Source of the DNA: Sedimentisphaerales bacterium | Lineage (GTDB): Bacteria > Planctomycetota > Phycisphaerae > Sedimentisphaerales > SM23-30 | Reading direction: 5' to 3' (one strand) | NCBI GenBank assembly: GCA_963666285.1 | Contig: OY762713.1 | Length of the DNA stretch: 64,000 nucleotides | Part shown: piece after piece, positions 1-64,000 of the stretch | Position numbering within the stretch: the stretch's first letter is position 1 | How the letters are laid out: the number at the start of each line of letters is the position of its first letter | Made by a program: the position numbers and the translations under genes | The notes under the pieces: generated by a model | Databases searched by the model: none | The model's input: the letters and a program-made list of their open reading frames with translations, nothing else | What the model was told of the DNA's origin: nothing

Positions 1-222
1 TCGCTAGTTAGTTATCTAAAGGCAGTACGGTACTATGTTACCGTACTGTTCCTATGTAATTTTGGAAACGAGCATACGCCAGCCATAATATCAGCTCCTA
101 CTTGAAAAGGGGGCCAGTACAAACAGAAAATCTTTCCTTGCTTAAAACGCAAAATAGACTTAAAATAGGGAGATTGGATAGCATGGAAGCTGGCCCCAAT
201 AACGTGATGGACAAGGAAGTTA

Positions 223-1836
223 ATGTCACAACAACACCAATACAATTTTAAGGGTAAGGGACCGACTAATCCTTCATATAGACCGTTATGGCTGAAGTAT
301 TTTCACGAAGGAAATTTCGCTAAAGTCAGACCTTCGGCATGGCGTGTATATTGTTTCCTATTATTCATCTCTGATTATTATACATTTCAGTGTGAAATAT
401 CTCACGAAGAAATTGCCCAATCTTGCGGCTTGTCCAGACAAAGCGTACCTGAACTAACACGAGAGTTAATGCAGGAAAAACTCATTTCTTATCACACACC
501 TAAAGTGCGTCAAAAACTCAGGTATTATCTCACTGTGCCTGAATCAATAGAGCCAGGGCAGGAAGATGTTGTTTATGCCGGTGAGGTAATTGCCAACAAA
601 GAAGTTGACATCCATATAATGGAAAAATCTTCAATTCCAGATAATGTCAGCCTTAAAAGAGAGTTGTTTTTGAACGGTTTTTTTACCTCGTTGGGCCGAG
701 ATCATAGCACTTGGAAAGCCTATTGCAGCTTATTATACAGAGCTGATTTCGGTGATGGCTATTGCTTCCCAGACTATAATCAAATAGCCAAAGATAGCGG
801 AATGAGTCGCAGAACAGTAGTAAAAGTAGTTCAAAATCTGGAAGAATATGGGTTGATTCGCATAAAAAAATGGCGTTCCAAGAACAATAAAATTGTAAAT
901 GGATATTATGTATGGCCATTAGATAAAGAGACTTATATTGTCGAGTGCAAAAAGCCGACAACGAGGAGTGCAAAAAGCCGACAACGGAGAATGCAAAATT
1001 CCGACAACGGGAAATGCAAAAAGCCGACAACTCAGGATGTCGGGAATATGCACCCAAACATTAATCCCATCAATATTAATACCAGCTCTTCTATTGACAC
1101 CGGCAAAGCCGGTGGAGGGGGAGAGGATTTATTTAAAGAACAAATAAAAGAATTCGAGAAATTATTTTACGATTTTACTAAAGTTGCAATTGAACGTTCT
1201 TCTCTGGAAAAGCCTATTTTTCGTAACTGGGTAAAATCCAGATTGGAAACCTACGGATATGAGACCGTGAAATATGTTATATGTAATAATGATAAATTAT
1301 ATACTCTTAAGAGGCTGGATACGTCCTTAAAGAATTATCACACATATTTGCAAGACAGAAAGGAATCTAAAGGTCCAGAACTGACTGGTGCTGAAATCTT
1401 GCTACATAATCAATTGAAAATAAACGCTTATACTGAAATGCTGGAAGATCAGCCTGAGAATCAGTCTATTCAAGGCCAGATCAACAAATTAGCAAAAATC
1501 ATAGGAAAGCAGCAATTGACATATCCCGAAAAATTGCCTACAGCCCAACAGATTGAAGTTTGTAAGAAACTCGAAGAGTATTATACCAAACAGGCCCAGC
1601 GTGGATATAAGCCTGAGCATAAAAGTATTAAGACAGCAATTAGCGGCCATAGAATCAAGTTGGAAGGGCAGTTGGAACAGGAGACTAACCCGGTTTTTCA
1701 ACTGGAACAGAAACGCAGGTTGTTTGAAGGATATGAGCAGAAAGTTCAGGAAAATCCAAATGGGAGCATTCTTTTTAGACCTGCTATGAATCGTCTGAAA
1801 AAAGATATTGAGGAATTGGAAAGACAGGGATATTAG
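223..1836 (+). CDS. Replication initiator-like protein with two tandem winged-HTH (HTH_36-like) domains
   Basis: Two copies of W(R/K)xYCxLL...IAxxxG(L/M)SRxxV (aa ~40-95 and ~165-230), e.g. YCFPDYNQIAKDSGMSRRTVVKVVQNLEEYGLI; iteron array inside the gene. Confidence 0.7.
   Translation: MSQQHQYNFKGKGPTNPSYRPLWLKYFHEGNFAKVRPSAWRVYCFLLFISDYYTFQCEISHEEIAQSCGLSRQSVPELTRELMQEKLISYHTPKVRQKLRYYLTVPESIEPGQEDVVYAGEVIANKEVDIHIMEKSSIPDNVSLKRELFLNGFFTSLGRDHSTWKAYCSLLYRADFGDGYCFPDYNQIAKDSGMSRRTVVKVVQNLEEYGLIRIKKWRSKNNKIVNGYYVWPLDKETYIVECKKPTTRSAKSRQRRMQNSDNGKCKKPTTQDVGNMHPNINPININTSSSIDTGKAGGGGEDLFKEQIKEFEKLFYDFTKVAIERSSLEKPIFRNWVKSRLETYGYETVKYVICNNDKLYTLKRLDTSLKNYHTYLQDRKESKGPELTGAEILLHNQLKINAYTEMLEDQPENQSIQGQINKLAKIIGKQQLTYPEKLPTAQQIEVCKKLEEYYTKQAQRGYKPEHKSIKTAISGHRIKLEGQLEQETNPVFQLEQKRRLFEGYEQKVQENPNGSILFRPAMNRLKKDIEELERQGY
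946..1052. repeat. Iteron array, probable replication origin
   Basis: TGCAAAA(AG/TT)CCGACAAC at 946, 969, 992 and 1015 (23-bp period) plus an inverted degenerate copy at 1036-1052. Confidence 0.85.
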
Positions 1837-2240
1837 CCGTAAATTCTGATTTTCAGGACATTGAATACAGCCAGTAGGGTAGAAAACTGAATATCTCTTT
1901 CTGGTTTATTCAGCCAGGCAAGTATGGTTGCCCGGCTTACGCCAGCCTGATCCGCAAGGGTGTCAAAGGTTATGCCCTTGTTTTTTCTTCTGTTCTGGAC
2001 CATTTCTTTGACTTCTGATATGTTTTCAGGTGTGGTGTTTTCTACTCTTATTCTTATTTTTAACACGTCAAATATAGCAAATATTGTACCAAACTGAATA
2101 TCTCTCTTGTCGCTTAGCCAGTAGAAAATAGTTGATCTTACTACTTCAGCGGCAATTGCCAGATCATCAACAGACATGCCTTTACTGGCTATTCTATTGC
2201 GTACCATATTTTGAATATCTGATATTGTCTGATTGTTCAT
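1833..2240 (-). CDS. XRE/Cro-like regulator with two tandem HTH domains
   Basis: Internal duplication: IS(D/E)xxxMVxNR...KG...LA..A.V.R.TI..WL...RDIQF.T..A.F.VLKIRI occurs twice. Confidence 0.8.
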   Translation of the reverse strand: MNNQTISDIQNMVRNRIASKGMSVDDLAIAAEVVRSTIFYWLSDKRDIQFGTIFAIFDVLKIRIRVENTTPENISEVKEMVQNRRKNKGITFDTLADQAGVSRATILAWLNKPERDIQFSTLLAVFNVLKIRIYG

Positions 2241-2363
2241 GTATTGACTCTATTTGTAAAAAATCCCGGAAGGTCAACAAGACCAACCGGGTATATAACC
2301 GCCAGCCGAAGCTGGCAAAAAGGCTCGTCAGCCTTAATATAATATGGTATTATTCTAATATGG

Positions 2364-3038
2364 TCAACCTTGCCTTTCATCAGGTATCTGTAATGTTTCA
2401 AGTTCCTTGATTCTATTGAACTCAAATCCGACTACATCCCGCCTGCTATTGAAATAGGCTTTAATGACAGTTTTTTCTTCAGTACTAAGTGAATTTCCTG
2501 CATAAAAGAACCTGGCATATATTCCGTTACAATTTGCCAGATCGTCAGTGTAGTATAGATCACGGTCATTGTTAAGTTTAATTATTCCGCTTGGTCTGGC
2601 ATAGTTTATGTCCAGTATATCACAATCCGGGAAAAAATGTGTTTGCCATGCGATATTGTTATCATTGTGTTGGTCAACAATCATATCGAAATATTTAAAA
2701 TCTATCTTAAATCCTTTCTCTCCTTTCCAGACTAGCTCTATGGACCTTATGAAATCATCGAATACAACTTTTATCTCATCTTTTTTTCCAATAGTAAAGG
2801 CTGGTTGTGCAGCAAAGCAGTCCCAGCCAAACATTGAACCTTCGATCATGGCTGTGATCTGTTCGGCAGTTAATCCCAGGCGTGCATTATTCTTTTGCAT
2901 AATCCCTTTTGCTTCCAGCCCGGTTATTGGTTTTCCGGTTTCTGGATCACTCAACTTGATATAGCCTTTTTCGCCACGAACAATTTGTATAAGTTCGCCT
3001 GTAATCTCTGATATTGCATAACAAATTGTATTATTCAT
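2364..3038 (-). CDS. Hypothetical mobile-element protein (N-terminal GSMFGW-motif domain)
   Basis: 224-aa ORF with AAGGA RBS; TGELIxIxRGExGY...AMxxGSMFGW pattern recalled from phage/conjugative-element proteins. Confidence 0.6.
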   Translation of the reverse strand: MNNTICYAISEITGELIQIVRGEKGYIKLSDPETGKPITGLEAKGIMQKNNARLGLTAEQITAMIEGSMFGWDCFAAQPAFTIGKKDEIKVVFDDFIRSIELVWKGEKGFKIDFKYFDMIVDQHNDNNIAWQTHFFPDCDILDINYARPSGIIKLNNDRDLYYTDDLANCNGIYARFFYAGNSLSTEEKTVIKAYFNSRRDVVGFEFNRIKELETLQIPDERQG

Positions 3039-3093
3039 TATCGAATTTCCTTTTATAAAAAATTCCGGGGACCGGAAGTCCCCGGAATAGATG

Positions 3094-3288
3094 TTAATAA
3101 CCTTCTCTGATTCTTAGATAGTTATCGCAGGTATCACAATAACCGTCTTTGAGTTGATCTTCTGTCCAATCTTTGCACATTTCACACTGATTTAAGCCTA
3201 CCTCGTCAATACAGTTTTGACAGGCATTACTTTCGGCAGGTTTACCGCACCAGTGACAGGTATTGTCTGTTATCATACTGCACCTCAT
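3094..3288 (-). CDS. Small Cys-rich zinc-finger-like protein
   Basis: Four CxxC pairs in ~60 aa; overlaps the stop of the upstream ORF. Confidence 0.55.
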   Translation of the reverse strand: MRCSMITDNTCHWCGKPAESNACQNCIDEVGLNQCEMCKDWTEDQLKDGYCDTCDNYLRIREGY

Positions 3289-3488
3289 ATAGACTTTTGA
3301 TTTAGTTCACATTCAACGATATGGATACTGTCTTCTCCGTAGGGAGATTCAAAAACACCCGGCAATATGGTGTGTTCAGTATATTCTGAATGTTCATCAG
3401 CGATATATTGACGAGCTGCATTTTCTGTTGAAAATGCTCCAAGTACAAGCTTTGCAGTTAATAGAGATGAAACAACATATACTATCAT
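3285..3488 (-). CDS. Hypothetical phage protein
   Basis: 67-aa ORF coupled to both neighbours; VLGAFSTENAA pattern common in small phage ORFs. Confidence 0.55.
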   Translation of the reverse strand: MIVYVVSSLLTAKLVLGAFSTENAARQYIADEHSEYTEHTILPGVFESPYGEDSIHIVECELNQKSI

Positions 3489-3931
3489 TATTCCACCTCC
3501 TTTATATCCAATTGAGTTTTTAGTTCATCTACAAGCTGTTGGTGAGTTATCCCTTCTCTGCGATTAGCGGTATAATACTGTTTGCCATATCTCAAATAGT
3601 AAGCATAGATGTTATGGAACATTGCTTCCTCTAATCTGAAACTTTCAAAGAGGTTATCACCTTGCCAGTCAGCAGGGGGGAGAACTTCAAGCATTTCGGT
3701 CCATTTTTCTTCTTTGATCTCTTCCCAGGGATGGATATATTCTTTGTTTTCATCTTCTGTCAGCATTCCAAATATATAATCCCAATCATCTGAGATAATA
3801 TAATTTGGATTTTCTTTCAGGAAATCATCTCTAGTTTTTCCTGAATAGATACACTTACCGCCGCGCATTGCTGTGATAAGTACGGGGCTTCCCGGTTCGT
3901 ACACGAACTCTTCTTTTTTTGTATTTTCCAT
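3488..3931 (-). CDS. DUF1419-like protein
   Basis: WEEIKEEKWTEMLEVLPP...F...E motif; AGAAAGGA RBS. Confidence 0.6.
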   Translation of the reverse strand: MENTKKEEFVYEPGSPVLITAMRGGKCIYSGKTRDDFLKENPNYIISDDWDYIFGMLTEDENKEYIHPWEEIKEEKWTEMLEVLPPADWQGDNLFESFRLEEAMFHNIYAYYLRYGKQYYTANRREGITHQQLVDELKTQLDIKEVE

Positions 3932-4492
3932 TTTAGTAAATCCTTTCTTGCCGAATGGCAGGTTATATATTTGCGAATCTCTAATTTATTCGCCTAATTA
4001 AATATAGTCTATCATTGACGACAAGGCAAATGTAAAATATAAAAACTATCTGCGATGGTTGTAAACGCTATTTGTTTTATATTGTGATATAGTGCGTGTA
4101 TAAGCGTATTTTATGAAAAAACCGGTTTTGAATATAGGAAAATTAAGAGTAAATATATTTGAAAATATAATGATGGTTTGAAATTTAAACCCACAATTAT
4201 TACAAGATTTATTCTAAGTGTTATTTGACAAGGAGATGCCACGAGACCTCGTGGTCTTGAATCGTGGTCGGACGGCGGTGTTTTGCGGGGTATGGCAAAA
4301 ATAGTCTGGTTCGTGGTCCAGAGCGGTAGGTGTCAGGGTGTATCGGGTTCTCGTGTGTATGATTTTTAGCTCTTTGTGCAATTGTAATTGCAGATAGGGG
4401 GCAAATGTTCGCCTTTTGAAATTCCATGTTGTATTTCTGAGTATGGGTAGAGCGTTTTACCTAGAACCGTTAATTATAAATCAGGAGCAAAG

Positions 4493-5053
4493 ATGTATCA
4501 GGATACACTGAAAGAGAGTTTCAAAGAGTTGTTCAAAGCTAGTGAACAGACCACGAAATTAACCACATATAATTCAGGCGTAGAAGGTGCAATTTATCCC
4601 GGATCAGCTATAAAAGCCGCTGATATTAAGGACAATATCCCGGCAATTATGGGAAATGTTAATGGTGCAAATCGAATTACAATTCAGGGTATGGGGAAGA
4701 TAGCGGGCGATCTGACAGGCAGTAATATCACCAACAAGTATTTTGATGTGATGTTATATGCCAGATCGTCCGGTAGTGGTTTAGTACCGTTACAGGAGCT
4801 TAGATTCACTCTCGGCGCTGCAGTTCAGAGAGCAGATGATAGCTCGAAATGGTATGTCTGCAATAAAGTTGCTCTTTTGAAGCCATATTGCAATCGCAAG
4901 ATTGAGATCAATGGCTGTGACGGGGATAAGGTTATAGCAGGAGCAACCGCCGAATTGTCTTTTGATATGCAGGGAGCGCAGCAAATCTACCCTGAATACA
5001 AATTAACAGGTGGTAATTGCGAGGATGCGCAGCTTCGTATTCGATTCTGGTAA
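4493..5053 (+). CDS. Hypothetical protein, first gene of the late operon
   Basis: 186-aa ORF with AGGAG RBS. Confidence 0.65.
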   Translation: MYQDTLKESFKELFKASEQTTKLTTYNSGVEGAIYPGSAIKAADIKDNIPAIMGNVNGANRITIQGMGKIAGDLTGSNITNKYFDVMLYARSSGSGLVPLQELRFTLGAAVQRADDSSKWYVCNKVALLKPYCNRKIEINGCDGDKVIAGATAELSFDMQGAQQIYPEYKLTGGNCEDAQLRIRFW

Positions 5054-5086
5054 CGATAAACACGAGTATTTTTATTTTCTGTCCAC

Positions 5087-5127
5087 AACTAATCAGTTGT
5101 CACGGAGTATGTGACAACTGATTAGTT
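5087..5127. promoter_or_regulatory. Perfect 17-bp inverted repeat directly before the portal gene
   Basis: AACTAATCAGTTGTCAC-GGAGTAT-GTGACAACTGATTAGTT. Confidence 0.7.
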
Positions 5128-5137
5128 TTAACAAACT

Positions 5138-7369
5138 ATGAACCAACAAAATCAGACAAATCGAAGTATATTATCATCTCTAAAGAACTTTGCCGGGGCT
5201 GGCCGTGACGCTTTGCGGGCCAGTATGGACAAGTTTGCATCGGTTAAGAAGAATACTTATCGTGAGGATGATAAACTCAACCAGATGCTGGACCAGTTGA
5301 TAACTGCCGGGGAAGGATCGGCCCGTCAGTTCTGGCAAATGGGCAGAGATGCACTGAGATATATCTACGGTGACCAGAACTTCAGGAGGGCGCAGGATAA
5401 AAAGACCCGGCAGCCTGTTTTGAATCAGATTTTCGGCGATATGATACAGGAAATCGCCTTACTTTCTGCTAATAATCCAACTATAGCGGCCCAGCCCTGG
5501 GAAGGAACAGCCCCGGAAATCGCCCAAAGATGTGGAACGGCAGTACGCCGCAATATGGTCCACAACCGAATGCGTATGCGTATTATTCAGGCATTGCTTG
5601 ATGACCATATATGGGGTGTGAAGGTTGCTAAAACGTACATTGAACCCTTTGCACAATGGGATGAAGAGCAATTTCAGCAAACAGGTTATGGTTGGAAGCA
5701 TGAAATTCGTACCCGGATAATGAATCCATGCAATTTCGGCATGGACCCGAATCTGACAAATGCCTTTGACATGCAGCAGGATGCGACTTTTGTGTGGTCA
5801 AGGCGGTTTGTAGATACCAAATATGCCTTATTTCGCTATCCGGCGTACAAGCGTTATTTGATTGAGAACGGCAGATATGATGAGGCCAATGAGGTACTCC
5901 TGGACAATAACGGTAAGCCTGTTGGTGTTCCAGGCAGTGTTTATGCTGGTTTTGCTGCTGACAGCCGTTATGGAGGTCGTGAGAGCGACCGCAGACGGGC
6001 ATCAGATAGAGAATTGCAGCAGCGATTAGCCGATCTGCTGCTTGGCAACTTTCCCGGTGTTGATGTTAATGCTGCCGAGAGTGCCAAAGCTACCGATCAG
6101 ACTGTGCTTGTAGAAGAATTTTTCGTTCGGGATGGTTCACAGCAGGAGATACCAGCCGAAACAGAAGAAATCCCATTCGGTGAAAATGGTGCAGAGCATA
6201 TCTTCCAGAACCAGGGCGATCCAGCCTTTTATGATCGCAATAAGCCGGTTGAAGGTGGTGGATTTGAGCCATTCAGCGGAGATTGGCCCAGACGTGAAAC
6301 CAAACCGGCCCAGAATCGCCCAAAATACCCGTATGGCAGACTTATAACAAGATTGGACCGCAAGGTCATAGTTCAGGATCAGCCCTGGGAGATGAGACGC
6401 TGGCCTTATTCTGTTGCTCCCGGTTATTTGCTTCCACATACATGGCATGGGCTGAATTGTGTGGAACTGGTACGAGAATATCAGGACTATCAAAACGATA
6501 TGGCCCGGATTATGGCAAATTACATCGAAGGCTATGGCAATCCACGCACAATGGTCGAGGATGGTGCATTATCCAAACATGCCAAAACTAATAGCAGGGG
6601 ACAGGGAATTATCCCGAAAGGGCCGGGGGCAGTCATTCCAGTATCAAAAGGCAGAATGGACGGTATTAAACCGTTTGAACCGCCATCAATTCCGGGTGAG
6701 GTCTTGAACTATCTGTCTATCATGCACGATAGGCAACAAGATACCAACGGTGTCCACGATGTCAGCAGGGGCCGTGCTTCAGATGGTGAGCAAACATTAG
6801 GTGAAATTCAGGCATTAGACCGCAATAGCCGCCAGAGAATCGCTATGCAGGGTATATCTCTGGATATGTGGCTCACTGAAATAGCCCGTAATATCGTCGA
6901 GTTCATGGCAACATTTAACAAACCGGGTGATTATCTCGAATATGTCTCGGATGATCTGGAAGATCAGCAGCAGGCCGTCCTTATGTGGACAGAGGCTATG
7001 AAGAAAGCTCGCTACGATGTCCAGATCAAGCCTACAAGTACCATGCCTTACGATGATGAACGAGAAGTTCAGAAGCTTTTAATGGCTAATGATATTGTCT
7101 CTGGCGGTGGAATCATGGCAAAAGAGATACTTGAAAAGCTGAAAATCCCCAACTCAGATGAGATTTTACAACGCCATGAAATCTTAGGACCGCTGCACCA
7201 GTTGATCGAGATCGCAAAACAGATGCAAATCCCCCAGGAAGTTCTAATGCAGGCATTAGTCCAGAAGTTACAGGAGATCGATATGCAGATGCAGCAGGCG
7301 GCAATGGCCCAGAAACAGCAGGAACAACAGGCAAATGGCAAGCAACAGGGGCCAGTACGCCCAAATTGA
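5138..7369 (+). CDS. Portal protein (P22/N4-like)
   Basis: 743 aa, RRWPYS...WHGLNCVELVREYQ, GVHDVSRGR, Gln-rich C-terminus, upstream of scaffold and capsid. Confidence 0.8.
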   Translation: MNQQNQTNRSILSSLKNFAGAGRDALRASMDKFASVKKNTYREDDKLNQMLDQLITAGEGSARQFWQMGRDALRYIYGDQNFRRAQDKKTRQPVLNQIFGDMIQEIALLSANNPTIAAQPWEGTAPEIAQRCGTAVRRNMVHNRMRMRIIQALLDDHIWGVKVAKTYIEPFAQWDEEQFQQTGYGWKHEIRTRIMNPCNFGMDPNLTNAFDMQQDATFVWSRRFVDTKYALFRYPAYKRYLIENGRYDEANEVLLDNNGKPVGVPGSVYAGFAADSRYGGRESDRRRASDRELQQRLADLLLGNFPGVDVNAAESAKATDQTVLVEEFFVRDGSQQEIPAETEEIPFGENGAEHIFQNQGDPAFYDRNKPVEGGGFEPFSGDWPRRETKPAQNRPKYPYGRLITRLDRKVIVQDQPWEMRRWPYSVAPGYLLPHTWHGLNCVELVREYQDYQNDMARIMANYIEGYGNPRTMVEDGALSKHAKTNSRGQGIIPKGPGAVIPVSKGRMDGIKPFEPPSIPGEVLNYLSIMHDRQQDTNGVHDVSRGRASDGEQTLGEIQALDRNSRQRIAMQGISLDMWLTEIARNIVEFMATFNKPGDYLEYVSDDLEDQQQAVLMWTEAMKKARYDVQIKPTSTMPYDDEREVQKLLMANDIVSGGGIMAKEILEKLKIPNSDEILQRHEILGPLHQLIEIAKQMQIPQEVLMQALVQKLQEIDMQMQQAAMAQKQQEQQANGKQQGPVRPN

Positions 7370-7526
7370 TGAGGATAGTTACGAATTTCAGGAGCGATTG
7401 GCAATCCTTCAGGTAGAAAACCCTGATATGCACTTATGCCATGCCCTGAATAAAGCTCGAAAGGAAATAGCTGCCCGGCAGGAAGCTTATGAAGATCATC
7501 CTAAACGGCAGCGAGAGGTTAGATAA

Positions 7527-8225
7527 ATGCAGAATAGTACACAACCACCAACAGTATCGTTAGTAAAGCCGACAATCGTACCGCAGGATTATATTTCGTT
7601 GTGGCGGCGTAATATGCTAACTGGTCACAACATGAAATCAGCCCGGAAACTGGCAATAGCACAGTTTCAAGAGCAGTTCCCGGACATTCTTCTGGATGTG
7701 GGGCAGATACCGCGCAATATCGCAGAGTGTATCAGCCCGGACGATGCGGCAAAACTCACTTCTGATGATGCTATGGTCCAATCCTTGATGGAAGATGAGT
7801 TGGCATTTGCTGATTTCATAATACCGCAGGTGGAAAAGGCTGGCAGTATCGATGCCGTGATAGAGGTTTTGAATCTGTCAGATGATACTATCCAGCGAGT
7901 GCAGAATACATATCGAAATATCACAGGGGCCGCATCTTGCGACACTAAAAAAACATCGGACCAGCCGGAAAGTGCTGAGAGCCAGGCTGGAGAGTGCGAC
8001 GAAGATGACGGCCCTTGTATTTCTGATGAAGAGGAAGAACAGCAGGAAGAAGAAAATCATCAACCTGTTGATATAGGAGCTGAGAAACAAGCCGCAATGC
8101 AGGTCGAATATGACGATCTGGCGGCTAAATGGCTCAAGAAAGATGGAGATTTCACAGCAAAGGCAAGCGGTAAAATCCGTCAGCGGATAATCGAGCTGCG
8201 TGAGGTGCTGGAAATCAGAGTTTAG
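7527..8225 (+). CDS. Hypothetical acidic protein in head module
   Basis: 232-aa ORF with GAGG RBS. Confidence 0.65.
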   Translation: MQNSTQPPTVSLVKPTIVPQDYISLWRRNMLTGHNMKSARKLAIAQFQEQFPDILLDVGQIPRNIAECISPDDAAKLTSDDAMVQSLMEDELAFADFIIPQVEKAGSIDAVIEVLNLSDDTIQRVQNTYRNITGAASCDTKKTSDQPESAESQAGECDEDDGPCISDEEEEQQEEENHQPVDIGAEKQAAMQVEYDDLAAKWLKKDGDFTAKASGKIRQRIIELREVLEIRV

Positions 8226-8375
8226 TTTAATGTTACACCAATGCAGTTGAAGAGCATCTACCAGCGGGCTATGGCTTTCCGGTAGTAAATCGAGACCAGC
8301 AGAGGGTGTTTTTGTAATAGTTCTTTATATCGCCGATGGCGGGCTATGTGCTTACCAGCCGGGGAAGGAGACAGA

Positions 8376-9251
8376 ATGTTTAATTTTGAAAGCGATTGGA
8401 CACAATCGAAACTATCAGGCAGGTATAGCATATTTCGTGGTATGGGCGGTGGAATGATGCGTTATCGTCATTCAGAACAGGATGGCGGCGGCGGTTCCGG
8501 CGGCAAAGATAGCGAAAACCAGTCCGAAAATAACGGGGAAGATACTAATTCGACAGATAATGGCGGTGACTCTAAACAATGGGATAAAGACCGTCAGTAT
8601 AAAAACGAGGTTAAGGGGCTTAATAAGAAAGTGTGGGAATTGCAGACCGACTATGACGATCTGGCAAGCCAGCACCAACAGGCCCAATCCCGTATAGCCG
8701 AATTAGAGAGTCAGTCGGGGGGTAATACATCTAAATTATCCGCTGAAGACCTGGAAGATTATAACAAGGCAACTGAAGTAATAGTCGAACTGAACGAGAA
8801 GATGGGCAGGATGGAGCGAGAGAACAGCGATTTGAAGAAACAAACCGCTTCGCTTCAGGAGATGCTTCATCAAACACATCGTCAGCAGGCTACCCAGCAG
8901 GGCGAGAAATGGCTCAATGATATGTGTGCCGAACTCGAACGAGAGGGCTTCAGTAAGGGTAGTCGTAATAAGGTGCTGCAAGAGATCGAGCAGGCGGTTA
9001 CAGGTACAAAAGGATTTGGAAAAATGCCGCTTGAGACTCGCAGAGAGCTTATGAAAAAGCAGGCCCGGCTCAGTTATATGACTCTTGAACGTGAAGGCGG
9101 TGGTAATTCTGATAAGCAGAATAACAACAGCAGCCATGTAAAAAATAGTGCTATTTTAGACTCTGCCAGTGGCGATTATGGCCAACCAGCGATCAAAGAA
9201 GGTACGCTGGACGAAGTGTTAGAGCAGATGAAAGCAGCGGGCGGCGGTTAA
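8376..9251 (+). CDS. Putative capsid scaffolding protein
   Basis: Low-complexity N-terminus and coiled coil, directly before the capsid gene; start placed after AAGGAG. Confidence 0.6.
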   Translation: MFNFESDWTQSKLSGRYSIFRGMGGGMMRYRHSEQDGGGGSGGKDSENQSENNGEDTNSTDNGGDSKQWDKDRQYKNEVKGLNKKVWELQTDYDDLASQHQQAQSRIAELESQSGGNTSKLSAEDLEDYNKATEVIVELNEKMGRMERENSDLKKQTASLQEMLHQTHRQQATQQGEKWLNDMCAELEREGFSKGSRNKVLQEIEQAVTGTKGFGKMPLETRRELMKKQARLSYMTLEREGGGNSDKQNNNSSHVKNSAILDSASGDYGQPAIKEGTLDEVLEQMKAAGGG

Positions 9252-9314
9252 TACCGTAAAGTCCGGTCATCTCAATAACAGTCAGTAAGCCAGCTACCTG
9301 GGAAGGATAGCTAA

Positions 9315-10508
9315 ATGGCTGTTACACAAGGTGAATCCAATCTCGCGATAGCAACCCGCGAAGCATTGGAGAAGAGTTGGAAAGCCCAACTCGCAATGAA
9401 GAATGGATTATACACAAGGTTGCTGGAACGTACCCAGTTTACTGCTGGTTTGAAATTTGAACAGATTAACCAGATGGACGATTACTACGCCTTGGCGCAG
9501 GAATACGGCCCTAATACCCCGACAGTGGGTGGTCGTAAAGACTTCCTTGCTAAAGCGGGCTGGAATGTAGCGTTTATCAGGGTTCCAATTGAAACCAAAA
9601 TCGATGAAAAGATCAAGAATAAGCCTAAAGGCGATCATCAGCTTATCAATCTGGCAGGTTTACATAGCCGCATGGCTCTGGATGCCCTCAAGAAGAAGCT
9701 TATCGCAAGAACTTACTCTTGTGCCGGTGATGTCGAATGGGATGAAGGCCATACAAATGTTCAGGGCCTTTGTTCGGCACTACTTAGTCCGAGGGCTATC
9801 AGTAAGCATCCTGATAACCCTGCTGTCAGCCGTAATACAGAACATAATTTATTCTATTATGGTGGCCTTGATAGAGGTCTTGACCGCAATAGAATGTGGC
9901 TCAGTGCCGATGATGAGAACATTTTTAGCGAGGTTGTACTTAATAAGACTGTTCTGGACGAATGGATTGACGCTTGTAATGAAAACAGCGAAACATCCAA
10001 CGGCGATCTGATAATCATTGTAGGTTATAAACTGTTCAATGGCCTTAAACGTATCCTGGAAATGTCGCAGATTCAGACTGTAACTGGTTCTGAAAGTGTT
10101 ATAAATCAGGGTTTCGACCGCATGATCTATAACGATGTGGAGATTATCAAAGACCCATATCTGTCACACATGACTAAATGGGGGCTGGATAGCAAGGTCC
10201 GCAGCGATAATTCCATTAAGGATAGCAACGGCAGGGCGCAGGGCTTATGCGGTGATCTAACAGTGAATGGGACAAACGGTGATAACTTCCTGTTTATCCT
10301 TAATCTGAAAACATGGCGTATTCGCTATTGGGGTGATCCGGATGCACAGCAGTCAAGTGAAGGACCGTTTGAAGTGACAGACTTCTTCGACCAGTCTCAA
10401 GTTAAAGGCGGCGTGGAAGAGGATCTCGCACACGTTAAGTTCAGAGGTAATCTGACTTGCGAAAGTCCTGTTAATAACATGATGCGTGCAAATGTATTGT
10501 GTGCATAA
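9315..10508 (+). CDS. Major capsid protein
   Basis: 397 aa, strong RBS, follows scaffold; GFDRMIYNDVEIIKDP...LFILN...GNLTC pattern recalled from podoviral capsids. Confidence 0.75.
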   Translation: MAVTQGESNLAIATREALEKSWKAQLAMKNGLYTRLLERTQFTAGLKFEQINQMDDYYALAQEYGPNTPTVGGRKDFLAKAGWNVAFIRVPIETKIDEKIKNKPKGDHQLINLAGLHSRMALDALKKKLIARTYSCAGDVEWDEGHTNVQGLCSALLSPRAISKHPDNPAVSRNTEHNLFYYGGLDRGLDRNRMWLSADDENIFSEVVLNKTVLDEWIDACNENSETSNGDLIIIVGYKLFNGLKRILEMSQIQTVTGSESVINQGFDRMIYNDVEIIKDPYLSHMTKWGLDSKVRSDNSIKDSNGRAQGLCGDLTVNGTNGDNFLFILNLKTWRIRYWGDPDAQQSSEGPFEVTDFFDQSQVKGGVEEDLAHVKFRGNLTCESPVNNMMRANVLCA

Positions 10509-10604
10509 CACACACACAAGTGTGATAAATCTGTGTGATTAACCTGGCAGGGCCGAGATATTCAGTTATTACCTATCTGAACTTCTGGCCTTAGCCATAA
10601 ACAA

Positions 10605-10633
10605 GTTGTCTGCCGGTTTCCCTGGCAGGCAAC
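10605..10633 (+). terminator. GC-rich hairpin after capsid gene (terminator or processing site)
   Basis: GTTGTCTGCCGG-TTTCC-CTGGCAGGCAAC; related copy at 13570-13597; no U-tract. Confidence 0.45.
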
Positions 10634-10666
10634 ATTATTATCAACAACTAACATCGAGGTAAAACG

Positions 10667-11206
10667 ATGAATATAGTAAATATAACTCTTTTAGGCCGTA
10701 ATTGCAGTGTTATCAAACAGGCTGATATATCTATCGACCGTGATGGTGATACGTTTGCCAGCGGTATTGTAACGAATGTTGACAAGCCTACCGAAGATTT
10801 GGGTACAACTGTTAATATTTATGACCGGGAAGCTGGCGGTTTCAGTCAGTTTACTTACCTGAAGTTTGTCAAAGGCACGGTTGACGCTACTTTTATAGGC
10901 CAGATGTGCGGAACTGTCAGGGGCAAGGATTATGAAGTTACCCCGGACGGAGAAACTATTAATACGGGAGCTTTACCGGCAGTTGCGCTTGCGGCTATGG
11001 ATGATGGTAAGTTCGGCTGGTTCTGGACGGGCGGTATATGTCCGATTGGGCTTGTTCCCGGTCTCAGTGATAAGAATGTAACTGTAACTCTTTCTGTTGA
11101 CCCAGGCGACAGCATACAACTTCATGGTTTAACCAATGAAGTTGCCATAAGTAATGCTTCTATGACGGATAAGCCTGTAATCGGCTATGCCAAAGTAGAA
11201 TCTTAA
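10667..11206 (+). CDS. Putative capsid decoration/cement protein
   Basis: 179 aa after the capsid gene; VALAAMDDGKFGWFWTGG motif. Confidence 0.55.
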   Translation: MNIVNITLLGRNCSVIKQADISIDRDGDTFASGIVTNVDKPTEDLGTTVNIYDREAGGFSQFTYLKFVKGTVDATFIGQMCGTVRGKDYEVTPDGETINTGALPAVALAAMDDGKFGWFWTGGICPIGLVPGLSDKNVTVTLSVDPGDSIQLHGLTNEVAISNASMTDKPVIGYAKVES

Positions 11207-11269
11207 TTAACTCATCTTAATGTATAGGCGATGTTTTCGCCTTTTAATATAAATTCGGAGATTTTCAAA

Positions 11270-11941
11270 ATGATAAAACAAATCTTAACAGTTGGAAAGG
11301 AACTATGGGGCCGTATCATGGGTGGGCCGTTTATGGTAGTACGCCAGATACCGTTTGGTCGTGATGGTGAAGCTACAGACCCGGACCATACTGATATGAT
11401 GCAGGTTGATGCACCTCTGGCACTGGAACAGGTTTCTATTGTTGCTGGTAACGCACAAAAAGGCGGTCGATATGTCAATGAACATATCGAAGTTACCAGA
11501 AGTGGGGACCGCAACCATGTGATTTCAGCTAAACGCATACCACGTCCTATCTTCAAGTCTGCTGAAGCGGACGATGGCGATCATGTATCGGCATATAACT
11601 GGGATAAAGTACCGATTGGTATCTGTCCGGTAGATGCTCGTATTGGTCGTATAACAGTGTATCAGGAAACCGTATCAGGTGGTGCGCCGCTGATGAAAGT
11701 CGGTAATCTCGCTACCGCTGATGATTATATCGGCAGTGCTGATGCTATTAGCATTGCAGGCAATCTAACAGATAAGGTCTATCAGGATGGTACTGGTCCA
11801 CTGGTATCGGCAGGTGATTATCTGGTATTCGGTTCTTCTGGTGGTACTACTTCCAGCCCATCGCAATTAAAAGTTGAGATGGAACTTATACCGGAAGTTC
11901 CCGATCAGCAGGTCCAGTATGTAGCGTTTGGAGCGGTCTAA
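11270..11941 (+). CDS. Hypothetical virion protein
   Basis: Beta-rich ORF in structural block; start placed after GGAG. Confidence 0.55.
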   Translation: MIKQILTVGKELWGRIMGGPFMVVRQIPFGRDGEATDPDHTDMMQVDAPLALEQVSIVAGNAQKGGRYVNEHIEVTRSGDRNHVISAKRIPRPIFKSAEADDGDHVSAYNWDKVPIGICPVDARIGRITVYQETVSGGAPLMKVGNLATADDYIGSADAISIAGNLTDKVYQDGTGPLVSAGDYLVFGSSGGTTSSPSQLKVEMELIPEVPDQQVQYVAFGAV

Positions 11942-12597
11942 TGTTGACAGCAGGTGAAATAGTTCAGGATGTGCAGGTTGAATTAGGCCGTAAATATGAT
12001 ACTGCTGTTGTAACAGATGCCAGGTTACTACGGTTTATTGGCGCGGCCCAGCGTGCGATTATTGCCGCATATCCTACTCTGGACGGCTGTTCTAAGGTTG
12101 ATAAGACTTCGTTTAGTACTGTCGCCGATCAGTATGAGTATGATTTTTCAGCGGTCGATGGTGGTTTGGGCAAGATAATATCCCTTAAATATATGGATAA
12201 TCAATCTCCCAGGACACTATCACCGTTTCCCGGTGGTGCTGTTATGCTGGATAACCGTATTCCCAATATTGCAGATTATGGCAGCAGCATACCAGAATTT
12301 TATGCCCGCCGTGACAAAACTATTATTCTGTTCCCGCAACCTCAGACAAGTGATATACCGCTGCATGTATGGTATAGCATTAAACCGACTGACCCGTCGG
12401 TAGGTGATGATCTTATCTTACAGGACTTCTATCTGGCAATAACCCAGATTGCAGCGGGCTATGCCTTGCGTCTGGAAGTTAATGAGAAGCCGCAATTGTC
12501 TGGTATCAGTGAACTGTATATCGAACAGGGTATGTCCCTTGCCGCTGAAGTTGCATCTCAACAAGATGAATATGATGTTGAACTTAGTTTCTTGTAA
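11941..12597 (+). CDS. Head-tail adaptor protein
   Basis: N-terminal helices, TVADQYEYD, PEFYA...IILFPQP...LHVWY pattern of podoviral adaptors. Confidence 0.65.
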   Translation: MLTAGEIVQDVQVELGRKYDTAVVTDARLLRFIGAAQRAIIAAYPTLDGCSKVDKTSFSTVADQYEYDFSAVDGGLGKIISLKYMDNQSPRTLSPFPGGAVMLDNRIPNIADYGSSIPEFYARRDKTIILFPQPQTSDIPLHVWYSIKPTDPSVGDDLILQDFYLAITQIAAGYALRLEVNEKPQLSGISELYIEQGMSLAAEVASQQDEYDVELSFL

Positions 12598-12614
12598 ATG
12601 AAAGGGGGCCGTAA

Positions 12615-12821
12615 ATGGCTGAACCCGTAAATAAAAACACAATGATAAGTGTGCCGTTGATAGCAGTGTTGATTGTTGTACTGGGCTGGTTCTTTAAGGT
12701 GACAACTGAGAATCAGAAGTCCATATCGGAAAATCAAAAGGCAATAGCAGTTATTGCCGCCCAGTTTCAAATGTACTGTCAGACTACAGGCACTCAATTT
12801 ATTCAGAAAGAAGGTAAATAA
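12615..12821 (+). CDS. Small single-pass membrane protein (holin/spanin-like)
   Basis: Hydrophobic stretch VPLIAVLIVVLGWFF followed by a short coiled coil. Confidence 0.5.
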   Translation: MAEPVNKNTMISVPLIAVLIVVLGWFFKVTTENQKSISENQKAIAVIAAQFQMYCQTTGTQFIQKEGK

Positions 12822-12822
12822 T

Positions 12823-13548
12823 ATGTATAAAAGTAAATTTAATGGAATCGTTTTATGTCTGGCAGTGCTAATACTGCCTCTATGCCTTACTGGTTGCAGT
12901 AATTATCAGGGCCAGACAGGTAAGGATGTTGTCAATTATACCGAAAAGCTTAACGAAACAGTTGAATCCTTGCAGGATTCTGTTGTTCCGCTTCTCCAAA
13001 GTCTAAATCAGCAGGGCCTGGTAGATGATAACACTGTTGCTAAAGTTACAAAGGTCTCTAGTGAGATTGATACCGTTCAGGATGATATTAAGACTGTTAC
13101 CGATGGTATGGTCGATGCTCAATATGATGATGGTACGGTAGGCTTACTTGCTACGGCGAGGGGAATTAACCGGCTGACATCTGCCTTTAATCCTTTCTCC
13201 GGTACGATAGACGCTGTTCTGCTGGCAATGACGGGTATTGCAACGGTTGTTGCCGGTCGCAAAAGCAAGCAGGTCAAGACCATTGCAAAAGAAAAAGAGC
13301 ATATCGAGTATGAAAGGTGGTCCACTCAAAGCGAGCTTGAAATGACAGAACAGTCGTTGAGTAGTGCCGAGACCGAACTTCAAGAAACCCAAACGGCCCT
13401 GAAAGAGACCATACAAGGTGTCCAGAAGGCTAAAGAGGTTATGGTTGATGATGTCGGCTCATTAGTGGTGTTGAAAAATTCTCTGCGTGAGAAACAGAAA
13501 ACACCGGCAACGGCGGCTACTATCGCTAAGATCAAGGCCACTCTGTAA
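12823..13548 (+). CDS. Lipoprotein with internal hydrophobic segment and coiled-coil tail (possible lysis function)
   Basis: Lipobox LTGC after signal peptide; AVLLAMTGIATVVAG segment. Confidence 0.55.
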   Translation: MYKSKFNGIVLCLAVLILPLCLTGCSNYQGQTGKDVVNYTEKLNETVESLQDSVVPLLQSLNQQGLVDDNTVAKVTKVSSEIDTVQDDIKTVTDGMVDAQYDDGTVGLLATARGINRLTSAFNPFSGTIDAVLLAMTGIATVVAGRKSKQVKTIAKEKEHIEYERWSTQSELEMTEQSLSSAETELQETQTALKETIQGVQKAKEVMVDDVGSLVVLKNSLREKQKTPATAATIAKIKATL

Positions 13549-13569
13549 AGAATTTGGTTGGATTGTTAT

Positions 13570-13597
13570 CTGTCCTGCCGGTTTCCCGGCAGGACAG
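13570..13597 (+). terminator. GC-rich hairpin after lipoprotein gene
   Basis: CTGTCCTGCCGG-TTTC-CCGGCAGGACAG perfect 12-bp stem; no U-tract. Confidence 0.5.
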
Positions 13598-13625
13598 AGT
13601 ATTTGAAGTATGAAAGGATTTGGTT

Positions 13626-13937
13626 ATGGACATTTCCCCGGAATTACAGCAGTTTATCAATACGGTAGCGGACCAGTATAAACCTGACAGAATTATACTG
13701 TTCGGCTCTTATGTCAAGGGCGGTTATGGTCCTGACTCTGATATTGATATTATCGTTGTTATGCCAACAAATAAAAATGGTAAGCAGGCAGCCGCTGAAA
13801 TAATGGAGCAAATATCACCAGAGATAAATATCAGTTTACGGGTATTTTCCCTGGCTGAGTTTGCTGAAAGGAAGCGTCTATACTGTCCGCTGATAACAGA
13901 TGCAGTTAATGAGGGGGTAATAGTCTATGAGAGATAA
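13626..13937 (+). CDS. Minimal nucleotidyltransferase (MNT, Pol-beta superfamily)
   Basis: IILFGSYVKGGYGPDSDIDIIVV signature; C-terminal EGVIVYE. Confidence 0.85.
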   Translation: MDISPELQQFINTVADQYKPDRIILFGSYVKGGYGPDSDIDIIVVMPTNKNGKQAAAEIMEQISPEINISLRVFSLAEFAERKRLYCPLITDAVNEGVIVYER

Positions 13938-14832
13938 TTATTTCCAAATATCAAATTTTGGAGAGTTACAGCAGTTTCGTGATCTGGTCAATGATGGCGG
14001 TATAACAGGCTTTTCCGGTGGTGAGTTGACCTCAGATATTATTTTCAACGAACAGGCCAGCAGGTTATACGATGAGCCTGACTGGATTCCGATAGGCAAT
14101 TCAAAAGATAACGGCTATTATAATTTAGATGGATTTTATGGTAATGGTCATATTATCAGAGGGCTTAAAAGCGGTTATGGTTTGTTTTATCGGTTAAAGG
14201 GCCAGATGACAATAGCAGAGTTAGGTCTGGAAGATTGTTATATTAATCCAAATAATGTGGTAGGGGCCGGGGCATTGGCGGCACATTGTTCAATGGCAGA
14301 TTATGGTGATATTCTGATCGCCCGCTGTTATGCTGATGGGATAATTGACGGCGGTACACCCGGCACTGTTGGAGGGCTGGTAGGTGAAGGTGATTTGGCT
14401 GATTTTTGCGACTGCTATTCAACCGTAGAAATTACTGGATATTATGGCAGCTCTGGTGGTATTGTTGGTGTGGCAGGCTGTGATGAAGGCTCGATAGTTA
14501 GATGTGTGGTTAATGCCGATTTGTGGGGAGATACTCTTCCGATACTCGGCTATTGGGATATTGAGGGCCAGAGTGGGCCGTTTTATGGTTGTGTCTATAA
14601 TTCTGAACGTGTTAAATCAGATTCACATAATTATCCAGAATTTTACTTTTCGCAGGGTATAGCCAGGTTTCCTTCACGGATGTTGAGAGATAGGAGCCGG
14701 TATAGTTTTGATTTCGATAATGTCTGGTATATGGATTATGAGTCCGGGATGCCTAAGTTAAGGTGTTTTTTGAAAGATGGAAGATTGCAGATACATGACC
14801 GTTTTGACTCTTGTTTGAGGAGTAGGTTGTAA
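13927..14832 (+). CDS. GLUG-repeat-like protein
   Basis: WIPIG...FYGNGHIIRGL...GLF, VGGLVG and GGIVG repeats, FDFDNVW...GMPKL. Confidence 0.7.
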   Translation: MRDNYFQISNFGELQQFRDLVNDGGITGFSGGELTSDIIFNEQASRLYDEPDWIPIGNSKDNGYYNLDGFYGNGHIIRGLKSGYGLFYRLKGQMTIAELGLEDCYINPNNVVGAGALAAHCSMADYGDILIARCYADGIIDGGTPGTVGGLVGEGDLADFCDCYSTVEITGYYGSSGGIVGVAGCDEGSIVRCVVNADLWGDTLPILGYWDIEGQSGPFYGCVYNSERVKSDSHNYPEFYFSQGIARFPSRMLRDRSRYSFDFDNVWYMDYESGMPKLRCFLKDGRLQIHDRFDSCLRSRL

Positions 14833-14833
14833 G

Positions 14834-16381
14834 ATGGCCGCTGCAATTAATATATTAGGACTGGTTGGCGGTGTGAATTTCGGTAAGCCAAGAGATCAGC
14901 TATCATCAATTGAAATGGCGACTGGCCAGAACTGGATAGTTGGTTCTGACGGGGTATTAGCTCGCAGACATGGTTATACCGCCGAAAGTGTATCAGGGCG
15001 TATCGCAGCGGTTGATACGCTGATAGACCGTAAATCAGGTGGTCAGGCTGATATAGCTATTGCCGCTGCTGATAACCGGCGTATTATTTCAGAACAGATA
15101 ACAGCCAGTGACTATAGCAGGTATTATCTGTATCAGACAACCGCACATGATCGAGAGATAACTTCTTCTGAAATCGATGATACAATACAGTTTTTGCAGG
15201 TTGATTCAGATAATGAACTGTCAGCCCCGCAACCGCTTACCGGGGCATTAGGCTATAACTTCGCTTATTATAATTCTAATAGCGTATATCCTTATTCGCT
15301 GGAAGATGGTATTTTCGATGCCGATCATTACTCCGCAGCATTGGCAAGTCCGCAAAATAGGCATAGAGCTAAGTGTATGTGTGTTTTTGATGGTCGGGTG
15401 TTCCTGGGCGGTACTTATGAAATGACCTCGGCAGGGCAGTGGACTTCACTGCCTTATCGTCTCAGATGGTCGCAGCGTCGCAGTTTTACCAGCCCAGATG
15501 ATTGGAATGATGCGGACTTTAATAGCTCTGCCGGGTATGACCACACAATAGCAGATTCCAGTATTATAATGAATATGGCGGTTTTGGGTGATACCTTATA
15601 TGTGTATTGCGATAATGGTATTCGTGCTGGTTATGCCACTCAGAGCGTTACTTCTCCTATCCGTTTTATAGATGTCAATGGTCGTGGTCTTTTTGCCGCA
15701 AATGCTGTTGCTGTTACCGATACGGCCCATTTCTATTTGGGAGCTGATAACAGGGTGTATGTCAATAGAGGTGGGGTAGAACCTGATTGGATTGGAAAAC
15801 CGATAGAGTCTGAACTATTCGGGACTGTTAACGTCCCATATAAAGAGCGAATAATTGCAGGTGAAATAAGGGAACTGGATGCTATTTACTTTGCAGTGCC
15901 AACCGGTTCCGATCAGTGGCCCAGGACAATGTTTGTATATTTCTATCGAACTGGTATATGGCAGATGTGGAAGCCGGGCAATTATCTATGTTGCAGCGAC
16001 CGGCAGGGCCGTCAATTTGGCTCTCTTAATTATGTACTTACCTTTAATAGTGATGCAAACAGTGATATAGGAGAGTTTATCGATGCCTGGGCCGTGACCG
16101 GCGATTATATTCTGGACCTTTCTACTACACAAAGAGTCAGGAAGATGTATTTTGAGGCGTGGTCTGACGGCAATATGCAGTTATATGTTGGCTGGTCGGC
16201 TTGCGATGCTGAAAAGCCAGGTGATTTTAATGATATTACTCCTGTCTTTATTTCCGAAGGCTGGAATCGTTATGAGCTTAATCTTGATACCGGCCATCAA
16301 TACAAGCTTCGGTTTATGTTCCAGTGCAAAACATATAACGGTCAGATTAAAATAGGTCGTATCTGGATGGAGATAACTTGA
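14834..16381 (+). CDS. Tail nozzle / packaged-DNA stabilisation protein
   Basis: 515-aa beta-propeller-like ORF (FDGRVFLGG, RLRWS, IGKPIE) in tail block. Confidence 0.6.
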   Translation: MAAAINILGLVGGVNFGKPRDQLSSIEMATGQNWIVGSDGVLARRHGYTAESVSGRIAAVDTLIDRKSGGQADIAIAAADNRRIISEQITASDYSRYYLYQTTAHDREITSSEIDDTIQFLQVDSDNELSAPQPLTGALGYNFAYYNSNSVYPYSLEDGIFDADHYSAALASPQNRHRAKCMCVFDGRVFLGGTYEMTSAGQWTSLPYRLRWSQRRSFTSPDDWNDADFNSSAGYDHTIADSSIIMNMAVLGDTLYVYCDNGIRAGYATQSVTSPIRFIDVNGRGLFAANAVAVTDTAHFYLGADNRVYVNRGGVEPDWIGKPIESELFGTVNVPYKERIIAGEIRELDAIYFAVPTGSDQWPRTMFVYFYRTGIWQMWKPGNYLCCSDRQGRQFGSLNYVLTFNSDANSDIGEFIDAWAVTGDYILDLSTTQRVRKMYFEAWSDGNMQLYVGWSACDAEKPGDFNDITPVFISEGWNRYELNLDTGHQYKLRFMFQCKTYNGQIKIGRIWMEIT

Positions 16382-16382
16382 T

Positions 16383-16547
16383 GTGGCAACTGAATATCCG
16401 TGTAAATACTGTGGTAAATACGGCTGGTGGTCGAGAATTGACCGCTTAACAGGTGAATTATATTACGAATGTTATGATTGCAAGGAAAAGTATAAGAGGA
16501 TAGACCCCAGACTTGGTAGCTTTAACCGACAAAGGAATAAAGATTAA
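16383..16547 (+). CDS. 54-aa zinc-ribbon protein (not in ORF track)
   Basis: GTG start after GGAG; hand translation MATEYPCKYCGKYGWWSRIDRLTGELYYECYDCKEKYKRIDPRLGSFNRQRNKD. Confidence 0.55.
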   Translation: MATEYPCKYCGKYGWWSRIDRLTGELYYECYDCKEKYKRIDPRLGSFNRQRNKD

Positions 16548-18369
16548 TCCAGAGGCGATTGAAGAAATAGCAGCAGATGCTACCGCCGCAGCGCGGCTGG
16601 AAGAACTGCTGTTGTCAGAACCGGCTAACTGGATACCTGTACATTGCCTTATCACTGATAAAGAGGGCAAACAGATACCATTACGTTTGAACAAGGCCCA
16701 GATTATCGTTCAAAAGGTAAAACACAGGCTCCGGTCGGCTGGTCTGCCAGTAAAAATGATTATCCTCAAAGCCCGGCAGATGGGTATAACAACCGAAGCG
16801 TCTGCCGATTCATTTTGTGATATAAATACCAAAGCCAATCGCCGGGCGATGATCGTAGCACACAAACAGGAAAGTTCTGTCGATATTTTCCGGCGTGTTC
16901 GTCAGATGCAGGATGCCAACCCGTATCGCAGGGGGGAGAAGTATAATAACCGCAGGGAAATCGAATATCAAAGCCCGCATAATTCACTTATCGCTGTCCA
17001 GACGGCAGGTAATCCAGAGTTAGGTCGTGGAAGTACCAACCACTATATACATGGCTCTGAGGTGGCTTTCTGGCCTTTTGCCGGTGAATGTCTTAATGCC
17101 GTTATGCAGTCTGTACCTGATGCTAATATGACACCTGATACATGCGTGGTCCTGGAAAGTACGGCAAATGGTCTTGGCGGCACGTTTTATGATATGTGGT
17201 GTTCTGCAACGAGTTTTGACCCGGATAATAAGTTTGTGACCCTTCCTAAAGGTGAAACTGACTGGGTTGCGGTGTTTTTACCCTGGCATGTTTTTGAGGA
17301 TTATAAATCGCCGGTCCCGGTTGATTTTAAGCGTACTAACTATGAACATTCGGTATATGGCAATGAACAGGAACTGGCAGAATTATATGATCTGACAGAT
17401 GAACAACTGCAATGGCGCAGAGAGACTATTACCGGCAAATGCCAGAGCGATTTGGATAAGTTCAGGCAGGAATACCCATCTTGTGATAATGAAGCGTTCC
17501 TTGTTTCCGGCAGGCCGGTATTTAATGCCGGTATCTTGCAGCAAATGCACAAGCGTTGTAAAGCAGTCTTGAAAAAAGGTCAGTTTACAGACTCTACAAT
17601 AACTAATGGTGTAAGGCTGCCTAATACTGCCCATGATATTATATTGGATGAACAGCCGGAAAATCCATATCCCTGGCTGAAAATATGGGAGCTGCCCTTA
17701 ATAGGTATTGAATATGTGATAGGAGCTGACACTTCCGAGGGACTCGACCCAACCGAGACCAAAGACCCTGATAGTCATTCGGCTACCGTATTGCGAGCTG
17801 ACACTCGTGAGATGGTTGCAAAGTTAGAAGGGCGGTTTGATCCTGATCTATACGCCTGCCAGTTGGATATGCTTGGCAGATTCTATAATAATGCACTTTT
17901 AGGCTTTGAAGTTAATAATACTTCCGGCGGTGCGGTAAGGTCTGGTTTACTTCGATTGGAATATCCTAATTTATATACCCGTGAAATATATGATACCGAG
18001 ACAGATAAGCCTACTAAAAAGGTCGGCTGGTGTACTGACAAGATCAGTCGTGCCATGATGGTGTCAGATGGTCAGCATTGGATAAGGGAATATATGGTCA
18101 AAATAAATTGCTGGCAGACTATATCACAGGCCGCCGCCTGGCGTTTCGATAAGAACGGCAAGCCTACACACCCGGACGGCGAACATGACGACGATGTAAT
18201 AAGCCTTTTAATTGCTATCCAGATGTTAATCCATATAGCCGCCCATCGAGGAACTATAGCTGCTACTACTACCGAGGAGAACAGTTTTTCTCCTGATATG
18301 GTCATTGGTGGTTGTGAGGGCCGCTGGCATCCTGCGGACTATTATGAAGATGATGAGGATGATTACTAA
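16513..18369 (+). CDS. terL: Terminase large subunit
   Basis: ILKARQMGITT (Walker A region), IHGSEVAFW (Walker B), ESTANG, YVIGADTSEG and HDDDVIS nuclease motifs. Confidence 0.92.
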   Translation: MVALTDKGIKINPEAIEEIAADATAAARLEELLLSEPANWIPVHCLITDKEGKQIPLRLNKAQIIVQKVKHRLRSAGLPVKMIILKARQMGITTEASADSFCDINTKANRRAMIVAHKQESSVDIFRRVRQMQDANPYRRGEKYNNRREIEYQSPHNSLIAVQTAGNPELGRGSTNHYIHGSEVAFWPFAGECLNAVMQSVPDANMTPDTCVVLESTANGLGGTFYDMWCSATSFDPDNKFVTLPKGETDWVAVFLPWHVFEDYKSPVPVDFKRTNYEHSVYGNEQELAELYDLTDEQLQWRRETITGKCQSDLDKFRQEYPSCDNEAFLVSGRPVFNAGILQQMHKRCKAVLKKGQFTDSTITNGVRLPNTAHDIILDEQPENPYPWLKIWELPLIGIEYVIGADTSEGLDPTETKDPDSHSATVLRADTREMVAKLEGRFDPDLYACQLDMLGRFYNNALLGFEVNNTSGGAVRSGLLRLEYPNLYTREIYDTETDKPTKKVGWCTDKISRAMMVSDGQHWIREYMVKINCWQTISQAAAWRFDKNGKPTHPDGEHDDDVISLLIAIQMLIHIAAHRGTIAATTTEENSFSPDMVIGGCEGRWHPADYYEDDEDDY

Positions 18370-18947
18370 TGGCCAAGAAGAAGGTAACAATTAGAAAGCA
18401 GGTTGAGCCGGTCGCGAAAGAGAAATATTGCGATAAGGTTATGCCTGCCCAGGCTACCAAGTATCTGAAACTCGGCTGGTCGGTTAAAGATGCTTGTGGT
18501 GCTATGGGAATCTCATATCGGTCATGGGCCCGCTGGAAGAAGGAAAAGCCTGAATTTAGGCAGGCCGTGCTGAAGGGTGAACGTGAGTTTGCTACCGAGA
18601 AGATCGAGCGAAAGCTTATTAACCGCTGTTTGGGTTATGATTATGAAGAAGAGCATTGCGAAACAACCGAAGACCAGGTAGTTACAAAGACCGGAGAAGT
18701 GGTAGATATAACCAAGACCAAAACAGTTGTCAAGAAAATGCACAGTCCGCCAGATGTAGGGGCAATGCGGCTGTATCTGCAATCAAGATTACCAGAAATA
18801 TATGGCAATAAGGTTGATATTACCAGCGGTGGTAAACAACTTATTCGTGAGGATATTATCGATCTGTCACCGGCTGAAAGAGCTAAACGGTTAAGAGAGA
18901 TGCTGGAAATGTCAGCAATTATTAGCGGGGAGGGTTCGACTGAATAA
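18369..18947 (+). CDS. terS: Terminase small subunit
   Basis: N-terminal HTH, WKKEKPEF, LINRCLGYDYEE, PPDVGAMRLYL, KVDITSGGK. Confidence 0.75.
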   Translation: MAKKKVTIRKQVEPVAKEKYCDKVMPAQATKYLKLGWSVKDACGAMGISYRSWARWKKEKPEFRQAVLKGEREFATEKIERKLINRCLGYDYEEEHCETTEDQVVTKTGEVVDITKTKTVVKKMHSPPDVGAMRLYLQSRLPEIYGNKVDITSGGKQLIREDIIDLSPAERAKRLREMLEMSAIISGEGSTE

Positions 18948-21163
18948 TGGGTGATTTAGGCTTACATATTGACCGTATGCTGCCAGCCAGTAAGATAGCG
19001 ACCAGAGGTGATAATGAGTCGCTGGAAGCGTATCTTGACCGGGTAGTGAACCAGGTTAACCGCATACATGATGGTCTGGCAGATTTCGGCAGGAGGAGCA
19101 GAATACAGGCTCTAATCGGCTTTACTGATGTGGTTACAGAGGACGGTACTGTTATAACTTCCGCTGAAACTGGCGGGGCATTGTCCATTCTGGCGGCAGG
19201 GACAAGTAGTATTACAGTTGACCCTGACAGTAATTCACTGATATTCACAACAGATGCAACCGGGATAAATTCTACATTTGCCAGTAGTGAAGATCAGATA
19301 CCGACAGAACCGACAGCGGGTGATTTATTATATATAAAAGCTGATTTCGGCTCATATAAGAAGGGGGAAGTGTATAGTTTTGACGGCGAGAGCTGGCAGG
19401 AGATCGGTAACCGCCAGAGTGTTCTGATCGCCAATGAAGCGTCTGATATGCCAGATGAACCCAAAATAGGTGATACTTTATATATAGAGACTGATTTTTC
19501 AGTTGGAGAAACAGTCTATATCAAAGGATCTGTTTATACATACACCGCAACCGGCTGGCAATTGGTAGGGCAGCAGAAGTTTTCCAGTAATGTTTCTGAT
19601 AATAGCGAATTGCCGGCAAATCCTTCTGACGGCTATATCATTTATGTTGATAACAGTTTTGACAGTTTTGATGCCGGTAGGTTATATCAATATGTAAGTG
19701 GTAACTGGCAGGTAATCGCAAATAAGACCAGTAATTATATTGCTGAAAGTACTGATGATATGCCCGATACACCGCTAATCGGCGATATTGTTCATATCAA
19801 TGCAGATTTTACTTATGAAAGCCATAATTATACAACTGGTCAGCGTTATCAGTTCAACGGTTCTGGCTGGATATTGCTTAAAGACAGGGTGTATAACACA
19901 ACTATCACCGATGGGATGATTTCAATTACTCTTAACGGATATGTAACTGACAGTGAACTGTCCAGTACATTGGGCAGCTATTATACATCTTCGCAGGTCA
20001 ATAGTCAGATTAGCAGTTCTTTATCAAGTTATGCTACAAAAACGTATGTTAATAATGCTATACCAAGCCTGACGAATTATGCGACAAAGAGTTATGTTAA
20101 TAGTGCAATTCCAAGTCTCAGTAACTATCAGCAGATAGATGATATAATATCGGCTAATGGTATAACAGAGTCATGGAGTACTTCAAAAGCTACCGGCTGT
20201 TATCTCTACTATAACGGTATTGGATTTTGGGATACGGTAGCTAATCAATGGCCCGCATTTTTAGGGATGCAAACCGTGAACGGTCAGAAGAAAGGCTATT
20301 TTTATGTCGGGACCGGCGGTACGGGGACCAGCGACCGCTTTATATACAGCTATACAACCTATGAAAATTCGTCATATAACACAAAGGTGATTATTCGTAC
20401 TGATGAGGGCTTTCTAGGCAGTAGTAAAGCATATTTTGATATAACAGGTGGTAAATTCTATGCCAAAACCAGTTATCTGGAAATTGAGATGTCAGCGGCT
20501 AAAGGCTTTAAGGCGCTCTCCAGTTCGGTTGAGACTACTATCAGTACCAGAGGTATTGAACTAAAAGATAAGGTTAATTCTGGTGTATATACAAAATTGG
20601 AGCCGGATGGATTGACTGTTAAATGCGAAGTAGATAGTTTTCCTTCTCCCTGGTTTCAGGCGATTGCACAGCAAAGCGGTCCGGCTGGTATATTCTTCAA
20701 TGTTTACGGCTTCGGTCAGATGAAAGAATATATCCTTATTGATGAGATAAGCTCTACTAAGATCGCTCGTTTATCAGATTGGGATATAGTCAATTCAACT
20801 ATTGATAATACCAATGCAGTTCATCCGGCAGCCCTTAAATTCAATGGTAACGGTACGAAATCTGGTAAATATTATGATAGCGGCTGGCAGACCGGCAAGA
20901 GTGCAAATACTTCTCTTAGCTTTAATCATGGCTTGGGCGGTGTCCCGACACTGTTTTTTGGATATGTAAGAGAGAGTGACAATACTGATAATATCCAGAT
21001 GTTTCATGCACTTGCAGATCGGAATTATGGAATCATATTTTTTAATGTTGATAGTAGTGCTTTATCAGTTTTCATTGATGGTCGGGCAATACAGTATGTG
21101 GTTAGTAATAACATAGGGTACAAGTCGGGTAATGTGGATGTGAGGGTAATTGCATGGCGCTAA
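18947..21163 (+). CDS. Tail fibre / receptor-binding protein
   Basis: Four P..P..(G/D)..Y/HI...F...G..Y....W repeats, YATK(T/S)YVNxAIPSL repeats, C-terminal YDSGW...NHGLGGVP. Confidence 0.7.
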   Translation: MGDLGLHIDRMLPASKIATRGDNESLEAYLDRVVNQVNRIHDGLADFGRRSRIQALIGFTDVVTEDGTVITSAETGGALSILAAGTSSITVDPDSNSLIFTTDATGINSTFASSEDQIPTEPTAGDLLYIKADFGSYKKGEVYSFDGESWQEIGNRQSVLIANEASDMPDEPKIGDTLYIETDFSVGETVYIKGSVYTYTATGWQLVGQQKFSSNVSDNSELPANPSDGYIIYVDNSFDSFDAGRLYQYVSGNWQVIANKTSNYIAESTDDMPDTPLIGDIVHINADFTYESHNYTTGQRYQFNGSGWILLKDRVYNTTITDGMISITLNGYVTDSELSSTLGSYYTSSQVNSQISSSLSSYATKTYVNNAIPSLTNYATKSYVNSAIPSLSNYQQIDDIISANGITESWSTSKATGCYLYYNGIGFWDTVANQWPAFLGMQTVNGQKKGYFYVGTGGTGTSDRFIYSYTTYENSSYNTKVIIRTDEGFLGSSKAYFDITGGKFYAKTSYLEIEMSAAKGFKALSSSVETTISTRGIELKDKVNSGVYTKLEPDGLTVKCEVDSFPSPWFQAIAQQSGPAGIFFNVYGFGQMKEYILIDEISSTKIARLSDWDIVNSTIDNTNAVHPAALKFNGNGTKSGKYYDSGWQTGKSANTSLSFNHGLGGVPTLFFGYVRESDNTDNIQMFHALADRNYGIIFFNVDSSALSVFIDGRAIQYVVSNNIGYKSGNVDVRVIAWR

Positions 21164-21348
21164 ATAAATTATATCTGGTAGAAGGTAAGCTACAGAGTGG
21201 TTCTGTCGAGAATGTGCCGGTAGCGATAATACCGGCTGATATGAGCTTATCAGATATTGACAGTTTTGAGGTTGGCGGCCCGGATAATACGGTAATAACA
21301 ATCAAATTTAAAGAGCCGGTAGATCAACCGGAAACAGAGGAGGTATAA
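21154..21348 (+). CDS. Small hypothetical tail-associated protein
   Basis: 64-aa ORF coupled to the fibre gene. Confidence 0.5.
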   Translation: MALNKLYLVEGKLQSGSVENVPVAIIPADMSLSDIDSFEVGGPDNTVITIKFKEPVDQPETEEV

Positions 21349-21350
21349 AT

Positions 21351-23477
21351 ATGGCATGGATGGCATTGGCAGGTGCGGCGATGCAAGCTTTATCGCCATT
21401 ATTACAGAAAAGCGGTTCAGTACACAGGACCAGTACATTATCTAAAGAGCAGAAAGTTATCAATCGCCAGCTCTTTGATCTTATACAGGGTGTTACTCGA
21501 ACTAACCGGGGTGGTATAGCGAGTATGAACCCGATATTGAATAAGCTGAAAGATGCCCCGCAGCGCAGGATAGCAGGTTTAACAGATCGCCAGAAAGGGG
21601 TATTGCAGCAGGCTGATAAGTTAGGTAGTAATCTCGGTAATGCCCGGCGGCCCGGTGAAGGGACGGAAGTTCATTTTGCGGCTTTGGGAGCTGTCGCCGG
21701 TCCGGGTGAAACTGTTGTCGTAGGTGAAGATGGCCCTGAAAGACTTCATGTAGGCAATAACGGTACTGTTGTAATTGAGCCTAACCCGAAAAGTGTTCAG
21801 AATCCCCGTGCTGCCCAGGCTAAATCTGAAGCAGTAAAGCAGCAGATGGGAGCTGACGTTGGCATGGCTGCTGGTGGTACGGTTACACCGCATTATAAGA
21901 TTGGTAGTAACTGGTATGATAATGATACCTTATCGCAGTATTCCAGCGGTGTTAAACCGGATGATGAAGTGATTAGTGCCTTTAATAGCTATTTGGACGA
22001 TCAGTATAATGATTATATGGAGAGTTATAAACCGAATTATGTTCGTAATCGTGCAGGTACAAAAAACACTAATCCAAATCAATGGAACTGGTATCAGAAG
22101 TGGAAGAATAAGGGCGGCTCTGACAAAATGCAGTTTGTCGAGAAAAACGGCATGTGGGGGTTGCCTGGCTATGGTAATGCCAGGGCATATATGGATAAGT
22201 ATGATGAATGGCTTGATACCCTTGATTCTTCTGAAAGTAACCCGTATCTGGATAATACTATCGGCAGTTATGACGATGATAAAGCCTCTGCCTTTGAATC
22301 GTGGTATAACGATAGTGATCTGAACAAATACTATGACTCTAATAAGACAATGGGCTATGATACTGCAACTGGGAAACTGGGCTTTGATAATCCGTTTCAA
22401 TATACAGATGGCTCGATGGATGCTGTTTTCAATGAGTTTGAAAATTATTATGCCGATCAGCAGCAGAAATCATCTGATAATGACTCATTGCGCAGCAGTA
22501 TTATGGAGCGACTTGGCAGTGATTACAGTGATTTTAACGACTATTTGAAAAATTATAATAGTGGGGTATTAAAAAATCAGGGAGTGTCCTGGGACGCTAC
22601 TACCGGCGATTGGAAACTTGCCGCTGGTGATGACATTTTAGCCGGGATGGACACTGCTGTTAATGATTATCTGACTGATAAGCAGGCTCAAGAGGATTAT
22701 TTGTCTGGTTTAGGTTCAACCGAGATCACAGCCGATGACCTAACTCGTGACAGTGCTGGAAATTGGATAGTTGACCCATCTAAATATAGTCAGGGTGATG
22801 ATGGTAGTTGGTCGCAGGTAGAAACTCCTGTTGATACTTCTGTCGGGAGTGATAGCTATATTGAACAAATATCACAGGCATTAAGTGATTATACCAATTC
22901 TTTTGACTCCGATGCGGCTAATGAAGATTTCAATAATAGTATCTATGATCCAACTATCGAAAAATTCAATAATGAGACAGTTGCAGATATATATCAGCAG
23001 TTTGGGGATGATGATCTATTTGGTTCACAGGCAACTAAGACGGTAGGGGCTGCCCGTTCAGGGCTGGAAGATGAGCTTGCGTCAAGCAGGTCGGATTATG
23101 TAACACAGATGAAAGAGGCACACGCTAATCGTGGTCTGACAGCGGCCCAAAGTATGATGTCGCTTGCCAGCCTGCCGGAACAATTACGCAGTCAAAAAGC
23201 GTCCACTGACTATACCCAGGCCCTGACTGAGCAGGTATTCAAAAATGCACAATGGACTGATGCCATGATGAACGCTGATCTTGACATGCAGGAAGCCAAT
23301 ACCCTGGCGATTTTATGGCAGTTATATGGTATGGATCAGGTTCAAAACCAATCTGAGCTTGATACTGCCATGACCAATTGGTTCCAGAATAATACCAGTG
23401 GTCTGGATATGGCATCTTTACTAAGTCTGATGAACGGCTATTTAGGTGAATCACAGGTAGCGGCTGTAACTGCTTAA
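21351..23477 (+). CDS. Putative internal virion (ejection) protein
   Basis: MAWMALAGAA N-terminus, D/N/Y-rich centre, GAGGAGG RBS, position before the giant gene. Confidence 0.55.
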   Translation: MAWMALAGAAMQALSPLLQKSGSVHRTSTLSKEQKVINRQLFDLIQGVTRTNRGGIASMNPILNKLKDAPQRRIAGLTDRQKGVLQQADKLGSNLGNARRPGEGTEVHFAALGAVAGPGETVVVGEDGPERLHVGNNGTVVIEPNPKSVQNPRAAQAKSEAVKQQMGADVGMAAGGTVTPHYKIGSNWYDNDTLSQYSSGVKPDDEVISAFNSYLDDQYNDYMESYKPNYVRNRAGTKNTNPNQWNWYQKWKNKGGSDKMQFVEKNGMWGLPGYGNARAYMDKYDEWLDTLDSSESNPYLDNTIGSYDDDKASAFESWYNDSDLNKYYDSNKTMGYDTATGKLGFDNPFQYTDGSMDAVFNEFENYYADQQQKSSDNDSLRSSIMERLGSDYSDFNDYLKNYNSGVLKNQGVSWDATTGDWKLAAGDDILAGMDTAVNDYLTDKQAQEDYLSGLGSTEITADDLTRDSAGNWIVDPSKYSQGDDGSWSQVETPVDTSVGSDSYIEQISQALSDYTNSFDSDAANEDFNNSIYDPTIEKFNNETVADIYQQFGDDDLFGSQATKTVGAARSGLEDELASSRSDYVTQMKEAHANRGLTAAQSMMSLASLPEQLRSQKASTDYTQALTEQVFKNAQWTDAMMNADLDMQEANTLAILWQLYGMDQVQNQSELDTAMTNWFQNNTSGLDMASLLSLMNGYLGESQVAAVTA

Positions 23478-23525
23478 CAAGTGTAACCTTGACCTAACTA
23501 TAAGAATGAAAAGGAAAATAATACT

Positions 23526-24386
23526 ATGCCACAAATGCAGGTAATACATAGAGGAATAGACCCTAGAAGTGCGGCTCTGTCTGCTGGATTAAGTAGAGCT
23601 GGCGATACACTTATTCAGGCAGATCGTCAGCAAGAGCAGGATAAGCGATACCAGGAACAAAAACAACTGGAACAAGATCAGCTTGCGGCGCAGCAGAAAC
23701 AGGTTGACATAGAAAACAAAATGAAATTTGCCCAGTTGGGAATGTCAGCCAGAAGCCCGGAAGAATTTGAGAATTTCAAATCGCTTGGAACTCAACTTGG
23801 TATTGATACCCGCGGTTTTGAGTATTCTAACAGCGGCACACCCAGTAAGGCGGAGCTTTCGATGTATGAATATGCCCAGGAGCAGCTTGCCGGAGTAGAA
23901 TCGCAAATGCAGGCTGCCGTACCTGAAGGATGGGGCGGTCCGGGAACGGCAGATCAGTGGTATAACGAAGATGGCAGCTTTAACGAAGATATGCACAGTT
24001 CTATACGAGAAGAGAATCGTAATAAATGGACTTCATGGCTGCCTGATATTGGCGATGCTTTCGACGGTTATGATAATAATGCACTGGACGAATATAATAA
24101 AATGGGTGATTATGCCGCTAAACGGTCACAGCTTCGTGATTATGTAGATAGATTCCAGCAGAAATATGATCGTACAAGCGGTAATGTACTGGTTGATATG
24201 GCAAGTCCTGACCCTGATTCTGCTCCGACAAAGGATGAGCTTATCAAAAAGCTTGGTTTTGACCCGTTTGAAGGTGATACAAAAAAATGGGAGTCATTTT
24301 TAACCAGCCCGAAAGCACAAGGAAAAACCGTCGAGCAGCTTGAAGCAGCGTTCAAAAAGACTAAGGCCAATCCCAATAACAAGTAA
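23526..24386 (+). CDS. Putative internal virion (ejection) protein
   Basis: Gln-rich coiled-coil N-terminus; position between ejection-like genes. Confidence 0.5.
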   Translation: MPQMQVIHRGIDPRSAALSAGLSRAGDTLIQADRQQEQDKRYQEQKQLEQDQLAAQQKQVDIENKMKFAQLGMSARSPEEFENFKSLGTQLGIDTRGFEYSNSGTPSKAELSMYEYAQEQLAGVESQMQAAVPEGWGGPGTADQWYNEDGSFNEDMHSSIREENRNKWTSWLPDIGDAFDGYDNNALDEYNKMGDYAAKRSQLRDYVDRFQQKYDRTSGNVLVDMASPDPDSAPTKDELIKKLGFDPFEGDTKKWESFLTSPKAQGKTVEQLEAAFKKTKANPNNK

Positions 24387-24417
24387 TTTTCCCTTATAAA
24401 TAGGATATTAAATAGTC

Positions 24418-27400
24418 ATGGTAGATGTAAATGATGTGTTGGCTAATCTGGAAGATGACCAGCCCCAAAATAGTAGTAATATCTTTGATGTTGATTCAGT
24501 TCTTGCCAATCTTGACGATAGCCCGATAGAGCCACAACAGGAAACTATAAATCCCGCCATACAGGATAGATTATCATCTGCTATGGCAGCGGTAGATATT
24601 CCTGATGGTTTTGGGGTAAATGCTTCGGAACCGGAATTGTCATATCCAAGCCTGGAAGAAGTTGCGACCGAGCTGGTGACACCACCGGATCAGCGTCAAT
24701 ATCAGAGTCCTGACGATATGATAGAGCAGGTGCGTCCAACCTGGGAATATAGTGAGCCAATTAAAACAGCCTTCAAACCTGAACAGCTTGAACGGTTAGC
24801 TCCGCTTAGTCAGCAGGCAAAGGAAAATACCGGGGGCGATCTGCAAAGAGCGATTGCCAGGTTATCAGATAATTCATTATATGACAAATTGACAACTTCT
24901 TCCAGTGGACCGTCTAGTGTCTTCACTCCTTATACTATCGGTATGTCAGCACCACCACGCCGCAGACCGCTAAATGAAAAAGAGCGTGGCGAACGAATGG
25001 CACAGGATATTAAACTTGTCCAGGAATACCTTGATAAACCTCGTCAATACAGTGATATGGTAACACAGGGTTTCACGCCAGAGCAGATACAGCAATGGGA
25101 GCTGGCAGGGGAGATAGGGGCTGGTGAAGGGATAGATAAAATGTCAGGTCGTGACTGGCTGGAAAAAGTACCGCTTGCAGGTATGGTTTTCAGTTTGAAA
25201 CATAGCGCCGAGCTGATGAGTGCTGTTGATCGTCTTTCAGACCCTAATAAGTATGATAAAATGACAGTTAATTCCGGTCAGCATGAATATACCGGGTATA
25301 ATCCATATTTTGCTGGTGGCAGAATGTCGGTCCCAGTAAAAAGGAATATGACTGAAGATGAACAGATCGCCCAGATGGAAAAGGATATTGATCTTATAAC
25401 CGAATATCTGGAAAAGCGAGCAGAACTTGAAGTGCGTGGTACTACACTTGGTAATGATGTTTTGCAGGGTATTTTAGAAATGCCGGATTTTCTGGCAACA
25501 TTTATGGCAAGTGGCCCAGCCGGTGCTGTTGTTAAAAAGGGTGTTGGCAAAGCGATATTAAATACAGCAGTTAAAAAGCTTGGTAAAAAGGCTGTAATTA
25601 AGCTTCTGAAAAAGAAAGGTGTTATGGCAGGGCTTAAAGTTGCCGGTTCAATGCTTGATGCCGGTGGCAGGATGGTAGTACAAACTCCTGAAATAGTAGC
25701 AAATGCCATACAGAATAATACAGATTCAGGCGAATATAACCTGACAGAGCATGGTCTTGACATCCTAAAAGACCGGGAAAACATGTCTAAATCACTTACC
25801 CGTGCTATTGGTGATATGTATATTGAGAATTTTTCGGAACTGAGTGGTTCTGGACTATCTAAAGTTGGTGGTAAGATAGCCGGGAAGATCGGGGATTTTG
25901 TCAAATACCATGATTTACCGGGTGGCAAAACCGGCAGAAAATTCCTGAAGAAACTGGAAGAGTTTTATAAGAGCAAAAATCCAGATGGTGATTTTGGTAA
26001 GCTTATGCGTGATAAGATGAAGTTCGGCGGCTTTATCGAGGAATATTCAGAAGAGGTCTGGGGCGATTTCCTGCGTGGTGTATTCGATGTTAATGATTTT
26101 GGAGCTGGTGAAGATGCTGGTATGGGTGGTCGTCTGGCAGGGTATGCCCAGCAGCAGACAGATATGCGTAATATTCTTACTACTGCCGGGGTATTGGCTG
26201 CGCCTGGTGGGTTCAGGCATACCGTTAGTCTGTTAGAGAATCGTCATAAGAATACACTGGATGATAAGGCAGTTGATAAATCACTTGAAAGGCATGGGAA
26301 ACTGTCAGGTAATAACTATCAGGGCCAGAGCGATACCGAATCTGATTATCAGATATATGAAAATGCTGTTCATCAAAATAATGCAAGGAAAACCAGACAG
26401 AATAATACTGAACGTATTATGGCCCCATTGAAAAAGCGTATTGAAATGCGTGATATGGGAATGGGCCTGAAAAAAGGCACGATTACCACCAGAAGTAAAA
26501 AAACGGCTCTCGGCGTTGCTGAGATGTATAATTCAGCTTATAACGATGTTGATGCTACTATCAGGCAGACAAATGGTGGTAGATGGCTGGTAACTGTTCG
26601 GCAAAGTAAGAAAATAGACCGTACAGAAGGAAGGGGTATATCAGATCATATTGATACTACTGGCGAGTTGATACCGTTTGATTTACAATTGGAAGATTAT
26701 TCAGATGAGAATAATACTATTAACCCTGAACGTGGGGTAAAGCAGATAGAAGCAGGGCGTAGTGGTCAGGATGTAATTAATAGCAGTCAGCCAGACAGTC
26801 AGGTCGCAGATAACACCAGTGCTAATGTTGGAGCTGAAGGTCAATTCGATAATCAACATTCTGATACGGATTCCGGCAGTTTTGATAATCAGCAGGCTCA
26901 AACAGCGTCTATAGATGATGATGTCGAAATAGTTAAGTATCCAGGACTTGATAAAGAAGATATTCCGCTGGAAGATCGGTTTATTATGTCTTCTGATACT
27001 GCCGATTGGGAGATGTTAGGTGATTTAGGTCTGGAACTGGAAGATGTGATAGAGGGAGCTGACCCAAAGATGGTTAATCGTGCTGAAGCGATATTCATGC
27101 AGCCGAGAAAAAAACAGCCGCCTGCCCCTGATACTACGATATTTCAGGCTGAAAGTGATATTGATGGTAAGGCTTTGGAAGGTGAATCGCAGGTAGTAGA
27201 TAATCTACCGGAGTCTTTCGAGAGTTACAACTTCCAGCTGCCAAAGCCCAATCATATCGGCGATACTGAATTGACAGATAAGCAAATGACAGGTTTGCAG
27301 GAGCGAGTAAACAAGCAAAAAAAACCGATGTGGGCCAGACTAGATAAAGCAGGCAGGCCGTATCTAACCAGTAAAAGACCTAAAAAAGAGCCATTTTTAG

Positions 27401-30400
27401 AACTGCAACCTCAAAAGCCTGGTAAGAAGAAATCGGCACAAGTTAAATCAGCTTCTCCCAAAGCGGCAATTCAACAGCAGGCAACAGAAGATTACATGAA
27501 CCGTCTAGCAAATGAGGTGCATACCGGCAATATCACTCATGAACAAGCTGAAAGGTCTGCTAAAATATGGGGTAAGGCTAATATCGATGGTGAAGGTTCC
27601 GGGCTGGAAGCATTAGAGCAGGCTGTAGAACGTGCCAGTGAGTCAGAAGAAACAGACCCGGTTGCAACAGAGATCAAGGATATTGAAGACAAGCTATGGC
27701 AGTTTGATATGCAGGACCGTCAAACGGAAGCACAACGTGAGATCATTAGGGAACTTAATGATCGGCTGCGCGAGCTGAAGCAACAGCAAAAAGGTGATAA
27801 TGATGATGAAGCAGGTGGCAGTCCTGCAAAACTGCCGGATAAACCAGATAATAGTGGTGATGGTGTTGTCGATCAAAAACAGAAGCCAAAACCTGTTGAT
27901 ACTAATAATAGTAAAAAAGCGAGTGCCAAAAAGAAGAAGTCTGCCAAAAAGGTAAAGGCAGAGGAAAAGCAAGAGCCAGAGAATAATGCTCATATCAAAT
28001 ATGACCCCAAATTACATAGACTAACCGGTAATATTCGTGAGGATGATTATTATGGTGATTATGCTGAAGCAGAAGTAGTAGCCGGTCCAGATAAAGGTAA
28101 AACAGTTGAGATACCTGTATCAATGTATGATAAAGAGATCAAGACTGTTAATACTATGCTGGAGCGTTTACGGCAGAATACTGTAAATGTAGCAGATGGT
28201 CAGATCGAAGATATTATCGAACAGGCCAAAAAACAGGGCCGTAAACTGGATGTACGTGATGTTACCCCTTATGTACCTGGTGTTTCCCTGAGACATATTG
28301 AGGATGGTTCAGTTGATACCGATATTCTACCTGCTGCCTATGAGAACCTTAAAAAGACCTTTGCTGCTTTTAACAAGTTAGATGAGTTTGAAAAAATAGG
28401 AATTAAGCCATATACGCCTACAACAGCAAACGGCTGGCAGATAACCGATATTGAAGTGGGCGATAAGGTTCGTATATCCGGTTCAAAGACATATAAAACT
28501 GTTAAAAAGGTAGATCATGGCCATGATACTATAGTTGTTGGAAATGATAATACTATGGGGATAGATGGTATTGTCGATGTTAAAGGTAAGAAACCATCAG
28601 GCAAGAGATTATCTGATAAATATCCTGACTACAATGAAAGTTTGAATGATGGTGATATATATGTTCATTCCCGTTATGGTAAGCCTGGTTACTATTTTAG
28701 AGGTGATACGCCGCATCAGATTAACGACAGATGGCATAAAACCGAAGCTGAAGTAATAGAAGCCCAGAGAAAATATCTCAAAGACAAAGGTATAGAACAG
28801 CCTGATATTGACAAACAAGACCCTATGGATGCAGTTTCTCAGGAAGAACCATTTTTTGAAGATGATAAGCCTGGGGCTGAATATTATACAACATATCCAA
28901 ATTCATCTTATAAGAAAATTGATGAGCCTGAATATCTGCCAAAAGCAAAAGCAGATAAAAAAGTGACAGAGTGGAAAAAACAGGCCCGGAAGGATGGAGA
29001 AAACCGTAGTAACTATGAAAAAACTATATTGAGTCTGTTTGATCGTACAGGGCAGTGGTCAAAACCCTGGCGTGATGCCGGGTATAATGTTGTCCAGATA
29101 GACCTTGCCGATCTGGAAGGTTTCGGCTGGCAGATGGATATTCGTGATATTGACCCGCAATGGTTGTTTGACAGTGGTTTGCTGGACGGTGAGACGGTTC
29201 ATGGTATATTGGCAGCGCCGCCTTGTGTGGATTTTGCAGTAAGCGGTGCTAGATGGTTCAATGAAAAGGATAAAGATGGCAGGACAGAAGTTAGTATTGA
29301 CCTGGTAGATCAGGTACATCGAATAGTAGATTTTGTTCAGCCTGACTGGTGGGTACTGGAAAACCCGGTTGGCAGGTTGCCCAGGATGGTTGAAGGTGTC
29401 CCTGAAAAACCGCAGATATATTTTCAGCCTTGGTTTTATGGAGATCCCTATACAAAGAAAACAGGGCTTTGGGGAGATTTCAACTGGGAACTGCCCCAAG
29501 CTCCGGTAGAACCGACAGAAGGCAGTAAAATCTATAAGTTGCGTGGTGATGTCGAAGAAGAAAAGCTGGCACGCAGTATTACCCCGGAAGGCTTCGCTTA
29601 TGCCTTTTATATGGCCAATCGCAATAATATGAGCTTTTGGGAGAAAGTTGACCAGTGGGGAGAACCGGAAGAATGGCCCGATGAAGTGCATCGTAACTGG
29701 ATGGTTCGTCCTGAAGGTATGAAAAGCCGATATGAAAGAAAGACAGAAGATGCTTTTCAAGAGGAAACTAAGGAAAAAGAATTAGACTCACCAGTCAAAG
29801 AGTCCCAAACTGAATATGGGTATGGTACTTTCGATAGTGAACTGTCAGATGACCATACCGGCGGTTATTATAAATATCAACCAGGGCAGACAATGAAAAC
29901 GGCTTCTGGTCGCATGACGAAGCCAGTTCCTAAAATTGATACTTCAACCCGACAGAAAGCCAAAAACAGTCAGAAACGCATTAATACCTGGCTACTGTCA
30001 GAAGCCGTTTTGGAAGCGAAAAATAGAGATGACAGCCTTAATGAGAGAATATATGCAAATGAAGAACCTAAAAAGATTCCACCTGCCACTCTTGATATGA
30101 TTCAGGACTATATCTTTAACCCTGAAAACGCAAACCAGAGTGGAAAAGCTGATATATTCAAAGACTCTAAGAGGAAACCTCAAGAGCGTACTGAACCGTG
30201 GCAGTTTACCAAAGCGGAGTATATGAAGCATATCACCGTGAAGGGCGATAAGATATATTTCATGGGTAAAGAGCTAACCGATATGATGCGTAAGGCTCTG
30301 AAAAAAGATGCTGAAAACCTGCATAGGCATTTGGTAAGAGATGCCGTTGAAGATGGCTACACTTTGCCGCCGGATGTTGCCAGGGAATACGATGATTATG

Positions 30401-33400
30401 CAAATTTGGAACAGTATCGATATGTTGACCAGATGAGCTATGAAGATATTATGGCTGAAAAGAAAGAAGTCCGTCATAAGATCGATAATTATGGTAATGT
30501 TATAACTGCTGACCAACGTAGGGAGTTAGAAGGATTAAAGCAGAGATTTGCCGTTTTAGCGACAGAGCGAGGTAAAAGAGAAAGGGGAAATGATAACAAG
30601 CAAACTGGTTTAGATTTAGGTTATGAATCTGGTAAAGTTATGAAAACTCGTATGGGCCGTACTACCAAGCCTGTACCGTCAGATATAACTCAAATAGAAC
30701 AATGGCTTATATCAGAAGCAGAACTGGAAGCCAAAAAACGTGGCGATGATCTTAATATTGATTACTGGCAAAAGAAATATGCCAATGGCTTGCCAGCGGA
30801 TAAAATTAAAGAGATTCAAGATTATCTATTCCATGATATTTCAGAATCTCCAGAAGTTTCGCAGCATAATTATGGTGAAGGTCGTTCAGCCAGCCAGGAA
30901 GTAATATTCAAAGGCGGTGCGATTCGTTGGGAAGAAGATAGAATCCGGGTGTATTTTGACGATAAACCATCTGCCGAGATACGAAAACAGTTAAAGGGAA
31001 GGGGTTTTGCTCTTAAATGGTCGCCGAAAAACAAGGCATGGCAGACTCATTTTATGCAGCAGCATAGATATGATCGTATTGTTACCTATCTGGATACTAT
31101 ATTGGACAGAGTTGAGGTATCTGTTCCTGAAACAGAAGCATCGGAAATAGTACCCCAAGAAGAAAATGGCGGCAAAACGTCAGATAGACCATTAAAAGGG
31201 ATATGGTATGATACTAGAGACGGGATATTTCCAGGTCAATTAGTCAGAAATATTACAAATGATAATCATCTAATGATCGTTGATGGGGAAATTGGCGATA
31301 GTCAGGTAACAGTACGTCCAATTGATGGTACTGAAATGAACGAATATCCGATACAAGTTGATAAACTTGAGCCGCTATATGATAATATTGCAGATAAAGC
31401 ATATAACGATAAAGCGGCGGCGGCATACAAGCAGCTTATCGGATTTGATGATGCAAAAGCAGAACTTGGTCAACATTGGGTAGAGCTTAAAGGTGTCACT
31501 AAGCTTGATAATCCTAGATTTGTACAAGACTTGATTGGTGTAACAATGGCTACCAACAGGGGGGATACTGTATGGGCCTATTCAACCAGCCAGGAACCAC
31601 AGGTTAGTGCGTACTTGAAGCGACGTGATGCCGTTGAAGGTGCTTTCAAAGAACTGGTCAGGATGTATAAAGAAGATTCAACAGAGACTGTTATTCCGGT
31701 TCAGTCGATGACCAGGCAGCAGTTAGAAAATGAACTTACTGAATCTGAGAAGCGAATACGTGAACTTGAAACAGAAGAAGAGACACCTGCAAATTTACGG
31801 GAATATCAGACTCTTGAGACACGTATTCGTTCTATTGATTCAGAGATCAGTGAACAAATACAGGATGGGCGTTCAATACCCAAGCTGGAGAATCGCCCCG
31901 AAACTATAGCTCTTATTGACGATCTACTGACAAAAGACTTTGCTGAAATAGAACTGGCAAACGGCTGGAAGATTTCATCAATAGGAAAGATAGATGGGAC
32001 AGATCGCTACCGACTTAAAGGCCCTGAATTTAAGCATGAAAAGATGCTTAAACGTATGAAAATTACAACTAGACCTATACATGGTATGGATATGTTCCTT
32101 CTTCCGTCTGGTGAATCTGCTTTAAGGAAGAAAGTTCAGGAACTTATTGCTAAGTATAAATTGCCAGGTAGTGATAAATCAAAGCAGGATAAGCCAGTTG
32201 TTAAGGATAACTTAATAACTGGTAGGGCTGAATACAAGGACATTATTGTTGGCACTTTCTTTAAGTTAAACGATAGATATGGTAATACTGTTGGGCCTGT
32301 AAGACAGTCAGATGGTAGTGTTGAAGTTGAATATCACGGTTATAAAAATATTACTGCATTTATATCAAGTGACGATATTACGCCTCTTTTTGACCCAACT
32401 ACTAATGATGCTGTACTAGCTTCTTATATGAACCTTATTTCCCATCAGAAAGCGAGTTTGGGTGGTATAGATGTTCGTATAGAGGAGTCAGATACCAGTA
32501 AGGGTGCTTATAGAGCGGTTGGCACTAAAAATGGTAAAGAAACCAGAATTTCTAAGTTTTCTAATCCAGCAGATAAAGAAGGAATTGAACCAACTGTACT
32601 GAAAGGGTATCACTGGCTGGTTAAAGAATATGCTGAAGGCAGGCAGAAAAAACCAGAAGCCGCAACTGGAACGATTGATGTCAGTAAAGCTAATACTGAT
32701 GATTTGCGTAAGTTTATGTTTGATGCCGGATTATCTGAGGAATCTCAAAGAGAGTCAGGTATTGAACACACTTTATCTGATGAGGCTGCCAAAAAGTTCA
32801 AAGAAAAGGCCAAGAAACTGGCAGACTTAGTTAATAAACGCATGAATAGTAACCCGATGGTTGACCCTGAGATATGGGGAGCTGTCGTTGATCTGACAGT
32901 TACCGGTCTGGAACTGGGTATATATAAGTTTGGTGATATGGTCAGACATCTAAAAAATGAAGTGGGGGATAAAGTTACTCATTTCGTTGCAAGAAATCTG
33001 GAAAAAGCATGGGATAAGCTTGCTATGTCTGATACCAGTGGCCTTGTGCAAAAGCGTGATGGTGAAACTGTAGATAAAATTTTAGAAAACCAAAAGCCAC
33101 AAAGTAAACCTGAACAGACTGAATTTAAGATAGAAAAAGGAAATCTGGAAAGCTTTGTCGGTTCACTATATAGCCGTTTCGATAATATTTTAGAAAGTGA
33201 TAATGATTTCCCGGCCTCTGCATTTTTTAAGATGGCTGACCAGTATTTTGGTGGTTCTCGTGCTGATGGTGTTTATGGTCCAAGTGAAGCCTATGATGTC
33301 CTGGAAGTCGCTATAAATCGCTACATACTCGATAAAGGCTTAGTTGATAAATTACCAGCCGGTCAATCTTCTGACATTGCTTCAGAGCAAGTTGATAAAT

Positions 33401-36400
33401 TAGGTGGTATTGTCAAGAAGCTAATGGTATCTCAAACCAATAGAAGTGGCGAAAAAGCAACTATGCAGCAGTTTTCCACCCCGCCGCATTACGCCGCTGC
33501 TGCCGGATGGGTAGCCAATATATCAGAAAATGACAGGGTTTTAGAGCCATCTGCCGGGACTGGTTGTTTGTGTCTTGTTCCTATAACAGCAAATGCAACG
33601 GTACAAGCTAATGAACTATCGGATCGCCGAGGAGAATTATTACAGCAACTATCTGATAATATTGAAGTCACAGGAGAAAATGCCGAATATATACAACATC
33701 TTGTTTCAGAAGATAATCGGCCTGATGTTGTGCTTATGAATCCTCCTTTCAGCCGGTCAGCCGCCAAAGCAGGGGGCAAAAAGAAGGCTCTCGGCACCGA
33801 TATTAAGCATATTGAAGCAGCACTGGATACATTAAAACCCGGTGGCAGGTTAGTTGCTATTATGGGGGCTGGATTGCATGGCCCTTCGGCAAGTTTTACT
33901 CGCTGGATGCTTAAAATAAAAGGAATATACAGTGTCAGGGCTAATGTAACCCTCGACAGGAGCGTATATAAGAAATATGGAACCGAATTTCCGACTAGAA
34001 TGCTGGTAATTGACAAAGTTAATCCGACCGGTCATAATATTGTATCAGGGGAATATGCCACCCCGTCGGAAATGATGATGGCATTAGATGAGGTACGTAA
34101 TGATCGAGTTGAAACAACTGAACCAACTGCCACTGTCGCAACTGGCAAACAAACTGGCAGAAAATCCGATGCCACACCAGCTTCTAAATCTTCTGGTACT
34201 AGCGGTATGGCCACTGGAAGCCGAAGATCGTCTTCTGATAAATCGGGAAGAGTTGTCAGCAAGCCGAAATTATCTTCATCAACAGATAGTCGGGAACGTA
34301 GCGATGCTGGACCCACTAATGCAGATGGCACTGTTTCTGGATTACGAGGAGATGCCGGAGAGTTTTCTGGAGATCAATCTACCTCTGGTAGAGAAGACAG
34401 CGCAGGAAATGATGCCGATATATCAGAATCTAACCGCCGAAAAAGCAGCCAATCTACTACTGGAAAATCTTCTGGACAATCAGATGGAGTGGTTTCAGGA
34501 GTTGCAGGCACACAGATAACAGATAGTGTTTTTGAGCCTTATATACCTGTTGAAATATTCCCTGGAGCCAAAGATCACCCCGCCACTCTGGTAGAATCAG
34601 CGGCTATGGCAGCAGTACCAAGCCCGGCAATCACATACACCCCTGAAATTTCAAAAAATGTTATCAATGACGGTGGTCTAAGTGCCGCCCAGATTGAAGC
34701 TGTTGCGCGTGCCGGCCAAGCTCATAAAAATTTATTGCCAAATGGTGATCGCATGGGATTTATGGTTGGCGATGGTACAGGAGTAGGAAAAGGGCGGGAA
34801 ATATCAGGTATTATCGTAGATAATTGGAACAGGGGACGTAAAAAGGCTATATGGATAAGTAAGAATAAAAAGCTGTACCAGGACGCAGTTCGTGACCTTA
34901 CGGACCTGGGTTTCAATTCTGAGTTAATTCATAACCTGTTAAAAATAAAATATAATCAAGATATTTCAGAGCAGATAGGTGATGGTGTTCTATTTACTAC
35001 ATATAACACTGTTAAAAGTTCTTCAAAAAATAACCCTGAACATACCAGGTTAGGTCAGATACAGCAATGGATTGGAGAGCCGGAAACATTTGATGGTGTA
35101 ATTGCTCTTGATGAAGCCCATATTGCCAATAATGTGCTTGGCAAGGGGATAGGAGGCCCATCAAAAGTAGCTGAAACTATAAGAGAGCTACAGGAATTGA
35201 TGCCAAATGCCCGTATCGTGTATGTGTCAGCAACCGGGGCCAGTGAAGTTGAGAGCCTGGCATATATGGAACGGCTTGGAATGTGGGGTAAAGATACTCA
35301 GTTTGCCGATGTCCATGACTTTATCAATAATATTGCTTCCGGCGGAGTTGCCGCTATGGAGGTTGTTGCCCAGGAACTAAAAGCCAGAGGGCTATATATG
35401 GCCCGAAGTATTGCTTATAATGATGGTACAGAAGATGGTACGGTGCAATATGACAGGCTGGAGCATGAACTGGATGGCCGCCAAAAAATCATTTATGACG
35501 AGATTGCTAAAGCATGGCAGATGGTATTAACTGATATTTGGAAATCAATGGGCGATACTGGAGCTGTAAGAAATTCCAATGCCAGAGCTTTTGTTAGTGG
35601 CCAGTTCTGGTCAGCTAATCAGCGTTTTTTTAATACGCTTATTACATCTATGCAAATACCAAGTGTTATCAGGTCAATAGAAAGTGATATGAAAGAAGGG
35701 CGATCCGCTGTACTACAAATTACTCAAACAGGTCAGGCAGCACAGGAAAGAGCTTTGGCTCGCATGGAAGAAGGCCAAGACCTGGAAGATTTCGATAGTA
35801 GTCCGATTCACGTATTAACTGATCTGGTAATGAATATTTATCCAGTTCATTTATATGAGGATATTGAAGATGAAAACGGTAAAGTTAGATCAGAACAGGT
35901 AAAAGATAGTAACGGTGATCCAGTTGTCGATCAGAAAGCATTGGCAAGACGTGATGCTCTTATGGGGAGATTAGCAAGTATAAGAGTACCTGCCAGTCCA
36001 TTGGAAACAATAATAGACCATTTTGGCGTAGATAATGTCGCAGAAGTAACAGGCAGAACAGAGCGAGTGGTTTATGTTGAAGATGATAATGGTCAGATGG
36101 TAAGAACTGTCCAAAGAAGACCGGCAAGTGCCAATGAAGCAGAAACAGCAGCATTTCAGACGGGACAAAAACGTATTCTGATATTTAGTGAAGCCGGTGG
36201 TACAGGCGCAAGCTATCATGCAGATCGTAGAGCAGAAAATCAGCAAAAACGACATCATTATCTGGTTGATGCTGGCTGGAAAGCTGATGCGGCTATGCAG
36301 GGACTGGGCCGCTGTCATAGGAGTAACCAGGTGGCAGCACCCTGGATAACACTGGCAAGTACCAACCTTTCAGGCCATAAACGCTTTATATCAACAATAG

Positions 36401-39400
36401 CCAGACGATTATCGCAGTTAGGGGCTTTGACTCGTGGTCAGGCAAAAGCCAGTGGAAATGAATTGTTTAGCGCAAATGATAACCTTGAAAGCCCGGAAGC
36501 AAAACAAGCTGTTATTCAGTTATGCACTGATATTGCTCGTGGTGGTATTGATGATATTAGCGGAAATGAGTTTCTGGAAAAGACCGGGCTAAAGTTCATT
36601 GATGAAATGGGTTCATTAAATGAGTCAAATATCCCTGAATCTACACAATTTTTGAATAGACTGTTAAGTCTGGAATTTGATTATCAAAATATGGTATTCA
36701 GTCACTTTGCTGAAAGACTGGAAGAAAAGATACAGCAGGCAATTGCAAATGGTACACTTGATACCGGAGTAGAAAATATTATAGCTGACCGTATCGAAAA
36801 AGTGCAACAAGCTGTACTTGAAAAATATGATGATGGCGGCCAGACTGGATATGTACAGTTTACATCATATAGCCGAAACGAACCTAAGCATTTAGACGAA
36901 ATATTGCGGTCTGAAAGAATAGTAAAATGGGTTAGACTGGCAAATGACAAAGTTGTAGGATTATCTGAAGCAGGTAATGTAACCAATGCTTCAGGACAGG
37001 TAGTCAAAAGATATCGTATTATAACACCTATTAGCCGTAGTCAAATCGAGCCGGTATCAGAGATTGATGGCAACCCTGATATCGTTGAAGTTGATAAAAG
37101 TAAGTTAAATGCTCTTTGGGCTGAAGAAGTAGCTAATACCCCTGAATTTAAAGAGGAAAGTGTTCACATGGTTACTGGTCGTCTGCTACCTATATGGAAG
37201 CAGTTGAAAGGTCAGCCCCAAATCCGCAGACTTATTGATGATAAAAATGAGATATATTTAGGTCGAAAAATACCTCAAAAACATGCTAAAGTATTGCTGG
37301 AAAGCGTAAATATCACTATGAAGGCACGTAAGATGCCAGTTAAGGATATTGTTGATGGTCTAAAGTCAGGCGGTAAATTAAAACTTGCCAATGGCTGGAC
37401 TATCAGGCAGCGTATGACAGGCAAGGAAAAACGCTATTTATTAGATGGCCCTGATTTTACTTATGATAGTACATTGAATGAAATGGGGATATTCAGCGAA
37501 ACTGTTGGATATAAGCAGATGTACTTTATACCGGCAAAAGATATTGGCAAAACCGCCCAGGAACTTATAAAACAATATAAATTAGAAGAATTTGAAGGTG
37601 TCGAAAACTTCCAAAAACCGCAAGCGGTTGAATATCTGCATGAATCAGCCGATTTGAGTTATGTTAATACGTATCTTGAAAACTCTGAACTTTCACCTAA
37701 AAGGCTGGGAAAAGCTTTTGGCATACCGCAAAAATCAATATCTACAACCGATACTGATGGCGAATTTATAGTAAATCTGCCTAATGGCAAAACCGTATAT
37801 ATTGACTCTCTTGCTACTATATATAAAGATGATCGAGATGATTATAGAGGATTGTGGCGTAATCTACCTGGTGCTATTACCCTTGAAGATGGCAGGGAGA
37901 TAGATTTTGATGGTATGATACAGCTTTCAGCATATTTTGCGACCGCAGACACTCTTTCACATGAACAGTTTCATGCTGCTATGGACCTGGCATTATCTGA
38001 CAGGGAAAGAGCTGTTATATTGAGTAGGTTTGGCGGTGATGAAGAATTTGCCGCAGAAATATATGGAAACTGGGCTGCCGGTAGAGATAGTAAAGGATAC
38101 CCGTTTTTTACTAAAATTCGTGACTTTTTCCGGCGTATTTTCTGTGCAATTACAGGCCGTAATGATATTGGAGATATATTTTCTCGTATATATTCCGGTA
38201 AGATATGGAATGAATCAGCACAGACAACATCAACATGGCGTGAAGCTCCACAGAAGGCCAAAGGACGGGATCTCAAATCAATGATAGTGAAAGGTCCGGG
38301 ACACGTTACAAATCGCAAGGTTAAGCAGTTAGGAGCTACCTGGGGCAAAGAGCATAAAACCACCCCTCAAGAAAGAATACAGATAAGAACCGATGCCAGA
38401 CGTGACTACGAAGGCAAAAAGTCAGCCCGCCAGCTAACAAAAGAAAATGCTAAAACAGCAATGGATAAAGCTAATTTCGGTATTAACTTTATAACTAATA
38501 TACTGGAACCTAACAGGGCGGCAACAAAAAGCTTTGGCTATGATACTGTAGCGGAAATTATTAAGATGGCTGCATCCCCAGAAGCCGGTCAATTGGAATT
38601 TGGTGATACAATGCTCTCTAATATTGAGATGTCATATAGAGAATTACGTGATAAGATCGAGAAACTATCACCAGAACAAAAACAATATATATATCATATT
38701 CGTGGCGAAGCTGTTTCTGATGCTGGTCAATACTTGCAGGCAATAGCAAAAGATAAGATATCACCAGAAGCTCTTGAATATGCTAAAATGCTAGATGAAG
38801 TGTACAACTCTGCCTATGATCTATTGGAAAAGCATAATTTTGAAGCTATGTACTTTGAAGATTATTTCTACGGAGTGTATAAAAACAGTCATAAAGGCCG
38901 TGAAATAACTAATAAGTTCCTGAAACATTATCCAACAACTCAAAAAATGTTAAAGCATAAGTGTATTCCTACCGTTGCTGATGCCAGTGGTCTGGGCCTG
39001 GAAATGAGAGATCAGAACCCTGTTAATAATGCTTTCCGTGAAGTTGGAGCTATATGGCGGTTAGCGGCTATGGTACAGTTACGTGATTATCTGGTTAAAA
39101 GCCATACCGAAACCGGCATAATTCATGTTACAGATGCCAATGAGTATCATCTACAGAACTGGCGGCATCTATATAAACAGCAGGGCAGTAATGTAGAGGA
39201 ACCGATATTTCAGAATTATCTGTTGCATCCTGATCTGTACAGACCTATTGCAGCATTAAACAGCTTTAACCTAACCGGACGTGACGGGATCAGACAAGTA
39301 AGATCATTTATTCATATTATGAACGGGTTTAAATTCCTTCTTCCTACGCACCATTTACGTACAATTGGAGCGCAGGCAATAGTTGATAGTGGCAGTACTT

Positions 39401-40893
39401 TGGGTATGTTTAAGCCATCTACATGGAAAAAGCTAACAAAATATAAAATTGATGATGAGATGAGGAAATCGAAAGAATACAGGGAATATGTATCTCTGGG
39501 CGGCGGTCATAATTCATCATTAGAGATCGAATCTCGTCAGGCTATGAAAAAATGGCTTGATGAAGAATTACGATGGCATAATGCAATTGTAAAAATACCG
39601 ATGAGAATGGCAGATGCAACTACAGGTCGCTTTACCAACTGGACTTTTGAAAAGTATATCCCTGCTGTTAAATATACTAAATACCTTCAGGAAGTAGATA
39701 CCTTACGTGAAAAACAAGGCTACGAGCCAACGGATGCACAGAAAATCGAGATAATAAAAGTAGGGCAAAATTTTTACGGTGAGATGAACGAAAAAATATT
39801 CGGGCGTTCTGCAACTGTAACATCTGCTATGAGATTTGTGTTCCTTGCTCCAGGTTTTCGTGAGGGTAACTACAGAACCATGCTCCGCGCTGCAGATGCG
39901 GCAACCCTTAATAAGCTTGGCGGTCCACTGGGGCGTGATTGGCGAAGTTTCCGCAATATACCGCTATTTCTTACACTGTCAATGCTGGCAGCACAAATGG
40001 CATCCCTGATATTAACAGGGGAGGGGCCTGAACCACCAGAAGAAGGGGAGAATCCAGAGGAATGGCTAAGAGACTTATTCAAGATCAGAACCGGACAAAC
40101 GGATAATAAAGGGCGGCCTATTATGTTAGATTTGATGACAACTGATAAAGACTACTACGAACAAATTGTATCTCCTTTTATTAAAGCTATTACCGGCAGA
40201 CCGATAGAGGGTGCGCAGAAAGCGATATATACTGTAACCCACACAATAGGCGGTATGAGTAGCCCATTTCGGGGAATGATGAACGATCTTGATACTATCG
40301 CACAGGGAAAGGTTCTCGTCGATTGGAAAGGGCAGCGTGTCTGGTATGAATCTGATTCTGGTCTCTCGAAACTTAATAAGTTCTTAATGCACGAATGGCA
40401 TAACTTTGAGCCGATACCTTTTTCTGCTGCAAGTCAGATGGAGGATAAGGGGTTGGGCGCAATGGAAAGGCTACTTGCTACAGCTCTCGCTATGCGAGTA
40501 AGTCATAGTGACCTTGAAAAGAGACGCAGCAGCTTATGGCGAAAGTTTTTTGATATGCGTGATAAACGTACTGAATTGCGGAAAATGGCAAAGGAAAATG
40601 ATCTTCCTCAAGGCGAGATCGATAAATTTAATAACCTACTCAATGATGCCATGAAAGTGAAAGCCGTACCGGATGATTTACGGGAGTATATGGAAGAGCT
40701 GTATTTGCCAGATTTACCAGAATTGCTATCAGATATAGGTGATTATGAATTGGGATTGCTTAAAAAGAAAGTCAGGGCAATGTATCTTGCCGGTAAAATG
40801 AGTAGGGCAAGTAAACTAATTCGGGAATATAATCGTAAACATCCAGGAAAGACAACTTCTCTGGGACAATTATTAAGAAAGAAGTCAGCATAA
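24418..40893 (+). CDS. 5491-aa polyvalent virion-associated protein (DarB-like): C5-cytosine MTase-like, N6-adenine MTase-like, Strawberry-notch SF2 helicase, HExxH metallopeptidase-like domains
   Basis: LSLFDRTG/AAPPC/LENPVGRL (~29020-29620); QFSTP/VLEPSAGTG/MNPPF (~33460-34020); GDGTGVGKGR/DEAH/YVSATGA/SEAGGTGASYH/QGLGRCHRSNQ (~34530-36760); HEQFH (~37960). Confidence 0.85.
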   Translation: MVDVNDVLANLEDDQPQNSSNIFDVDSVLANLDDSPIEPQQETINPAIQDRLSSAMAAVDIPDGFGVNASEPELSYPSLEEVATELVTPPDQRQYQSPDDMIEQVRPTWEYSEPIKTAFKPEQLERLAPLSQQAKENTGGDLQRAIARLSDNSLYDKLTTSSSGPSSVFTPYTIGMSAPPRRRPLNEKERGERMAQDIKLVQEYLDKPRQYSDMVTQGFTPEQIQQWELAGEIGAGEGIDKMSGRDWLEKVPLAGMVFSLKHSAELMSAVDRLSDPNKYDKMTVNSGQHEYTGYNPYFAGGRMSVPVKRNMTEDEQIAQMEKDIDLITEYLEKRAELEVRGTTLGNDVLQGILEMPDFLATFMASGPAGAVVKKGVGKAILNTAVKKLGKKAVIKLLKKKGVMAGLKVAGSMLDAGGRMVVQTPEIVANAIQNNTDSGEYNLTEHGLDILKDRENMSKSLTRAIGDMYIENFSELSGSGLSKVGGKIAGKIGDFVKYHDLPGGKTGRKFLKKLEEFYKSKNPDGDFGKLMRDKMKFGGFIEEYSEEVWGDFLRGVFDVNDFGAGEDAGMGGRLAGYAQQQTDMRNILTTAGVLAAPGGFRHTVSLLENRHKNTLDDKAVDKSLERHGKLSGNNYQGQSDTESDYQIYENAVHQNNARKTRQNNTERIMAPLKKRIEMRDMGMGLKKGTITTRSKKTALGVAEMYNSAYNDVDATIRQTNGGRWLVTVRQSKKIDRTEGRGISDHIDTTGELIPFDLQLEDYSDENNTINPERGVKQIEAGRSGQDVINSSQPDSQVADNTSANVGAEGQFDNQHSDTDSGSFDNQQAQTASIDDDVEIVKYPGLDKEDIPLEDRFIMSSDTADWEMLGDLGLELEDVIEGADPKMVNRAEAIFMQPRKKQPPAPDTTIFQAESDIDGKALEGESQVVDNLPESFESYNFQLPKPNHIGDTELTDKQMTGLQERVNKQKKPMWARLDKAGRPYLTSKRPKKEPFLELQPQKPGKKKSAQVKSASPKAAIQQQATEDYMNRLANEVHTGNITHEQAERSAKIWGKANIDGEGSGLEALEQAVERASESEETDPVATEIKDIEDKLWQFDMQDRQTEAQREIIRELNDRLRELKQQQKGDNDDEAGGSPAKLPDKPDNSGDGVVDQKQKPKPVDTNNSKKASAKKKKSAKKVKAEEKQEPENNAHIKYDPKLHRLTGNIREDDYYGDYAEAEVVAGPDKGKTVEIPVSMYDKEIKTVNTMLERLRQNTVNVADGQIEDIIEQAKKQGRKLDVRDVTPYVPGVSLRHIEDGSVDTDILPAAYENLKKTFAAFNKLDEFEKIGIKPYTPTTANGWQITDIEVGDKVRISGSKTYKTVKKVDHGHDTIVVGNDNTMGIDGIVDVKGKKPSGKRLSDKYPDYNESLNDGDIYVHSRYGKPGYYFRGDTPHQINDRWHKTEAEVIEAQRKYLKDKGIEQPDIDKQDPMDAVSQEEPFFEDDKPGAEYYTTYPNSSYKKIDEPEYLPKAKADKKVTEWKKQARKDGENRSNYEKTILSLFDRTGQWSKPWRDAGYNVVQIDLADLEGFGWQMDIRDIDPQWLFDSGLLDGETVHGILAAPPCVDFAVSGARWFNEKDKDGRTEVSIDLVDQVHRIVDFVQPDWWVLENPVGRLPRMVEGVPEKPQIYFQPWFYGDPYTKKTGLWGDFNWELPQAPVEPTEGSKIYKLRGDVEEEKLARSITPEGFAYAFYMANRNNMSFWEKVDQWGEPEEWPDEVHRNWMVRPEGMKSRYERKTEDAFQEETKEKELDSPVKESQTEYGYGTFDSELSDDHTGGYYKYQPGQTMKTASGRMTKPVPKIDTSTRQKAKNSQKRINTWLLSEAVLEAKNRDDSLNERIYANEEPKKIPPATLDMIQDYIFNPENANQSGKADIFKDSKRKPQERTEPWQFTKAEYMKHITVKGDKIYFMGKELTDMMRKALKKDAENLHRHLVRDAVEDGYTLPPDVAREYDDYANLEQYRYVDQMSYEDIMAEKKEVRHKIDNYGNVITADQRRELEGLKQRFAVLATERGKRERGNDNKQTGLDLGYESGKVMKTRMGRTTKPVPSDITQIEQWLISEAELEAKKRGDDLNIDYWQKKYANGLPADKIKEIQDYLFHDISESPEVSQHNYGEGRSASQEVIFKGGAIRWEEDRIRVYFDDKPSAEIRKQLKGRGFALKWSPKNKAWQTHFMQQHRYDRIVTYLDTILDRVEVSVPETEASEIVPQEENGGKTSDRPLKGIWYDTRDGIFPGQLVRNITNDNHLMIVDGEIGDSQVTVRPIDGTEMNEYPIQVDKLEPLYDNIADKAYNDKAAAAYKQLIGFDDAKAELGQHWVELKGVTKLDNPRFVQDLIGVTMATNRGDTVWAYSTSQEPQVSAYLKRRDAVEGAFKELVRMYKEDSTETVIPVQSMTRQQLENELTESEKRIRELETEEETPANLREYQTLETRIRSIDSEISEQIQDGRSIPKLENRPETIALIDDLLTKDFAEIELANGWKISSIGKIDGTDRYRLKGPEFKHEKMLKRMKITTRPIHGMDMFLLPSGESALRKKVQELIAKYKLPGSDKSKQDKPVVKDNLITGRAEYKDIIVGTFFKLNDRYGNTVGPVRQSDGSVEVEYHGYKNITAFISSDDITPLFDPTTNDAVLASYMNLISHQKASLGGIDVRIEESDTSKGAYRAVGTKNGKETRISKFSNPADKEGIEPTVLKGYHWLVKEYAEGRQKKPEAATGTIDVSKANTDDLRKFMFDAGLSEESQRESGIEHTLSDEAAKKFKEKAKKLADLVNKRMNSNPMVDPEIWGAVVDLTVTGLELGIYKFGDMVRHLKNEVGDKVTHFVARNLEKAWDKLAMSDTSGLVQKRDGETVDKILENQKPQSKPEQTEFKIEKGNLESFVGSLYSRFDNILESDNDFPASAFFKMADQYFGGSRADGVYGPSEAYDVLEVAINRYILDKGLVDKLPAGQSSDIASEQVDKLGGIVKKLMVSQTNRSGEKATMQQFSTPPHYAAAAGWVANISENDRVLEPSAGTGCLCLVPITANATVQANELSDRRGELLQQLSDNIEVTGENAEYIQHLVSEDNRPDVVLMNPPFSRSAAKAGGKKKALGTDIKHIEAALDTLKPGGRLVAIMGAGLHGPSASFTRWMLKIKGIYSVRANVTLDRSVYKKYGTEFPTRMLVIDKVNPTGHNIVSGEYATPSEMMMALDEVRNDRVETTEPTATVATGKQTGRKSDATPASKSSGTSGMATGSRRSSSDKSGRVVSKPKLSSSTDSRERSDAGPTNADGTVSGLRGDAGEFSGDQSTSGREDSAGNDADISESNRRKSSQSTTGKSSGQSDGVVSGVAGTQITDSVFEPYIPVEIFPGAKDHPATLVESAAMAAVPSPAITYTPEISKNVINDGGLSAAQIEAVARAGQAHKNLLPNGDRMGFMVGDGTGVGKGREISGIIVDNWNRGRKKAIWISKNKKLYQDAVRDLTDLGFNSELIHNLLKIKYNQDISEQIGDGVLFTTYNTVKSSSKNNPEHTRLGQIQQWIGEPETFDGVIALDEAHIANNVLGKGIGGPSKVAETIRELQELMPNARIVYVSATGASEVESLAYMERLGMWGKDTQFADVHDFINNIASGGVAAMEVVAQELKARGLYMARSIAYNDGTEDGTVQYDRLEHELDGRQKIIYDEIAKAWQMVLTDIWKSMGDTGAVRNSNARAFVSGQFWSANQRFFNTLITSMQIPSVIRSIESDMKEGRSAVLQITQTGQAAQERALARMEEGQDLEDFDSSPIHVLTDLVMNIYPVHLYEDIEDENGKVRSEQVKDSNGDPVVDQKALARRDALMGRLASIRVPASPLETIIDHFGVDNVAEVTGRTERVVYVEDDNGQMVRTVQRRPASANEAETAAFQTGQKRILIFSEAGGTGASYHADRRAENQQKRHHYLVDAGWKADAAMQGLGRCHRSNQVAAPWITLASTNLSGHKRFISTIARRLSQLGALTRGQAKASGNELFSANDNLESPEAKQAVIQLCTDIARGGIDDISGNEFLEKTGLKFIDEMGSLNESNIPESTQFLNRLLSLEFDYQNMVFSHFAERLEEKIQQAIANGTLDTGVENIIADRIEKVQQAVLEKYDDGGQTGYVQFTSYSRNEPKHLDEILRSERIVKWVRLANDKVVGLSEAGNVTNASGQVVKRYRIITPISRSQIEPVSEIDGNPDIVEVDKSKLNALWAEEVANTPEFKEESVHMVTGRLLPIWKQLKGQPQIRRLIDDKNEIYLGRKIPQKHAKVLLESVNITMKARKMPVKDIVDGLKSGGKLKLANGWTIRQRMTGKEKRYLLDGPDFTYDSTLNEMGIFSETVGYKQMYFIPAKDIGKTAQELIKQYKLEEFEGVENFQKPQAVEYLHESADLSYVNTYLENSELSPKRLGKAFGIPQKSISTTDTDGEFIVNLPNGKTVYIDSLATIYKDDRDDYRGLWRNLPGAITLEDGREIDFDGMIQLSAYFATADTLSHEQFHAAMDLALSDRERAVILSRFGGDEEFAAEIYGNWAAGRDSKGYPFFTKIRDFFRRIFCAITGRNDIGDIFSRIYSGKIWNESAQTTSTWREAPQKAKGRDLKSMIVKGPGHVTNRKVKQLGATWGKEHKTTPQERIQIRTDARRDYEGKKSARQLTKENAKTAMDKANFGINFITNILEPNRAATKSFGYDTVAEIIKMAASPEAGQLEFGDTMLSNIEMSYRELRDKIEKLSPEQKQYIYHIRGEAVSDAGQYLQAIAKDKISPEALEYAKMLDEVYNSAYDLLEKHNFEAMYFEDYFYGVYKNSHKGREITNKFLKHYPTTQKMLKHKCIPTVADASGLGLEMRDQNPVNNAFREVGAIWRLAAMVQLRDYLVKSHTETGIIHVTDANEYHLQNWRHLYKQQGSNVEEPIFQNYLLHPDLYRPIAALNSFNLTGRDGIRQVRSFIHIMNGFKFLLPTHHLRTIGAQAIVDSGSTLGMFKPSTWKKLTKYKIDDEMRKSKEYREYVSLGGGHNSSLEIESRQAMKKWLDEELRWHNAIVKIPMRMADATTGRFTNWTFEKYIPAVKYTKYLQEVDTLREKQGYEPTDAQKIEIIKVGQNFYGEMNEKIFGRSATVTSAMRFVFLAPGFREGNYRTMLRAADAATLNKLGGPLGRDWRSFRNIPLFLTLSMLAAQMASLILTGEGPEPPEEGENPEEWLRDLFKIRTGQTDNKGRPIMLDLMTTDKDYYEQIVSPFIKAITGRPIEGAQKAIYTVTHTIGGMSSPFRGMMNDLDTIAQGKVLVDWKGQRVWYESDSGLSKLNKFLMHEWHNFEPIPFSAASQMEDKGLGAMERLLATALAMRVSHSDLEKRRSSLWRKFFDMRDKRTELRKMAKENDLPQGEIDKFNNLLNDAMKVKAVPDDLREYMEELYLPDLPELLSDIGDYELGLLKKKVRAMYLAGKMSRASKLIREYNRKHPGKTTSLGQLLRKKSA

Positions 40894-40956
40894 AGCCAAA
40901 TATGTTTTTTTAGGTTTTTTCTTGATATTTGTCGTCAAAGTGTAATAATACTTGGT

Positions 40957-41172
40957 GACAATTTGGTATTGTACCGTTTTAGGACATTCTATCATAAAAT
41001 CGCTAAATTAATTGTACGGAATGTCGCAAAGAACGGCACTCTCAGTTTATCTTCTGTGACAATTCAGGGGTTACTGAGGGTGCTATGCTTGTTGTGTTCC
41101 GTACAGGGTTTTAGCGAGCCTTTGATAGTTCATGACTTCATAGCGCCTTGAGTGACCTCTTTTTTTATGCGC
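40957..41172 (+). ncRNA. Structured RNA / leader element family A, copy 1
   Basis: Four nested helices, 3' tail complementary to the inner helix, U-tract; homologous to 50665-50872 with compensatory changes; TTGATA-N16-AATAAT upstream. Confidence 0.65.
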
Positions 41173-41249
41173 TATGGTTTATATTGTGAGTTAATTTATT
41201 ATTAAACAAACTGGGAAGTTGTATTTCGTAAGAAAGGATATTATTTGAG

Positions 41250-41335
41250 ACACTCAATTTTGGCTAGTGCGGTTTTGTTCATCCCTTCTGAATCCCGACC
41301 ATAACATCATAGAGCAAGATCGTACTGGCTTTTTT
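41250..41335 (+). ncRNA. Large-loop hairpin family B, copy 1 (terminator/attenuator-like)
   Basis: 18-bp stem with G-U pairs (41263-41280/41312-41329), 31-nt loop, U-tract; related copies at 51006 and 56613. Confidence 0.6.
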
Positions 41336-41482
41336 ATAATTTTTTGAAAAAAACCAATTTTTTTTCCAATATAAATTTTTTTTTGCGTATTTATTAATGG
41401 AGGTGTGTCTGGATTTCGGGAAAAGCAAAAAATACATATTGGCGAATACTAATAACCTACCATTTAAAGGAGACCAACAGAA

Positions 41483-44400
41483 ATGAAACTAAGAATCCCT
41501 GTTTGCAGCTTCGTTGTTGCATTGTCGCTACTTTTCAGTCTTCAGACCAAAGCGGATCTGATTATCCAGGCTGAAGGAACTCAACAAGTACCTGAGATAG
41601 TGGAAATTGAAAGCATAAATGATGTATCTTTTACTCTTACATCATCTGATGATGTAAAATTAGATAAAGATTTTGCAGTTATACTATCTTCAGATGAAGG
41701 GACATTTGGCCCGGATTGTGAAAAATCAATTCTTATAACTAACAAAAACATTCACAAATATAATCCAATTACTTTCCATTTCACTGGAACTGAAGGTGTT
41801 GCAATGGTTCATTTATATGCAGCACAGGAAATGGAAGTAACCTACCAAAATGAAACAATAACAGTATCGCCAATGACGGAAATCTACCAGATGGCCGTTT
41901 TTGATATGAGTTTTGACGGTGCTAAAACGATAGACCCTGAAAGAACCTATGAAGCTATTGCATTTGGCATAAATTATGACGGTATGAACTATGTTCCACC
42001 TGTCAAAAAAACTGTTGCCCCCCAAACATCATCCCTAAAGATGGCTTCAACTACATCTTTTAAAAGTAATACTGATGCTACCACACTGCCAACAAAGGAG
42101 CGTTTTGACCCTAAAAAACACAGACGTTATAATGGCGATTGGGCCAGAATGTCAAGCTATAATCCACAAGATAATAGTTTTACTAAAGGCAGTAGAATAA
42201 ATATACAATCCACTTCATTCAATGCCAGTGCAAACAATAACACAGAATTGGTTGCTACTAAAAAAACATCAGTTGCAACTATGGCAGCAAGCAAAGCAGT
42301 TTCACCTGATATTGACACAAGTAATACTAATACAATCATGGCATTAGCTACAGATATGTCTGTAAGTTCGCCAGAAGCAATCGACCCTAATGATTGTATA
42401 GTAATCAATGACAGGTATCTTTCTGAATCGACTACATGGAATCCAAACGAAACATATCTAATTAATGATCCACCGTTTATTATTTCAGATGCAAAAACTC
42501 TCAATATCCCTTCTGGAACTAATATTTATTATAAAGTGAATACTGAAGCTTGGGTGGATGTTTTCGTGGTTGAAAATGGCGGTATTCTAAGGACCGATTA
42601 TCTAGTACCAGATAATACAAGATCAGATGAGCCAGTGACTATATTGCCATTTGAAGATGGTCAAAATAGAGTTGCAATATATCTCAAACAATCAGCTTCC
42701 CCTGATTGCCAGATCAGAAATACGGTAGTTAAGGACTGTATATATGGTATTTATAACCGTACAGAATTGACAAGATACATCTCTGACAACTATATTTATA
42801 ACTGTAACTATGGTATCACCTCAGTTGGTAATAATACGATATTTAACAACCTATGTTATCAGTGCGGTGGAGCATCTAATGATAATGACGGTTGGGCTAT
42901 TGCTATGTTCCCATATTCAAATGATTATAATTTTGCCCTTTCTGATTTAGACATAGATTCAATTGAATACGGGATGTTTAATAACACCGTATATGATACC
43001 GCCGGTTTTGCTTTTTGTATCAGTGGTATAAGCAGCGACGATCAGACCGCCGGAATACCAGCACCTCAAGTACATCTTGAAAAGAATATTACTTCACATA
43101 CCGAAGACATTTCATATTATTTTGAAGGCAGCGGCACTTCCAGTGGTATTTACTGGGCTGGTTTTTCTAACGATGAATCAAATGCTACAAACTCAACTCT
43201 AGGCTTCTATTGTGCTGTTACAGACAATACTGAACTGATTACAGGTGAATATGGTGACTGGAATTTATATTTAGACCCTCAATCTGATTTTATACATCAG
43301 GTTAAGTTAAATGACTATCTAAATGTTATCCATTCAGTAAAAACAAATTTTGAAAACATCTATTCTTCTTCTGTAACCTTCGACGACACTCCTGTAAGAG
43401 ATGGAGCGATAGGCAAGCATAACTTTACTACCTTTACTGGAACAGTGAAAGCACTGCAATGTGATATAGCTCCTGAAACTCCTGATGGCGTTGTTAATCA
43501 ACTAGACCTTGACTTGTTAAACAGCGTATTTTCTCAAACAGTACCAGTTCACACTGAAATAGACTATGAATTGCTAGACCCAAATGCTGTCTGTAACTTC
43601 AACGACAGTGACTATATTATCGATTTACTTGATTTTTCATTATTGGCAGCGCGTTGGGAAACTTCTACCAACGGCATAACCGACCCGAACGAATTACGAT
43701 ATGATATGGATAATGACCAGTGGGTTGGTATAAGTGATCTTTCTCAGTTTGCTTCATATTTCTGCTATGAAATACCAACCATTTCCTATATAGAAGATGG
43801 TGCTGATCCTAATGTAATTAAAGCTGATGTCAACGGTGACTATGTTGTAGATGATCTGGACCGTAACTTACTACTCGCTGAAATGGAAAGCGTTCAGATA
43901 GTTCCTGATGTTCCGACAATTGTTACAAGCTTCAGAGGTATATCTGAAGAGCCAAACTATCCTGATGAGCTATTTAGTTGGAATAATATTAAAGGTGATG
44001 TTGAAGTAGCAATAGAACCTATTGAGGATATTGATAAAGTTGAAGTATTTATCCACAGAAACCGTATTGGCTTGATTTTCTTTGACGGTGTAGATGATTT
44101 TAATAAGTTCCAAATATATTCACAGGACTATAAGCCTGGCACTTATGACGTTGTATTCAATCTGCACCATCCAGACGGTGCTATTTCAGTTGTAAGGCAG
44201 CCTATTACCTTTACAAATAACAATTTACATTCTGTAAATATTCCAACTCTATTAGATGAAGATATATATAGAATACAATTCAGTAATGGTACTGAAAACA
44301 CTCGATTAACCGTTACTAATACCAAAACAGATCAAGTACTGCATAATGCCGTCTATACAGGTAATGAAGTTGAAGTAGTATTTGATCCTAATGTGCCTGG

Positions 44401-45391
44401 TTTTGATAATGTGGAGTTCTCACTTGAAGCTCTGCCTGCTGTAACCACAAGCAGCACAATTGTCCCATTATCAGTAAGTCAAGGTGAATACAAAGACCCG
44501 GACACAACCAAAAATACCAAAAAGAAAAAGAAAAAACGCAAAAAAAAGAAAGGTGAAGCTGATGATGATGAATTTAAGTTGTTGATCTCAATACCTGATG
44601 AAAGTATGGAAAGATTTGTTGATGACATTATCGAATTTATTATCGATGCCTGCTATTCAGATGAAGACCACGAGGAAGAAAACTGCGTTGTTCCTTATGT
44701 AATATATGATGGTGTTGAATTTAACTGGAATGATTTTAGTAAACGTATTGAAAAAAATAGCCATTTCAAATACTGGATTAATTTCTCACATGGGAACTAT
44801 GATGAAGAACGTGGGTTGACTTATACTGTAATATGGAAGAATATACCCGGAACTGATAAATGTTATCCAACAAGGCTATATTCTTTCTCATACCAAACCA
44901 ATTCCATTATAGAAACATTGGAAGCACAAAAATATTGCTATATGTCTGACTTGAATATTAGGAATGAGGATAAACTTAAATTTGTTTACAATTTTGCCTG
45001 TAAATCAGGTAAAACCCTATTCCAGTATGGAAATTATTATAATGATTTTGCTGATGCGTGTGGCATGTATTCAACTTATTACAATCATTATCAGGCATAT
45101 ATAGGCTTCCATGACAATTTTGTTGCATACGATGGGATTGGAGATTATATTGAACTGTTGACAAGAGCTGAAGAATTTCATAAAAAGTTCTTTAAAAACC
45201 TTAAACTGAGGGTGCATCTTGAATCTGTAATCGGCCTGACAATGGGTTCTTGCGGTAAAGCTGTAATAGAGCTTATTCAAGGTTATGATGCAGAATGGGA
45301 TGTTCCATATAGCAAAACAAAAGACCCTATTTATCAGGATAGTTTAAGAATATACCCTTGGACTGATTTGAATAGAATACATTTTCAATAA
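41483..45391 (+). CDS. Large secreted protein: beta-helix, dockerin/EF-hand-like repeats, C-terminal putative clan CD (caspase/gingipain-fold) peptidase
   Basis: Signal peptide; IDLLDFSLLAARW and ADVNGDYVVD repeats; WINFSHG and FVYNFACKSG His/Cys motifs. Confidence 0.65.
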   Translation: MKLRIPVCSFVVALSLLFSLQTKADLIIQAEGTQQVPEIVEIESINDVSFTLTSSDDVKLDKDFAVILSSDEGTFGPDCEKSILITNKNIHKYNPITFHFTGTEGVAMVHLYAAQEMEVTYQNETITVSPMTEIYQMAVFDMSFDGAKTIDPERTYEAIAFGINYDGMNYVPPVKKTVAPQTSSLKMASTTSFKSNTDATTLPTKERFDPKKHRRYNGDWARMSSYNPQDNSFTKGSRINIQSTSFNASANNNTELVATKKTSVATMAASKAVSPDIDTSNTNTIMALATDMSVSSPEAIDPNDCIVINDRYLSESTTWNPNETYLINDPPFIISDAKTLNIPSGTNIYYKVNTEAWVDVFVVENGGILRTDYLVPDNTRSDEPVTILPFEDGQNRVAIYLKQSASPDCQIRNTVVKDCIYGIYNRTELTRYISDNYIYNCNYGITSVGNNTIFNNLCYQCGGASNDNDGWAIAMFPYSNDYNFALSDLDIDSIEYGMFNNTVYDTAGFAFCISGISSDDQTAGIPAPQVHLEKNITSHTEDISYYFEGSGTSSGIYWAGFSNDESNATNSTLGFYCAVTDNTELITGEYGDWNLYLDPQSDFIHQVKLNDYLNVIHSVKTNFENIYSSSVTFDDTPVRDGAIGKHNFTTFTGTVKALQCDIAPETPDGVVNQLDLDLLNSVFSQTVPVHTEIDYELLDPNAVCNFNDSDYIIDLLDFSLLAARWETSTNGITDPNELRYDMDNDQWVGISDLSQFASYFCYEIPTISYIEDGADPNVIKADVNGDYVVDDLDRNLLLAEMESVQIVPDVPTIVTSFRGISEEPNYPDELFSWNNIKGDVEVAIEPIEDIDKVEVFIHRNRIGLIFFDGVDDFNKFQIYSQDYKPGTYDVVFNLHHPDGAISVVRQPITFTNNNLHSVNIPTLLDEDIYRIQFSNGTENTRLTVTNTKTDQVLHNAVYTGNEVEVVFDPNVPGFDNVEFSLEALPAVTTSSTIVPLSVSQGEYKDPDTTKNTKKKKKKRKKKKGEADDDEFKLLISIPDESMERFVDDIIEFIIDACYSDEDHEEENCVVPYVIYDGVEFNWNDFSKRIEKNSHFKYWINFSHGNYDEERGLTYTVIWKNIPGTDKCYPTRLYSFSYQTNSIIETLEAQKYCYMSDLNIRNEDKLKFVYNFACKSGKTLFQYGNYYNDFADACGMYSTYYNHYQAYIGFHDNFVAYDGIGDYIELLTRAEEFHKKFFKNLKLRVHLESVIGLTMGSCGKAVIELIQGYDAEWDVPYSKTKDPIYQDSLRIYPWTDLNRIHFQ

Positions 45392-45419
45392 CATATATCT
45401 TGTTTTGGAGTAATAAGTT

Positions 45420-46226
45420 ATGAAAAGCATTTATGTTTTAATTATTGCTGTTACACTAGCTCTGTTGGTTGGTTTCGGCTTTGGTTATAGCTCTCGCAGT
45501 ACAGAGAGTAAAGAAACCAACCAATACCTAAGTGAACTAGAAAATATGCAAAAAAAGGCAGAATTTTCAGGGCAATTTGAGGCTAAAAAAGTTGATTTTG
45601 AACAAGTTACATTACCAGAATTAGAAAATGGTGTAATTTACTATTCAGAAAAAAACGAACTCTATCCTCTATATATAGATTATTGGATTGGTTGCGGATG
45701 GGAAAATAATATTACAGGTGAAGTACATGACCTGATTAAGATTTTTCCTGTATCAGCCACACTGTATGTAAAAGATAAAACATTACAGTCTTCTACATAT
45801 CAGCCTTTGTATTCCAAAATAAGAATATTTCAGGATATGGATTTAATCAAATCTATTGTTAATAAACTTGAAAGCCCTGGTATTTATTATAACCCAGCGG
45901 ATTATGAAAGTTGGAAACAAGATAGGAAAAACCTTATCAGAGAGGATAAATTGTCCAAAGATAAGAAAAACATCTTGAATCAATTAGCTGATCGTGAGAA
46001 TCTACTCATTCTTGACTACGGTTATAAAAGAGTAGCTGTATCATATATTACTCAAGAAGTTTATGACAAAGCTTCTGAAAAAACAGATATTGACGTTATT
46101 TCTTATAAAGGCCGATCAAATGAATTATATGATTTGCTAAATAATAGTAAATATGGAAAGTCCCCTAGAGTTTTATGGACAAGAAAGGCTCCAGAAGGTA
46201 TGCCAAAGTACCATTTTAATGAATAA
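45420..46226 (+). CDS. Membrane-anchored/exported hypothetical protein, paralog 1
   Basis: N-terminal TM helix; similar throughout to 46329-47111 (YSKxxIFQDM, SPGxYYxP, LDYGY, VSYITQExYDKAS). Confidence 0.75.
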   Translation: MKSIYVLIIAVTLALLVGFGFGYSSRSTESKETNQYLSELENMQKKAEFSGQFEAKKVDFEQVTLPELENGVIYYSEKNELYPLYIDYWIGCGWENNITGEVHDLIKIFPVSATLYVKDKTLQSSTYQPLYSKIRIFQDMDLIKSIVNKLESPGIYYNPADYESWKQDRKNLIREDKLSKDKKNILNQLADRENLLILDYGYKRVAVSYITQEVYDKASEKTDIDVISYKGRSNELYDLLNNSKYGKSPRVLWTRKAPEGMPKYHFNE

Positions 46227-46255
46227 TAATGTCATTATTCTAAAATTGTAATTTA

Positions 46256-46302
46256 TCCCGATTCTGATTTAATTGTTAAATGAATTAGAATCGGGATTTT
46301 TT
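46256..46302 (+). terminator. Intrinsic terminator
   Basis: ATCCCGATTCT...AGAATCGGGAT followed by T-run. Confidence 0.6.
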
Positions 46303-46328
46303 AATAAGCTACTTTCTTCGGATTATTT

Positions 46329-47111
46329 ATGAAAAACAAAAATATAATAATAACTATTACAATAGCAATATTGATTAGTTTTGGCTTGGGTTATCTCTCT
46401 CGCAATACCGAGAGTGAAGAAACTAGACAATTCTGTAAAGAATTGAAAGAAATGGACAATTATGCGGAATTTCCCGGCCAGTTTGAAATCAAAACATGTA
46501 GCGTTGGCCACCTAGAACTCCAAGAATTAGAAAGAGATACAATAGTTTACTTTGAAAGAGATAAATTTTTCCCTTTACCAGTTTATTATTGGGTTGGAGG
46601 TGGTTGGCAAATAGTAACTAATAATGGTGCTTGTGGGCTTACTCATGTTTACCCTATATCTATTACTATATTCAAAAAAGATGAAGTATCACAGTCACCA
46701 AAATTTGAAGAAACGTATTCTAAAGTAAAAATATTTCAGGATATGAATCAAATCAAGGAGATTGTGAAAATTCTTGATAGCCCTGGTATGTATTATGATC
46801 CAGAGGAATATGAGAGTTGGGAAAAAGAAAGAAAAGACCTTATTAGAAGTTCTGATCTTCCAGAAAACGACTCAAACATATTATCTCAACTATCAAAACA
46901 CAATAACCTGATGGTACTTGATTATGGTTATAGACAAATAGCAGTATCATATATCACTCAAGAAGCTTATGATAAAGCCTCTGGAAAAACAGGAATAGAC
47001 TTTTTATCTTATAGTGGAATATCTAATGAGTTATACGACTTGTTAAACAAATACGGCGGAAGCCCTAATATATTGTGGGATAGGGTATATAAACCTGAAC
47101 CACGCCGTTAA
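46329..47111 (+). CDS. Membrane-anchored/exported hypothetical protein, paralog 2
   Basis: Paralog of 45420-46226. Confidence 0.75.
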   Translation: MKNKNIIITITIAILISFGLGYLSRNTESEETRQFCKELKEMDNYAEFPGQFEIKTCSVGHLELQELERDTIVYFERDKFFPLPVYYWVGGGWQIVTNNGACGLTHVYPISITIFKKDEVSQSPKFEETYSKVKIFQDMNQIKEIVKILDSPGMYYDPEEYESWEKERKDLIRSSDLPENDSNILSQLSKHNNLMVLDYGYRQIAVSYITQEAYDKASGKTGIDFLSYSGISNELYDLLNKYGGSPNILWDRVYKPEPRR

Positions 47112-47123
47112 GCTTATTTACTC

Positions 47124-47159
47124 AACTAATACCACCGCAACCGGTGGTATTAGTTTTTT
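47124..47159 (+). terminator. Intrinsic terminator between convergent genes
   Basis: AACTAATACCACCG-CAAC-CGGTGGTATTAGTT plus T-run. Confidence 0.75.
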
Positions 47160-47176
47160 ATATGAATAAATAATAC

Positions 47177-47204
47177 ATGTCTCATAAGGACGATTATGTT
47201 TCAT
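47177..47204 (+). other. dif/Xer-like recombination site 1
   Basis: ATGTCTCATAA-GGACGA-TTATGTTTCAT (11-6-11; compare E. coli dif GGTGCGCATAA-TGTATA-TTATGTTAAAT). Confidence 0.65.
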
Positions 47205-47219
47205 TGACTGAACTATAAC

Positions 47220-47561
47220 CTATTTTTGATTTCTTGAACGACTTTTTTTATCTGGAATAATAACACTACTCCAGTTTTTATCTGAATATTGCTCTAATAA
47301 ATCATTATCAAAGATTTTTATGGTTAGATGGTAATATTCTTTGAAATCTAATAATAGCCAGGTAGAAGCAATTTGCTCAGTGAAACATATAGAAGCATCT
47401 CTATTTTCTTTTGAACCAGAAATGATTTTTACTAATTTTATATACTTGTCGTATCTATCATTTTTAAGCTGTTTATTTCGACTGTCAACCCACTTAATAA
47501 AAGCAAAAATACCAGCAACAATAGGTAGCAAATAACTTAGGTTTTTCAAAATATCTTGCAT
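47220..47561 (-). CDS. Small membrane protein, sole gene between two dif-like sites
   Basis: N-terminal TM helix LSYLLPIVAGIFAFIKW; very AT-rich. Confidence 0.6.
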   Translation of the reverse strand: MQDILKNLSYLLPIVAGIFAFIKWVDSRNKQLKNDRYDKYIKLVKIISGSKENRDASICFTEQIASTWLLLDFKEYYHLTIKIFDNDLLEQYSDKNWSSVIIPDKKSRSRNQK

Positions 47562-47603
47562 AGCTTGTCTTTTCCGTTTTGTGTTGAATTCTAGGCTAAC
47601 GTC

Positions 47604-47631
47604 CAGTCTTATAAGAGCGCTTATGTTTCAT
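47604..47631 (+). other. dif/Xer-like recombination site 2
   Basis: CAGTCTTATAA-GAGCGC-TTATGTTTCAT; contains the stop codon of 47621-48088. Confidence 0.65.
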
Positions 47632-48088
47632 TGCGTATAAAAATTTTTACACTTAGCCAATCTCCATCTGTGACACCTAAATGAGTTCGTAATTTAATAT
47701 CAGCGTATAATTCAACAGTTCGTTTGAGTGGTTTTTTAGCTGCTATACGTAATATAGCTCCATAACTTGCGTTTTGACCTTGTACGGCACATTTGAAATA
47801 ATTATAACCACCCCGTATAAAATGGATTTCGTAGTCAGGATATTCATCTGGTATAGATATAGTATTGGGATCTTCATACCAAAATGCAGGGATTGTTTTT
47901 AATTGTTCTACAATTTCCGGATTTACTGCCAAATTTAAAGTACCTAACTCAAGCTTATCCCATCCACCTATTTCCATTAGTTTATTTTGTCGGTTAGGAT
48001 TTACTTTAATGATCTCTGACTCACTAATCGCTAATAACCCAGTTTTACCCCTACTTCTTGGATTTACCTGACCAGAAAAAAGCATCAT
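47621..48088 (-). CDS. CTP-dependent riboflavin kinase-like (DUF120) domain protein
   Basis: FSGQV N-terminus, GTLNL motif, VELYADIKLRTHLGVTDGDWLSVKI C-terminus. Confidence 0.65.
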   Translation of the reverse strand: MMLFSGQVNPRSRGKTGLLAISESEIIKVNPNRQNKLMEIGGWDKLELGTLNLAVNPEIVEQLKTIPAFWYEDPNTISIPDEYPDYEIHFIRGGYNYFKCAVQGQNASYGAILRIAAKKPLKRTVELYADIKLRTHLGVTDGDWLSVKIFIRNET

Positions 48089-48105
48089 TCACCTCCATCA
48101 TTCAA

Positions 48106-48975
48106 TCAATCATCTTTAGAAAATGTATGATTATGGTAGCTACAATATTCATGATACTCAATTCTAAATGTATTATTCCCACAATTAGGACATTGCTCTT
48201 CTCGATCACTTCCATCTGCCAGAACAGATGAAATATGTCCACTATCATCAATGTCATGTATTTCACCATCTTCGCAGTAAAAAATACAATGCCAGCATTT
48301 TTCACAATAAGCATCAAACATTGCCCTTGCGCCACAGATGCACTCTCCGTAAGTATCATCATCTGGGATTTCAATAACTTTTTCTATCCTTTTAGCCCAA
48401 AACACTCCACCAATTGGCACTTCTGGATACTTCTCTTTTATCATATCTCTACAAACAGTAAAATGACTTCCAGATGTTATTAGATCATCGATTATTACCA
48501 CAGTAGAAGTTAGATGTGTAAATCCATTCCACTTCAAACCTTGTCTAATGCTCTGATAATCCCGTGGACCACCTAAATGGGAAGGTTCTTTATTAATAGT
48601 TCTAACTATTGGTTTTTGAATATTTATATTTGGACAAGTTTTTTTTAATAAGTCCAACGTCTGTTCAAACCTATCATCATATTCCGCTGCATCGTGAGCG
48701 TAAGAGGGAGGAATAAATATTACTGTGTTATCCGTAAAATCAAGGTAATTTAGCTCTTGAGCGAATTTTTTTATTGCTTCTCCCTTATAATACCATTCTT
48801 GTTTGCATCTTTTCTCATGATCCTTCTTGAAGTTATGAATTAAACTGTTAGTTTCTGAATCTTGATATGAACCGCCAGCTATATATTCACGCGCATACCA
48901 ACAGTCGTCATTAACATTCAAACATGACGGAAACCCATGCTCTGTTCGCTCAATTTTTTTCCAGTTTAGTGTCAT
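48106..48975 (-). CDS. Phosphoribosyltransferase-like (ComFC/ShosT-like) protein with Cys-rich C-terminal extension
   Basis: SLIHNFKK, FIPPS, VVIIDDLITSGSHF PRPP loop; CICG, CEKC, CPNC at C-terminus. Confidence 0.8.
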   Translation of the reverse strand: MTLNWKKIERTEHGFPSCLNVNDDCWYAREYIAGGSYQDSETNSLIHNFKKDHEKRCKQEWYYKGEAIKKFAQELNYLDFTDNTVIFIPPSYAHDAAEYDDRFEQTLDLLKKTCPNINIQKPIVRTINKEPSHLGGPRDYQSIRQGLKWNGFTHLTSTVVIIDDLITSGSHFTVCRDMIKEKYPEVPIGGVFWAKRIEKVIEIPDDDTYGECICGARAMFDAYCEKCWHCIFYCEDGEIHDIDDSGHISSVLADGSDREEQCPNCGNNTFRIEYHEYCSYHNHTFSKDD

Positions 48976-49885
48976 TTGAACCCAATTCAGAAAGAATATC
49001 ATTTAAATCTTTAACTCTAAAAGCACCTTTTTCTTCATACATTTTAGGCCAGGTTATATTTCGATTATCAAAACAGGAATTAAGTATAAATAACTTTCTT
49101 CCTTGTCGCAGACACTCTCTGGCTTGAGTCAATGTTCCACTCTTCTCTGAAGCTTCAACAATAACAGTAGCTTCAGATATTGCAGACATAGTTGCATTTC
49201 GTGCCGGAAAATAGTTTCTTTTAGACTGAAACGGCTGATGTTCATAATAATAAAATGGAACCTGGCTAATCAGCAAATGATGCTTAGCTATTTCATTTTG
49301 AAGTTTGATATTTTCTTTTGGATAATATTGATTTATAGGTGTACCAATAACTCCAATTGTCTTGCCTTTATATTGAATTGCTGCTTCCAATGCAGCAGTA
49401 TCAACACCTAAAGCTAAACCAGAAACTATCGTAAAACCATTATCAACTAATCCGCACGCTAATTTAGCTGCTCTTCTTTTCCCTTCTTCTGAACAACTCC
49501 TGGCCCCAACAATTGAGATACAGCGACTTTCAAGTAATCCAATATCACCCTTATAATAAAAAAGTGGTATTGGGTTTGAGGCATCTTTAAGCCTTTCTGG
49601 ATATTGAAATGATCCTTTTACGCATACAGAAAAATCATCTTGATTATCTTCAAATTGTTTCTTAAAGAATTCATCTACTCTTTCCCAATAGTTTGAAGTT
49701 TCACCCTCAAAGAATGTTCTTCCGTGATTTTCAAGATGAAAGAACACTCTTGAAGGCAGAGATTCGTTATATTCTCGAAATAGTTCTGCTATCTTTTTAT
49801 ATGATGCTTTCTCCATATCACATAATGCTTCGTAGTAACACATCTCTTGATAAGGAGATATTGCATTTGAAAATTGCAATTCCAT
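48950..49885 (-). CDS. dprA: DprA/Smf-family protein (ShosA-like)
   Basis: YPERL...FYYKGD, SIVGAR, IVSGLALGVDTAA, FPARNATMSAIS, VEASEKSGTLTQA. Confidence 0.9.
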   Translation of the reverse strand: MELQFSNAISPYQEMCYYEALCDMEKASYKKIAELFREYNESLPSRVFFHLENHGRTFFEGETSNYWERVDEFFKKQFEDNQDDFSVCVKGSFQYPERLKDASNPIPLFYYKGDIGLLESRCISIVGARSCSEEGKRRAAKLACGLVDNGFTIVSGLALGVDTAALEAAIQYKGKTIGVIGTPINQYYPKENIKLQNEIAKHHLLISQVPFYYYEHQPFQSKRNYFPARNATMSAISEATVIVEASEKSGTLTQARECLRQGRKLFILNSCFDNRNITWPKMYEEKGAFRVKDLNDILSELGSNDTKLEKN

Positions 49886-50074
49886 TCTGTTTCAACCTTT
49901 TCTTATTGCCTTAAAAGTCTTATATAAATTCTACTCAATCTATATAATTCTATATAATAACCGGGTAGGTAGTCAACAACCATATATATCCATAGGATTA
50001 TCGACATTTCTGTCAAATTTCATGCAATTATCACATAAGTGATTTAATTACAATACGTTAATCAAAGATTAGCA

Positions 50075-50359
50075 CTAAAATATAGGAAAATCTCTCCATA
50101 ATCTCTTTGTCACCTCTTTATAGTCAAGTTCAAGAACTATCAAATATCCAGAGTAGTTATCCATATTTTTAGGTGTATTACCATCCACTTTTTCATACAT
50201 TAGCGTTCCATGCTCTGTAGTTACCATTTTGGATATGGTTTCTGCTTTTTCACAAAATTGCTGGTAAACCCAGTTAATTGCCTGTTTTGAGCTTTTAAAG
50301 CCATCTTTTTGCTCTGTTACTAATCCATTTTCTAATACTTGTACGATGTAATTATCCAT
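50075..50359 (-). CDS. Hypothetical protein
   Basis: 94-aa ORF with AAGGAG RBS. Confidence 0.55.
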   Translation of the reverse strand: MDNYIVQVLENGLVTEQKDGFKSSKQAINWVYQQFCEKAETISKMVTTEHGTLMYEKVDGNTPKNMDNYSGYLIVLELDYKEVTKRLWRDFPIF

Positions 50360-50524
50360 TATTATCTCCTTTATTTACAGGAAGTTAATTTAATAATTAT
50401 ATATTCGATCTTCTGTACCAAAAATCCTTTATTATTTTTTTAAAAAACAATACCAATAACGCCCTATAACAAAACTTATGCTCAAACCTTTTCATAAGTC
50501 ATTATAAAACAGGGTATTTACGTT

Positions 50525-50552
50525 AGGTCCGATAATGGACATTATGTTACAT
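50525..50552 (+). other. dif/Xer-like recombination site 3 (closest to canonical dif)
   Basis: AGGTCCGATAA-TGGACA-TTATGTTACAT; right arm differs from E. coli XerD arm at one base; intergenic. Confidence 0.75.
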
Positions 50553-50664
50553 TAGGCCAAATTCACCGGCAGGGCGGTCGGAAAAAACATCAAATATTGA
50601 ACTCAAATCATAATTTTAATAAAAACTATTGAAAATACAACAACTGTTAGTCATAATAGATTTT

Positions 50665-50872
50665 GACAATTTGAGACCGTTTTGGACGTATCCAGTGAAA
50701 TACCGCTAATTTTTTATTGAATAGATGCGTTGGTAACGGCACTCTCAGGAACCTTCACAAACATTATGCAGAGGTGACTGAGGGTGCTATGCTATGTGTT
50801 CTATTCTGGCTTTAGCGGGCCTTCACTGGGCATATAGGCGTAGCGCCCTCTGGAACCTCTGTTTTTTTGCGC
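50665..50872 (+). ncRNA. Structured RNA / leader element family A, copy 2
   Basis: Same nested helices as 40957-41172; TTGAAA-N17-CATAAT promoter 7 nt before the shared GACAATTTG. Confidence 0.65.
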
Positions 50873-51005
50873 ACATAGATTCAGATACCTTCATTGAGTA
50901 AACAGAGTCGGGACAAGCCAAATATCGGCGTATTACTTTGAAATAACAACAACCAATAAAACATAGAAAGATGTTGGCTAAAAACTAAACACAACTATGA
51001 AAAAA

Positions 51006-51077
51006 TCAATTTTGGCAAGCACGATCTCGCCAAATCTCCCAGAACATAACAATAGGTGGGATCGTGCTGGCTTTTTA
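51006..51077 (+). ncRNA. Large-loop hairpin family B, copy 2
   Basis: TCAATTTTGGC leader, stem GCAAGCACGATCTCGCC/GGTGGGATCGTGCTGGC, loop with CATAACA, T-run. Confidence 0.55.
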
Positions 51078-51339
51078 TTTTTTTGCTTGCTACGAGTTAT
51101 CAGTATTTGGTATTATTGACACTGGTTGGATTGCCTGATGCCAGCACATTTAAAGTGCGTAACTATTTTTTCCTCTATTAATAACAGGTAATTCAGAAGG
51201 TAAGAGTGAATTTGAAAAAAGGATTTTTGACACTATTTGACAAAGGATTAAAAACTATGCTCAAACGGCATGGGACGGCACTGCTGTCTCTCCCCTGCCA
51301 AAATACAACAACTGAATATAAGATCAACACTGATCTTTT

Positions 51340-51482
51340 GACACTTTCACTGAAACCGGCAAGTTTATTAAAGAGGTGTAAAAAAGACAGTACCCGATAT
51401 GGGTACTGCTTTGCGCAACCTCTTTGGGTTCCTTGCCGGATACCTCAGTGAAATGCGTGGGTAGTGCCCATTTTTTATGGGC
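51340..51482 (+). ncRNA. Family A-like structured leader (sequence-divergent third member)
   Basis: Nested pairs TTTCACTGA/TCAGTGAAA, CCGGCAAG/CTTGCCGG, AAAGAGGT/ACCTCTTT, CAGTACCC/GGGTACTG; tail GTAGTGCCCA + T6. Confidence 0.6.
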
Positions 51483-51568
51483 ATAAGCAGGAAGATATAA
51501 AAATGGGATAAATCGGGATAACGTATTCCGAAAATAATATTACTTCCTTTTTTGAAAGGAGAGCTTTT

Positions 51569-54500
51569 ATGAAATTGGTACGATTATTGGTTCTTTTATT
51601 TACTATGGTATCGTGTGTGTGGGCAGGCGAACTCCCAGTTCAAATTGCTTCGACAACACCAATAGTAGCAACAGCGAATAGCTCATCAAACACAAACATA
51701 CCGTCTAATGCAAAAATATTAGTGTATGATTGCGGCGATAGCTCTATTCAAAGAGCACTCGGTATATTAGGTTTGTCATACGATGTAATAGAAGCAAATC
51801 AATCAGTTACAGAATATGACTTAGCTAGCCATGACATATTGATAGTTGGCTGGGACAGTAGCGATCCAAGTGATACAAACGGTCTTTCACCTTCTGTTAT
51901 AGAAAAAGGAATTACTGGCCGCATTATTTTAACTGGTCATGATACAGATTGGCATACTGCAAATGACGAAAACGCAAATGACCAACAAGCAGCTCAAACT
52001 TTTCTGACACAATGTATAGAATATATTTTGGACGGTGCAGGAACCGGATTGTTAGCTCATGGAGAAATGCATGATGGGTTTGAATGGCTCCCGGAAGAAT
52101 GGGGAATCACTCCACAATGTGAAATTGCAGAAGAACATGTTGAATCATTCACAACTGAAGGTATTAACAGTGGTATTTTTGAAGGCCTCGACACAGACGA
52201 TATGTCAAATTGGGGCCAATCTTTCCACAATTACTTTGAAAGTTGGGGGCGTGGATTTGAACCTTTTGAACTTGGACGTAGTAATGGTACAGATGTGATA
52301 ACAATTGGCACGCCATTTAATGCTTACGGTTTCAGATTTACTAAAGAAGACGATGTTGATGATGGTAGTTGTGTAACCCCTATTGACGGTGGTGACACCG
52401 ATATTGTATATACTATCTGCTGGAAGAACATAACAGGCCAGACCTTGACAGATGTGCGAATTGTGGACACATTACCTGCTGGTGTTGATTACCCTGCCGG
52501 ATGGGATAGTGTAGATGTGGTAGATGGAGAGATTGTTGTAACTCCTGGCGACCCACTCTACTCGAAATCAGAACATACATATACATGGGAAATAGGAACA
52601 GTCGATCCAGTTGAAGAAGACCCGAACAGTATTGATGAAGACTGGTCTTGTGTAACACTTGAAGTTGTCGTAAATGAAAATGCAATTCCTGGAATGATGC
52701 TGCATAATGAAGCTGTAATAATAGGAACATATTGCGTTGAGACACCTGATCCGAATGACCCAAATACAATGATAACTACCTGCTATGAGAAAGAATTTGC
52801 TATTGCAACAGAAGATACACCTGTATGTTGTTGGGACGATTCAAGCGTGATTTATGTTTCAGAAAATGCTACAGGGGCAAATACGGGATTGAACTGGACT
52901 GACGCATATAACACCGAATACGGACTGAAAATGGCTCTTGACCGGGCTATAGACTCAACATGTGGTGGCCCATTCACTATTTATGTAGCACAAGGAACAT
53001 ATCTGCCGGGAACAGATGTTTCTGAATATTTTGATTTGCCGGATGATATAGAAGTTTATGGCGGTTTCCCAACTAAAGGCTGTGACTTTGCCGATAGAAA
53101 TCCTAAGATGTATGAATCAATATTAAGTGGAAACATAAGCGCATATGACTCATCATTCACGGTAGTCGAAATGGGCCTAGACAGTACGCTTGATGGTGTA
53201 ACAATTTCAGACGGATATGATTACAATGTTCATGGCTATCAATTTACTGTTAAAAACTGTATTATTGAAAATGCAGTGAATTATGGTATTTATGCAGAAG
53301 ATGGTAATGCTACAATTAAATCTTGTATGATTAGAAATAATGGTGCAGACGGAGTTTACCATGAAAGTATCGCGGGTAACTTAGATGTGTCCAACTCATG
53401 GGTTATGAGAAACAATAGGCACGGTATCGAATGTGTTTACTCTACTCCAAAAGTTGTCAGTTCAATTGTAAGTGAAAGCGATCTATCTAATGAAGGTCGT
53501 GCAGGTATATATATTAAAAACCCTGCCTCAACTCCTATTATACACAATGTCACTATCGCAAATAACAGGTCTCTCGGCCTGCATTTTGAAGATCTGGCGG
53601 TAATAGAAGATCCGAATGACCCAAATAACTTTACTATGGACTACCCAAATTTGGATAGTTGCATTATTTTCTACAATAATAAGGATGAAAATGAATCTTA
53701 CGGCAGTCAGCTAAGCGGAGTAACTGTGAATAGTGTTGCTTCATATTGTTGTATTCAGGGCTGTGATGCAGGAGTAAATAATAACATCAGTGCTGTTCCT
53801 GATTTTGCTTATGAAGTTAACTCTGCGGGTGAACCTGACCCGGAAAATTATCACATTTCTGCGGCTTCAATTTGCAAGAATGCTGGAAATCCAAACCTTG
53901 TCTATACAGACCAGACAGATTATGATAATGAAAGCCGTATTGCAGATGATGGCGTGAGAATTGTTGATATTGGAGCTGATGAAGTATATTCGTGCAGTGG
54001 AGATTACACCGAAGAAGATATTTCCAATCCATTAGATACTAATGCTGATGGTGTGATTAATATGATAGAATTTCAGCCGATAGCTAGTAGTTGGCTGAGC
54101 CTTGACCCTAATGACCCTAGATGGGACAGTGATCCAAACTGGGCCGATCCTGACGACACTCTTAACTGGGATGGAAAGGCGAATTTGGATGACACTGGTG
54201 ATAGTCTGCATATTATTGATCTGGCTGACCTTGAGTTATTCTGTGAAAACTGGCTCTGGAAAGCGTGCTGGTATGACGCTGCTAATTCGGTAGAAACCAC
54301 AACCGCATCTACAGAATCAATGACACTGCTTTCAACAAATACGACAGGAATAGCAAGCTTTGCGAGAACAACTTCAACACTAATGCTGGCTGAAGATACG
54401 ACAGAGGAAGAGCGTAATTTATACGATACCCTGTCGAATGCTGAACTTGCTCAAGTTGTTATAGATTTCCGATATTTACAGGAAAATGTACTGGAAATGC

Positions 54501-54601
54501 TGGAGGAATGCCCAGTTGACAGTGAAGATGAGCAAAATTTACTGGATTTGCTGGTATTTTTCGATGATGAACTAGTCAGAATTAAAGAATCTTTGCAATA
54601 A
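51569..54601 (+). CDS. Large secreted/surface protein: DUF11-like domain, right-handed beta-helix, dockerin-like C-terminus
   Basis: Signal peptide; IVYTICWKN...IVDTLPAGV; IYVAQGTYLP; VDIGADEV; DTNADGVINMIEF and IIDLADLELFCENWL; DPNDPN motifs. Confidence 0.75.
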   Translation: MKLVRLLVLLFTMVSCVWAGELPVQIASTTPIVATANSSSNTNIPSNAKILVYDCGDSSIQRALGILGLSYDVIEANQSVTEYDLASHDILIVGWDSSDPSDTNGLSPSVIEKGITGRIILTGHDTDWHTANDENANDQQAAQTFLTQCIEYILDGAGTGLLAHGEMHDGFEWLPEEWGITPQCEIAEEHVESFTTEGINSGIFEGLDTDDMSNWGQSFHNYFESWGRGFEPFELGRSNGTDVITIGTPFNAYGFRFTKEDDVDDGSCVTPIDGGDTDIVYTICWKNITGQTLTDVRIVDTLPAGVDYPAGWDSVDVVDGEIVVTPGDPLYSKSEHTYTWEIGTVDPVEEDPNSIDEDWSCVTLEVVVNENAIPGMMLHNEAVIIGTYCVETPDPNDPNTMITTCYEKEFAIATEDTPVCCWDDSSVIYVSENATGANTGLNWTDAYNTEYGLKMALDRAIDSTCGGPFTIYVAQGTYLPGTDVSEYFDLPDDIEVYGGFPTKGCDFADRNPKMYESILSGNISAYDSSFTVVEMGLDSTLDGVTISDGYDYNVHGYQFTVKNCIIENAVNYGIYAEDGNATIKSCMIRNNGADGVYHESIAGNLDVSNSWVMRNNRHGIECVYSTPKVVSSIVSESDLSNEGRAGIYIKNPASTPIIHNVTIANNRSLGLHFEDLAVIEDPNDPNNFTMDYPNLDSCIIFYNNKDENESYGSQLSGVTVNSVASYCCIQGCDAGVNNNISAVPDFAYEVNSAGEPDPENYHISAASICKNAGNPNLVYTDQTDYDNESRIADDGVRIVDIGADEVYSCSGDYTEEDISNPLDTNADGVINMIEFQPIASSWLSLDPNDPRWDSDPNWADPDDTLNWDGKANLDDTGDSLHIIDLADLELFCENWLWKACWYDAANSVETTTASTESMTLLSTNTTGIASFARTTSTLMLAEDTTEEERNLYDTLSNAELAQVVIDFRYLQENVLEMLEECPVDSEDEQNLLDLLVFFDDELVRIKESLQ

Positions 54602-54622
54602 ATTATGCAATAACCATTGAAA

Positions 54623-54664
54623 CTGCCTGCCGTTATTTGATATAATGACGGCAGGTAAGTTTTT
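54623..54664 (+). terminator. Intrinsic terminator-like hairpin
   Basis: CTGCCTGCCGTTAT...ATGACGGCAGGTA followed by T-run. Confidence 0.55.
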
Positions 54665-54691
54665 ATTTCATAAAGGTTACAGGAGAGAAAT

Positions 54692-55321
54692 ATGAAAAAT
54701 ATTATGATGTTATTACTGTTGGTCTGTGGTTCACAATGCTTTTCAGCTATTACTGATCCCAGTAGCGTTGCAACTGACGGCTTCTTGAATAAGGGTGAAT
54801 ATGGTGGGCATGTCAAAGTAACAGAAGATAGCGTTTTAACTGTTAATGGCGGCGGGGCCAGTGATATTGATCTTTTTGACTCAGCCTCTTTAACCGTTAA
54901 ATCTACTTCCGAACCTTATGTTGATTTTGAAAGTGGAATATCTTGGATAGTCCCTAGTGACAATAGTAATGTAACTGTTTCTGGCGGTGTTATTAATTAT
55001 ATTTATGTCCAAAAAAATGCTTCAGCATGGATAGATGGTGGCCAGGTAAACTATATTAGAAGTATCCAAAAACCTGATCTTGGAAAAACTATTACTATTG
55101 ACTGTGAAAAAGATACCTGGTCATGGATTGGTGAAGAAGATAATTACACCGGCATAACAGGTACTTGGCATAATGGTGATGATTTTACAATTACATTTCT
55201 AAACGATACAATTCAAAACAAATTCCCAGATACATGGACACACGTTCGAGTTATACCAGAGCCAGCATCAATGATACTGCTTGGACTTGGTGGTCTCTTC
55301 CTGAAGAAAAGAAGAATATAA
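54692..55321 (+). CDS. PEP-CTERM sorting-domain protein 1
   Basis: Signal peptide; IPEPASMILLGLGGLFLKKRR. Confidence 0.9.
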   Translation: MKNIMMLLLLVCGSQCFSAITDPSSVATDGFLNKGEYGGHVKVTEDSVLTVNGGGASDIDLFDSASLTVKSTSEPYVDFESGISWIVPSDNSNVTVSGGVINYIYVQKNASAWIDGGQVNYIRSIQKPDLGKTITIDCEKDTWSWIGEEDNYTGITGTWHNGDDFTITFLNDTIQNKFPDTWTHVRVIPEPASMILLGLGGLFLKKRRI

Positions 55322-55349
55322 ATATTTTCATATTTTACAGGAGAGAAAT

Positions 55350-55979
55350 ATGAAAAATATTATGATGTTATTACTGTTGATCTGTGGTTCACAATGCTTT
55401 TCAGCTATTACCGATCCCAGTAGTGTTGCAACTGACGGCTTCTTGAATAAGGGTGAATATGGGGGACATGTCAAAGTAACAGAAGACAGCGTTTTAACTG
55501 TTAATGGCGGCGGGGCAAGTGATATTGATCTTTTTGACTCTTCCTCTTTAACAGTTCTATCAACTTCAGAACCTTATGTTGACTTTGAAAGTGGAATATC
55601 TTGGATCGTTCCTAATGATTATAGTTCCGTTACAGTTTCTGGTGGTGTCGTTAATTACATTTATGTTGGCGAAAATGCTACAGTTTGGCTCGATGGCGGA
55701 CAGATAAACCTAATTAGAAGCCTTCAAAAACCCAGTCTTGGAAAAACTATTACCATCGACTGTAAAAAAGATAGCTGGTCATGGATTGGAGAGGAAGATA
55801 ATTACACCGGCATAACAGGTACTTGGCATAATGGTGAAGATTTTACAATAACATTTTTAAACGATACAATTTTATATGCTTTTCCAGACACATGGACACA
55901 CGTTCAAGTCATACCAGAACCGGCATCAATGCTGCTTCTTGGTCTTGGTGGCATGTTCCTGAGGAAAAGAAAAGTTTAA
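55350..55979 (+). CDS. PEP-CTERM sorting-domain protein 2 (recent duplicate of protein 1)
   Basis: Same length, near-identical N-terminal half; IPEPASMLLLGLGGMFLRKRK. Confidence 0.9.
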   Translation: MKNIMMLLLLICGSQCFSAITDPSSVATDGFLNKGEYGGHVKVTEDSVLTVNGGGASDIDLFDSSSLTVLSTSEPYVDFESGISWIVPNDYSSVTVSGGVVNYIYVGENATVWLDGGQINLIRSLQKPSLGKTITIDCKKDSWSWIGEEDNYTGITGTWHNGEDFTITFLNDTILYAFPDTWTHVQVIPEPASMLLLGLGGMFLRKRKV

Positions 55980-56006
55980 CTCATATATATTTGAAAAGGA
56001 GAATTT

Positions 56007-56567
56007 ATGAAAAAACTGATACTAATACTATGCTTGTGTTCGTCACTATGGGCCGGAAGCTTTGACTATGTTATTAATGAAGGATATTACAGCGACCCAA
56101 TATTGCTTGAAAATCAATCCCTTCAAATAACTGGAGGTGAAATTGCACGAGTTAATACTAGAAACAATAGCTTAACAGAAATGACAGGTGGACAAATAGA
56201 TAGTATCAATTTTAATCCTGGCAACAATGCTTTTAATATGTCTGACGGTTATGTAAAAAATCTTATTATTAACGGTTCTTGTTTAGCAACGCTAGAAGGC
56301 GGAACAATAGATAAGATTGAATTGATAAATATGACTAATGTTTCAATAACATTCATTTGCGACATTGACAGTGTATATAAAGAATATAACGAATATGGAA
56401 TACTAACAAATGTTTCAGGCAACTGGCTTGACGGAAGTGAATTTAATACACAGTTATCATTTTTTAACGATGAAAGTCTTATTCATTTTGTACCAGAACC
56501 AGCATCAATGCTGCTTCTTGGGCTTGGTGGTATGTTACTGAAGAAAAGAAAATTGACTAGACTATAA
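56007..56567 (+). CDS. PEP-CTERM sorting-domain protein 3
   Basis: Signal peptide; VPEPASMLLLGLGGMLLKKRK. Confidence 0.9.
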   Translation: MKKLILILCLCSSLWAGSFDYVINEGYYSDPILLENQSLQITGGEIARVNTRNNSLTEMTGGQIDSINFNPGNNAFNMSDGYVKNLIINGSCLATLEGGTIDKIELINMTNVSITFICDIDSVYKEYNEYGILTNVSGNWLDGSEFNTQLSFFNDESLIHFVPEPASMLLLGLGGMLLKKRKLTRL

Positions 56568-56612
56568 TCTTCGTATTATGTATAATAGCATAATAGAATA
56601 TCAATAATCGAA

Positions 56613-56700
56613 ACACTCAATTTTGGCTAGTGTGGTTTTGCTTTTTCCCTTCTGAATCCCGACCATAACATCATAAGGGCAAGATCACGCTAGCTTTTTT
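56613..56700 (+). ncRNA. Large-loop hairpin family B, copy 3
   Basis: Close direct repeat of 41250-41335: identical loop core TCCCTTCTGAATCCCGACCATAACATCATA, compensated stem. Confidence 0.6.
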
Positions 56701-56753
56701 ATTTACCTCTTATTATTATATCGACAGATAAACCTGCTAATTTAATATAACTG

Positions 56754-57149
56754 TCACCTGATTTTATATTCAGGGTATTCTCCTACTAAATACTTTTCAA
56801 TATCTTGTGTATAGTCCCTGATCGCAGCAGATACAGAAGGTTTATAATTTGTAATAAGCCTGGCATATCTAATTATATTAACAGCCAGACGATACTTTTC
56901 TTTTCCTTCAGCATTTTGAAATTCCCTATGAAATACTGTCAGTCGGTGATAGCAGATAGCAATTGCACATTGCTCTTTGGTATTATTACGATACAGCGCT
57001 GCAGTCTCGGACACTGCCCTGGAAAATGCAATATCATTATCATTACACTCTTTGAGAGCATTTTGCCAGCATTGATAGAAAATCCGCTGCAAGATGGTGT
57101 TTAGACGACGCTGACGCAGATCGTATTTACTGGGCTTTTCAGATCCCAT
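56754..57149 (-). CDS. Hypothetical protein
   Basis: 131-aa ORF starting 3 bp after the recombinase stop. Confidence 0.55.
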   Translation of the reverse strand: MGSEKPSKYDLRQRRLNTILQRIFYQCWQNALKECNDNDIAFSRAVSETAALYRNNTKEQCAIAICYHRLTVFHREFQNAEGKEKYRLAVNIIRYARLITNYKPSVSAAIRDYTQDIEKYLVGEYPEYKIR

Positions 57150-57152
57150 ATA

Positions 57153-58217
57153 CTACTGCCTCCACTTCTGATCCAGTTTAGACTGGATTTCACCTACACT
57201 GGAAGGCTGACAATAATATTTAGCAGTTGTGGTAATGGAAGCATGGCCGGCAAGGTCTCTAACCTGGTCCATTGTGCAGCCGCTTCTAACCCAGTGAGTT
57301 ATACAAGTTCTGCGCAGGGTATGGGTTGTATATAGATTCTTCCCGTACCTGTTTACCAGCCACGCCTTTTCGCATATACGGGCAAATCCCCTGGAAGCAT
57401 TGTTAATATTATAGCTGCAATGTTTATTCGGCTTTAAGCTGACAGAATCGATTATACGCCCTGCCCTGCCCTGTTCTACCCTTCTATTAAGATAGTCCAG
57501 CAATTGCGGTGAGATGGGAACCTGCCGCCCTTTACCACTTTTAAGCTTATAATCAATCGAGTTTGATACTGTCAGAACTCTGTAATTAAAATCTATATTC
57601 CAGGTATTCAGCGTTAGTATTTCACCAATACGCAAACCGGAATGATAACCGATTGCTATTATCAATTCCCAATCGAATGTTGGTGCTGTATCTAATAGTA
57701 ACTGATAATCTCCGGACGAAAGAATTATGATAGACTTTTCATCTGGTCGGCATCGAAGCGATTTACTAACCGGATTATAATCAATTACATTTCTTTCAAT
57801 TGCCCGATTGAAGGCTGCTTTGATAATTGCCAGCTCGGTATTGAACGTACCTGGCTTACAACCTTCATTTTGCCTTTTTAAGCGATAATCCAGCAGAAGT
57901 TCATTAGTTATATCTTTCAGATAGTTTGGCCCATACAGACGCTTTATATGCTCATATACACGCCTTATACCATCAATTGTACTTTGCCTGACTTTGCTGC
58001 TATGTATTTCAAGGTCTGTCTCACACCAACGCTGCCAGGTTACATTATCCAGATCGATGCAAAAGTTCTGACGCTCTCTTTCCGCTTCTTCTTCTGTAAT
58101 ACCCTTCTGCAAACTGCGACATCGATTAATAGGCTTATCTCTACCTTGAATATAATCTTCCCATCGTAGATAGAATCGACCTTTAGAACGATGGAGCTGC
58201 GGTACTCGCTTATCCAT
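57153..58217 (-). CDS. int: Tyrosine recombinase / phage integrase
   Basis: SGLRIGE, LKSGK, HTLRR, LAGHASITTTAKYY catalytic set; SAM-like core and short N-terminal arm-type region. Confidence 0.9.
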   Translation of the reverse strand: MDKRVPQLHRSKGRFYLRWEDYIQGRDKPINRCRSLQKGITEEEAERERQNFCIDLDNVTWQRWCETDLEIHSSKVRQSTIDGIRRVYEHIKRLYGPNYLKDITNELLLDYRLKRQNEGCKPGTFNTELAIIKAAFNRAIERNVIDYNPVSKSLRCRPDEKSIIILSSGDYQLLLDTAPTFDWELIIAIGYHSGLRIGEILTLNTWNIDFNYRVLTVSNSIDYKLKSGKGRQVPISPQLLDYLNRRVEQGRAGRIIDSVSLKPNKHCSYNINNASRGFARICEKAWLVNRYGKNLYTTHTLRRTCITHWVRSGCTMDQVRDLAGHASITTTAKYYCQPSSVGEIQSKLDQKWRQ

Positions 58218-58495
58218 TATCTACCTTCCTTCCTGGGCGGTAGAATCATCTTGCGGTCCAGATCGGCCTTAGATAGATTTCCGGCTGCTTTTCTCTGCTC
58301 TGAATCGATAATATAATATGCGCATATTCCGGCAGAATACTGGCACATTACAATCTGCCAGCCCCATCTTCTTAAACGATGTAAAGCTGATCGAACACTG
58401 GATACATTACCTACGAGTTTAGTTAGTTCCTGAATTGAACAAGTGTTTTCGGCAAGTGCTGTAAGAACAACTGCCGTACTGCGAACACGTCCCAT
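58217..58495 (-). CDS. Small winged-HTH protein (possible excisionase/regulator)
   Basis: SIQELTKLVGNVSSVRSALHRLRRWGWQI; coupled to the integrase start. Confidence 0.55.
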   Translation of the reverse strand: MGRVRSTAVVLTALAENTCSIQELTKLVGNVSSVRSALHRLRRWGWQIVMCQYSAGICAYYIIDSEQRKAAGNLSKADLDRKMILPPRKEGR

Positions 58496-58618
58496 ACGAT
58501 ATTCTCCATAAATATCGCATTAACCATACGCAATATTCTAACCGATGGGCATTAACACCGTCAATATTAAAAACAAGCCCAGGCTGCCCCGGACTTATTT
58601 TTTATGAGAAACGAAACA

Positions 58619-58834
58619 TTATACCGTGTTTAATAATCTTTTTACCATCTGCTTTTGAACGTGATGTTCAGTTATGATATTCAGCATAACAGCCGACTCC
58701 CTGACCCACATCTCAGAGCCGGACATGAAGAATATCCAACTTCCACCCATTGGACCATCATCTGCCTTTATATCAGCAATATCCTGAACATTGACGACTT
58801 CCTTTCGTGTCATACGACTTACAAGTATTTTCAC
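58619..58834 (-). CDS. Small hypothetical phage protein
   Basis: GAGGAGG RBS; VNVQDIADI...WVRES pattern. Confidence 0.5.
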   Translation of the reverse strand: MKILVSRMTRKEVVNVQDIADIKADDGPMGGSWIFFMSGSEMWVRESAVMLNIITEHHVQKQMVKRLLNTV

Positions 58835-59069
58835 GACCTGACCTCCTCATATTCACAGCAATTATTGTTACACTCGTCACCGCCACATATATCTTTGAAA
58901 TCTTCACCATGTTCTACCCTGACTTCTCTACACCACATATCGAAAAAATTACACCATTTCTTCATTTTTTGTTTCCTTTTTGTTGTCGATTATAGAATCT
59001 TGGTCTTCTTCAAGTCCAATTTGCAATATTGCCAATAACTGCCTGGCTGAAAGCCTGGCATAATTCCGG

Positions 59070-59768
59070 TCATTCAAACAAAAACTCTCCCGGTCTTTCT
59101 GGTGGTTCATTTTCTGCATTATTTTCCTTTCGGGATGGTATTACCCATCTCCGCTTAGTTCGTTTCTCACACAACGGACTGACAAGCTCTACCTTGCCAG
59201 ATTCAACAAGACGCTTCAGATACGGCTGATAGGTTAATGCCTGTTCAGGGTTTAATGCTGCCTGATTTGCCAACTGCTGCCAGTGGCAACTGTCAGCAAC
59301 CATGCTATGCGCCATGAACAAATATGCAGCATACATATTGCCATTATGCAGCAATTCAAAATATTGTCGCCACACCTCCGGCAATCCGGCATACTCAGGC
59401 CCGTTGACATCAAGCCCCCACTGCTCTGCAAGCAGCCTGGGAGCTTGACCGCAAATACCTTCGTAGATCACGCCAAGCCCCCTTCTCCACCCTTCTCGCT
59501 CTATCCAGCAAAAAATGTGGTTGCGGGCCTGCTGGTCCCTTTTCTCGCAATCTGACTGTCTGGGCCTGAACCTGGCCAATGCACGCCATCCTGACGGCTT
59601 TATGCTGTACTGAGTGCGGTAATTCGCAATGGTATTATCAAACTCTTCCGGGGCAAGCCCCAGAACCTCGCAAGCCTGGATAATCTCATCCACAATGGCC
59701 ATACAGCCGCTGTAGTCATAGCCGTAACCATGCAGAACGCCTGTCACATGCAACGCAATCTCACTCAA
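59070..59768 (-). CDS. Hypothetical protein coupled to replication initiator
   Basis: 232-aa ORF with 4-bp overlap with upstream gene. Confidence 0.55.
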   Translation of the reverse strand: MSEIALHVTGVLHGYGYDYSGCMAIVDEIIQACEVLGLAPEEFDNTIANYRTQYSIKPSGWRALARFRPRQSDCEKRDQQARNHIFCWIEREGWRRGLGVIYEGICGQAPRLLAEQWGLDVNGPEYAGLPEVWRQYFELLHNGNMYAAYLFMAHSMVADSCHWQQLANQAALNPEQALTYQPYLKRLVESGKVELVSPLCEKRTKRRWVIPSRKENNAENEPPERPGEFLFE

Positions 59769-60529
59769 TGGTCAGCTCCCCCTTCCGGCTTTTTCTGACG
59801 CTGATAAGCGAGATACTGCTCAGTGAGTGTCGGCTTTTCCGGCTTGCGCTGCTTGCTCCATTCGACCACAAGGCTCTTGGGTGTCAAGGCAAAGACATCG
59901 CTCTCAATGATCTCACAAAGCTGCACTGCGGGCATCAGCGCAAGCAATTCCAGGAGCTGATCGCATTCACGTTCCGGAACTGCATCAGGTGGTATTCCCC
60001 TACGCGCAGACCACTTCTCCAGTGATTTTTTGAAATCTTCCGGCTTTTTTTTATATATTTTTTTTAAATATTCTTTCTTTTCTTTCTGGTCTTTCTTTCT
60101 TTCTTTCTTATTGCATTGCGTAGCCGATACGTCTGAATATGCGTCTGGATATGCGTTCGCATTGTTTTGCCAGCGTGTATTAGCTGCTTTTTTACAAGCA
60201 CTTACGCGGCTTTTCGCTCGCTTAATCTCAGTTTCGACTCGTTTATGCTTTATGTAAAACTTAGTTCCAAAACAGTTTTTGCGCCGATGTGCGCGCTTAA
60301 CAAACTTCATTTTGATTACCTTCTCTACAGTTTCCGGCGCACTATTGCACATCATTGCAAGCCGATCCAAATCGTAATCCAGACTGTTGCCATTGCTATA
60401 GCAACCTATCAGTAGAGACAGATATACACCTCTTTCCGCATCTGTCATATACGGCCAGGCTTCATCAGATGTGAAGTCTGCCGGATAGAACCGATACCAG
60501 GAGGTATGATCGCTTTCTTTTGCCATCAT
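59765..60529 (-). CDS. DUF1376/YdaU-family phage replication protein
   Basis: WYRFYPADFTSD...MTDAERGVYLSLL...HKRVETE...KKAANTRW. Confidence 0.8.
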   Translation of the reverse strand: MMAKESDHTSWYRFYPADFTSDEAWPYMTDAERGVYLSLLIGCYSNGNSLDYDLDRLAMMCNSAPETVEKVIKMKFVKRAHRRKNCFGTKFYIKHKRVETEIKRAKSRVSACKKAANTRWQNNANAYPDAYSDVSATQCNKKERKKDQKEKKEYLKKIYKKKPEDFKKSLEKWSARRGIPPDAVPERECDQLLELLALMPAVQLCEIIESDVFALTPKSLVVEWSKQRKPEKPTLTEQYLAYQRQKKPEGGADH

Positions 60530-60600
60530 TTAGCCCATAAAGGTAATATCAGGGCTGGAACACCATGTTTCAGCCCCGATGAAGGTTATTCAGTTTTATG

Positions 60601-61176
60601 TTATTCAGTCGATATTTTCTCCTCTTTCTCGCTTGTTTCTTCGATCAATGGAGGTTCACTATCAGTCTCATCTACCTCTGGAAGCTGGTTGCCCGTCAAA
60701 CCATTAATAGCCCACTGAAGCATAAAACCAAGATGACCCCAAAGCCTTTCTCGTATCTTTCTTAACGCATTCTCTGCGCCGACTTGTTCGTCATAATTTT
60801 CAGGTCTGACACAACTTGATTGTTCTAAATCTACAAAACCGGTCAACATATTGACTTCAACCAGCGTCGTTTTTGGCTCACGAGTCTCAACTAACACCTG
60901 CCCAAGCATCAATTCAACATCATCGCTGGTTATACTGCCATAAGCTGACAGAGGCATATTAAATCGTTCAAACTCTTCTTTTGGACACCAGGATATATAA
61001 CCGCCATAGTACTGAACCATATAACCATCGTCTGATGGATTATAAGATTGGGGAGTATCCTGGCCTTTCCATTCATCATAAGCTCCTCTCGTTAGCGGCC
61101 CGGCCCCTACCATCTTGACTGCCATATAAGGTCTCAAAAATGTAGGCGCGGAATTAGCGCACTGCTGATTACTCAT
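60601..61176 (-). CDS. Two-domain phage protein with C-terminal N4 Gp49/Sf6 gp66-like domain
   Basis: DGYMVQYYGGYISWCPKEEFE N-domain; SSCVRPENYDEQVG...IRERLWGHLGFMLQ C-domain. Confidence 0.7.
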   Translation of the reverse strand: MSNQQCANSAPTFLRPYMAVKMVGAGPLTRGAYDEWKGQDTPQSYNPSDDGYMVQYYGGYISWCPKEEFERFNMPLSAYGSITSDDVELMLGQVLVETREPKTTLVEVNMLTGFVDLEQSSCVRPENYDEQVGAENALRKIRERLWGHLGFMLQWAINGLTGNQLPEVDETDSEPPLIEETSEKEEKISTE

Positions 61177-61216
61177 TGTTAATCACCTTTCGTATAATAG
61201 TGTTTATGTATGTTAT

Positions 61217-61495
61217 TTAGATCAATACACCAGCTTGTTTCATCCTGGCTTTGATCTCCTGATAGGTTTCTTTAACACTAAAATGTGGTCGATGACCTTC
61301 ATCAACTCCAGTAGCTATATTACATTCACTTGATAGAAATAATACCGCCGGTCCATCCGGCTTTGTATTTTCATCTTCGTGCATTTCCTCTATACTACTG
61401 TCTGCTATTGAAATATCTTCGATACATCTTATGTTGGTTATATGCTCATATTCATGGTCTCCATATAGCTCTGTTAATATCAAAAATCTGTCCAT
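61217..61495 (-). CDS. Hypothetical phage protein
   Basis: 92-aa ORF, AAAGGA RBS, VKETYQEI motif. Confidence 0.55.
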   Translation of the reverse strand: MDRFLILTELYGDHEYEHITNIRCIEDISIADSSIEEMHEDENTKPDGPAVLFLSSECNIATGVDEGHRPHFSVKETYQEIKARMKQAGVLI

Positions 61496-61503
61496 GTATA
61501 AAT

Positions 61504-61851
61504 TTATCCTTTCTTAATATCAAGCAGCCTTTGTATTATTGAATCAATTATAATCCACTGTACTTCCTTTGGCATTCCAAGATCAGGAAGGCATTTTACT
61601 ACACTAAACAGTACAGATCCGGCAACAGTAGTTGTTAGATTTATCTTAAAATTACCGTCACCATCCAATTTGCCTATTTCTTCTTTAAGGGTCAAAAGAA
61701 CCTTCTCTACAACCATTTCATTAGCCTTCTCATGCCGGACCAATATCTCAAATAGTTGAAATATAGAATGACCATTTGGTGTTGAATTGTCTGTTTTTTG
61801 TTCGGAATTGATATTATTGAACATCGTTTCCCATCGATTTGAACTTACCAT
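61504..61851 (-). CDS. Hypothetical protein
   Basis: ORF in leftward early block; internal ATG chosen as start. Confidence 0.45.
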   Translation of the reverse strand: MVSSNRWETMFNNINSEQKTDNSTPNGHSIFQLFEILVRHEKANEMVVEKVLLTLKEEIGKLDGDGNFKINLTTTVAGSVLFSVVKCLPDLGMPKEVQWIIIDSIIQRLLDIKKG

Positions 61852-62072
61852 AATTCTTCGTTTCCACACATAGTTCACGGTTAATAATATATAAAAGCTG
61901 CTGTAGCAATGCTGTATTACTCTTGCTGAAAATCTCACACTACAGCAGCGTACATAATAGATGGAGTATCTCCCTGCCGCCCGCTACAGGGAGGTTATGG
62001 TCAATGCGACTCGGTCTATATATATAAACGTCCTTAATCGGGCGGGACGGTTGTTTTCTACTCGGTTATACC

Positions 62073-62261
62073 CTACTCTTCGTCATCTGAATCTATAGCA
62101 GCGTCCAGACCATCGGCTCTACTGCGATTGTTTATTGTCCGGCCTGCTTCAATTCCTGACTGTATGGCTCGACAGGTTACATAACTGCTAACAACTACAA
62201 TTATTAAAATAAGTATAATCAGAACAGATAAGTCTATTATCTTGATATCATCAAAAAGCAC
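62073..62261 (-). CDS. Small single-pass membrane protein
   Basis: AAGGAGG RBS; LSVLIILILIIVVVSS. Confidence 0.5.
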   Translation of the reverse strand: MLFDDIKIIDLSVLIILILIIVVVSSYVTCRAIQSGIEAGRTINNRSRADGLDAAIDSDDEE

Positions 62262-62641
62262 TCTCTCCCTCCTTTACATTGACTATCTGGGCAATTTAAT
62301 ACAGACTGCATTTATTCACTCCCAACCTAAAACAATACCATTAAACAATTAATCAGACTTGAAATAATAATCCCCAGCGCATTATACAAACGCCCGGTAA
62401 ACAGACATGCAATTGCTCTAATAACCAGCAATATGGCTATTGCCCACCATAGTACCTTACAAACAATAATTCCTGTCATTTTTGTTCTCTGCAATGTTGT
62501 TAATTCTTAGCTGTAATGTAATACGCAAAAACGACTAATATCAATACAAGTTGATATACTACCAAAAAAAGTATCATCTATTGGCGGTGATTTCAATAGA
62601 AAAATCTGGTTTTTTTTAGGTATTATTGCTAAAATAATGTC

Positions 62642-63541
62642 ATGCCGAAAACACTACAAAATAAAACTGAGCCTGAAAAAACCAACAGAAGAATACCACA
62701 GAATATAGCTGAAACGTGGAATAAATGGTGTAAAACCCTTAATTCCAAAAATCCAGACAAGCATATCTGTAAAGGGGATTTTGCAGCAGCGGCATACCTG
62801 CTTTTGATGGACTCAAAACCAAAAAAAATTTCTGAATGTTTGGCTAAATTGTCTTCTATTAGTGAGAAATGCAAACAGGTTTCTGTTATTGTTCCCAAAG
62901 ACATTTCGGATAAATGGCTGATCTGGTGTAGCGATTTTGACCAAAAGAGTGAAATAAATAAAGGCACTTTTACTGCTGCCGCATTTGACATGCTGATGAA
63001 ATCTGAAGATGATACAGTATGGAACTATCTGAGCATTGCCAGGCAAAACCAGATAGAGACTGAAGATTTTTTCGCTGTCATTGCCCTTGAAATCGCTAAT
63101 ACTTGGGACATCTGGTGTGAAAATAATATTAAAAAAATGGAAGAATTAAACCCAAATAAGGGTACTTTGACCGCTGCCGCTATGACTAAATTTATGGATT
63201 CGTCGAATAAAGATACCATTAAATACCTGGCTGCGGCATGTACGGTCATTGGAAAAAACAAGCAGATAAAAGCAACAATACCAAATTATGTCAAAGAACA
63301 ATGGCTGTTCTGGTGTGGTAAACGGGCTTTCGATATATATAAATCAAATAATGAAATATTCAACAAAGGTACTTTTCTTGCCGCTGCCCTGACCATGCTG
63401 ATGGACACAAAATTCAGCGACGTTCAGAAATATATTTCATACTCGTACTCTAAAGATTATTATAACTACGAAATTGAAGTTGAAAATAGACAGGAAATAC
63501 TTGAACTACTAGGGTTCGCTCTTTCTGGTAAAATGTTTTAG
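62642..63541 (+). CDS. Four-repeat protein, putative tandem ribbon-helix-helix regulator
   Basis: Four copies of (I/V)xxx(I/V)xxxWxxWC...KG(T/D)(F/L)xAAAxxxxM. Confidence 0.6.
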   Translation: MPKTLQNKTEPEKTNRRIPQNIAETWNKWCKTLNSKNPDKHICKGDFAAAAYLLLMDSKPKKISECLAKLSSISEKCKQVSVIVPKDISDKWLIWCSDFDQKSEINKGTFTAAAFDMLMKSEDDTVWNYLSIARQNQIETEDFFAVIALEIANTWDIWCENNIKKMEELNPNKGTLTAAAMTKFMDSSNKDTIKYLAAACTVIGKNKQIKATIPNYVKEQWLFWCGKRAFDIYKSNNEIFNKGTFLAAALTMLMDTKFSDVQKYISYSYSKDYYNYEIEVENRQEILELLGFALSGKMF

Positions 63542-64000
63542 CGCCCATCATCCTTCATCTTAACCCGCTTTAGAAACCGCTCTACCAACTCTGCTTCCTC
63601 TGAAGTAATAGAGTCAATGATACTGATGAGATAGCGTTTGGAGTCTGTACACCCCCCTTCTGATCGGTTTAATTTAGATTTATCCTCGCCTTGCTTTTCT
63701 CTCATCCATGCTATCCTTTCTCCACCACAATTTAAGTTACGGCACACAATAGCTAAAGTATATATTTTAAATAATCATATTCAAAATATATTTAGTCTCT
63801 CTCTACTATTCACAAAATAATACTATAAATAAAACTCCCAGACCTACCCACTTATGTATTTGAATTTTATTAAATTCAGGCTGTGATTTCAAAAGAATAT
63901 CTTGCGATTTCTTAATGAAATCTCTTTCAACAATATATATTTTTTTCAATATCTGCATAATGAAATCAATAGCACTATTTTACCTATTTTAACAATAGTG

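Follow-up and report, generated by a model that had tools for sequence, protein, structure and literature searches.

A predicted two-state RNA element of Sedimentisphaerales and other bacteria, probably a transcription attenuator set by a loop-loop kiss

Two similar sequences of roughly 210 nt, each followed by a large gene, lie in the window (the whole 64,000-nt stretch of Sedimentisphaerales DNA analysed here) and raise the question of whether they encode a functional RNA and how it would act on the genes behind it. An earlier note made from the letters alone had proposed a structured RNA with its own promoter and a built-in alternative terminator, working as a switch, an attenuator or a small RNA.

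Three copies in the window

Both copies begin with GACAATTTG (at 40957 and 50665), 7 nt past a -10-like hexamer (AATAAT ending at 40949 in copy a, CATAAT ending at 50657 in copy b) and behind the TTGA-type -35 that had been read there (TTGATA with a 16-nt spacer and TTGAAA with a 17-nt spacer, respectively). The four helices and the complement of the tail are present in both as described. Copies a and b share 71% identity (blastn E 9e-8 within the 6.35-Mb assembly) and show fold z-scores of -5.1 and -7.2, with 0 of 200 shuffles equally good. While both of these copies are real, a third, shorter homologue at 51307-51476 had been overlooked. The features, all on the plus strand, are:

40922..40949, +, predicted sigma-70-like promoter of copy a (TTGATA-16-AATAAT)
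40957..41166, +, copy a, long type (5' motif 40957-40968; tail 41139-41159; T7 41160-41166)
about 40974-40990, +, 5'-hairpin strand of copy a
40989-40994 with 41123-41128, +, P1 of copy a
41000-41006 and 41111-41117, +, kissing strands of copy a
41013-41021 with 41097-41105, +, P3 of copy a
41035-41045 with 41074-41084, +, antiterminator P4 of copy a
41262..41336, +, family B hairpin immediately 3' of copy a (19-bp stem, 31-nt loop, T tract)
41483..45391, +, 1302-aa gene, the first behind copy a (signal-peptide-like start; no Pfam family)
50629..50657, +, predicted sigma-70-like promoter of copy b (TTGAAA-17-CATAAT)
50665..50868, +, copy b, long type (tail about 50838-50861; T7 50862-50868)
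50692-50699 with 50822-50829, +, P1 of copy b
50703-50709 and 50812-50818, +, kissing strands of copy b
50719-50725 with 50800-50806, +, P3 of copy b
50738-50748 with 50778-50788, +, P4 of copy b
51013..51076, +, divergent family B hairpin behind copy b
51087..51116, +, second predicted promoter-like site, 5' of the short copy (TTGCTA-18-TATTAT)
51206..51451, +, 81-codon open frame after an AGAAGG site, crossing the short copy and stopping in the 3' strand of its P1
51307..51476, +, third copy, short type (5' motif 51307-51318; tail 51462-51469; T tract)
51356-51362 and 51433-51439, +, kissing strands of the short copy; its P4 starts at 51388
51569..56567, +, operon downstream of the short copy (1010-aa beta-helix protein and three PEP-CTERM genes)

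The promoter sites of the long copies are present, but in these AT-rich regions they occur at chance frequency (3 against 2.2 and 4 against 3.9 expected); it is across the family that such a site stands out, upstream of 33 of 85 copies against 11.2 expected. The large genes do follow, but they start 311 nt (copy a) and 697 nt (copy b) downstream; a terminator-like hairpin separates each copy from its gene and, behind copy b, a promoter-like site does so as well. Since the hairpin comes in between, read-through alone would miss the gene, and copies a and b may be stand-alone RNAs, given the further hairpin and promoter behind them.

A family with two mutually exclusive predicted folds

The host assembly contains 12 copies. 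With covariance models the family was found in 65 of 151 genomes at the level of the order, in 24 of 151 at that of the class and, outside the host phylum, in 30 of 121 genomes of a second phylum; a few Bacteroidota and three phage contigs carry it too. One model (R1) found matches in only 3 of 151 genomes across the host phylum. The elements measure 170-210 nt and are roughly 70% alike. A pattern scan of the genomes yielded 73 loci, of which 62 were inspected together with one viral locus, 11 being set aside as duplicates of loci in hand. By eye 13 inspected loci were judged chance; six of these 13 were run against a second model (R2) and did not score, and neither did two loci judged real (L127, L170). 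In viral contigs the two long-type patterns had 0 matches and the core patterns 1 and 3 loci, among them the unconfirmed L175, while a metagenome scan gave 3 loci, 1 of them confirmed. Many of the counts below refer to a set of 86 copies chosen by a scanner that requires P1, P2 and AA/GG/CC flanks, which are therefore built into the set, and that misses copies a and b; as copies are related, the counts exaggerate their independence.

The family apparently has not been described so far. Rfam 15 at the gathering threshold has 0 matches in the window, returned only tRNAs over 14 loci, and in scans by E-value gave only weak matches far under threshold. A c-di-GMP-like look of a motif near the element of one genome (G008) found no support in Rfam. 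Our literature search turned up no description of the RNA, although supplements outside that search could contain an overlapping candidate: the main text of PMC5737381 has none of the terms looked for, the Lentisphaerae candidates in 8 supplements of PMC8040213 measure 33-55 nt and two short motifs are absent from them, and PMC11109978 has no PVC terms.

The element is predicted to adopt either a rod, which hides the terminator, or two hairpins, the second of which is a terminator, and a predicted kiss of 6-7 bases joining two small loops bridges these forms. The alternative fold had been rightly recognised as mutually exclusive and terminator-like, but the earlier picture was incomplete: a 5' hairpin belongs to it too, and the hairpin loops are the strands of helix 2. 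In two non-overlapping alignments the rod has 90% and 97% of cells paired and two-sided change in 17 of 37 and 27 of 33 pairs, the two-hairpin form 88.5% and 95.9% paired and two-sided change in 31 of 60 and 22 of 37 pairs, these covariation totals including the kissing helix and, in one alignment, parts of P1 and P3 too. The paired fraction and covariation score were reached by 0 of 500 shuffles, and slid controls gave 36-49%. Helix 2 pairs as claimed but is not constant in sequence, with two-sided change in 5 of 7 pairs in 18 copies and 6 of 7 in 25 others. Terminator and antiterminator P4 share one strand, a U tract follows, and both covary. The frequent G-U pairs indicate that the element acts as RNA. 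With both folds covarying and Rfam blank, the earlier reading of a structured RNA that carries its own alternative terminator and belongs to no known family is supported.

In the right half a 5-bp stem carries a 6-nt loop complementary to the 5'-hairpin loop. This right-hand loop forms a YUNR U-turn in 31 of 42 parsed copies (44 model-found copies were examined) and in many copies holds the hexamer TTGGCG; the sequence of its stem flips while the pairing is kept. The only letters that stand out as invariant are the AA(A) preceding the left loop and the U within the U-turn, both partly built into the searches. The majority letter reaches 0.53-0.68 in the cores of P1 and P3 against 0.83-0.94 in P2 and P4. 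In 18 of 18 copies the best partner of the left segment is the right segment of that same copy, by a margin of about 16 kcal/mol.

Predicted folding energies of the rod and the terminator fold are -68.7 and -66.5 kcal/mol in copy a, -71.8 and -83.6 in copy b, where the terminator form is the best fold, and -68.5 and -49.9 in the short copy. Folding of growing prefixes gave the order 5' hairpin, P4, rod in the three window copies, and among the scanned copies the rod appears after P1 in 85 of 86. Unconstrained, the minimum-energy fold is the terminator in 8 of 86 copies, and with the left or right kissing segment blocked in 63 of 86, though ViennaRNA is unable to model the kiss or its kinetics; blocking P2 alone, or P1 and P2, leads to the terminator in only 24 and 31 of 86 (37 of 86 in a separate run). 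In 80 of 86 copies the tail pairs better than any of 40 shuffled versions of it. On average the rod is favoured over the terminator fold by about 10 kcal/mol, so that for termination the kiss must be blocked or slowed.

A proposed attenuator and its alternatives

The 5' 12-mer RACAAUURAAUA equals the 3' part of the host rRNA boxA (host rRNA leaders read TTCTTTGACAATTAAACA) and is present in 66 of 86 copies against 9.1 expected. Positions before it are unconserved in these 66; UUCUUU, the 5' part of boxA, is absent from most copies, and a near-complete boxA occurs in a minority. In E. coli, NusA binds the rrn spacer acaauuua (PMC2724277). The likeness to the rRNA boxA-spacer signal lies in the 12-mer, with the difference that UUCUUU is mostly missing here and that a switch and a terminator come after the signal.

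We propose that the element attenuates transcription from within the 5' leaders of genes gained by horizontal transfer and that the loop kiss selects the rod and hence read-through, and put the probability of this at about two in three. The two mutually exclusive predicted folds make an on/off switch likely. Transcription would start from a promoter at or shortly before RACAAUURAAUA, which may bind NusA. The 5' hairpin, whose helices covary, would form first and sequester the 5' strand of P4; the right-half stem-loop, usually with its U-turn, would then emerge complementary to the 5'-hairpin loop. A timely kiss is predicted to extend into P1 and P3, open the 5' hairpin and free P4, and the resulting rod would conceal the toehold needed by the tail, so that transcription carries on. 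If the kiss were slow or blocked, the tail would displace P4, form the terminator before the U tract and release an RNA of 170-210 nt. As input, a folding race governed by how fast the polymerase elongates, by pauses or by a bound protein (NusA, for instance) is judged somewhat more likely than a small-molecule ligand. A leader peptide was rejected as a general input, an open frame crossing the switch in 11 of 85 copies against 18.9 expected; among short copies in the host assembly, 4 of the 5 examined have such a frame.

A same-strand gene with a ribosome site follows 72 of 84 copies, the other 12 having none by the test used. The leader position is clear in 20 of 84 copies, where a start codon lies within 60 nt and no promoter-like site in between; it is likely in about 9 more and indirect in 34, including copies a and b. 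In distant lineages the gene often lies 10-60 nt behind the element. For 34 of 84 copies the distance to the gene exceeds 150 nt, and in 28 of these a promoter or -10-like site intervenes. The downstream genes are heterogeneous (surface-protein, regulator and defence genes), many of them methyltransferases or restriction genes, KAP NTPases also occurring, and many copies are scattered over unrelated loci of phages and islands, close to integrases and resolvases. Of 9 related large genes in the host assembly, five lack an upstream copy.

The element might instead be a stand-alone small RNA that travels with cargo cassettes and insulates them, the kissed form being functional and P4 a mere folding intermediate. 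It has its own predicted promoter and terminator, the downstream genes commonly have a promoter-like site of their own, certain copies have no gene behind them, and the long copies of the window end ahead of another hairpin, copy b even folding best as the terminator form. For the family as a whole we consider this unlikely: in those 20 copies a promoter would not fit ahead of the next start codon, the longest downstream frame faces the other way in just 12 of 84 copies, and P4 and the terminator covary on the same strand. Nor was a target found. When the family B loop was tried as an antisense partner of the element or of leaders, only 3 duplexes out of 21 reached p under 0.05, and an upstream tandem copy regulating the downstream one was rejected as the pairing was not significant. 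Of the earlier choice between switch or attenuator and small RNA, the former suits the family better.

The RNA might also regulate itself in trans, after the manner of P4 immunity or IsrK (precedent in PMC4825925): the terminated RNA or a processed half would bind the matching loop of a new transcript, block its kiss and so cause termination. U-turn loops are typical of sense-antisense recognition, the P1 and P3 cores are among the most variable parts, left segments prefer the right segment of their own copy, tandem copies share no kissing 7-mer (0 of 8 parsed pairs), and methyltransferase and restriction genes are frequent downstream. Against this, minus-strand sigma-70-type promoters are not enriched (10 of 84 against 11.7 expected; 1 of 86 against 2.1), the host assembly has no separate half-copy, and copies within a genome are no more orthogonal than those from different genomes (16.3 against 15.7 kcal/mol), giving no sign that orthogonality is selected for inside a genome. 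Cross-pairing between tandem partners reaches half the self energy and is not significantly better than between non-partners (p about 0.09, 8 of 19 regions being parsed as pairs), and an intramolecular kiss should beat one in trans. We regard this mode as improbable; if true, it would give a new element a burst of expression followed by shutdown, with a specificity for each copy.

That the symmetry stems from single-stranded DNA folding in a mobile or recombination element is very improbable: many copies do lie at unrelated sites, in phages and islands near integrases and resolvases, but they show a fixed polarity (promoter, T tract), many G-U pairs and a U-turn loop, are just about 70% alike, and contigs from three public DNA runs, which may include the source sample, list no variant, joint or inversion at copies a and b.

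Relation to known RNAs and significance

The proposed attenuator shares its three-segment logic with the antisense attenuators of pT181 and pIP501, where one strand pairs with an upstream segment or with the tail. Those require an antisense RNA from the opposite strand, whereas none is indicated here. In CopA-CopT of plasmid R1, pairing extends into flanking helices and yields a four-way junction. Pairing in the CopA-CopT and ColIb-P9 type is initiated by a hairpin with a YUNR U-turn loop (PMC10798244), and the Inc/repZ leader of ColIb-P9 has a TTGGCG loop with CGCCA downstream, the same hexamer as in many family copies. In the family, however, both kissing partners lie in one RNA, an antisense promoter was not found, and the output is predicted termination instead of translation of a Rep protein; model R2 has no match to the ColIb-P9 leader. 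In the guanidine-IV riboswitch a 5'-hairpin loop kisses the terminator loop and promotes read-through (PMC11611296), and the family kiss is likewise predicted to favour read-through. The family differs in being longer, with three kissing-linked helices, an anti-antiterminator, varying loop sequences, no Rfam match and downstream genes unrelated to guanidine export.

The P4 CI / P1 C4 likeness suggested earlier holds as an analogy only, the loop kiss of CopA-CopT/IncI and the guanidine-IV riboswitch being closer. P4 CI, P1 C4 and IsrK are leader RNAs of mobile elements, and they have short complementary loops and terminate prematurely (PMC4825925); c4-a1b1 has, like the family, a short GC stem, with a UUGGCA-type loop. 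C4 (RF01695), c4-a1b1 (RF03163) and isrK (RF01394) were found in the phage controls P1 and P4, whereas the 18 family and candidate loci examined gave no match to these or to any other Rfam family, and the models built here in turn do not match P1 or P4. The family also has no separate antisense cloverleaf, and surface, defence and regulator genes lie downstream in place of icd, ant and kil.

More tentatively, the family may represent a new multi-phylum class of RNA switch that places a plasmid-style kiss within one leader, couples it to a strand-displacement terminator and acts as a mobile gate in front of phage cargo and defence islands; it would either sense a signal at the kissing junction or be closed by the RNA that it terminates, each copy having a loop code of its own. 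New cis-regulatory RNA families that are this widespread and covary this strongly are rare, and this one occurs in poorly studied phyla. It would show RNA-only control of acquired genes such as those for surface proteins, restriction-modification, KAP NTPases and regulators. As the helices vary freely and each copy pairs best with itself, the family would amount to a natural set of orthogonal strand-displacement switches.

Copies of the element and their two folds

The window takes up most of a contig of 65.6 kb, which belongs, together with two related small contigs, to an assembly that also has a 6.15-Mb contig. The window contains genes for a portal, an adaptor, an integrase, a 5491-aa helicase/methyltransferase and PEP-CTERM proteins, and has the look of a temperate phage carrying host-type cargo. 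A 1135-nt stretch of its giant gene (27669-28803) is 95.5% identical to contig C2 of the host assembly, possibly through recent exchange, the remainder of the two elements being 64-82% alike. The first gene, with several HTH matches, contains 23-nt tandem repeats (920-1034). The repeated RNA element is present in three copies:

40957..41166, plus strand, long type (copy a)
50665..50868, plus strand, long type (copy b)
51307-51476, plus strand, short type, sharing its leader with copy b

Re-inspection of the sequence bore out the promoters, helices and tails that the earlier note had described for copies a and b. Both fold far better than shuffles, and no variants in them were listed in the contigs of three DNA runs. 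A profile built from copies a and b matched four further copies in the host assembly, and a broader profile yielded 12 (six long and six short).

From 5' to 3' the element comprises the 5' motif, strand a, a left segment (P1, AAA, the kissing strand, P3), strand a' running into the P4 5' strand, the P4 3' strand, a right segment (P3, a short stem with a 6-nt loop, P1), the tail and a T tract. Fold I is the rod P1-P2-P3-P4. In Fold II strand a pairs with a' in a 5' hairpin that captures the start of P4, and the tail pairs with the P4 3' strand in a 3' hairpin ending at the T tract, with the P2 strands in the two loops. Both folds covary (18 long copies, 25 short copies), in agreement with the structured RNA and alternative terminator-like pairing proposed earlier. 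One 5'-hairpin helix was 46% paired when aligned out of register; the same region was 98% and 88% paired in a later alignment. The right-hand stem alternates between GGGC/GCCC, CCCC/GGGG, GGCA/TGCC and ACGC/GCGT, and its loop contains YUNR in 31 of 42 parsed copies. At L042/L068 (genome G003) the short copy behind a long one is reduced to its 3' half.

During predicted chain growth all three window copies form the 5' hairpin, P4 and then the rod. At full length, copy a is predicted to be nearly balanced, copy b to favour the terminator and the short copy the rod. Among 86 scanner-picked copies the terminator was the best fold in 8, in 63 with the left or right segment held unpaired, and in 24-37 with smaller blocks. 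Such predictions, equilibrium folds without pseudoknots, demonstrate within the model that a switch is possible, not its use.

Distribution among genomes and phages

Record titles of relatives carrying the element name Sedimentisphaerales or Phycisphaerae, and BLAST detected the long type in the genus only (4 of 41 genomes). Covariance model R1 matched 13 of 25 genomes of the host's family, 65 of 151 of the order and 3 of 151 of the phylum. Model R2, trained on 25 short copies, matched 24 of 151 genomes in the class, 30 of 121 in the phylum of a Victivallis-titled record and 4 of 101 in the family of a Crocinitomix-titled record. A pattern scan, in which 50 of 63 inspected loci appeared real and single records may be mis-binned, extends the range to records titled Pirellulales, Planctomycetales, Kiritimatiellae, Verrucomicrobia, Syntrophaceae and Myxococcales. 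Three viral contigs carry the element. In two of them terminase- or portal-like genes lie nearby on the opposite strand; the third has a tandem pair upstream of a PEP-CTERM-type cassette.

Downstream genes and leader features

Within the genus, a gene of at least 900 aa with a signal-peptide-like start lies behind 16 of 18 copies (the contigs of the other two end early). This gene is directly next except in one case, where it follows two PEP-CTERM genes, and PEP-CTERM genes mostly lie alongside. Outside the genus the next genes include those for PEP-CTERM and secreted proteins, a 55-aa membrane protein, type I and Eco57I-type restriction-modification, EcoRI-type methylase, RadC, nucleases, KAP NTPase, kinases and LuxR-type regulators. 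This mixture of downstream genes speaks against a pathway metabolite as the input.

By automatic gene picks, a few of them wrong, 20 of the 84 copies with flank have a start codon at most 60 nt downstream with no promoter-like site between, a further 18 have one within 150 nt, 34 have a gene beyond 150 nt (28 of these with a promoter or -10-like site) and 12 have none. Tandem pairs are common, each with a promoter-like site. At L187, L188, L190, L192 and L196 a short gene begins just past the T tract, 10-15 nt behind the element, at L188 encoding a LuxR-type HTH protein. At L077, L078, L086, L091 and L168 a long-loop subtype is directly followed by a gene for a conserved protein of 55 aa, which has two hydrophobic stretches and no Pfam family. 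Tandem units of two RNA copies, a PEP-CTERM gene and a truncated large gene in genome G020 (L056:5664-11400, L063:5700-9600), where the large gene always breaks off at an identical peptide terminus (172, 383, 384 aa) and is full only in the last unit, suggest repeated partial duplication.

Of 86 copies, 66 have the 5' motif RACAATTRAATA 39-60 nt upstream of the left loop, against 9.1 expected, and in 21 of these 66 it begins 5-12 nt after the end of a promoter-like site. TCTTT plus RACAATTRAATA occurs in both host 16S leaders and in other leaders, one of which, non-rRNA, precedes a Cas4-like gene (named by eye). Binding of E. coli NusA to the rrn spacer acaauuua requires the UU of that sequence (PMC2724277), and boxA proper loads NusB-S10 (PMC13753749). 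The host genome has NusB and two NusG-family matches; the motif may be a NusA site that lacks the NusB half. Outside rRNA operons, complete boxA-like sites lie near 1320876, 3246263, 3851032, 3960231, 5906903 and 6150243 of host contig C1, one before a Cas4-like and one before a PrmC-like gene (both named by eye).

Further features of the window are:

41262-41336, family B hairpin
51013-51076, family B hairpin
56625-56700, family B hairpin
51122-51203, conserved long-stem element, also near 1003760 and 2106950 of C1
about 51513-51535, palindrome TCGGGAT..ATTCCGA, some 45 nt upstream of the start codon

Family B has 13 copies in the host assembly, several directly following PEP-CTERM operons; its stems vary with compensation and its 31-nt loop hardly varies in 12 of the 13. 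Cassette leaders contain TCAGAAGG and GTCGGGAT motifs to which this loop is complementary; whole-loop duplex tests were mostly non-significant. We regard family B as a candidate small RNA. The long-stem element, downstream of the second promoter-like site and upstream of the short copy, ends in the AGAAGG site of an upstream open frame and folds no better than shuffles. The palindrome, possibly an operator or promoter part, also precedes related cassette genes without the RNA element.

Proposed mode of action and relation to known RNAs

We favour the element as a putative cis attenuator, at a probability of about 0.68, on account of its shared strand, its position in leaders and its polarity. 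Counting against this simple reading, a family B hairpin with a T tract lies behind each of copies a and b, and the element is absent from 5 of 9 related large genes of the host assembly. A stand-alone RNA is the best fit to copies a and b, and overall we give it an outside chance. Slightly less probable still is feedback by the element's own RNA product, with which the U-turn loop and the self-specific pairing of copies agree and for which PMC4825925 offers precedent; cross-pairing tests were negative. A DNA element is unlikely. As regards the input, few unpaired bases of the element are fixed, antisense promoters were not enriched across its copies, and a leader peptide is confined to short copies of the host assembly.

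As for known RNAs, the ColIb-P9 leader has the same TTGGCG loop as element copies plus a downstream CGCCA, and the two pair there as a pseudoknot. The element's loops are of the CopA/Inc type; CopT employs a YUNR loop (PMC10798244), and the predicted kiss over a terminator is likened to that of the guanidine-IV riboswitch (PMC11611296). With working controls, the element matched no Rfam family, and no description was found in the literature, including motif-discovery papers checked by term with supplements partly covered (PMC2864571, PMC11109978, PMC5737381, PMC8040213). The element is real, broad, structurally well supported and apparently undescribed so far, with a putative regulatory role.

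Follow-up and report, generated by a model that had tools for sequence, protein, structure and literature searches.

Three 28-bp sites in the same orientation interrupt a run of minus-strand genes in a 64,000-nucleotide stretch of Sedimentisphaerales DNA (hereafter the window), and the question that this locus raises is what such sites do there and whether they move the genes between them. The original prediction was an integron-like, Xer-driven cassette array that collects defence genes.

Host dif motifs on a phage-plasmid

The window is part of a 65.6-kb circular phage-plasmid (C3) and not of the chromosome (C1). Its three sites, all on the plus strand as predicted (Table 1), reproduce the host dif motif. 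They have the 11-6-11 form of the host's single, terminus-located site, and on a profile of such sites 47,177 and 47,604 scored 33.3 and 31.5 bits, compared with 34.0 bits for the chromosomal site. A motif scan of the window with up to three mismatches gave three matches against 0.32 expected in shuffled sequence; because the scan pattern had been derived from the three sites themselves, we gave preference to an external test in the genome and its relatives. Only six strict matches were found in the 6.35 Mb of the whole genome, with none added when one mismatch was allowed, which rules out a motif that is common genome-wide. The host dif motif (at most one mismatch) was present in 51 of 60 relatives and was single-copy in 49 of the 60. 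The chromosome encodes XerC (347.7 bits, cut-off 335.15), a XerD candidate just below its cut-off (328.6 versus 329.6 bits) and FtsK gamma (95.5 bits); the XerC and XerD genes are located on C1 near 5,447,000 and 5,850,000. The predicted dif/Xer type of the sites thus holds.

The chromosomal dif itself, for which site 50,525 had been a candidate, is at C1:2,622,085, 75 kb from the GC-skew maximum; this rules out 50,525 in that role. The C1 site is the only one in the surrounding 20 kb, and no core phage sequence was found on C1. The phage-plasmid has two sister replicons, C2 and C4, each with one dif-type site, and a further related replicon, the plasmid G001:C2, has a single dif-type site with conserved flanks. 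All four replicons with the replication protein of the window replicon carry one extended dif-type site, at replicon sizes of 38-67 kb. For the phage terminase, no close relative was found in 400 genomes of the host class, and the best match among cultured phages was 33%.

Table 1. Features at the dif-type sites of the window, in order of position.
Feature	Position	Strand	Details
Strong terminator-like hairpin	47124..47155		14-pair stem; fold z -5.4; meeting point of the minus-strand block and a convergent plus-strand operon
Extra dif-type site	47177-47204	+	ATGTCTCATAA GGACGA TTATGTTTCAT; closes the minus-strand block
113-aa helical protein, N-terminal hydrophobic stretch	47220..47561	-	Sole gene in the 427-bp unit; no Pfam family
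Extra dif-type site	47604-47631	+	CAGTCTTATAA GAGCGC TTATGTTTCAT
CTP-dependent riboflavin-kinase-like protein (DUF120), 155 aa	47621..48088	-	Pfam PF01982, 26.2 bits (cut-off 25); Atlas 0.94
PRTase, ShosT-like, 298 aa	48106..49002	-	PADLOC PDLC03962, E 5.8e-32
DprA, ShosA-like, 311 aa	48950..49885	-	PADLOC PDLC03961, E 3.7e-83; Pfam PF02481; PDB 9vzo (ShosA), E 1.9e-22
94-aa protein, no known family	50075..50359	-	No match in Pfam, PADLOC, NCBIfam or PHROGs
Weak second site	50459..50486	+	XerC arm good, XerD arm degenerate; 66 bp away from 50525
Resident dif-type site	50525-50552	+	AGGTCCGATAA TGGACA TTATGTTACAT; XerC arm, spacer, XerD arm
KOPS-like motif CGGCAGGGCGG	50567..50577	+	GCAGGG starts 16 bp past the XerD arm, directed away from the site

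The resident site and its accessory elements

Judging from its surroundings, 50,525 is likely the phage-plasmid's own XerCD/FtsK dimer-resolution site. Both of its flanks are kept in the sister replicons, and C2, C4 and G001:C2 have single sites equivalent to it. The KOPS-like motif at +16 occurs at 4 of 215 distinct sites, which are exactly those of the four related replicons. On the chromosome, GCAGGGCG is 94% polarised towards dif; KOPS-like motifs likewise converge on 50,525, and GCAGGG points towards the resident sites by 119 to 12 (rank 3 of 3,285 hexamers). The weak second site that had been reported at 50,459 does exist (8.2 bits on the site profile), and such a site recurs at -63, -65 and -66 bp relative to the main one in C2, G001:C2 and C3, respectively, with a 2.3-bit trace in C4. 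Because this position recurs in three of the four related replicons, we assign the weak site to 50,525 as a conserved accessory element, and not as a separate cassette border. Letters resembling the weak site also occurred where other contigs of sequencing runs X2 and X3 had loose ends.

The +16 motif and the weak site near -65 are common to the window replicon and its sisters, and we therefore find no insertion into 50,525, contrary to the predicted integron-like stacking at this site. Neither 47,604 nor 47,177 has an adjoining KOPS-like motif or second site. In having one 28-bp site per replicon on which KOPS converge, 50,525 fits the FtsK-controlled xrs of large secondary replicons in Enterobacteriaceae (PMC11724359). 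Those sites become the rule above 250 kb, whereas the present replicons have 38-67 kb, and ours is set apart by its fixed outward KOPS-like motif at +16 and its weak second Xer-like site on the XerC side.

Content and mobility of the site-bounded units

The sites delimit units of 427 and 2,921 bp, each bounded by two Xer sites and neither with a recombinase gene inside. Gene content and strand are as predicted, including a stop codon within a site: the riboflavin-kinase-like gene ends with the TAA in the XerD arm of 47,604. The extra sites 47,177 and 47,604 lie at gene ends, again as predicted, and are likely the borders of small dif modules, a reading that stood up better for the 427-bp unit than for the larger one.

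Two further links between the 113-aa gene of the small unit and Xer arms come from its homologs on C1 and on G001:C2; homologs in these other Xer-linked contexts are only 35-43% identical. The C1 homolog is the one ORF among 5,689 of at least 100 aa with its stop in a perfect XerD arm. It keeps the XerD arm only, and is absent behind clpB in all three congeners. The G001:C2 homolog, some 790 bp from that plasmid's own site on the XerC side and in the same direction, is broken, being cut by an inverted repeat; a TTGTCC that follows degenerate arms behind both homologs was set aside for this reason. The last residues of the window copy differ from the family, with a tail-like sequence in another frame. 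Five distant homologs lack flanking sites of this type, and no identical module was found elsewhere. No Pfam family was matched across the 13 members, and a low-confidence helical model of the protein gave no fold match.

The larger unit is, on its gene content, a composite block and not a single cassette, because related PRTase loci have DprA in 61 of 61 cases, the kinase-like gene in none and a site in none. This count of sites (none of the 61 loci reached 12 bits, with one loose core match) comes from a lineage-specific profile that may miss the dif of other hosts; for sites of the present dif type, it rules out the DprA-PRTase pair as a regular passenger. The pair probably came into the block by another route. 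It is a putative, ShosTA-like defence pair: as in the ShosTA and other DprA + PRTase anti-phage systems (PMC9122126; PMC11961720; PMC12961424), the two genes are adjacent, match ShosA and ShosT in PADLOC and lie in a prophage accessory region. The window PRTase differs from ShosT in its Cys-rich tail, which is about 85 aa long and has no counterpart in its relatives, and in its PRPP-binding Asp-Asp pair. Because this pair is at 172-173 and not at 331-332, the protein probably lacks the extra pyrophosphatase domain; a search of PDB gave no match for it. By PADLOC, this pair is the only defence-like content of the array.

We found no sign of movement. Contigs from three sequencing runs of one study had no excision joints at the sites: in runs X1 and X2 the array lay in one unbranched 10-kb contig, and in run X3 54% of the words were present, owing to patchy cover and not to a deletion. 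Contigs drop rare variants, and rare excision is therefore compatible with the absence of joints. Across sequencing contigs, relatives and sister replicons, neither an empty site nor an excised circle nor a swapped module was seen, so the predicted Xer-driven movement was not observed. The sites of C2, C4 and G001:C2 have variable genes beside them and no closing site. No partner with a matching spacer was found in the host genome, where the best agreement was four of six bases.

Same-direction dif arrays at gene junctions are also found on four other phages and one phage-like contig, with up to six intact sites in unrelated phages. Gene-junction position was found for 12 of 21 array sites (11 of 18 without the window), all drawn from six elements and not independent; on the other strand the count was 1 of 21. 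Among chromosomal-type sites it was 1 of 63, and among single viral sites 6 of 77. Nineteen of the 21 array sites agree in orientation with their own array, and 1 of 29 within-array spacer pairs has at least five bases in common. The genes in these arrays are ordinary small phage genes: 22 of 23 proteins at such sites had no PADLOC match, and the single match was a homing endonuclease. For the phages with six and five sites, searches with cassette and flank genes matched their own records only. For a two-site phage, a polymerase search led to one syntenic relative, with other genes, no site and no single joined site at the slot; sites are thus present or absent wholesale in this pair.

Proposed exchange between co-resident replicons and its alternatives

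Our combined findings suggest, with a probability of roughly 0.55, that the phage-plasmid carries direct-repeat dif modules, with 50,525 as its own dimer-resolution site and the extra sites as module borders, and that host XerCD likely exchanges modules between co-resident replicons. Direct excision of the units by XerCD is not expected because the spacers of the three sites all differ, having only one to three of six bases in common. The proposed route has two steps: recombination at one matching spacer would join the replicon and a co-resident plasmid or phage into a cointegrate, and recombination at the other would then resolve it and swap the DNA in between. A module would read from XerD arm to XerC arm, its gene beginning shortly after a XerC arm and terminating within the following XerD arm or immediately ahead of it. 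The 427-bp unit conforms to this layout.

The closest parallel is with the dif (pdif/xrs) modules of Acinetobacter, especially the CD modules, in which 11-6-11 host Xer sites also bound recombinase-free accessory genes on a secondary replicon (PMC13141974; bioRxiv 10.1101/2024.04.09.588662; PMC12907356). There, the cargo includes toxin-antitoxin pairs, spacers differ between sites, recombination requires spacers that are identical or nearly so, and cointegrates are the route by which single modules are replaced; cointegration and resolution at matching spacers is the exchange proposed here too. Acinetobacter sites normally alternate in orientation (C and D modules); CD modules with direct repeats occur on Rep_3/OrfX plasmids as a fused exception. 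Here, by contrast, every module is direct, with genes that run from the XerD to the XerC arm and stop inside the arm, and the modules are carried by a tailed phage or phage-plasmid from a different lineage. Movement has been shown for the Acinetobacter modules and was not seen for ours.

The extra sites may instead be passive relics that came with their cargo, by phage mosaicism, from elements with gene-end dif, their use in exchange having been lost. The missing matching-spacer partner, the composite 2.9-kb block, the lone XerD arm of the C1 homolog, the broken G001 homolog, the altered tail of the window copy and the wholesale presence or absence of sites in the syntenic phage pair all agree with decay; we nonetheless regard it as rather unlikely, as the extra sites score nearly as well as the chromosomal one and intact arrays occur at gene junctions of unrelated phages. 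A role in binding XerCD without recombination, either tuning operon read-through or titrating host XerCD and FtsK, would suit the other phages, in which ordinary early genes surround the sites and some sites are separated by 3-6 kb. It seems very improbable to us, since binding would presumably not demand full two-arm sites with a free 6-bp spacer and a fixed orientation, which are what recombination needs.

Integrons combine IntI and attI with attC cassettes, in which direct-repeat sites separate short one-direction genes, and the stop codon may lie within the site. The IMEX (CTX, TLC and VGJ phages) integrate at the Vibrio dif using host XerCD and form stacked direct-repeat sites. Stacking of either kind would mean that one-site circles insert serially by a single XerC strand exchange that replication resolves, possibly with 50,459 as the entry point and a promoter between 50,459 and 50,525. 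The array shares with integrons its direct repeats with unrelated spacers and its single short one-way genes, often ending in the XerD arm, and with IMEX the stacked sites and the inferred use of host XerCD; the weak site, conserved in position and variable in spacer, also has variable genes next to it. Stacking is unlikely all the same, given that 50,525 keeps both flanks, closing sites are absent from the sister replicons, the 2.9-kb block is composite, and the region has about as many promoter-like matches as chance would give (22 versus 20.3). Unlike in integrons, the sites are the host dif motif, and an entry site is at most a candidate (50,459). No IntI was found beside the array, where the nearest recombinase scored 51 bits against the TIGR02249 cut-off of 265, and the sites with their surroundings (fold z between -1.6 and +0.9) form no attC-like or CTX-like hairpin. 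Unlike IMEX, the element is not at the chromosomal dif, which is single and empty, and its units lack replication genes. We therefore do not read the array as an integron or as a collector of defence genes. The tyrosine recombinase of the phage itself (57153-58217), 6.6 kb away and conserved in C2, C3 and C4, is the least credible agent: it is a phage integrase with a SAM-like N-terminal domain and reaches 62 bits where the XerC/XerD cut-offs are near 330, G001:C2 has the same extended site with no such PF00589 gene, and the motif is that of the host's single chromosomal site.

More tentatively than for the window itself, exchange by host XerCD may extend to a general gene-cassette system of tailed phages and phage-plasmids. 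Private 6-bp spacers would serve as addresses, one-gene modules would end in the XerD arm, co-resident phages would swap modules in the manner of recombinase-mediated cassette exchange, and the extended resident site, with its outward KOPS and weak Xer site, would time the reaction. The literature treats dif modules as an Acinetobacter plasmid feature. If the exchange reading is true, tailed phages and phage-plasmids of other lineages would also have single genes swapped by host XerCD, a site-specific form of phage mosaicism without a phage recombinase, and the spacers would make it possible to predict between which elements genes can pass. The extended resident site is a small, testable case of FtsK-controlled Xer recombination on a 38-67-kb replicon, in a bacterial group with little Xer work.

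Probable host dif motif and the phage-plasmids

When the window was re-inspected, the three dif-type sites of the original prediction were borne out, together with their orientation, spacers and enclosed genes. The 6.35-Mb genome holds six strict motif matches: three in the window, one on each of the sister replicons C2 and C4, and a chromosomal one (C1, 2,622,085), which is 75 kb off the cumulative GC-skew maximum. Allowing at most one mismatch, the motif was present in 51 of 60 relatives (single in 49, double in 2), and a reversed control matched once; a class-wide scan with a looser pattern gave matches in 215 of 401 genomes. The few matches in the genome, the proximity of the chromosomal copy to the skew maximum and the mostly single copies in relatives indicate that this is very likely the dif of the lineage. 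Arm names were assigned by analogy with published pdif tables, in which XerD binds the TTATGTT arm. C1 encodes a XerC above its NCBIfam cut-off, a XerD 1 bit below, and an FtsK gamma domain. It also carries, distant from the terminus, a dif-like site that scores 24 bits and whose XerD arm is perfect (207,766, - strand). One genome of the class scan had 10 matches, at least 7 with an identical spacer and on different contigs, which may be an element carrying or targeting a dif-like site.

The contig analyzed here, C3 (65,644 bp), contains terminase, portal and capsid genes as well as replication genes. C2 and C4 are syntenic with it, and the core genes of these replicons have zero matches on C1. 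Since gene order is circularly permuted among the three and a giant gene of C2 continues across the contig ends, these are circular extrachromosomal prophages. Across 251 genomes searched within the order, the C3 replication protein was found only on these three and on a congener's 37.9-kb plasmid (G001:C2). The giant protein varies in length among the sisters (at least 3,717 aa on C2, 4,858 aa on C4). Chromosomal copies of the prophage-borne operons are 50-75% identical, and the ~90-bp repeat flanking the accessory region on both sides also occurs on C2, on C4 and in at least 7 places on C1.

Features of the window and their positions
Feature	Position	Strand	Remark
Giant gene	24418-40893		5,491 aa; methyltransferase-like and helicase-like stretches (by eye)
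Similar ~220-bp leaders	40945-41172; 50652-50872		ahead of each PEP-CTERM/secreted operon
~90-bp repeats	41247-41337; 56610-56702
Host-type secreted and PEP-CTERM operons	41483-47111; 51569-56567
Extra site	47177		33.3 bits
Extra site	47604		31.5 bits
PRTase Cys-rich tail	48106-48360	-	~85 aa
Weak site	50459
GTAAATACCCTGTTTT	50487-50524		XerC side; L065 ~9960-10000
Segment compared with runs X2, X3	50495-50535
Resident site	50525
KOPS-like motif	50567-50577		+16, pointing away from site
Phage integrase	57153-58217

Resident site and extra sites

C2, C3, C4 and G001:C2 each have one site with shared surroundings. Among 215 distinct high-scoring sites with sufficient flank, GCAGGG[CG] is found at most 42 bp from the XerD arm only in these four related replicons, always in the same place and direction (0 of 211 other sites). 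The remaining KOPS-like motifs all converge on the site; this copy alone points outward. The weak site of the original prediction is a conserved accessory element of the resident site: three of the four replicons have it on the XerC side, at -63 to -66, whereas C1 shows scores of its level roughly once in every 100 kb of strand. Of the chromosomal copies of GCAGGGCG on C1, 94% are oriented towards dif. In the three phage-plasmids, GCAGGG runs 119 times towards and 12 times away from the resident site (rank 3 of 3,285 hexamers), a split that used hand-chosen origin positions near replication genes and to which transcription strand bias contributes. By analogy, the layout is that of an FtsK-controlled dimer-resolution site, as described in PMC11724359.

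The segment GTAAATACCCTGTTTT is identical in C3 and G001:C2, and in G001 the -10 box of a near-consensus promoter overlaps the degenerate XerD arm of the weak site. Other contigs in two sequencing runs (one of 27.6 kb) match the XerC-side flank and arm and then diverge, with a different spacer and a degenerate XerD arm; they are further members of the replicon family in the samples.

The two extra sites have neither the +16 motif nor a weak second site beside them. Between them, a single 113-aa gene starts 43 bp past the XerC arm and stops 15 bp short of the next XerD arm. Its family has few members, without assigned function after family and fold comparisons. A 142-aa homolog on C1 terminates in a perfect XerD arm, with no XerC arm present; it is the only such case among 5,689 C1 ORFs of at least 100 aa, and is missing from its slot downstream of clpB in all three congeners. 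On G001:C2 a broken homolog lies ~790 bp from the site, on the XerC side and in the same reading direction. By contrast, five of five distant homologs from other phyla lack flanking dif-type sites; three adjoin sequences resembling integron cassette ends (by eye).

Cargo, and arrays in other phages

In the 2.9-kb unit, DprA and PRTase match PADLOC ShosA and ShosT, a pairing that, when carried by a P2-like phage, protects against T7 and lambda (PMC9122126). DprA was adjacent in all 61 related PRTase loci, none of which had the kinase-like, 94-aa or 113-aa genes or a site-profile score of at least 12 bits. The unit is therefore composite, and the pair is not a regular dif passenger. The PRTase tail, without a match in relatives, is possibly a fusion to a remnant of another gene. 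Of the predicted gathering of defence genes, one defence-like pair stands; the collecting does not, since cargo elsewhere is ordinary.

From viral contigs, three pattern scans yielded 109 loci, and a metagenome scan covering 9 of 64 parts yielded 120, the majority with a single site. Four distinct phages had close same-direction clusters, of 6, 5, 2 and 2 sites (in the cluster of five, one site is inverted), and so did one phage-like contig, with 3 sites. Several units are a single gene tightly fitted between two sites. Reading from XerD to XerC arm, we scored junctions at which a gene of at least 60 aa ends at the site and one of at least 50 aa starts within 45 bp, leaving out duplicates and sites within ~300 bp of a locus end. 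Of the 21 array sites, which include the three in the window, 12 were junctions, compared with 1 of 63 chromosomal-type sites, 6 of 77 single viral sites and 1 of the 25 remaining metagenome sites; on the opposite strand, 1 of the 21 array sites qualified. The array label was assigned by hand, the true sample size is six elements, and dense phage operons favour junctions. Cargo includes a nucleotide phosphatase, a Mom-like protein and small proteins without known function, and 22 of 23 proteins tested at array sites had no PADLOC match.

In most of the 109 viral loci there is one dif-like site, which is intergenic and has a spacer of its own; this suggests that numerous tailed phages maintain an Xer site. 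Other arrangements were a pair of full sites separated by 94 bp, accompanied by several half-site-like repeats and without a gene in between (L146:1030-1151), inverted pairs 55-66 bp apart (L176:2750-2843, L248:244-326), and two same-direction sites with identical spacer GGGAGC ~10 kb apart on one metagenome contig (L201, L202), the pattern that integration of an element into a dif site should produce.

Spacers and module exchange

The window's spacers have pairwise 1-3 of 6 bases in common, a single one of the 29 within-array pairs agrees at 5, and all spacers on the genome's four replicons differ. In Acinetobacter, Xer recombination requires identical or near-identical spacers, simple cassette excision was not observed, and single modules are replaced via cointegrates (bioRxiv 10.1101/2024.04.09.588662, PMC13141974); CD modules with direct repeats occur there too, as a fused exception. 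Because spacers differ within arrays, we infer by extension that arrays would be stable against self-excision and that modules may be traded with co-resident elements through two spacer-matched crossovers.

No excision or recombination joints at the sites were seen in three runs of one study, and no replicon within the genome has matching spacers; in the sole syntenic phage pair the slot contains different genes and lacks a site altogether, which is not the empty site looked for. The defence-collecting integron reading fails, and module movement is putative. The resident site retains both its flanks, so nothing entered it by a single crossover. G001:C2 carries such a site and has no PF00589 recombinase, which favours the host enzymes over the phage integrase. 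It is unlikely that the extra sites are passive relics, and stacking of the integron type at the weak site is somewhat more doubtful still.

The nearest literature concerns Acinetobacter dif modules, IMEX and plasmid xrs; no title or abstract on dif arrays of the direct-repeat type in tailed phages or phage-plasmids was found in the open-access literature, most subscription papers lying outside it. Such arrays are genuine and recur, and the mechanism proposed for them can be tested.
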